Part shown: positions 1-20,000 of the stretch, in pieces | Position numbering within the stretch: the first letter of the stretch is position 1 | How the letters are laid out: every line of letters begins with the position of its first letter | Source: an uncultured virus (IMG/VR IMGVR_UViG_3300017724_000001) | Lineage: Duplodnaviria; Heunggongvirae; Uroviricota; Caudoviricetes; Crassvirales | Virus record (IMG/VR): IMGVR_UViG_3300017724_000001 | Length of the DNA: 20,000 nucleotides | Direction: 5' to 3' (one strand) | Program-made: the position numbers and the translations under genes | Notes under the pieces: model-generated | What the model saw: only the letters and a program-made list of their open reading frames with translations | Databases searched by the model: none | Told to the model about the DNA's origin: nothing

Positions 1-228
1 CTTACCTAACTCATCTATCCATGATTGAGCTACTGAATGTTTTGGAACTACTACCAGTACTTGTATGAACTGATCATAGTATCTTTGAAGGTGCTGTATT
101 GCTATTCTAGTTTTACCTACACCCATAGATATGGCTAAGCCACACCTTTTATGTTGCACAGCTATTGCTAATGCATCTTCTTGAACTACGTTTCTAGTTG
201 GAACAGCCGTTCCAGAATTATTTGCCAT
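1..228 (-). CDS. SF2 (SNF2/DEAD-like) helicase, N-terminal part; runs off the window edge
   Basis: Manual translation from ATG at 228: MANNSGTAVPTRNVVQEDALAIAVQHKRCGLAISMGVGKTRIAIQHLQRYYDQFIQVLVVVPKHSVAQSWIDELGK. It contains a Q-motif-like start, Walker A (MGVGKT) and motif Ia (LVVVP..V..SW..E). Confidence 0.85.
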   Translation of the reverse strand, partial: MANNSGTAVPTRNVVQEDALAIAVQHKRCGLAISMGVGKTRIAIQHLQRYYDQFIQVLVVVPKHSVAQSWIDELGK

Positions 229-302
229 AATATTATTGTTATTGATAGTACCATTGTCCAAGCTAATATTCTAATTAGCCTGTCTTTTTGATATTGTTTC
301 AT
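186..302 (-). CDS. Small single-pass membrane protein (38 aa)
   Basis: Manual translation MKQYQKDRLIRILAWTMVLSITIILWQIILERLFQLET*. It has one hydrophobic stretch and overlaps the helicase start. It is below the ORF-track length cutoff. Confidence 0.5.
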   Translation of the reverse strand: MKQYQKDRLIRILAWTMVLSITIILWQIILERLFQLET

Positions 303-308
303 CTCTCT

Positions 309-372
309 TTGGTGTTAAAGGTTTGCGCCTATTTTTATATGCTTGCGCCTATTTTTCGTTGGTGTTAAAGGT
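309..372. repeat. Nested direct repeats in an A-B-B-A arrangement at the 3' end of the tRNA cluster
   Basis: TTGGTGTTAAAGGT occurs at 309-322 and 359-372. TTGCGCCTATTTTT occurs at 323-336 and 343-356. Confidence 0.85.
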
Positions 373-445
373 GGACCCTACAGGACTTGAACCTGTGACC
401 TATCCGTTATGAGCGGAGTGCTCTGACCAACTGAGCTAAGAGTCC
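372..445 (-). tRNA. tRNA with CAT anticodon, most likely tRNA-Ile2 (lysidine type, reads ATA)
   Basis: Reverse complement GGACTCTTAGCTCAGTTGGTCAGAGCACTCCGCTCATAACGGATAGGTCACAGGTTCAAGTCCTGTAGGGTCCA folds as a cloverleaf. It has a G1-C72 pair, lacks the initiator GGG/CCC anticodon stem and closely resembles bacterial tRNA-Ile(CAU). It is followed by CCT, so CCA is not fully encoded. Confidence 0.9.
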
Positions 446-534
446 TGGTAGCCGGAGTGGGATTTGAACCCACACGGGCATTACTGCCCAAAGGATTTTA
501 AGTCCTTCATGTCTACCAATTTCATCATCCGGCC
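446..534 (-). tRNA. tRNA-Leu(TAA)
   Basis: GGCCGGATGATGAAATTGGTAGACATGAAGGACTTAAAATCCTTTGGGCAGTAATGCCCGTGTGGGTTCAAATCCCACTCCGGCTACCA. Anticodon TAA, long variable arm (GGGCA/TGCCC) and encoded CCA. Confidence 0.93.
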
Positions 535-539
535 ATTTG

Positions 540-613
540 TGATCCCACTAGGATTTGAAGCTAGAACCTACAGCTTAGAAGGCTGTTGCTCTATCCAGTT
601 GAGCTATAGGACC
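540..613 (-). tRNA. tRNA-Arg(TCT)
   Basis: GGTCCTATAGCTCAACTGGATAGAGCAACAGCCTTCTAAGCTGTAGGTTCTAGCTTCAAATCCTAGTGGGATCA. Anticodon arm ACAGC-CT-TCT-AA-GCTGT. The T-stem has C at the normally invariant G53. Confidence 0.88.
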
Positions 614-619
614 ATAAAG

Positions 620-889
620 TTATGATCTTGAGCCTGAGAATCCTAATTCATAAGATTCTTCTGGGTGTTCTTCTATCCACATGTGACAGTTTCTGCAAAC
701 TGGTAACCATGTAGATACTTCCAAGTGATATACACCACGACCGTGTTTATGATGAACATCAGTAGCCTGTACAGTACATTTATCTATTTTTGCATGACAG
801 ACTGGATTGTCCGTTAAATACTGCCTACGCTTTTTAGAGTAAGCAGCATTTATTTTGGACATTTTGTTTGAGACTTTTTTAATTGCCAT
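620..889 (-). CDS. HNH-type Zn-binding endonuclease (NinG/Rap-like small nuclease)
   Basis: C-x6-C, ATDVHH, and the LPVCRNCH motif typical of phage HNH proteins. Confidence 0.75.
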   Translation of the reverse strand: MAIKKVSNKMSKINAAYSKKRRQYLTDNPVCHAKIDKCTVQATDVHHKHGRGVYHLEVSTWLPVCRNCHMWIEEHPEESYELGFSGSRS

Positions 890-1406
890 TTGGTTTTAAA
901 GTAAAAAAGTTATTTGGTAACAAACCCACTGACATAAATTTAAGCACTATATCTTCATAGTTGATACCTAAATCTTTAAATGTAAGAGTGTTTTTGTAAT
1001 CATCTAACGTTTCCTCAGCTGGCACATCTGCAATTGCAAGAGCCATAGGACTGTGTGGAAATGTTTTCCTAAGATAAGCATTAATTCTCTTATTACAAAG
1101 TGTTTGTTTCCAGGCATTGATTTCTCTTTGCCCACGTTTCCAAACTTTTGTAATGCGTCTTTTCTTATCCCAGTGCAGTTTAGTAACTTCTTCAGGTTTA
1201 TAAACATTAAGGCCATGCAACACACGTTTAAACAAAAAATGTTGATATGGATTAAGTTTATTATACTCAAAAGAGTTAATAATTGAAGGAGGATGTAATT
1301 GATATTCATCCAGAAGGCCTAAGTATTGATAACGCTCAATACGTCTACTTAAGATTAGTTCTTTTTCATTGAGTTTTAGTTTTGAAATTTGTTCATTAGA
1401 TAGCAT
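879..1406 (-). CDS. Hypothetical phage protein (175 aa)
   Basis: Long ORF with an A-rich upstream region. It overlaps the start of the HNH gene, consistent with an operon. Confidence 0.75.
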   Translation of the reverse strand: MLSNEQISKLKLNEKELILSRRIERYQYLGLLDEYQLHPPSIINSFEYNKLNPYQHFLFKRVLHGLNVYKPEEVTKLHWDKKRRITKVWKRGQREINAWKQTLCNKRINAYLRKTFPHSPMALAIADVPAEETLDDYKNTLTFKDLGINYEDIVLKFMSVGLLPNNFFTLKPNGN

Positions 1407-1465
1407 ACTTGTTTGATTTATTTAGTTATGAATTTATTAGTTGTATTTAGTAAGAGGTGTTAAAT

Positions 1466-1491
1466 AGGCTGAGGTTTTTACACCCCAGCCT
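1466..1491 (-). terminator. Probable intrinsic terminator or stem-loop after the 1504-2118 gene
   Basis: Minus strand AGGCTGGGGT-GTAAAA-ACCTCAGCCT forms a 10-bp stem with one G-U pair, followed by ATTT. It can be extended by GTTAAA/TTTAAC. Confidence 0.6.
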
Positions 1492-1503
1492 TTAACAATT
1501 TAA

Positions 1504-2118
1504 TTACAGTTCAAAAGTTTCTGTTTCTTCTTCAAGAACTTCTTCTTCTTCTGTTTCTACTTCAGCAACAACTTCTTCTTCAGTTACTTCCATCTCATTG
1601 ACATCTTCTGTCTCATCAGTGGTTGTATCATCAGATTTCAAACCAAATGCTTCTGCAGTTGTTGCTTTTTTGATCTTAGACTTGTCTAATTCAAAAGAGC
1701 TTTCATTAGCTGCACGAATAGCATCACCATTAGTATGCTCAATCAGAATATCTTGTGCTTCTACATCATAAGTATATTCTGTTTTCCTATAAATAGGTTG
1801 TCCGTCTTGACAGCATATAATACCAGTGTCACCTGCATATTTCAGGTCTCTGTCTGGATTTGTGTTGTTAAAAGGTTCTAAAGACTCTATTGCTATGATT
1901 TTACCAGGTAATGTTTTACCTAAATTTTTAGCATAAGAGGTTAAATTCTCTGTTGTACCCATAATAAGAGTGGTAAGATTTCTTTCTCTTAACCAACCAC
2001 CTTTACCAATTGATACACTTTTGTATCCTAATCTAATGAAAGAATACTCTGGATTGTTTTTACTTAAGCGTACAACATTACCCATGTCATCCGCTAGGAC
2101 TTCTACTTGATTTTGCAT
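1504..2118 (-). CDS. Hypothetical protein, SSB-like (beta-rich core, long acidic tail ending ETFEL)
   Basis: The strongly acidic C-terminal tail with a terminal hydrophobic tip is typical of ssDNA-binding proteins. It is a paralog of 5237-5698. The function is inferred. Confidence 0.6.
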   Translation of the reverse strand: MQNQVEVLADDMGNVVRLSKNNPEYSFIRLGYKSVSIGKGGWLRERNLTTLIMGTTENLTSYAKNLGKTLPGKIIAIESLEPFNNTNPDRDLKYAGDTGIICCQDGQPIYRKTEYTYDVEAQDILIEHTNGDAIRAANESSFELDKSKIKKATTAEAFGLKSDDTTTDETEDVNEMEVTEEEVVAEVETEEEEVLEEETETFEL

Positions 2119-2162
2119 TTTTAATAAAATTAAATGATTAATAAAATAATTGTGTGTGATGA

Positions 2163-2435
2163 TTAACTATCATCAGAGTGAAAATACGGGTCTTCCAGTT
2201 TTTCATAAGCTTCAATCTCATCTAGTGCAGGCTCATATTCTTCAATATTTTCTATTGCTTCATCTGAGACAGCTTTACCAGTTGCTTTTGCAAACTTATT
2301 ATACCATGGATCAACCACTTCCTTTGTGTATGCGGAGCTAAGGCCATTTAGATCATTGTACTCTTCATCAGAGAGAGAAAGGTACTGTTCTAAGGAACAT
2401 TCTATGATTCTGCCATTAGGAAGTTGTATTATCAT
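2163..2435 (-). CDS. Hypothetical acidic protein (90 aa)
   Basis: Co-oriented ORF lying just downstream of a TAnnTTTG promoter motif. Confidence 0.7.
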   Translation of the reverse strand: MIIQLPNGRIIECSLEQYLSLSDEEYNDLNGLSSAYTKEVVDPWYNKFAKATGKAVSDEAIENIEEYEPALDEIEAYEKLEDPYFHSDDS

Positions 2436-2454
2436 TATCTTATCTAAAGTTTAT

Positions 2455-2462
2455 CAAAGATA
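2455..2462 (-). promoter_or_regulatory. Bacteroidota sigma-ABfr type -7 element (TATCTTTG)
   Basis: Matches the TAnnTTTG consensus. It is intergenic, about 20 nt upstream of the ATG at 2435. Confidence 0.55.
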
Positions 2463-2531
2463 ATAATATAACTTAATCTGTGTCAGAAATATAAAGTGAA
2501 TTTGGACTTAACTCAAAAATAAAAAGCATAA

Positions 2532-2544
2532 ATATAGCTAACGC
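2532..2544 (-). promoter_or_regulatory. Conserved box GCGTTAGCTATAT, copy 1
   Basis: An identical 13-mer occurs at 17161-17173 (+). A 16-nt match (CGTTAGCTATATTTAT) occurs at 4950-4965 (+). Confidence 0.55.
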
Positions 2545-2545
2545 A

Positions 2546-2797
2546 TCATAATATGGTTAACTTATTACCTATTCTTTTTATATATTTATATGATTTTAGC
2601 TCTTTTATCCATCTTTTAACTGATGATTGACTTGAGCCACAGTCATCTGCAAGCTTACTAATTGATGGCCAACAAATTCTGTTTTTATTGGCATAACAGC
2701 ATAATATACTGTACAAGCCTTTAGCTTGAACTGACAAGTTAGGATCTGTACATACTTTATGTTTAACTATACCATATCTATTTGATTCCTTCAACAT
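2546..2797 (-). CDS. Winged helix-turn-helix DNA-binding protein (HTH_36-like)
   Basis: LSVQAKGLYSILCCYAN..ICWPSISKLADDCGSSQSSVKRWIKELKSYKYI is the pattern of phage replication-initiator-type HTH domains. Confidence 0.8.
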   Translation of the reverse strand: MLKESNRYGIVKHKVCTDPNLSVQAKGLYSILCCYANKNRICWPSISKLADDCGSSQSSVKRWIKELKSYKYIKRIGNKLTIL

Positions 2798-2990
2798 GGT
2801 TCTTAATTATAATGAGCATGGCCATATTGGTATCATGTTCATCAGTAAGATCCTTGTCTTTAAAGGCATACTTTTCTTGCATGTACATGCCAAAAGGTAC
2901 ATTAAGACCTCCAACCCTTTTAAGTGATTTGTCTAACTCTAACCATGATTTATGTTCAGAGTTCAATAGTTCCATTGATATCTTTGCCAT
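2778..2990 (-). CDS. Hypothetical protein (70 aa)
   Basis: Overlaps both neighbouring genes on the same strand. Confidence 0.6.
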   Translation of the reverse strand: MAKISMELLNSEHKSWLELDKSLKRVGGLNVPFGMYMQEKYAFKDKDLTDEHDTNMAMLIIIKNHVEGIK

Positions 2991-3540
2991 CTTCTTGAAA
3001 ATTTAGTTCTGTTTGTTTTACTTTTTTAAAATAAGTTATGAATCTCTTTTGTATGTTAAGAGCATGCAGAGGACTAACGGTAGTTTCTACAAACTTAAGG
3101 TTTTTATCATCATCATGATACATTAAATTCACTTTTATAGTAGAATAAAACGGGTCATAAGGATCAGAACCCCAAGAAGAGTCACCAACTACTTGACCAT
3201 ATACATAATAGTCACTATACTCATCACCTTTACCTAGTAATCCCATGTCTTCAAGAACATCTAATTCAAATTCACTGCCTTGATGATAGTTTGGTGGTAC
3301 TAGTCTAACATAACTACCAATCTCTGTTGGTACAAAAGTTCTTTCTGTTAGCATAAGATGTATTATAGCTTCTAGAGCTGAATCTTTAACTTCTTTAGAT
3401 ATTATATCTGTTATAAATTTTAAATTGTTTGGTTTATTGATAGATTTTTGATCAAATAAACCTGAAAGGATGCCTTTTAATACTTCATCCTGTACGTGAT
3501 ATTGTTTTGCCATTGATTTTATATTGTAATCAAAGACCAT
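2956..3540 (-). CDS. Hypothetical protein; the true start may be ATG 3513 (MAKQYH...)
   Basis: 194-aa ORF. The second ATG is preceded by the A-rich AATATAAAATCA. Confidence 0.75.
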   Translation of the reverse strand: MVFDYNIKSMAKQYHVQDEVLKGILSGLFDQKSINKPNNLKFITDIISKEVKDSALEAIIHLMLTERTFVPTEIGSYVRLVPPNYHQGSEFELDVLEDMGLLGKGDEYSDYYVYGQVVGDSSWGSDPYDPFYSTIKVNLMYHDDDKNLKFVETTVSPLHALNIQKRFITYFKKVKQTELNFQEDGKDINGTIEL

Positions 3541-3664
3541 ACTGCAAACAAGTATGAAATGTAACAGTAATAGTCTTTGATCTGATTAAGAACACAGCCT
3601 CAATACCTAGTATTAATATAATATATAATTACTGGTATTGTTAGTGGTCCATATACGAGACTTT

Positions 3665-3976
3665 TTATTTTCTTCTTTGGAAGATTATAGTTAAGAAAGG
3701 CAACTTCAATTCCCAATGACGAGTTACTTTCTCTATGTCAAGACCAATTCCAGGTCTTGCGTTTACTCTCATCCTAGGCAAAAGGTATGTTCTATCCATA
3801 TGAATAGCATAGAAGATTGCATTGATGAAAGTTAATGCGGTTACAATACCAAAGGCAACTATAAGAATAGGTGACCAAGGTGTGTAATAAACTAGATTAA
3901 CTAGTACTACTGTCATAGCAAAAGGTAGAACAGCTACGAAGATTAACTTGATAAGATACTTGAATAAATATTTCAT
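3665..3976 (-). CDS. Membrane protein with two predicted TM helices
   Basis: Two hydrophobic segments (LIFVAVLPFAMTVVLVNLVYY and ILIVAFGIVTALTFINAIFYAI). Confidence 0.7.
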   Translation of the reverse strand: MKYLFKYLIKLIFVAVLPFAMTVVLVNLVYYTPWSPILIVAFGIVTALTFINAIFYAIHMDRTYLLPRMRVNARPGIGLDIEKVTRHWELKLPFLTIIFQRRK

Positions 3977-4001
3977 GATATATAATTTAATTGATTAATG
4001 A

Positions 4002-4172
4002 TTAACGACCCCATTTGGATCTCTTGTGTCTCTTTTTAGGTTTCCAATAGTTCTTCTTTGCAAAATGCTTTTTACTTTTCTTGACAGAGCATTTACGAGA
4101 AGAACCACATGATTGTAACATTGGTCCACCTATGAATAGTAATAGAATAAAATATAAGAATTGTTTTTTCAT
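4002..4172 (-). CDS. Small, very basic lipoprotein (56 aa)
   Basis: Manual translation MKKQFLYFILLLFIGGPMLQSCGSSRKCSVKKSKKHFAKKNYWKPKKRHKRSKWGR*. It has an MKK n-region, a hydrophobic core and the lipobox-like LQSC. Confidence 0.7.
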   Translation of the reverse strand: MKKQFLYFILLLFIGGPMLQSCGSSRKCSVKKSKKHFAKKNYWKPKKRHKRSKWGR

Positions 4173-4199
4173 AACGTTTTAGTATTAGATTTTAAAAAA

Positions 4200-5230
4200 G
4201 CCAGTCTGTTTTATCCAACTACAACTGGCATGGCTGTCCTATGAATACTCATAGTTAGGAATAAGTCATTTGATTATTAGGTGAGACCAACACCTACCAA
4301 CATACTCATTGGTTGATTAGACACTATAGGTAATTAACCTACTTCACTTCATGTGTGTCACACTAGTCTAGAATTACCTAGACACGTATCTTTATATTGT
4401 TCTTGAGTTAAAAATAAAGAGCCTGATTACCTCTTAACGACCGTTTACCCGGTTGACGGTGACTGTTACATATTCAACAGACAAGTCAAATACACGGTTT
4501 CAGGTTGTCAAACCTTACAGGTACATTGACCCTAACGTATACGAGGTTAAGCTGACAAACTACTCCTCTTGGTGTACAAAGTGACACCCAACACTCCCGT
4601 TGCCACGGGTTTAAAAGATATAACTAATAGAGATATTCACTCCGCTATTTACCTCCATCCATGCGGTAGGATTATTAGTTATTATGATAAAGCTAATAAC
4701 CATAACCTGTAGTCTTATTGGTATTGTTGATCCACATTCCTCTAGTTATGGTATTAGCATATTGAGTTTAGATTACTGTAAGTTCTCTCTTACGCCAGCA
4801 ACTCACTGGATTAGACCAACCATGTTTATACAGGAATTTATCTATGTGCCTGTTTTAATATTGCGGGTAATATGACTCTTATCCTATAGAGGAAGAGACA
4901 AAGACTACCCTTGTTATATTGTTGAGTGTAATAGTTACGCTTGTAGCTACGTTAGCTATATTTATATTATTAGTAACACTCATAGTTACAAGAGTGGTAA
5001 AAGGTGGTATTTTGTGGGTATAAGACCTCACATTCAGAGTGACACACACAAAAAAAATAAAATTACCACACTTTTATAACTTAATTCAATTGTTTTTGAC
5101 TCTATGTAACAATAGTTAGTAGTTATTGCTTGAGAGTAGTAACATTCTGTACTAATTCTATTTTTATAAGTGCTAAACATAGTTTGGGAGCAGACGTGCT
5201 GAAAAGCACGCCCACCCACAAGCTACTATG
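4200..5230 (+). ncRNA. Candidate large structured non-coding element (RNA or ssDNA)
   Basis: About 1 kb with no credible ORF and more than 12 adjacent stems. Most wobble pairs read as G-T on the + strand. Confidence 0.45.
5179..5210 (+). promoter_or_regulatory. Box plus hairpin element, copy 1: ATAGTTTGGGAGCAGA-CGTGCT-GAAA-AGCACG
   Basis: The 16-nt box is identical to 5781-5796 and is followed directly by a perfect 6-bp stem with a GAAA loop. Confidence 0.6.
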
Positions 5231-5236
5231 TTACAA

Positions 5237-5698
5237 TTACGCATCTACAGTTTCCTGCTTAAACGCATTCAAGCTCTCTACAGCTACAGTAGAGTTGTTA
5301 GCCTCTCTTATCTCAGCACCATTGGTGTGCTGAATAAAAGTAGACTGAGCATTAAGGTCTGAGGTAAACTCTGTAGTTCTGTAAATAGGTTTATCCCCTT
5401 TCATACATACTATCTTTGAGTCTCCGGCATACTTTAATTTGTATGTCAAATCCTTATCATTGAATGGCTCAAGTTGCTCACGCACAATAATCTTACCTGT
5501 CAATGGTTTTGAGTGGTCCATAGACTCAAGCAAAGCTATTGGGCCTAATACTAATGCTGACAAAGATTTATCTGCATACCAACCATTTCTAAGTTCAACG
5601 GCCTTTTGTTCATAGATTACAAAGCCTATATCTTTGTTCTTTGTTTTACTGATGAATGTTCCGTCTTCATTCTTGCGTACTGTTACTAAATTGTTCAT
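5237..5698 (-). CDS. Hypothetical protein, paralog of 1504-2118 without the acidic tail
   Basis: Shares GKII..E.LEPFN, LKYAGD, I.C...(G/D).PIYR.TE and I.HTNG..IR.AN with 1504-2118. Confidence 0.8.
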   Translation of the reverse strand: MNNLVTVRKNEDGTFISKTKNKDIGFVIYEQKAVELRNGWYADKSLSALVLGPIALLESMDHSKPLTGKIIVREQLEPFNDKDLTYKLKYAGDSKIVCMKGDKPIYRTTEFTSDLNAQSTFIQHTNGAEIREANNSTVAVESLNAFKQETVDA

Positions 5699-5780
5699 AA
5701 TGAAATTATTTAATTATTAAATTGATTACAATAGTGATAAGGCTATTGCTGAAAAGGTTAAACGGCTTATCCCGCTATAT

Positions 5781-5812
5781 ATAGTTTGGGAGCAGAGGCA
5801 TTGAAAAATGCC
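5781..5812 (+). promoter_or_regulatory. Box plus hairpin element, copy 2: ATAGTTTGGGAGCAGA-GGCATT-GAAA-AATGCC
   Basis: Same box, same spacing and same loop as copy 1. The stem sequence differs but is fully paired. Confidence 0.6.
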
Positions 5813-6040
5813 GTATATGCACACAGTGAGTCCATCATATATATACTACTGATGAATACAAACAAATCAATGATGTATTGATATTCAGTAGATACCTGAC
5901 GTAGACACAGTAGCACTACACTACTCCGCTTTGCTACCACACAATAGTCATACATTCTTTTTTTTTGTACAACTTTATGCAGTTAGCAAGTGCAGTTAGA
6001 GTTCCTATGCAAACATAGGGGGTACCCGCACTGCAAAATT

Positions 6041-6055
6041 TAGTTGGGGAGCAGA
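6041..6055 (+). promoter_or_regulatory. Box element, copy 3 (TAGTTGGGGAGCAGA, one mismatch, no adjacent 6-bp hairpin)
   Basis: 14 of 15 positions match copies 1 and 2. Confidence 0.45.
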
Positions 6056-6215
6056 TCCTATATACCTCTTGAAAGTGCCAAACACACAATTTTTTGGTGG
6101 GGCGTAGGGACAATTTTACAGTAGACGGGGGGATGTTGTGGCTCAAAAATTTTTATAGGACGGGGAATTTTAGTATATTGTTTTTATAGAAGAGTTACTC
6201 ACTAAACAAAATACT

Positions 6216-6539
6216 ATGGCTGATTGGGATGATAACGGGGAAAAAGAAACTGGTGGTTTATCTGACATACAGCAAATGCAGTTAGATGCTATTATATTAG
6301 ACACAGCATACAACAATGCATGGATGTTACTGACCGGGGAAATTACTTTTGAAGAATTAATATCAACTCAATTTAGTGAGGGAAAAGAGTTAGTGATGGC
6401 TTATGATCCAGACAATGGACCGAAACTTGAAGAATTAGAAAATATGATAGCGTACTTCGTAGAAGAAGAAGACTATGAGAAGTGTGCTGCATTAAGGGAT
6501 ATAATGTTTAAAGCGTATCCGGAAACTTATGAAGCTTAG
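6216..6539 (+). CDS. Acidic hypothetical protein with a C-terminal UVR (UvrB/C)-like motif
   Basis: LENMIAYFVEEEDYEKCAALRD resembles the UVR coiled-coil motif. It is the first gene of the plus-strand arm. Confidence 0.65.
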   Translation: MADWDDNGEKETGGLSDIQQMQLDAIILDTAYNNAWMLLTGEITFEELISTQFSEGKELVMAYDPDNGPKLEELENMIAYFVEEEDYEKCAALRDIMFKAYPETYEA

Positions 6540-6544
6540 AAATT

Positions 6545-6754
6545 ATGGCATTAAAAAGAAAAACAACTAAAAAGAAAAAAAGTACCGTAAATAGTTCAGG
6601 GAATTATACTAAACCGGGAATGCGTAAAAGATTATTTAATTCTATCAAGGCTGGTAGTAAGGGTGGTGCACCTGGTCAGTGGTCTGCACGTAAAGCACAA
6701 ATGCTTGCTAAACGTTACAAAGCTAACGGTGGTGGATACAAATCCAAGAAATGA
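6545..6754 (+). CDS. Small basic protein, similar to the N-terminal half of the DUF5872 family
   Basis: YTKPGMRKRLFNSIKAGSKGGAPGQWSARKAQMLAKRYKANGGGYK, recognised from memory of this family. Confidence 0.7.
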   Translation: MALKRKTTKKKKSTVNSSGNYTKPGMRKRLFNSIKAGSKGGAPGQWSARKAQMLAKRYKANGGGYKSKK

Positions 6755-6972
6755 TGAAAGACCTAACCCTAAATATTGGTAATATAATCTGGATCATAGG
6801 TATTATATTCACAATGGGTATAGCATATAGCCAAATAGCACAATTATCAGATGATATGGTTGTACTAGAAGCTAGGCTAGAAAAAAAAATAAAAATAATC
6901 AATGAATCGGAAGATAGGATTGTAGAATTAGAGAAAGAAATTATTAGGCTACAAGAATCAAGATGTAAGTAA
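6751..6972 (+). CDS. Single-TM plus coiled-coil protein (possible holin- or spanin-like)
   Basis: N-terminal hydrophobic helix followed by a heptad-rich region. It has an ATGA overlap with the upstream gene. Confidence 0.65.
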   Translation: MMKDLTLNIGNIIWIIGIIFTMGIAYSQIAQLSDDMVVLEARLEKKIKIINESEDRIVELEKEIIRLQESRCK

Positions 6973-7214
6973 TGGCAAAGACTAAACAACAAAAAAGTCT
7001 AACTAGATGGACTAAGCAGAAATGGAGAACGGCAAGCGGAAAGAAATCTTCCGAAACCGGAGAGGTATATGCACCTTCTAGAACTATATCTAAACTTAAG
7101 AGTACTAAGAAAGGTAAAAAGAAATTGGCTGCAGCTAATGCAAAGAAACGTGCTGCTACCAAGAAAGGTAAACAACACGCAAGTCACGGTTTGCATAAAG
7201 GAAAGAAAAGATAA
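6972..7214 (+). CDS. Small basic protein, similar to the C-terminal half of the DUF5872 family
   Basis: QQKSLTRWTKQKWRTASGKKS..TGEVYAP....KRAATKKGKQH. It is joined to both neighbours by TAATG coupling. Confidence 0.65.
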   Translation: MAKTKQQKSLTRWTKQKWRTASGKKSSETGEVYAPSRTISKLKSTKKGKKKLAAANAKKRAATKKGKQHASHGLHKGKKR

Positions 7215-7507
7215 TGGCAGTTAAGAAAAAAGATAGTAGATTAGCTAAAGCTGGTGTATCAGGATATAACAAGCCTAAACGTACACCTGGACACCCTAAG
7301 AAGTCCCATATTGTTGTAGCCAAAGAAGGAGATAAGATTAAGACTATACGTTTTGGACAAAAAGGTGCAAAGACTGCTGGTAAACCAAAAGCAGGTGAGT
7401 CAGCTAAAATGAAAGCTAAACGTAAGAGTTTTAAGGCTAGGCATGGCAAAAACATAAAGAAAGGCAAAATGTCTGCTGCTTATTGGGCAGACAAAGTTAA
7501 ATGGTAG
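7214..7507 (+). CDS. Small basic conserved phage protein
   Basis: Lys-rich, with K.IRFGQ.G, RKSFKARH and SAAYWA.KVKW motifs common in aquatic phage proteins. Confidence 0.75.
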   Translation: MAVKKKDSRLAKAGVSGYNKPKRTPGHPKKSHIVVAKEGDKIKTIRFGQKGAKTAGKPKAGESAKMKAKRKSFKARHGKNIKKGKMSAAYWADKVKW

Positions 7508-7510
7508 GAT

Positions 7511-7726
7511 ATGACAGCAGCACAGTTAAGAGAATTGGGATTTACCAAAATGGGTCATCATGAAGATGATGATTGGCCAGAAGGATATTTCTACTTTAGT
7601 ATTGAGTTTGGAGATATGCTATTTCATACCGGGGGTAATGATGAAGCTGAAGAAGATGGGGGATGGTATATTCAAGATCCTACAATGACTATTAAAATAT
7701 GGCAATATTCGGAAGCTAAAATGTAA
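7511..7726 (+). CDS. Hypothetical acidic protein, possibly extending to 7770 through a frameshift
   Basis: Co-oriented ORF starting 3 nt after the previous stop codon. Confidence 0.6.
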   Translation: MTAAQLRELGFTKMGHHEDDDWPEGYFYFSIEFGDMLFHTGGNDEAEEDGGWYIQDPTMTIKIWQYSEAKM

Positions 7727-7796
7727 TTGACGTACTTAGACGTAATACGGTTTCTAAAATAAGTATCTAAACTTTTTTTATTTAAACTATTTTTTA

Positions 7797-7804
7797 TACA
7801 TTTG
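7797..7804 (+). promoter_or_regulatory. Bacteroidota-type -7 element (TACATTTG)
   Basis: Matches TAnnTTTG. It is intergenic, about 28 nt upstream of the ATG at 7833. Confidence 0.5.
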
Positions 7805-7832
7805 TTTTTATTAACTTATAAAAAATAGTAAA

Positions 7833-8144
7833 ATGTCAGATTCAAAAACCAATTCAAATATTCAAGACAAAGATCCAAAAATGTCTAAAGAAGAAATGTC
7901 AGCACGTAGAGATGAAATTACTCAATTCTACAATGATAATATTCCACACTTGGAAGTTCAAGCAGATTATGAAACGTTATTAGCTACTATAGAAAAGGCT
8001 AGAGCAGAGCGTATGCAAGCCCAAATGTTTATGGCACAGCAATATGCTGCTCAAAAAGGTGAAGGTGCACCAGATCTTAATACAGAAGAAGGTAAAGCTT
8101 TTCAAGAAGCAATGGTAAAAGCTATGCAAGATGAAACAGCTTAA
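7833..8144 (+). CDS. Hypothetical helical protein (103 aa)
   Basis: ORF with an A-rich leader that overlaps the endolysin start. Confidence 0.7.
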   Translation: MSDSKTNSNIQDKDPKMSKEEMSARRDEITQFYNDNIPHLEVQADYETLLATIEKARAERMQAQMFMAQQYAAQKGEGAPDLNTEEGKAFQEAMVKAMQDETA

Positions 8145-9051
8145 GAGAGGTGATAGAGGCTCAGATGTTAAAACACTACAGACAGCATTAGGGCTTACCG
8201 TAGATGGGGTCTTTGGACCCTTGACAGAAAAAGCTGTAGAAAGATTCCAATTAGATAAGGACTTAATGGTTACAGGAGTTGTAGACTCTAATACATGGAC
8301 ATTAATTCTAAATATGGAATATACTGTTACAGAAGCAATTGACGAAGATACAGATGCTTCATCTCAGTATTTTAAAACAAACTATGATCAAATAATTCAT
8401 AGACATCACTTACCAAAAGGAGAATACCTTAAGGGACCTATACAAAATGAATATATATTTTTACATCATACAGCAGGTAATGCTAATCCATATAGATGTA
8501 TTGATCATTGGGGTAGGGATACTAGAGGAAGAGTTGCCACTGAATTTGTTTTAGGAGGTATCAATCACAGAAATGGTGATGATGAGTTTGATGGTGTTAT
8601 GGTACAAGCTTTTCCTGAAGGATGTCAAGGATGGCATTTGGGTAGGACAGGTTCAGGATTTATGAACCGTCACTCTGTAGCATTAGAAATATGCAGCATG
8701 GGTTATTTAGATAAAAATCATTTAACTTATGTTGGGTCTAAATGTACACCAGATCAAGTTGTTACTCTTGATGAACCATTTAAAGGCAAGCTATATTGGC
8801 ATACATATTCAGAAGCACAAATTAAAGAAACAGAAAAGTGGATTAAATATGTTGCTGATAGAGATAATATAGATGTAAGATTAGGACTACAACAATTTAT
8901 TAAAAAGTATGGTCCAACAAAAGGCTTTGATTTTCAACAAGATGCATTCTATGGAAAAATAAAAGGTTTATTAACACACACCAATGTTAGGAAAGGTAAA
9001 ATGGATTGTTATCCTCATCCTGACTTTGTTGATATGATAATGAGTTTATAA
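8131..9051 (+). CDS. N-acetylmuramoyl-L-alanine amidase (endolysin) with an N-terminal peptidoglycan-binding domain
   Basis: LKRGDRGSDVKTLQTALGLTVDGVFGPLTEKAVERFQ matches PG_binding_1. The IFLHHTAG, WHLG, SVALEIC, LLTHTNV and K.DC.P motifs match Amidase_2 Zn ligands. Confidence 0.9.
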   Translation: MKQLKRGDRGSDVKTLQTALGLTVDGVFGPLTEKAVERFQLDKDLMVTGVVDSNTWTLILNMEYTVTEAIDEDTDASSQYFKTNYDQIIHRHHLPKGEYLKGPIQNEYIFLHHTAGNANPYRCIDHWGRDTRGRVATEFVLGGINHRNGDDEFDGVMVQAFPEGCQGWHLGRTGSGFMNRHSVALEICSMGYLDKNHLTYVGSKCTPDQVVTLDEPFKGKLYWHTYSEAQIKETEKWIKYVADRDNIDVRLGLQQFIKKYGPTKGFDFQQDAFYGKIKGLLTHTNVRKGKMDCYPHPDFVDMIMSL

Positions 9052-9052
9052 T

Positions 9053-9424
9053 ATGGCTATAGTAAATAAAGTAGATCTTAAACATCAAGTAGATATAAAT
9101 GTATCAATAAAGTATCAGATAGTTACATACTGTTTCTTTAATGATACGTTAATTAGTAATTCAGATTTAAAATTTTTAACTGAATTGGCTAAGGTTCAAG
9201 GAATAGAACTTACAAAGTTTTGTGATTTTGCAGTTGGAAAAAATATATTTAAAAGTTCTCAATCAGCTAGAAATGCAATTACAAAGGCTGAGAAGAAGAA
9301 TTTACTTGTAAAAAAAGGACACAATAAAAAAACTATTTCTTTAAATCCAGATATTAATGTTCAATCTAGTGGTCTTGTATTGTTGGATTATAAAATATTA
9401 GGACGTGAATCCGAAGAGTCATAA
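9053..9424 (+). CDS. Hypothetical protein, possibly a winged-helix DNA-binding protein
   Basis: FKSSQSARNAITKAEKKNLLVKKG resembles a recognition helix plus wing. Confidence 0.6.
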   Translation: MAIVNKVDLKHQVDINVSIKYQIVTYCFFNDTLISNSDLKFLTELAKVQGIELTKFCDFAVGKNIFKSSQSARNAITKAEKKNLLVKKGHNKKTISLNPDINVQSSGLVLLDYKILGRESEES

Positions 9425-9761
9425 AGAGTTTAAGAAAGGAATAGCAGATGAAGTTGGTGTTCATCCTTCTGTTGTAGATGATTTTGTTTCATTTTATTAT
9501 GCAAAGGTTAGACAAAAACTTTCTAGTTTAGCTTTTCCTAGAATTAACGTAGATGGGCTAGGAACCTTTTATTTAAGAAAAAATAAACTAGATAAATCTA
9601 TAATGAAAAATAAAAGTCTTTTAGGAAATATTGCTAAAAGAACTTATAATGGATTTGCAAAAAGTGAAGATATACAAAATAATATTTTGCAAATGGAAAA
9701 AGCAATGGCACAACTAGAGCAAGATATTAGCAATAAAAAGAAATTTAGAAATGAAAAGTAA
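9405..9761 (+). CDS. HU/IHF-like DNA-binding protein
   Basis: IADEVGVHPSVVDDFV...RINVDGLGTFYLR follows the HU/IHF pattern. It starts with GTG. IHF-like genes are typical of the crAss-like head module. Confidence 0.7.
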   Translation: MNPKSHKEFKKGIADEVGVHPSVVDDFVSFYYAKVRQKLSSLAFPRINVDGLGTFYLRKNKLDKSIMKNKSLLGNIAKRTYNGFAKSEDIQNNILQMEKAMAQLEQDISNKKKFRNEK

Positions 9762-10086
9762 GTGGAGTAAATATCTTGATGTATTTAAAAATGCTGATAA
9801 AATTGCAGAAGGAATTAAGAATAGTATTTTTAAAAAAGAACATGTTGAAGCAGTAGCAACTGATAGATTTCAAATATGTGTAAAGTGCTCTTTATTTGAT
9901 GCTGGAGGAGATAAATGTGTTGCACCTGGTACACAGCCATGTTGTGGAGATTGTGGATGTAGCTTAGCTTTTAAAGTAAGATCTTTATCTTCTGAATGTC
10001 CAAAAGGATATTGGGATGCATATACAACAGAAGAAGAAGAAGAACTAATAACTAAACAAATAGAAGATAATGAAACTAATAATTAA
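9751..10086 (+). CDS. Cys-rich putative Zn-binding protein
   Basis: R..IC..C, CC..CGC.L..K.RS.SSECP.G.W. Confidence 0.7.
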   Translation: MKSKWSKYLDVFKNADKIAEGIKNSIFKKEHVEAVATDRFQICVKCSLFDAGGDKCVAPGTQPCCGDCGCSLAFKVRSLSSECPKGYWDAYTTEEEEELITKQIEDNETNN

Positions 10087-10162
10087 CTATGTATACAATG
10101 ATACTGTAACTTCTTTAGAGGTAAAAAATGATAAATCATACTGGTATACAACAATATCATAG
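10070..10162 (+). CDS. Possible 30-aa micro-ORF
   Basis: MKLIINYVYNDTVTSLEVKNDKSYWYTTIS* exactly fills the gap and ends 2 nt before the next ATG. Confidence 0.35.
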   Translation: MKLIINYVYNDTVTSLEVKNDKSYWYTTIS

Positions 10163-10164
10163 AT

Positions 10165-10980
10165 ATGGGACTAAAATTTATAGAAGAAGGTCATGTGTAT
10201 GAAAGCACAAATGATGAAAACATTAACTGGCTTAGTGTAACATCTTTTATTGCCAAGTTTAAACCTAAATTTGATAGAGATGGTCAAGCAAAAAAATCAT
10301 CTAAAAATAAAAGATCTAAATGGTATGGTATGACACCAAAAGAAATAATTGCTGCATGGGATGCTGAAACAGAAAGAGCAATTAAACTTGGTAACTTTTA
10401 TCATAACCAAAGAGAAGCTGACATGCTAGATCTTAAAACAATTGGTAGACATGGTGTAGAAGTTCCTATCATTAAACCTATTATTGATGAACAAGGAACT
10501 AAAATTGCACCAAAACAAAAACTTGAAGAAGGTGTTTATCCTGAACATTTAGTGTATTTAAAATCAGTAGGTTTATGTGGTCAAGCAGATGTAGTAGAAG
10601 TAGTTAATGGCTATATAAACATTAATGATTACAAGACTAATAAAGAAATAAAAGAGAAAGGATTTACTAATTGGGAAGGGATTACTAATAAAATGTATAA
10701 GCCTGTTAATCATTTAGATGATTGTAATTTGAATCATTATAACCTTCAACTCAGTATTTATGCGTATATTATTAAAAAGCACAACCCTAAACTTAAGATT
10801 GGAAAACTAACAATTCAACATGTAAAGTTTAAACAAGTAGGTGAAGATGCTAATGGATATCCAATCAATGAGCATGTTAACGGAGAACCCGTATTAGAAA
10901 ATATTAAAATCTATGAATTACCATATTTAAAAGATGAAGTAAATTCTATTATTATGTGGTTGAAAGAAAATAAAAAATAA
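10165..10980 (+). CDS. PD-(D/E)XK family nuclease (Cas4/RecB-like exonuclease)
   Basis: SVTSFI, G...H, E..VY, GLCGQADVV, INDYKT and Y.LQLSIYAY motifs. Confidence 0.85.
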   Translation: MGLKFIEEGHVYESTNDENINWLSVTSFIAKFKPKFDRDGQAKKSSKNKRSKWYGMTPKEIIAAWDAETERAIKLGNFYHNQREADMLDLKTIGRHGVEVPIIKPIIDEQGTKIAPKQKLEEGVYPEHLVYLKSVGLCGQADVVEVVNGYININDYKTNKEIKEKGFTNWEGITNKMYKPVNHLDDCNLNHYNLQLSIYAYIIKKHNPKLKIGKLTIQHVKFKQVGEDANGYPINEHVNGEPVLENIKIYELPYLKDEVNSIIMWLKENKK

Positions 10981-10986
10981 AAGATT

Positions 10987-11337
10987 ATGTCAAAAAAAAT
11001 AGCATTATATAAACCAAGATATGTATCTCTTACACAAGTATTCCCAGTTTTAATAACAGATTCATTGGGGAGTCCTGCATTAACAGAAGATGGAAATTTA
11101 TTAGGATTTGATTATTCTAAAAGGCATGAAATATATATTGATGCAAATACTATTCTAGGTTTAAGAGCATATTTTGAACTAGGTAGAGATAAAGTTATTA
11201 ATTCTGTACATCAACTTCTAATTGATGGAATGGCTGAACCCATATGTATAACTAATATTTCTTTTAATGCTGTAAAGTCTATTATGAATCAGACTGACCT
11301 TGGTGAACTTTATGAAGATGGATGTAATTGTTTTTAA
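10987..11337 (+). CDS. Hypothetical protein (116 aa)
   Basis: Co-oriented ORF, tightly packed between its neighbours. Confidence 0.65.
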   Translation: MSKKIALYKPRYVSLTQVFPVLITDSLGSPALTEDGNLLGFDYSKRHEIYIDANTILGLRAYFELGRDKVINSVHQLLIDGMAEPICITNISFNAVKSIMNQTDLGELYEDGCNCF

Positions 11338-11340
11338 GAT

Positions 11341-11859
11341 ATGGTAATAAGATTATTTGACATACAAAATAGTAAGGTAGTATTAACAGAGCACTGTTAT
11401 GCACTACCCTTTTTAAAAGGTATAATGGAAGAGTATCCTGATACACATATGGCTGTATATCAGTATTTATTTTACATGACATGCCCCAATCCTGATTTAA
11501 ATCCATTTTTTAATCTGCCTGAACATGAAAAGGAAGATATTATAATAGAAGAAATACAATTGGAAGAATCTCCTGAAGATAGTAAAATAAGGTATGCACT
11601 TGATATGTGTAAGAAACTATATGAAACCCCAACATATAGAGCTTATGTAGGTATAAAATCCATGTTAGATAGATTAGCTAAGTATATGGAAGTTACTGCA
11701 ATAGAACATGGTAGAGATGGAAACATTAATGCTATGGTAAATGCAGCAGCTAAATTTGAAAACATAAGACAGTCATATAAAGGTGCATTTACAGATATGA
11801 GACAAGAACAAGAAAGTTCAGTACGTGGAGGTGCCGGACTTGCTTATGATCAAATGTAG
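11341..11859 (+). CDS. Conserved hypothetical protein upstream of the terminase (candidate small terminase subunit)
   Basis: Helical 172-aa protein ending in VRGG. The function is inferred only from its position. Confidence 0.6.
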   Translation: MVIRLFDIQNSKVVLTEHCYALPFLKGIMEEYPDTHMAVYQYLFYMTCPNPDLNPFFNLPEHEKEDIIIEEIQLEESPEDSKIRYALDMCKKLYETPTYRAYVGIKSMLDRLAKYMEVTAIEHGRDGNINAMVNAAAKFENIRQSYKGAFTDMRQEQESSVRGGAGLAYDQM

Positions 11860-12000
11860 ATGAGTAAAAACAAAACACAATGGCTATTTTGCTATTGGGA
11901 TGAGCCAGAATTTAATTATAAACCAATAAATAAAAAGAATGAAAAATCAAGTAGTAGTACCAGTAGGAATGAAGCTTCTAATAAAGGAGATAAAACCTGA
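11860..12000 (+). CDS. Possible 46-aa micro-ORF
   Basis: ATG directly after the upstream TAG, translating as MSKNKTQWLFCYWDEPEFNYKPINKK... It overlaps groES. Confidence 0.35.
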   Translation: MSKNKTQWLFCYWDEPEFNYKPINKKNEKSSSSTSRNEASNKGDKT

Positions 12001-12217
12001 AACTAAAACTAAGTCAGGATTATACTTACCTGAGATAGCACTTAAACAAACATTTCAAGGTAAAGTAGTGGGTAGAGGTGATGAGGTAACTGAAATACAA
12101 ATAGGTGATGTTGTTCAATATGCAGAACATGCTATGCCTACACCAATGAAACACCAAGGAGAAGATCATTTGTTATTACAAGTAGGTGATGTATATGCTA
12201 TCATAAGATATGAGTAG
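11939..12217 (+). CDS. groES: Co-chaperonin GroES (Cpn10)
   Basis: P.G.KLLIK, mobile loop ETKTKSGLYLP, GKVVGRG, IQIGDVVQY and GEDHLLL...DVYAII. Length is 92 aa. Confidence 0.9.
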   Translation: MKNQVVVPVGMKLLIKEIKPETKTKSGLYLPEIALKQTFQGKVVGRGDEVTEIQIGDVVQYAEHAMPTPMKHQGEDHLLLQVGDVYAIIRYE

Positions 12218-14399
12218 AATCATACCTACATATGAAAATGGAAAGTGGGATGTAACGTCATTTGAAAGTGATGAAGACTTTGCAGAATATCTATATAGTA
12301 TTTTTAAAGAACCTGGTAAATATAACTTTACCAAGATAGCTCTTGAATTTAATAAAGAAGCAAGAGTATTTAATGAGCAAGGGTTTTATTGTAATAAGCC
12401 ATTTAGGTCAAAAGATTTTACTGCTTATTGGGAAGATCAAAAAAATAAATGTAGAGTAGGAGTTATATATAAAGATGGTGATAATCAATGGTATTTAACT
12501 AGAGATTATTATATGTGGCTAAACTTTTTACCAATCTTTGATAAAGAAGAAAAGCATTATGGTTTTGCTAAGGTAAGAGATGCACAATATCACATGGCTT
12601 TGTATGAACTATTAGCTGAGTTAAATAATCAGCATTCTGCAATACTTAAAAAACGTCAGATAGCATCCTCATATTTTCATATGGGTAAGATTATAAATCA
12701 ATATTGGTTTGAAGAAGGTTCAATTTGTAAAGTAGGAGCATCATTAAAAGATTATATTAATGATAAAGGTTCATGGAAGTTTTTAGAAGAATATAAAACA
12801 TTTCTTAATGAACATACCGCATGGTATAGACCAAGTAATCCTGAAAAGGTTTTACTATGGCAACAGCAAATTGAGGTCAAAGTAAACAATAGAAAAACAT
12901 CAAGAGGTCTCAAATCAAAGATACAAGGTGCTTCATTTGAAAAGAATGCTACTACAGGGGTAGGGGGTCCATGTACATATTTCTTTCATGAGGAGGCAGG
13001 AATTGCTAAAAACATGATGCAGACATATGAGTATTTGCGTCCTGCAATGTCATCCGGTATGATGACTACAGGTATGTTTATAGCTGCTGGATCAGTGGGT
13101 GATTTAGAACAATGTGGTCCATTAAAAGAAATGATACTTAATCCAAGTGCTAATGATATATATGCTGTAGAAACAAATCTAATGGATGCTGATGGAACAA
13201 TTGGTATGGCAGGGTTATTTATTCCAGAACAATGGTCTATGCCCCCTTATATTGATGATTATGGTAACTCACAAGTTGAAGAAGCAATAGAAGCAATAGG
13301 ATTAGAAAGAGCAAGATGGAAAAATGAATTAAGTGGTGAACAGTATCAATTAAGAATATCACAAAAACCTCTTAATATAGGAGAAGCATTTGCATATAGA
13401 AAAGAGTCTGTTTTCCCACAAGGTATTTTAAGTAAACAACTTAAACGTATTGAAGAGAAAGAATATGCATATGAATTAATTGAATTAGATAGAGATCAAA
13501 CTGGTATAGTTGCAAAACGTACAAAAAAATTACCTATATCAACTTTTCCAGTAAACAAAAAAGAAATTGATAAAACAGGATCTATTGTTGTATGGGAAAG
13601 ACCAGTTAAAAGCCCAGCATTTGGTGCATATTATGGATCAATTGACCCTGTGTCAGAAGGGAAGACAACAACATCAGATTCTTTGTGTAGTATTTATATT
13701 TATAAAAATGCTACTGAAGTAACAAGAACAACTGTGTCAGGTGAAGTAGAACAATTCATTGAAAAAGATAAAATTGTAGCAGCATGGTGTGGGCGTTTTG
13801 ATGATATAAATAAAACTCATGAAAGATTAGAAATGATCATAGAATGGTATAATGCATGGACAATTGTTGAAAACAATATTTCATTATTTATACAGCATAT
13901 GATTGCTAGAAAAAAACAAAGATATCTTGTTCCTAAACAACAAATACTTTTCTTAAAAGATCTTGGATCTAATAGAACAGTATATCAAGAATACGGATGG
14001 AAAAATACAGGTACATTATTTAAGAGTCATCTGATATCATATGCAATAGAATTTTTAAGAGAAGTTATTGATGAAGAGCTTGATGAAAATGGAAATGTAA
14101 TGCAACAAACATTGGGTGTTGAAAGAATACCAGATCCAATGCTACTTAAAGAAATGTTAGCATATTATCCAGGATTAAACGTTGATAGGCTTGTAACATT
14201 TGGTGCATTGATTGCATTTGTGAAAATTCAACAGTCAAATAGAGGCTATACTAAGAGACGTGAATCTGAAGGCAATTCTTTGGATAATTCAGAAAAAATG
14301 AGTAAATTAAAGTATAATGGTCCTTTTAGAAATATTGGGCGTAACAAGACATTTGGTGGTTCTAAAATTAGAAGGTCCGGATTCAAGAATATAAAATAG
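12210..14399 (+). CDS. terL: Terminase large subunit, crAss-like
   Basis: Walker A-like LKKRQIASS, Walker B FFHEEAG, RNase H-like nuclease YYGSIDP and the C-terminal NVDRL. It precedes the portal. Confidence 0.9.
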   Translation: MSRIIPTYENGKWDVTSFESDEDFAEYLYSIFKEPGKYNFTKIALEFNKEARVFNEQGFYCNKPFRSKDFTAYWEDQKNKCRVGVIYKDGDNQWYLTRDYYMWLNFLPIFDKEEKHYGFAKVRDAQYHMALYELLAELNNQHSAILKKRQIASSYFHMGKIINQYWFEEGSICKVGASLKDYINDKGSWKFLEEYKTFLNEHTAWYRPSNPEKVLLWQQQIEVKVNNRKTSRGLKSKIQGASFEKNATTGVGGPCTYFFHEEAGIAKNMMQTYEYLRPAMSSGMMTTGMFIAAGSVGDLEQCGPLKEMILNPSANDIYAVETNLMDADGTIGMAGLFIPEQWSMPPYIDDYGNSQVEEAIEAIGLERARWKNELSGEQYQLRISQKPLNIGEAFAYRKESVFPQGILSKQLKRIEEKEYAYELIELDRDQTGIVAKRTKKLPISTFPVNKKEIDKTGSIVVWERPVKSPAFGAYYGSIDPVSEGKTTTSDSLCSIYIYKNATEVTRTTVSGEVEQFIEKDKIVAAWCGRFDDINKTHERLEMIIEWYNAWTIVENNISLFIQHMIARKKQRYLVPKQQILFLKDLGSNRTVYQEYGWKNTGTLFKSHLISYAIEFLREVIDEELDENGNVMQQTLGVERIPDPMLLKEMLAYYPGLNVDRLVTFGALIAFVKIQQSNRGYTKRRESEGNSLDNSEKMSKLKYNGPFRNIGRNKTFGGSKIRRSGFKNIK

Positions 14400-14410
14400 A
14401 CTAAACAGGT

Positions 14411-17161
14411 ATGAGAGTATTAAATGCAATGCAAATGAAGAATGGGGCAAAAGCTGAAAGCGGGCCTACATTTTCTAGCTTAACACAACCGGTTCAGTTT
14501 TTACCTTATAAAAAAAAGGATGATGATTGGGCTGCATGGAATTTAGATTGGTTAGAACTTCAAGGCATTGAATTCCTACGTGTAAATTCTAGAAGGCTTT
14601 TAAAGAATTATAAGTTAGCTAAAGGTATAATTGATAAGACTGATTATATTGTTGAACCAGATAATGAATACAAAGATTTAATGGACGTTCTTACAGCTGA
14701 AAATGACTCAGCTTTAGAACTTAAATTTTATCCTATTGTACCTAATGTAATAAATGTATTAACAGGAGAATTTGCCAAAAGATATTCAAAGGTGCAGTTT
14801 AGAGCTGTAGATGATGCATCATACAATGAAATGCTTGAGCAAAAGAAAATTCAAATAGAAGAATCTTTATTGGCTGATGCAGAAGCAAACTTAGTACGTA
14901 AAATGATTGAGATGGGTGCTGACCCTGGATCAGAAGAAGCACAAAAGCAATTATCTCCAGAAGGTTTAAAATCATTACCAGAGATTGAAGACTTTTTTAG
15001 TAAGTCTTACAGAAGTATGGTAGAAGAATGGGCATCCCATCAACTTGCAGTAGATGAAGAAAGATTCAAAATGCAAGAACTTGAAGAAAGAGGTTTCCGT
15101 GATATGCTTATTGCAGATAGAGAATTTTGGCATTTTAGAATGTTAGAAGATGATTATGATGTAGAGCTTTGGAATCCTGTATTAACTTTCTATCAAAAAT
15201 CTCCTGATCAAAGATATATTGCAGATTCAAACTATGCAGGTAAAATTGATTTAATGACTGTATCAGATGTAGTAGATAGATATGGTTATTTAATGGATTC
15301 CAAACAATTAGAATCCCTACAAAAGATATATCCTGCTAGATCAGCACAATATCAAGTTAGTGGATATCAAAATGATGGTGCATATTATGATGCAACAAGA
15401 TCTCACGAATGGAATACCAATGCACCAGGATTAGGTTACAGACAATTTACATCTAACTATTGGAATGATCCCGCTAGAGGTGGTGATATACTTAGTGAAA
15501 TACTAGATGAGAATGAAGATGTATCTATGTGGGGTGAAGGTAACCTAATGAGAGTTGCTACAATATATTGGAAAACACAAAGAAAAGTTGGTCATCTTAC
15601 TAAAATTGAAGATGATGGTGAAGTTACTCAAGAGATTATAGATGAGACCTTTAAGATAACCAAAAAGGCCATATATGATACTTCTATATTTAAACAAAAG
15701 TCAAAAGATAACTTATTACAAGGTGAACATGTTGACTGGATTTGGATTAATGAAGTATGGGGTGGTGTAAAAATTGGACCAAACTTACCAGCTATGTGGC
15801 AATCTACTATGGGTGATAATATTAATCCTATTTATTTAGGTATTAATAGAACTAAGCCTGGAAGATTACCATTTCAGTTTAAAGGAGATACATCATTATA
15901 TGGGTGTAAATTACCTGTAGAAGGTAGAGTATTTTCTGATAGAAATACTAGATCTACTTCTTTAGTAGATTTAATGAAAGCATATCAAGTTGGATATAAT
16001 ATGGTTAATAACCAAATTGCTGACATTCTAATAGATGAATTAGGAACAGTAATAATGTTTGATCAAAATGCTTTACCACGTCACTCAATGGGTGAGGATT
16101 GGGGTAAGAACAACTATGCAAAAGCATACGTAGCAATGAAAGATTTTCAAATGCTACCTCTTGATACATCTATTACAAATACTGAGAATGCAACTAACTT
16201 CAATCATTACCAGACTCTAAATATGGAGCAAACTAATAGATTGATGTCTAGAATTCAACTTGCAAATTATTTTAAGCAACAATGTTTTGATGCAATAGGT
16301 ATTAACCCACAACGTTTAGGTGGAGCTGTCTCAGCTCAAACCGCAACAGGCGTTGTTCAGGCTATGCAACAATCATATGCACAAACAGAAATGTATTTTG
16401 TACAACACTCTGATCATTTGATGCCACGTATCCATCAAATGAGAACTGACTTAGCACAATATTATTATAGTACTAATCCAAGCGTTAGACTACAATACAT
16501 ATCTACAGAAGCTGAGAAAGTTAATTTCCAAATTAATGGTACGGATTTATTACTTAGAGACTTTAACGTATTTGCAACAACTAAGACTAATCATAGAGCT
16601 ATATTAGAAAACTTAAAGCAAATGGCATTAACTAATAATACTTCAGGAGCAAGTATTTATGAGTTAGGTAATATAGTTAAAGCAGACTCAATTGCAGAAG
16701 TATCAGATATACTTAAAGATTCTGAAATTAGAATCCAGAAGCAAAGACAAGAAGATATGCAGCAACAGCGTCAAATGCAAGAGCAGCAACTTCAAGCTAA
16801 GCAACAAGAAGAACAACAAAAACTTCAAGTTGAAATGTCTGAAAATGAAAAAGATAGACAGAATGATGTGTTACTAGCTGAAATTAGATCAGCCGGATAT
16901 GGGTCAATGGTTGATTTAAATCAAAATCAACAATCTGATTATCAAGATGCTATGAAGGATATAAGAGAATCTACACAGTATAGAGAGCAAATGAATTTTA
17001 AACGCCAAGAAAGTGCTGTTAAATCTGCACAAGAAAATAATAGATTGAGCGTTGAAAGAGAAAAAATTGCTGCATCTAAACAAATAGCTGATACTAAACT
17101 TCAAATTGCAAGAGAGAACAAAAATAAGTATGATGTCAAAAATGAGAAAGATAAAAAGTAG
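14411..17161 (+). CDS. Portal protein, crAss-like
   Basis: 916 aa, directly after TerL. It carries YPI.PN.INVL.GE..KR, WINEVW.G.KIG, SLVDLMK.YQ and GI.PQRLG, and a Q-rich coiled-coil C-terminus. Confidence 0.85.
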   Translation: MRVLNAMQMKNGAKAESGPTFSSLTQPVQFLPYKKKDDDWAAWNLDWLELQGIEFLRVNSRRLLKNYKLAKGIIDKTDYIVEPDNEYKDLMDVLTAENDSALELKFYPIVPNVINVLTGEFAKRYSKVQFRAVDDASYNEMLEQKKIQIEESLLADAEANLVRKMIEMGADPGSEEAQKQLSPEGLKSLPEIEDFFSKSYRSMVEEWASHQLAVDEERFKMQELEERGFRDMLIADREFWHFRMLEDDYDVELWNPVLTFYQKSPDQRYIADSNYAGKIDLMTVSDVVDRYGYLMDSKQLESLQKIYPARSAQYQVSGYQNDGAYYDATRSHEWNTNAPGLGYRQFTSNYWNDPARGGDILSEILDENEDVSMWGEGNLMRVATIYWKTQRKVGHLTKIEDDGEVTQEIIDETFKITKKAIYDTSIFKQKSKDNLLQGEHVDWIWINEVWGGVKIGPNLPAMWQSTMGDNINPIYLGINRTKPGRLPFQFKGDTSLYGCKLPVEGRVFSDRNTRSTSLVDLMKAYQVGYNMVNNQIADILIDELGTVIMFDQNALPRHSMGEDWGKNNYAKAYVAMKDFQMLPLDTSITNTENATNFNHYQTLNMEQTNRLMSRIQLANYFKQQCFDAIGINPQRLGGAVSAQTATGVVQAMQQSYAQTEMYFVQHSDHLMPRIHQMRTDLAQYYYSTNPSVRLQYISTEAEKVNFQINGTDLLLRDFNVFATTKTNHRAILENLKQMALTNNTSGASIYELGNIVKADSIAEVSDILKDSEIRIQKQRQEDMQQQRQMQEQQLQAKQQEEQQKLQVEMSENEKDRQNDVLLAEIRSAGYGSMVDLNQNQQSDYQDAMKDIRESTQYREQMNFKRQESAVKSAQENNRLSVEREKIAASKQIADTKLQIARENKNKYDVKNEKDKK

Positions 17162-17251
17162 CGTTAGCTATATACTGCAAAAAACTTTCACTTTTATTAA
17201 AATTTTTTAAGTTTAACTTGACAATTATATTAGAAACATTTCTTATATTAT
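17161..17251 (+). promoter_or_regulatory. Probable promoter region of the scaffold/capsid operon, containing the GCGTTAGCTATAT box
   Basis: Box at 17161-17173, TTGACA at 17218-17223 and TATATTAT at 17244-17251, all within a 129-nt intergenic gap. Confidence 0.5.
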
Positions 17252-17290
17252 ATATGTAAGAAGTTATTAATATTAAAACCAACAAATATT

Positions 17291-18607
17291 ATGAGTACAA
17301 CAACAGAAACACAGCCTGTGAAAAGTAACGTAGCACAAAATGTAGAAGTTAATTTAGATGAGATATTCAACGCTGCTCCAAGTGGTGCTGATATGATTCA
17401 AGATAATAAATCTCAACCTAAAAATATCTTCTCTGGCTTAACTGAAAAAGCTGATATGTCTTTTGCAGATCCTGATAATGACGATGCTACTGATGTATTA
17501 GCTAAGTCAGAAGAAAAAGAAGAGACTACGGAAGAAGTAAAAGATGAAGTAAGTGAAGTAGTTGAAGAAAAAACTGAAACCTCAACTGAAAGCGTTGAAG
17601 AAATCTTTGGTGAACTTGGGCAAGAAGAAACTGAAGAAGTAGAAACAAAAGAAAAAAGAGGAAGAAAAACTATATCAGGTATATCTGATGTATTTTCAAA
17701 ACTTATCAAAGATGATAAGATAGTTCCTTTTGATGATGATAAAGAACTAGAAGATTATACTGCAAAAGATTGGGAGGAGCTTATTCAAGCTAATTTAGAA
17801 GAAAAAGCTAATCAAGTTAGAAGAGAAACTCCAAAACAATTTTTTCAAAGTTTACCTCAAGAATTACAAATAGCTGCTAAATATGTAGCTGATGGTGGTA
17901 AAGATCTAAAAGGTTTATTTACAACACTTGGTCAAGTAGAAGAAACTAAAACTATTGATGTTAAAAGTGTTAGTGGTCAAGAAAGAATCATTAAAGAATA
18001 CTTAAGTGCTACTGGATATGGTACTGCTGAAGATATTCAAGAAGAAATAGAAATTTGGAAAGACTTAGGTAAGCTTGAAACACAAGCAAATAAGTTTAAG
18101 CCAAAATTAGATAAGATGCAAGAAAAAGTTGTTGCACAAAAACTTGAAGAGCAAGAGCTTAAAAAGAAACAACAAGAAAATGCATCTCAAGCATATATGA
18201 AAAATGTATATGAAACATTAAAAGAAGGTAAGTTAGGTGATATTAAAGTAGATAGAAAGACTCAAGCTATGTTATATAATGGTTTAGTTCAGCCTAATTA
18301 CCCATCAGTAAGTGGGCGTAATACTAATTTATTAGGACACCTACTTGAAAAATATCAATTTGTGGAACCTAATTATGCATTAATTTCTGAAGCCTTGTGG
18401 TTATTACAAGATCCAACAGGATATAAAGCAAAGATAATGGATAAGGGTGCACAAAAGAGTGTTGAGAAGACGGTTAGAAAATTAAAAAGTGAACAATCAA
18501 ATGTAGGTGGTGCATCATTAGGTGTAAACCAAGCTGAAAAAGAATCTACAAAGAGAAGCACTAAAAGAAAAATTCAAAGACCAACCAACATATTTAAACG
18601 AATTTAA
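17291..18607 (+). CDS. Acidic head-assembly or scaffold-like protein
   Basis: E-rich disordered N-terminal half and helical C-terminal half. It lies between the portal and the capsid gene, as in crAss-like phages. Confidence 0.7.
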   Translation: MSTTTETQPVKSNVAQNVEVNLDEIFNAAPSGADMIQDNKSQPKNIFSGLTEKADMSFADPDNDDATDVLAKSEEKEETTEEVKDEVSEVVEEKTETSTESVEEIFGELGQEETEEVETKEKRGRKTISGISDVFSKLIKDDKIVPFDDDKELEDYTAKDWEELIQANLEEKANQVRRETPKQFFQSLPQELQIAAKYVADGGKDLKGLFTTLGQVEETKTIDVKSVSGQERIIKEYLSATGYGTAEDIQEEIEIWKDLGKLETQANKFKPKLDKMQEKVVAQKLEEQELKKKQQENASQAYMKNVYETLKEGKLGDIKVDRKTQAMLYNGLVQPNYPSVSGRNTNLLGHLLEKYQFVEPNYALISEALWLLQDPTGYKAKIMDKGAQKSVEKTVRKLKSEQSNVGGASLGVNQAEKESTKRSTKRKIQRPTNIFKRI

Positions 18608-18668
18608 TTAAGTAAATTAAATATATAAACAGTAAATTAATTATTAACAACAAAAACAATCAAAAATT

Positions 18669-20000
18669 ATGGCAACTCCAGTTTTAAATAATGGGATTTT
18701 CCTACGTGATACAAGCTACAAAGCAAGTTCACATGTTGATTCTTATCACCTTACCCAAATGCTTGGTAATCCTGAGCCTATGGATATGGGACCAATTGAT
18801 CTTTGGGCTATGACCCAAAAGGTAGAAATGCCTTTGTATCAAATGGCTTCTTTTGGTGGAAAGAATACTATCATGGTGGATAATGCTAGAGGTGAGTACA
18901 AGTGGCAAACTCCTATTGCACAAGATCTTCCCTACATTGTAGCGGATATTGAACCAGGTAACGCAAACAAAGGTGTAGATGGTACAACATTTAAGATCAA
19001 AGTTAACAAAAGAACTTTTGGACATGGTGACATTATTACTTATGACAAGTATAATGGACTTGAACTTTACATCACAGCTGATGATATTATCCCAGCAGGT
19101 GACGGTTTTGTTTATACTGTTCAATTAGTTAACAACAACAACTCGGCTATCTTGGATAACAAGTATTTAGCTAAAGGTACTAAATTCTTCAGAAAAGGTT
19201 CTGCAAGAGGTGAGTACGGTGAAAGATTCTCTGATATTGAAACAGGTTCTGGTTTCCGTGAATTCTACAACTTTGTAGGAGGTGCAGAAGCTCACGTACA
19301 CTATTCAATTTCTTCAAGAGCAGACTTAATGATCAAAGGCGGATTAAACGCTGATGGTACAGTGCCTGTAACTGAAATCTGGAGAAACTTTAACACAGAC
19401 GCTAACAATCCATCTGTACCTAGTATTGAAGGATTAGTTGCAAACATGGGTAAAGCTGGTGCAAGAGAAGCATTTGAAAATGGAACTCTTACACGTACTT
19501 TCATTACAAATATGGAAGCTGCACATTTATCTAAAATTGCAACAGATATTGAAACTTACCTAATGTGGGGTAAAGGTGGTAGAATTAAGCAAGATGGACC
19601 AGATGATATTAGATTATCTGTAGGTTTATGGGCACAGTTAGATAACTCTTTCAAAAGAGTATATAACAAGTCTTCATTTACTCTTGACATGTTTAAGTCT
19701 GAGCTTTACAACTTCTACCAAGGTAAAGTTGAATTTAAAGGACCGGACCCACAAAGATCACTTGTTGTACAAACAGGTATTGGTGGTATGCAATTAATCA
19801 ACAAAGCAATTGCTGATGAAGTGTATGGTTCTGGTTTAGTTCAAAATGCATCTGACATAGGAGCTGTTAAAGGTTCTGGTATGGATTTAGATTATGGTTT
19901 TGCTTACACAAGCTTTACTATTCCTTTCTTAGCTAACGTTAAGTTTGTATTGAATCCAGCATTTGATAACTTAAATACAAATGACATTGAGAATCCATTA
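18669..20000 (+). CDS. Major capsid protein, crAss-like; runs off the window edge
   Basis: Open frame of 444 codons from ATG 18669 (MATPVLNNGIFLRDTSYKASSHVDSYHLTQMLG...EYKWQ...YLMWGKGG...GLWAQLD...VVQTGIGG). It shows high-expression codon bias (AAC, TTC, GGT, TAC) and follows the portal and scaffold genes. Confidence 0.85.
   Translation, partial: MATPVLNNGIFLRDTSYKASSHVDSYHLTQMLGNPEPMDMGPIDLWAMTQKVEMPLYQMASFGGKNTIMVDNARGEYKWQTPIAQDLPYIVADIEPGNANKGVDGTTFKIKVNKRTFGHGDIITYDKYNGLELYITADDIIPAGDGFVYTVQLVNNNNSAILDNKYLAKGTKFFRKGSARGEYGERFSDIETGSGFREFYNFVGGAEAHVHYSISSRADLMIKGGLNADGTVPVTEIWRNFNTDANNPSVPSIEGLVANMGKAGAREAFENGTLTRTFITNMEAAHLSKIATDIETYLMWGKGGRIKQDGPDDIRLSVGLWAQLDNSFKRVYNKSSFTLDMFKSELYNFYQGKVEFKGPDPQRSLVVQTGIGGMQLINKAIADEVYGSGLVQNASDIGAVKGSGMDLDYGFAYTSFTIPFLANVKFVLNPAFDNLNTNDIENPL

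Follow-up and report, generated by a model that had tools for sequence, protein, structure and literature searches.

Given that two exact copies of a short box, each fused to a hairpin, lie at the head of the leftward gene arm of an uncultured marine phage of the order Crassvirales, we asked what kind of signal these elements form and which enzyme might read them. The question concerns a 20,000-nt stretch of phage DNA (here called the window), for which a sequence-only reading had proposed a hairpin promoter of the type used by injected virion RNA polymerases. Our analysis favors boxes that act as phage-specific leftward early promoters, likeliest read by an injected crAss-type polymerase, and we put the probability of this interpretation at about 0.5. 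The element itself is most likely a sequence promoter with an optional hairpin and not an N4-style hairpin promoter.

The box ATAGTTTGGGAGCAGA occurs exactly at 5179-5194 (box A) and 5781-5796 (box B), both on the plus strand, and a third copy, TTAGTTGGGGAGCAGA (box C), lies at 6040-6055, with two mismatches against the 16-mer and one against the 15-mer that starts at 6041. The sequence-only reading had placed a spacer-less 6-bp stem with a GAAA loop behind the boxes at 5179 and 5781 and a one-mismatch box with no hairpin at 6041, and both descriptions were reproduced exactly, the stretch after the third box having no significant fold. Also as described there, all three boxes are intergenic, share one orientation and stand at the head of the leftward arm, with A and B flanking the minus-strand ORF at 5237-5698. 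When up to three mismatches were allowed, the window contained three box matches against 0.23 expected, a number reached in 0 of 200 shuffles. We scanned the whole of the closest complete genome (G001; 114,219 bp, with 98-99.8% identity to the window), and pattern search (reversed control, 0), a position weight matrix (three sites at 30-42 bits and no other at 10 bits or above) and a covariance model each found only three copies. These few co-oriented copies, three in 114 kb and all on one strand, stand together where the replication arm begins. An Rfam search over 3500-6600 (E<=1) and a search of the region's DNA against named phages both returned no match.

Comparison of 54 distinct instances from relatives revealed that the signal extends over approximately 25 nt (about -10 to +15), longer than first noted, with an A-rich spacer and a C at position -7 in every one of the 54. 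So extended, and listed on the minus strand, box A covers 5170-5194 (plus-strand text GTGCTAAACA-TAGTTTGGGAGCAGA; 60.7 bits including its hairpin), box B covers 5772-5796 (60.1 bits including its hairpin), and box C, which has no hairpin, covers 6031-6055 (31 bits for the box only). Covariance model scores ranged from 42 to 64 bits with a hairpin versus 11.5 to 31 bits for the box alone.

To collect relatives we used the first gene of the rightward structural arm (6216-6539, plus strand) as the query, which yielded 36 contigs encoding a relative of its 107-aa product (38-96% identity); 20 lineage representatives served for distance and hairpin counts, and the 107-aa protein itself matched nothing among named phages. 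The box is kept in 34 of the 36 contigs, and all matches with the GGGAG core lie on the same strand, bearing out the expectation of the sequence-only reading that the box recurs in related phages. In 19 of the 20 representatives, the first minus-strand gene has a box 43-86 nt to the right of its start codon. In the window the corresponding distance is 84 nt, from the start codon at 5698 to box B, which is upstream when read leftward. Box C is the copy kept in every lineage. It lies 159-184 nt from the rightward 107-aa gene (122 nt in one lineage), and its context taken by itself fits either a leftward or a rightward direction. The G003 lineage carries three intergenic boxes 69, 52 and 33 nt ahead of minus-strand genes, and because one of these lies approximately 2.9 kb inside the minus arm, a rightward promoter at that inner box would be antisense. 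A further box-like match in G003, at 17435, falls within a coding ORF and was dismissed as a chance occurrence. The gene that the boxes bracket varies by lineage, encoding either 153-174 aa or about 109 aa with no BLAST similarity between the versions, a pattern consistent with a promoter-gene-promoter layout and not with an antisense device tied to one particular gene. A metagenome scan for the box followed by a GRAA-loop hairpin gave no new stem variant among the matches listed, which were mostly chance and of which at least 107 had no hairpin.

We turn to the hairpins themselves. Hairpin A (CGTGCT-GAAA-AGCACG; 5195-5210, plus strand) adjoins box A, 26 nt past the stop codon of the 153-aa gene at 5237-5698, and hairpin B (GGCATT-GAAA-AATGCC; 5797-5812, plus strand) adjoins box B; four of the six pairs differ between the two, and every pair is Watson-Crick. 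Folded as single-stranded DNA, they reach -8.0 kcal/mol (A; z -3.3) and -5.6 kcal/mol (B; z -3.6), and no significant fold follows box C (z +0.7). Across nine distinct sequences, 94.4% of cells were paired and five of six pairs changed on both sides, values reached in 0 of 500 shuffles, which upholds the earlier claim that the structure of the stem is conserved over its sequence. The stems are 6-7 bp long and belong to one subgroup, the loops are exclusively GAAA or GGAA, and the sole wobble variant, TGTGCT/AGCACG (T.G), pairs on the plus strand only. The G(A/G)AA loop constraint is likewise a plus-strand property, and would fall on the template strand only if transcription runs leftward, as we infer from gene context. 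A hairpin is present in five of the 20 lineage representatives and never at box C, the other 15 having the box alone, and the conserved bases lie beside the hairpin and not within it, the stems varying freely. Since they are found in only five of 20 lineages, the hairpins cannot be essential, and on this comparative evidence they are real but a local accessory. The proposed hairpin promoter therefore survives in part: the boxes do head the leftward arm, with a box at a constrained distance upstream of its first gene in 19 of 20 representatives, a polymerase homologue is present, and the hairpin stems covary, but the hairpin is dispensable and the bases held constant are outside it.

The leftward arm encodes helicases, a DnaB-like helicase, Sak4, a primase, RusA, a DNA polymerase and a replication-initiator-like protein, and by its gene content is the replication module. 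Its first gene (5237-5698, minus strand), between boxes A and B, encodes the 153-aa protein, which has homologues in six relatives and no Pfam or PHROGs family, with Atlas leads all below 0.9. A conserved non-coding element (4855-5085, no strand assigned), with an AT-rich core and GTGGTA/GGTGGTA/GTGGGTA repeats, follows closely on the leftward side of box A and, in relatives, of the distal box. Its sequence is origin-like, and it is likely the target of transcription from box A, which would flag a conserved origin-like element as the first thing transcribed. RNAalifold over 4845-5095 gave no real consensus fold on either strand (nine and three pairs, none with double changes). Box A and several distal boxes are followed downstream by ORF-free stretches of 266-1200 nt, which counts against a leftward reading in that such transcription would have to yield a non-coding product. 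A block reading ACCTCTT..GCCAAACACACAA..TTTTGG (6064-6097, no strand assigned), on the right-hand side of box C, is also kept across lineages.

The rightward arm has a motif of its own. GTATATT[AG]N, in the form ttttGTATATT, occurs 19 times in G001, and all eight intergenic copies lie on the rightward-arm strand, 28-111 nt ahead of structural or lysis genes, with none of the intergenic copies in that genome preceding a replication-arm gene. One copy, GTATATTGT after a T-rich run (6173-6181, plus strand), stands 35 nt ahead of the 107-aa gene. This promoter-like motif is probably the ordinary promoter type of the phage. The box bears no likeness to it and, with three copies only, is not repeated ahead of many genes. 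Because the rightward arm is supplied with its own promoter-like motif, the boxes most likely fire leftward, and the genome would then combine two transcription regimes, one marked by the box in the replication arm and the other by ttttGTATATT in the structural arm. A 72-bp "terminal repeat" in G001 was rejected as a physical genome end, since it lies inside a major-head-protein-like gene and so reflects an assembly overlap.

A 4607-aa ORF contains GADFDIDK at residue 3621, the crAss-type DFDID RNA polymerase motif. With the DFDID region as a tblastn query we recovered 103 records, the majority carrying crAssphage, crAss-like or Bacteroides phage names; the two top-ranked rows match a feature annotated "putative RNAP catalytic subunit", and the region also matches g066 of Cellulophaga phage phi14:2, "Catalytic RNA polymerase subunit", at E 1.7e-7. 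A plain sequence comparison with PDB chains gave no match. This genome carries, among its structural genes, a homologue of the crAss-type virion RNA polymerases, a candidate for the large virion enzyme whose presence the sequence-only reading had proposed to check. PHROGs scans of 94 ORFs (sets of 13, 12, 24 and 45, the 13 being window copies of G001 genes) found no second polymerase and no sigma factor, and no T7-like polymerase gene was found among the genome ORFs scanned. The arrangement is that of the gp66 class, with a DFDxD polymerase in a giant protein encoded among structural genes and, judged by gene context, with sites that head the replication module and point into it. To our knowledge, all crAss-like phages inject a giant RNA polymerase, and among them early 5' ends have been mapped in phi14:2 alone. 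Our literature search retrieved no definition of a promoter consensus for a crAss-type virion RNA polymerase later than the phi14:2 study, and a sharply defined signal of approximately 25 nt, conserved across lineages whose proteins are down to about 40% identity, offers a concrete template for testing the polymerase domain.

These features suggest a model in which the boxes start minus-strand transcription of the first units of the replication, or early, arm. Box C, and then box B 259 nt further on, would drive the 153-aa gene, and box A, just beyond that gene, would drive the 4855-5085 non-coding element and the genes past it. Written in the leftward sense, the putative signal is TCTGCTCCC(C/A/T)A(A/G)CTA, a 3-nt spacer and TTTG, approximately 25 nt in all and asymmetric, and an invariant G 7 nt past the box offers a plausible start point. 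The reader would most likely be the injected crAss-type RNA polymerase within the 4607-aa virion protein, by analogy with phi14:2. The plus-strand hairpins, on what would be the leftward template strand and directly upstream of the box, would be a subgroup accessory that may help to open or mark the DNA for a polymerase preferring single-stranded templates.

Comparison with known systems clarifies which parts of this model have precedent. In phage N4, early promoters P1-P3 are described in the relevant section of PMC4496689 as being read by the injected virion RNA polymerase gp50. The resemblance, as far as that account extends, lies in three co-oriented, phage-private signals at the head of the first-expressed genes, a polymerase carried in the virion, and a 5-7 bp hairpin whose stem varies while its purine loop, which can form a sheared G:A pair, stays fixed, on a strand that would here be the template if transcription runs leftward. 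The same section, however, places the conserved N4 bases (-17 to +1) inside an obligatory hairpin with a 3-nt loop, with recognition bases in stem and loop, whereas here the conserved stretch of approximately 25 nt runs beside a 4-nt-loop hairpin that is absent from one copy and from most lineages. The polymerases also belong to unrelated fold classes, two-barrel DFDxD here and, per the same section, T7-like in N4. N4-type promoters are read by a single-subunit virion enzyme and depend on supercoiling and SSB; the only polymerase candidate in the present genome is of the crAss two-barrel type.

Another parallel is phi14:2, whose replication module forms the early class and is transcribed by the rifampicin-resistant virion polymerase gp66 according to the relevant passages of bioRxiv 10.1101/2020.03.07.982082. 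Shared with it are a homologous DFDID polymerase region, a replication arm set against a structural arm, and long non-coding stretches near the head of the early arm, which those passages describe as highly transcribed in the early direction in phi14:2. The box itself, in contrast, is absent from phi14:2 (two matches at three mismatches versus seven in the reversed control). Direct repeats in the first 7 kb of phi14:2 were considered as a box analogue and rejected, being AT-rich leaders ahead of start codons instead. For the portal, identity to the listed crAss-like gut phages is only about 23%, indicating a distant lineage. T7-group promoters, as treated in PMC4496689 (relevant section), are 23-bp sequence promoters of a phage RNA polymerase, and share with the box a long, asymmetric, group-private conserved signal made up of an upstream recognition part, an AT-rich stretch and a G; that section attributes many promoters per genome to a T7-like, non-virion enzyme, in contrast to the three copies found here.

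Several other explanations would account for parts of these data. The gene context would be identical if the boxes were leftward early promoters used by the host RNA polymerase, with recognition depending either on a specificity factor (an alternative one or one supplied by the phage) or on TTTG serving as a -7-like element, a possibility we regard as unlikely. The Bacteroidota -7 element is TAnnTTTG, and the leftward signal ends in TTTG plus G, near this consensus and one base out of register. A sigma-70-like match also lies between box B and the 153-aa gene (minus strand, 5740-5713, 9/12), though the region is poorer in such matches than shuffles (5 versus 9.9) and none of them overlaps a box. 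The box is, moreover, unlike the motif used eight times on the rightward arm, it has no -33/-35 partner at host spacing, the 94 PHROGs-scanned ORFs include no sigma or specificity factor, and the phi14:2 passages assign the replication module to the virion enzyme. The same passages tell against our preferred reading on one point: for phi14:2 early transcripts they report no common upstream motif (Drobysheva et al., bioRxiv 10.1101/2020.03.07.982082), and this box is absent from that phage. A regulator would explain three asymmetric, co-oriented, strongly conserved sites in a control region equally well, so that the boxes might be double-stranded DNA sites for a phage protein, such as an early operator or replication initiator, beside the real promoters. 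They do adjoin the conserved AT-rich element with its GTGGTA repeats, and an 83-aa replication-initiator-like protein is encoded approximately 2.5 kb away. We nevertheless consider this quite doubtful, as the boxes lie 259, 602 and up to 2080 nt apart, unlike iterons in a cluster, the 43-86 nt start-codon offset with a single orientation suits a promoter better, and the covarying hairpin with its strand-specific loop points to a single-stranded form.

Two further readings place the functional transcript elsewhere, and both appear improbable, the second slightly more so. In the first, the boxes would be rightward promoters or 5'-leader elements of the structural arm, with the hairpin as an RNA stem-loop at the 5' end of a plus-strand transcript; the GAAA and GGAA loops fit an RNA GNRA tetraloop, nearly all lineages have box C at a steady distance before the 107-aa gene, and the GGGAG core recalls T7 class III transcripts, which begin like GGGAG. 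The structural arm's first gene, however, already has that arm's recurrent motif 35 nt upstream; transcription from boxes A, B and the distal copies would in all lineages cross the first minus-strand gene in antisense, a G003 copy lies deep within the minus arm, and no copy precedes any other rightward gene in 114 kb. Lambda nut sites consist of boxA and boxB, their RNA being co-directional with the genes controlled, and the order seen here, in which a conserved linear box directly precedes a short covarying hairpin with a loop of the GNRA type, within an early control region between divergent arms, would suit a nut-like module bound by an antitermination or processing factor on a plus transcript. 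Read as plus-strand RNA, however, boxes A and B would run opposite to a conserved gene, the G003 copies fall within the minus arm, and neither box C nor 15 of the 20 lineages have the hairpin. Hairpins acting instead as terminators or insulators of the preceding leftward unit would agree with the position of hairpin A just behind the 153-aa gene, but the minus strand offers no U tract, a UUUC/UUCC loop has no reason to stay fixed while stems drift, and hairpin B has no upstream gene to terminate.

Within the preferred reading of leftward early promoters, a narrower version holds that the box is the promoter of a crAss-type two-barrel virion polymerase, aided in a subgroup by a template-strand hairpin with a sheared-G:A purine loop. 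We regard this version as speculative; if it is true, the hairpin-promoter trick of N4 was independently reinvented in a polymerase family which is unrelated to that of N4 but shares its preference for single-stranded templates.

Part of 4000-7000 is contained in 20 of the 24 sequencing runs listed, seven of the 20 being recorded as RNA. Depth figures in two runs are higher over 4406-5930 than over 6360-8000, contig depth being a quantity that cannot rank regions. RNA-library contigs, which carry no strand or end information, span the boxes in four runs from four studies (4948-5753, 5304-5876, 5160-6387 and 5674-6136). The one terminator-like site detected lies at 4366, away from the hairpins.

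The window carries three box copies on the + strand: two exact matches to the core ATAGTTTGGGAGCAGA at 5179 and 5781 (boxes A and B, extended signal 5170-5194 and 5772-5796) and a third, TTAGTTGGGGAGCAGA, at 6040 (box C, 6031-6055). At up to 3 mismatches this gives 3 matches against 0.23 expected, a count reached in 0 of 200 shuffles. Boxes A and B are followed without a spacer by hairpins at 5195-5210 and 5797-5812, CGTGCT-GAAA-AGCACG and GGCATT-GAAA-AATGCC, respectively, whose stems differ in 4 of 6 pairs while keeping complementarity throughout. Folding as single-stranded DNA gave -8.0 and -5.6 kcal/mol (z about -3.3 and -3.6) for these hairpins and no significant fold for the stretch after the third box. 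The sequence-only reading had thus described both boxes and hairpins correctly, as judged by pattern search, stem pairing and folding. When we searched all 114,219 bp of G001, the nearest complete genome, three methods returned the same three boxes: a pattern search at up to 2 mismatches (reversed control, 0), a scan with a weight matrix derived from relatives, in which the boxes scored 41.9, 31.1 and 30.5 bits and nothing further reached 10, and a covariance model that combines the box with its hairpin. In this virus record the window corresponds to positions 124-20645, read as the reverse complement, at 98-99.8% identity. The record's 72-bp terminal repeat was ruled out as physical ends, since it lies inside a major-head-protein-like gene and is therefore an assembly overlap.

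We then looked beyond this genome. Scanning IMG/VR for the exact box returned at least 122 stretches, most of them lone chance matches in coding DNA, and among the matches listed one set has flanks in common with the window. Relatives were fetched as 36 loci by alignment of the 107-aa protein encoded at 6216-6539 (+), the first gene of the rightward arm, with encoded relatives at 38-96% identity. The proposal had been staked beforehand on conservation in related phages, and the box (up to 3 mismatches) is kept in 34 of the 36 loci; the other two are L177 and L167, the latter with only 90 nt of upstream DNA. All matches with a GGGAG core upstream of the 107-aa gene share its strand, and the only three opposite-strand matches each carry 3 mismatches and lack that core. 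Over 54 distinct instances the signal spans ~25 nt, with an invariant C at -7 (54/54), an A-rich spacer and then TAG(T/C)T(G/T/A)GGGAGCAGA.

The hairpins are confined to sites A and B and to the window's subgroup (5 of 20 representatives), where nine distinct sequences fall into four stem families, CGTGC(A)T, GCCTGT, (A)GGCATT and TGCATT; a metagenome scan added no new stem among the matches listed. Pairing covers 94.4% of cells in the alignment of the nine, and the exceptions come from a 7-bp variant aligned out of register. Both sides have changed in 5 of 6 pairs, a level of covariation reached in 0 of 500 shuffles, which upholds the claim that stem structure rather than stem sequence is conserved. 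Loops are GAAA or GGAA only, as in a GNRA-type loop that varies solely at its free second base, and the sole wobble variant, TGTGCT/AGCACG, pairs on the + strand only. Covariation, loop limits and the wobble variant together argue that the hairpin structure is under selection and that the constraint lies on the + strand, which would be the template DNA strand if transcription runs leftward. Box C lacks the hairpin, however, as do 15 of the 20 lineages, so the hairpin cannot be the core of the signal, contrary to the initial supposition; these sequence patterns instead mark it as a genuine accessory that is selected, strand-specific and limited to one subgroup. In hairpin-less lineages, purine-rich tracts of 30-35 nt, often with a second GAGCAGA, border the distal box on the hairpin side (L163 1830-1860, L173 1763-1800, L169 796-830, and similar tracts in other loci).

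The boxes lie between two divergent arms. From 6216 on, the + arm encodes small ORFs, an amidase, a nuclease, a large terminase, a portal (sharing only about 23% identity with portals of the listed crAss-like gut phages, and 27-33% with those of Cellulophaga phi4:1/phi17:2 and a Leptolyngbya phage) and a major-head-like protein. The minus arm, from 5698 leftward, encodes helicases, a DnaB-like helicase, Sak4, primase, RusA, an exonuclease, DNA polymerase and a replication-initiator-like protein, and by this gene content is the replication module. Three adjacent tRNA genes (Met-CAT, Leu-TAA and Arg-TCT; 370-613, minus strand) share the strand of this arm.

Four lines of gene context favour leftward firing of the boxes. 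Among the 20 lineage representatives, 19 have a box to the right of the first minus-strand gene, 43-86 nt from its start codon (84 in the window); L182 lacks a scored neighbour, its box being called inside a 62-aa ORF. Three intergenic boxes in the related G003 lineage precede minus-strand genes by 69, 52 and 33 nt, and the last of them is ~2.9 kb into the minus arm; a fourth match, positioned within an ORF, was set aside. The gene bracketed by boxes A and B (5237-5698, minus strand) differs by lineage, with 153-174 aa in the window's subgroup, about 109 aa elsewhere and no BLAST similarity, as a promoter-gene-promoter layout predicts. We also counted in favour of leftward boxes that the rightward arm has a signal of its own, ttttGTATATT[AG]N, probably this phage group's standard middle/late promoter. 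G001 has 19 copies of GTATATT[AG]N, 11 in coding DNA and 8 between genes; all 8 intergenic copies lie on the rightward-arm strand, follow a T-rich run and precede rightward-arm genes by 28-111 nt. One copy is at 6173-6181 (+) in the window, 35 nt ahead of the 107-aa gene, and the motif scan placed the others at G001 47732, 47807, 80258, 99163, 106526, 110386 and 111772 on the structural-arm strand. The context of box C alone is ambiguous and fits either direction, because its distance to the rightward 107-aa gene is also near-constant (159-184 nt; 122 in L181).

A large virion RNA polymerase had also been expected, and G001 encodes one at the level of homology. A 4607-aa ORF (57108-70931, minus strand; locus L133) carries a GADFDIDK polymerase motif at residue 3621, and the surrounding 1301 residues match 103 records, mostly named crAssphage, crAss-like or Bacteroides phages, the top two with the matched feature annotated 'putative RNAP catalytic subunit'. 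The same region matches g066 ('Catalytic RNA polymerase subunit') of the Cellulophaga phage phi14:2 at E 1.7e-7. A plain sequence search of PDB chains with this candidate gave no match, its first ~3000 residues matched no family, and the protein is about twice the size of phi14:2 gp66 (2184-aa open frame). PHROGs scans of 94 ORFs (13 + 12 + 24 + 45, the 13 being window copies of G001 genes) revealed no further candidate polymerase or sigma factor. The ORF belongs to a series of giant ORFs (1925, 1152, 987, 919, 2028 and 2095 aa), one of which has SLT, LysM and YkuD domains.

Collectively, the comparative sequence evidence suggests that the boxes are leftward early promoters (probability roughly 0.65), and we put at about even odds the joint claim that they are such promoters with the injected crAss-type polymerase as the best candidate reader. 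A nut-like RNA module would share the layout of box plus hairpin but would require the other strand, making it very improbable. Functionally, the putative leftward promoters come closest to the three early promoters of N4, although the boxes depart from the N4 class in two defining features, an obligatory hairpin and conserved bases inside it, and the polymerase class differs as well. In N4, according to PMC4496689, it is the hairpin on the template strand, with its sheared G:A loop, that is stable and recognised, a feature that the + strand loop constraint would parallel if transcription is leftward. The phi14:2 study (bioRxiv 10.1101/2020.03.07.982082) reports no common upstream motif for early 5' ends, a pattern search did not find this box in phi14:2, and we found no defined promoter for crAss-type virion polymerases in the literature since that study. 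The interest of the boxes lies in making this promoter specificity, so far undefined, directly testable.

The kilobase to the left of box A is poor in ORFs and contains a conserved element (4855-5085), which would be the target of leftward transcription from that box. The phi14:2 preprint (bioRxiv 10.1101/2020.03.07.982082) describes two long intergenic regions near the early-arm head that are very highly transcribed in the early direction; the layout is comparable, but the sequences are unrelated. In relatives the element adjoins the distal box on its leftward side, and its identity stays at 72-92% even across the most distant lineages (proteins 40-60%), far above the flanking genes. It shows no pattern suggestive of a reading frame, and neither strand yields a real consensus RNA fold. 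Its AT-rich core (GTTAGCTATATTTATAT) and GTGGTA/GGTGGTA/GTGGGTA repeats give it an origin-like look, and it is a candidate replication origin or unstructured RNA. A second non-coding block (4406-4685), without an Rfam match, is 86-97% identical in relatives against 70-81% in its flanks; beside it, ~4685-4855 is variable, with a ~98-nt indel between the window and G001 at about 4685. Around box C, an invariant GGGG within the palindrome GGGGGTACCC (6018-6027) adjoins the box on its leftward side, and the stretch from box C to the late motif holds the G-rich repeats GGTGGGGCGTAGGGAC, GACGGGGGGAT and GGACGGGGAA (6098-6170). The palindrome's GGGG and the repeats are conserved in all these lineages' control regions between the divergent arms, where they may serve as protein-binding sites.

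Follow-up and report, generated by a model that had tools for sequence, protein, structure and literature searches.

Among viruses of Bacteroidota, crAss-like phages belong to the most abundant; to our knowledge, their early gene expression is poorly understood. We know of only one studied marine member, the Cellulophaga phage phi14:2, and of no promoter motif found for its virion RNA polymerase. Promoters for virion RNA polymerases of the N4 type are short template-strand hairpins (5-7 bp stem, 3-nt loop) present in several copies per genome. Known RNA regulators include cis-acting antitermination RNAs, HK022 put among them, and riboswitch-type attenuators, and phage 'morons' and mosaic gene cassettes are bounded by conserved linkers. 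In phi14:2, intergenic RNAs at the g004-g005 and g005-g006 junctions are reported to be transcribed early, at levels above most genes, and to persist late in infection (10.1101/2020.03.07.982082). Our literature search found only this preprint and no later study of these RNAs. Of the known cases, this abundant early pair is the closest to the locus described here.

The window analysed here is the whole 20,000-nt stretch of an uncultured Crassvirales virus (IMG/VR record IMGVR_UViG_3300017724_000001). The terminase is ~25% identical to crAss-like terminases, and PHROG matches were obtained to terminase and portal. A gap (4173-5236) lies between minus-strand genes at 4002-4172 and 5237-5698, among small co-directional genes and beside a divergent switch at ~6150-6216; by analogy, this minus-strand gene block would be an early one. 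The preliminary description of the tract (4200-5230) had called a gap of 1 kb exceptional, and the nearest complete record (G001; 114,219 bases) agrees: the counterpart there (945 nt) is the largest internal gap without ATG-ORFs of at least 60 aa, the runner-up measuring 392 nt. It had also called the tract ORF-free. The long gene-poor gap is real, but ORFs of up to 63 aa occur within it.

The four largest of these ORFs matched no Pfam or PHROG family with E < 0.29. We rejected ORF 5034-5219, which has stops throughout in four of six relatives, and ORF 4684-4875, the start of which is abolished by a 97-nt insertion in G001. A minus-strand ORF (4879-5049) is open in relatives, but its start is not conserved and 1-nt indels lie upstream; it was rejected as well. 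Reading TAG as Q gave no ORF inside the tract. Under table 4, a 131-aa plus-strand ORF (4684-5079) appeared; it was discarded since G001 lacks an intact start for it and since it spans modules that relatives carry separately. ARAGORN found neither tRNA nor tmRNA in the tract or in the loci of 21 relatives, and the tract had no BLASTN match to GenBank phages.

Membership of an Rfam family was defined by a covariance-model score at or above the gathering threshold of that family, GOLLD, ROOL, riboswitches, 6S, tmRNA and Y RNA-like families included. At gathering thresholds, Rfam 15 recognized only three tRNAs (372-613) in the window and none in the tract. A permissive search of 3900-5500 returned three chance-level matches (E at least 0.94), all far under gathering scores. 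One tRNA was found in the loci of 12 relatives, and nothing relevant in seven loci with divergent homologs of module E (see below). The preliminary description, too, had recognised no known family in the tract.

In pairwise gap maps of six relatives, the parts of the tract, which we term modules A to F, were present or absent independently of one another. In the direction of the flanking genes, the features are:

5178-5230, minus strand: terminator-like hairpin with a short T-run only; the stop codon of the 153-aa gene (5237-5698) lies 7 nt upstream.
4862-5060, no strand assigned: module A, a core that occurs once, is conserved chiefly at the sequence level and is present in every relative examined.
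4919-5023, plus strand: within module A, a candidate 34-aa hydrophobic ORF with TTG start and TAA end, an open frame in relatives.
4865-4910, plus strand: hairpin with outer GGGTA/TACCC and apical CCTA/TAGG, the only conserved hairpin of module A.
4760-4857, no strand assigned: module B, three short hairpins present only in some relatives.
4686-4768, minus strand: module C, a long hairpin (4692-4758) and then TTTAT, which follows a gene in relatives.
4614-4688, minus strand: module D, a long hairpin (4620-4682) and then CTTTT, which follows a gene in relative L011.
4409-4612, minus strand: module E, a ~205-nt multi-branched RNA candidate with a T-rich end, supported by covariation.
4194-4404, minus strand: module F, a second structured module by its consensus fold, with hairpin 4200-4229 and T6 (4194-4199) at its end.
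4178-4186, minus strand: leader motif TAATACTAAA, a few bases ahead of the ATG of gene 4002-4172.

The leader motif TAATACTAAA also precedes cassette genes of relatives. At the places taken by modules B and F in the window, relative L010 carries a 115-aa gene and relative L011 carries 66- and 74-aa genes. In G001, an extra 97-nt hairpin module is inserted at 4685, and none of the modules has a second copy elsewhere in that genome. We conclude that exchangeable non-coding modules make up the tract as a patchwork, and that most are predicted to be read on the strand of the neighbouring genes. The array comprises one ancient fixed element (A) and a variable non-coding set (B to F) that occupies places where relatives carry small protein genes. 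The single large plus-strand RNA first suggested is contradicted by the separate occurrence of the modules and by relative L012, in which ~670 nt of the tract are missing and 13 nt lead from module A to the next gene start.

The tract had been pictured as tiled with hairpins, and 13 of the 14 intervals listed for it did fold, the exception being 5111-5127 (MFE 0 on both strands). The minus strand gave the more stable fold in eight intervals and the plus strand in three (4440-4460, 4505-4558 and 4924-4981); in two the strands lay within 0.3 kcal/mol of each other, and one was the unfolded interval. Over the whole tract the MFE was -282.4 for the minus and -268.6 for the plus strand. These values do not bear out the plus-strand preference described earlier. 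Compared with 40 dinucleotide shuffles each, the whole tract had z-scores of -4.84 (plus) and -4.36 (minus), against 0.02, -2.51, -3.77 and -3.96 for four coding controls of the same length. In 120-nt windows, the mean z was -0.70 (plus) and -0.98 (minus) in the tract and -0.56 in the rest of the window. The folding excess over shuffles is modest: it is found at the scale of the whole tract, barely beyond two of the four coding controls, and the 120-nt windows are ordinary.

Consensus energies (minus/plus strand) were -11.9/-5.8 for module C, -14.2/-11.4 for D and -38.7/-27.3 for F, with only 4-6 distinct sequences in each of these alignments. They were -42.3/-29.8 for E and -25.3/-18.3 for the hairpin after the 153-aa gene (six distinct sequences); the MFE of this hairpin in the window was -25.6 (z -5.19) on the minus and -18.5 (z -3.80) on the plus strand. 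Read from the sequence, each of these five elements closes with a minus-strand T-run, including T6 behind hairpin 4200-4229, TTTATTTTT behind module E and CTTTT behind module D. Wobble pairing, consensus energies and these T-runs together would assign modules C, D, E and F and the 5178-5230 hairpin to the minus strand, that of the flanking genes, and not to the antisense strand as had been proposed.

Canonical intrinsic terminators are defined by a G+C-rich stem, a loop of 3-8 nt and a T-run. The minus-strand hairpins here are trailed by T-runs, but their loops measure 9-43 nt, and a terminator scan (loops 3-8 nt) flagged no minus-strand hairpin, its sole match being on the plus strand (4366-4383). 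Of 24 listed sequencing runs, 20 contained some of the stretch, 11 were entered as RNA, and no share exceeded 0.35. Module E is contained in contigs from the RNA-library runs X3 (4406-4649) and X5 (4502-4685), two of four runs compared; since such contigs are unstranded and could include DNA, neither transcription nor its direction can be read from them, and gaps in their coverage carry no meaning. Another X3 contig (4948-5753) crosses the 5178-5230 hairpin, which need not stop all transcription because that contig spans it.

Module E was seen in dozens of environmental phage contigs. Its homologs were collected by exact patterns, which forces invariance at those sites. In an alignment of 12 sequences, 99.1% of 635 cells were paired, 75 of them as G-U, and none of 500 shuffles reached that proportion. 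With 25 distinct sequences, 97.4% of 1284 cells were paired. In this larger alignment, 14 pairs had changed on both sides (4.7 ± 1.1 in shuffles) and 33 cells had done so (9.0 in shuffles), values reached by 0 of 500 shuffles in either case; slid controls gave at most seven both-side-changed pairs. The 25 sequences had been aligned by fitting to the model. When 23 sequences were aligned independently with MAFFT, not fitted to it, the result was -34.4 with 15 both-side-changed pairs on the minus strand and -23.3 with seven on the plus strand.

Compensatory changes above controls, which we required of a structured ncRNA, were found in module E only. Covariation among homologs, named in the preliminary description as a check, appeared in E and was lacking in module A, with nine consensus pairs, none changed on both sides. 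We regard module E as a candidate for a new structured RNA, predicted on the minus strand and without an Rfam match. Among the options offered earlier (a large ncRNA, a cluster of small RNAs, or a folded single-stranded template or origin), the cluster of small RNAs comes closest; at least module E is backed by covariation and lacks an Rfam match.

Module F kept 13 Watson-Crick pairs through changes on both sides, in a small sample of four distinct sequences; partial homologs with 83-85% identity occur in distant relatives L085, L047 and L064. The hairpin of module C sits, in L010 and L008, after the stop of a 115-aa gene that is absent from the window, and module D in L011 follows the stop of a 66-aa membrane-protein gene likewise absent. 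Modules C and D are each probably the orphan 3' hairpin of a lost gene cassette. In L076 and L089, the middle part of module A is similar to the centre of module C. Module B is missing in L010, L011 and L012, which have protein genes or nothing instead; distant members of the family carry homologs that are 85-94% identical, and its consensus fold does not separate the strands (-13.4 minus, -13.5 plus; seven sequences).

Taken together, these results lead us to favour, at slightly better than even chances, a cassette array in which E and F are stable trans-acting ncRNAs and C and D are orphan 3' hairpins. The tract would then be an array, not a single RNA, located among the early minus-strand genes of a marine crAss-like phage, and C and D would each be the 3' hairpin left from a gene cassette that no longer has its coding part in the window. 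As structured RNA domains of ~200 nt, modules E and F would run in the direction of the flanking genes, probably contained in an early polycistronic transcript, and each would end at its own hairpin and U-run. They would accumulate as stable ncRNA species, in parallel to the early intergenic RNAs of phi14:2. Their action would be in trans, with binding to a host or phage protein as the likeliest mode. We infer transcription, RNA ends and stability of E and F, as well as any target. Against this model stand the whole-tract z-scores, only slightly beyond those of two of the four coding controls, and module A, the best conserved part, which it leaves unexplained and which leans weakly to the plus strand. 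No conserved sequence that could serve E as its own promoter was found upstream of it, and E might accordingly amount to no more than a 3'-UTR, leader or elaborate terminator. The terminator scan without a minus-strand match, the fitting of the 25-sequence alignment to the model, the exact-pattern collection of homologs, the few sequences for C, D and F and the lack of a match to phi14:2 also count against it.

A 20-mer from module A retrieved 63 viral contigs. Across 37 distinct sequences its mean column identity was 76%, with invariant blocks, and the neighbouring proteins are 25-70% identical in distant relatives; module A is conserved far better than these proteins. It lies in a syntenic position in 61 loci, with p70/p153 genes on one side and lipo56/p103/p194 on the other, and the flanking ORFs are on the window's minus strand (46/46 upstream, 42/44 downstream). 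G001 has one copy, its conserved block occurring once even when five mismatches in 23 nt were allowed. The consensus fold is weak (-8.3 plus, -2.7 minus), and the wider family does not conserve the stems at 4924-4981 and 4994-5069. A pairwise covariation scan of module A was set aside, being swamped by phylogenetic correlation. All nine consensus pairs lie in hairpin 4865-4910. At its outer pairs, 28 and 24 of the 37 sequences have G-C and 7 and 13 have G-T, which fits the plus strand only; the C-to-T changes behind them could be ordinary transitions, and the window's own sequence of this hairpin folds better on the minus strand (-16.1 vs -12.4). Module A as a whole leans weakly to the plus strand.

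A possible but doubtful reading is that module A acts as DNA, either as a replication origin or as the region that controls the downstream early genes; what remains of the tract would be incidental. The earlier option of a single-stranded DNA template or origin is likewise conceivable for this module. A single copy in a fixed syntenic place would suit such a site, as would sequence conservation with so few consensus pairs. Origins of the iteron type are marked by phased direct repeats that adjoin AT-rich sequence near an initiator gene. In the window, three direct repeats with 10-nt spacing (4994-5023) lie beside an AT-rich stretch, but the full triple repeat is intact in only 14/37 sequences. 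The ATG of the next gene follows ~27 nt past module A in ~12 of 53 loci, and 2 kb downstream lies an ORF that carries a replication-initiator N-terminal domain. The GC-skew turn of G001, however, coincides with the gene-orientation switch, ~1.2 kb from module A, and a weak codon-like periodicity in the module suggests another constraint.

That periodicity belongs to the 4919-5023 frame, in which the entropy at the three codon positions is 0.35/0.35/0.55, so that third positions are the most variable. Module A might accordingly encode a small hydrophobic plus-strand peptide with hairpin 4865-4910 as a structured 5' leader and read-through on the minus strand as antisense, a layout that would be akin to a type I toxin-antitoxin or small membrane protein gene. 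Type I systems combine a small hydrophobic ORF, its start and stop conserved, with a partner antisense RNA, and their peptide is toxic. The frame is open across the hydrophobic part in 37/37 sequences, its pN/pS is 0.46, and the G-C to G-T changes of the hairpin fit the plus strand; nucleotide conservation beyond coding need would fit a constraint from RNA-RNA pairing. We nevertheless consider a peptide unlikely. The frame contains no ATG, TTG is present in 33/37 sequences and missing in four, and in L058 a TAG directly follows it. An early in-frame stop occurs in 7/37 (a 37-39-codon frame of the L050 type, including L054), and the C-terminus varies from 37 to 74 codons, with 1-nt indels. The antisense frame has a pN/pS of 0.47, only four predicted proteins were found among 5.8 billion clusters, and no Pfam or PHROG family matched.

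An alternative of about equally low probability concerns E, and perhaps F, as a cis-acting leader (attenuator, riboswitch-like or processive-antitermination) that gates passage of RNA polymerase across the T-run into the next gene. Module E was found in 22 distinct contexts and behaves as its own unit, because these contexts hold several unrelated upstream and downstream neighbours. In 13/22 contexts an ATG-led ORF begins 13-19 nt past the end of E (first-ATG rule), and reading by eye added L123 as a 14th context with an ORF after E. Module F, similarly, ends in a hairpin and T6 ~20 nt ahead of the ATG at 4172. Two folds were obtained for the outer part of E: a long 5'/3' closing helix in the 12- and 25-sequence alignments, and a local hairpin plus a terminator-like 3' hairpin in the independent MAFFT alignment. 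Five hairpin and T-run elements stand in series ahead of downstream genes, and because of this some read-through mechanism is needed. On the other hand, the genes that follow E come from several families unrelated to one another, and in 8 or 9/22 contexts E is followed by another non-coding module and not by a gene. A leader of this kind has no known ligand or partner and no Rfam riboswitch match, and the alternative folds of E may reflect prediction uncertainty only.

It is quite unlikely, in our view, that the tract is mostly debris, namely 3' ends and linkers left by recombination of early-gene cassettes, functionless and conserved through recent exchange. Its module boundaries are indeed gene-cassette boundaries, C and D follow intact genes in relatives, and the extra 97-nt module of G001 is confined to the lineage of that phage. 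Modules are 83-94% identical between phages whose proteins have diverged far more, as recent exchange predicts. Debris would, however, leave unexplained both the excess of both-side-changed pairs in E (14 vs 4.7 in shuffles) and the invariant blocks that 37 sequences of module A retain amid proteins whose identity drops to 25-50%.

A further combination is a long shot: E and F as traded RNA cassettes serving host takeover or anti-defence, with module A as a cis site that launches early expression or replication. Module A could in that case be, for example, a template-strand element for the virion RNA polymerase. One structured plus-strand ncRNA of ~1 kb resembling GOLLD or ROOL is extremely improbable, since the plus-strand z of -4.84 and the three of 14 stems that fold better on that strand are outweighed by the lack of an Rfam match, the separate modules in relatives and the ~670 nt missing from one of them, the minus-strand consensus folds of C, D, E, F and 5178-5230, and a plus-strand consensus of only nine pairs in the conserved core.

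Returning to the cassette array, module E would represent an RNA family of ~200 nt with a consensus structure, absent from Rfam, and so a handle on early expression; module A, a single-copy element of ~200 nt kept amid diverging proteins, would be a second one. Should E and F be functional as RNAs, the accessory gene pool exchanged among phages would include non-coding cassettes. Module A would close a known gap in the biology of crAss-like phages if it served as an origin or as a site where the virion polymerase starts. The sober reading is that a gene-free gap in a phage can record lost gene cassettes, and not one large RNA.

Compared with known systems, the tract resembles GOLLD and ROOL in being phage-borne, structured and non-coding, but it has no Rfam match, is not one unit, and its structured parts are ~200 nt long and on the other strand. 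The criteria for an N4-type promoter are at variance with module A, whose block is single in G001 and whose hairpin spans 46 nt with internal loops; a template-strand element of another kind is conceivable, the plus strand being the template for transcription in the minus direction. With HK022 put and attenuators the locus shares a structured RNA upstream of early genes, adjoining a hairpin and U-run, in an operon with many terminator-like hairpins. It differs in the lack of a sequence or Rfam match, in the ~200-nt size and multi-branch core of E, and in that the downstream neighbour of E is often another non-coding module. The likeness to morons and mosaic cassettes lies in units gained and lost independently between conserved boundaries, each with its own 3' hairpin and with a repeated start-region motif at each following gene; here, however, several cassettes are without a protein gene, and at least one of these, E, is constrained as an RNA structure.

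From phi14:2 the tract differs in sequence (BLAST at word size 7 gave chance matches only), the flanking proteins are unrelated by BLAST, and bases 1-9000 of phi14:2 contained no match to the covariance model of module E (R1). The part of the phi14:2 account considered here describes neither a modular, exchangeable make-up nor conserved secondary structure, both of which are features of the tract. Both phages are nevertheless crAss-like phages of marine Bacteroidota, and both have a gene-poor stretch of 1-1.7 kb in the early block (2905-4601 in phi14:2). In phi14:2, according to that account, this stretch is transcribed with the flanking early genes; in the window, structure favours the same strand, from which the tract would presumably be expressed as well.

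PHROG profile matches identify the window as phage DNA, with a large terminase at 12210-14399, a portal at 14411-17161 and, from 18669 onward, a major head protein; a GroES-like protein, an endolysin and an exonuclease are among the other matches. The terminase is ~25% identical to those of crAss-like phages of Bacteroides, Flavobacterium and Cellulophaga. The GroES-like co-chaperonin gene (11939-12217) lies directly upstream of it. The nearest complete virus record, G001, has 114,219 bases with direct terminal repeats and is ~99% identical to the window across the tract. Genes run on the minus strand left of ~6150 and on the plus strand right of 6216, which places the tract within a minus-strand block of small genes. 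For an 83-aa ORF on the minus strand (2546-2797), matches to phage replication-initiation and DnaD-like profiles (280-455 positions) cover just their N-terminal ~75 residues; on that basis, the ORF could represent a split initiator or a DNA-binding domain that stands alone.

The tract separates two minus-strand genes (4002-4172 and 5237-5698, the latter encoding a 153-aa protein). The preliminary description had called this gap exceptional, and indeed no other internal stretch of G001 without ATG-ORFs of at least 60 aa is as long as its counterpart there (945 nt vs 392 nt for the next). Of the 14 stem intervals proposed to tile it, 13 fold and 5111-5127 does not. The window's own sequence does not bear out the claimed preference of wobble pairs for the plus strand: 8 intervals were more stable on the minus strand and 3 on the plus strand, two were equal within 0.3 kcal/mol, and the MFE of the whole tract was -282.4 (minus) vs -268.6 (plus). 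Compared with dinucleotide shuffles of each strand, the whole tract folded more stably (z -4.84 plus, -4.36 minus) but 120-nt windows were unremarkable, and four coding controls of equal length gave z values of 0.02, -2.51, -3.77 and -3.96. Folding energy by itself decides nothing here. The units into which the tract divides are as follows (L-numbers denote loci of relatives).

Features of the tract and its surroundings (window coordinates; consensus folds given for both strands)
370-613, minus strand: a tightly packed head-to-tail group of three tRNA genes (Met-CAT, Leu-TAA, Arg-TCT), within the minus-strand block that also holds the tract
1375-1383, 4178-4186 and 6169-6177: motif TAATACTAAA or a close variant, also present in L008, L010, L011, L012 and many E-bearing loci
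4194-4199, minus strand: T6 after module F
4194-4404: module F, consensus fold -38.7 minus, -27.3 plus (4 distinct sequences)
4409-4612: module E
4614-4688: module D, consensus fold -14.2 minus, -11.4 plus (6 distinct sequences)
4686-4768: module C, consensus fold -11.9 minus, -5.8 plus (6 distinct sequences)
4760-4857: module B, consensus fold -13.4 minus, -13.5 plus (7 distinct sequences), absent from L010, L011 and L012
~4857-5236, core 4862-5060: module A, in all relatives
5178-5230: hairpin after the 153-aa gene, consensus fold -25.3 minus, -18.3 plus (6 distinct sequences)

Relatives were located via the flanking 153-aa protein and two exact patterns, and among them the units are present or absent independently of one another. 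Module D is absent from L010 and L008, and module F is confined to the window's own lineage apart from partial copies in three distant relatives. G001 carries an extra 97-nt hairpin module with a T-run (G001 15912-16010) at window position 4685, the exact C/D boundary; this insert was found only in the G001 lineage. In L012, module A is followed by the next gene start within 13 nt. Genes also occupy relatives where the window has none: a 115-aa gene lies between A and C in L010, and in L011 one for a 66-aa membrane protein lies between A and D, with a 74-aa gene following E. There, the 115-aa gene's stop codon is followed by the C hairpin, and that of the 66-aa gene by the D hairpin. From these positions, C and D of the window are best read as 3' hairpins that would remain from cassettes whose coding parts were lost. 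The motif TAATACTAAA or a close variant precedes the ATG of every cassette gene by 4-8 nt, the window's gene at 4172 included; its possible roles are those of a translation-start or promoter element and of a marker of recombination boundaries. Downstream of E in L110, L122, L031 and L131 we found another non-coding module, starting with ACTACACTGATTGATGACAC and absent from the window, so the pool of non-coding cassettes exceeds the six seen in the window. The hairpin after the 153-aa gene (window 5172-5205) has a second copy in relatives (e.g. L018 113-146, ~82% identity over 34 nt), ~500 nt further upstream and after another gene.

Consensus folds favoured the minus strand for most modules. 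The reading of the tract as a single large plus-strand RNA is unsupported, the tract being a mosaic of independently gained and lost units that fold mostly on the minus strand. In module F, 13 pairs stay Watson-Crick despite changes on both sides, in a small sample of four distinct sequences. On the minus strand, a T-run follows C, D, E, F and the G001 insert. These hairpins depart from the canonical terminator form: their loops measure 9-43 nt and a consensus terminator scan reported none of them, its sole match being on the plus strand at 4366-4383. A 461-nt contig (record 9 of X5, a sequencing run recorded as RNA; loose ends also in X3, another such run) matches the window only at 4202-4239, the 38 nt of the F terminal hairpin. 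Beyond this match it continues with part of a tRNA gene, the 5' half, and the hairpin therefore adjoins a tRNA in some relative.

Module E is a candidate structured RNA on the minus strand. Its consensus from 12 distinct sequences is multi-branched with 53 pairs; 99.1% of 635 cells were paired, which 0 of 500 shuffles attained, and 75 cells are minus-strand G-U pairs, whose plus-strand equivalent would be a C-A mismatch. A metagenome pattern scan yielded 23 more loci, and a covariance model from the first alignment gave 34 matches, 25 of them distinct, with 97.4% of 1284 cells paired. The covariation expected of a structured RNA was found in these homologs: 14 pairs and 33 cells had both sides changed, compared with 4.7 and 9.0 in shuffles (0/500), and slid controls gave at most 7 such pairs. 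Because this 25-sequence alignment was fitted to the model, 23 full-length distinct sequences were realigned with MAFFT and refolded. The minus strand gave -34.4 kcal/mol and 52 pairs, of which 15 had both sides changed; for the plus strand the values were -23.3 kcal/mol and 40 pairs, of which 7 had both sides changed. Inner helices were identical in the two analyses; the outer region folds in two ways, either with a long helix that closes the 5' and 3' ends or with a local hairpin and a separate 3' hairpin ahead of the T-run. Since the homologs were fetched with exact patterns, the pattern sites are necessarily invariant. Assignment of E to a known RNA family failed, with no Rfam match in the window, in a permissive search or at the loci of divergent homologs. 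No second copy was detected in G001, and none in the first 9 kb of the Cellulophaga phage phi14:2.

We examined 22 distinct contexts of E. Its upstream neighbour is hairpin D in 8 contexts, hairpin C in 2, and otherwise the stop codon of a gene, of which there are at least two unrelated ones. On the downstream side, an ATG-led ORF (first-ATG rule) from one of several unrelated families starts 13-19 nt past E in 13 contexts, and the remainder have another non-coding module, such as F in the window. The variety of these neighbours indicates that E behaves as its own unit. One main rival to the reading of E and F as stable RNAs is that they would act as cis-acting leaders. No conserved promoter-like sequence was found upstream in the 22 contexts, and E is probably transcribed within a longer early transcript.

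The other main rival assigns module A a DNA-level role. A 20-mer from A occurs in 63 viral contigs and two metagenome-assembled contigs. One of the latter, 12 kb long, belongs to a Flavobacteriales MAG, which hints weakly at the host; the other (L109, 114,697 bases, binned as Pseudomonadales) is as large as the entire phage genome and is therefore probably a misbinned phage contig. A is single-copy in G001 and keeps one syntenic place in 61 loci, next to homologs of window proteins that are only 25-70% identical in distant relatives; its core has a mean pairwise identity of 0.76 with long invariant blocks. The ORFs on either side occupy the window's minus strand, in 46/46 cases upstream and 42/44 downstream. 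The consensus fold of 37 distinct sequences has only 9 pairs, all inside hairpin 4865-4910, and the previously listed stems 4924-4981 and 4994-5069 are not conserved. Of the two outer pairs of this hairpin, one is G-C in 28 sequences and G-T in 7, the other G-C in 24 and G-T in 13, a pattern that fits only the plus strand and could equally be ordinary C-to-T variation.

Four readings of A are candidates. One is a DNA element (origin or control region); in the window, A has three direct repeats at 10-nt spacing adjoining an AT-rich run, the full set being intact in only 14 of the 37 sequences. As a small plus-strand gene, it would encode a hydrophobic ORF (TTG 4919 to TAA 5023), whose hydrophobic part is open in 37/37 sequences and whose third codon positions are the most variable (pN/pS 0.46); the antisense frame, with coinciding third positions, scores 0.47. 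This ORF contains no ATG, is stopped early in 7/37 sequences and directly after the TTG in one, varies in C-terminal length through 1-nt indels, and has a counterpart called by gene callers only four times among 5.8 billion clusters. A could also be an unstructured part of the early transcript. The fourth reading is a mixture of these.

Among the sequencing-run rows listed, 20 of 24 hold part of 3600-5800, with 11 recorded as RNA and all shares at most 0.35. The four RNA-recorded runs examined are assembled contigs without strand, in which DNA admixture is possible. They include module E (X3, 4406-4649; X5, 4502-4685) and an X3 contig (4948-5753) that connects the 153-aa gene with A and includes the 5178-5230 hairpin. 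These strandless contigs are consistent with transcription through the tract.

Taken together, we consider it somewhat probable that the tract is a cassette array in which E and F would be stable minus-strand RNAs. The preliminary description is thereby partly confirmed: its 'cluster of small RNAs' comes nearest, although the strand is the opposite one and the RNAs are interspersed with what is left of lost gene cassettes.

The preprint text on phi14:2 describes early intergenic RNAs of no known function whose expression exceeds that of most genes and which last into late infection (10.1101/2020.03.07.982082). In the phi14:2 record, earlier ORF calls have been removed from a 1.7-kb stretch (2905-4601). 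A full-text search found no later work on these RNAs among the papers covered. The closest known case is phi14:2, alike in setting and, by inference, in strand; the two share no common sequence, model match or flanking protein. Relative to that text, what is new here is the modular, exchangeable make-up, the covarying consensus structure of one module and the deeply conserved core A.
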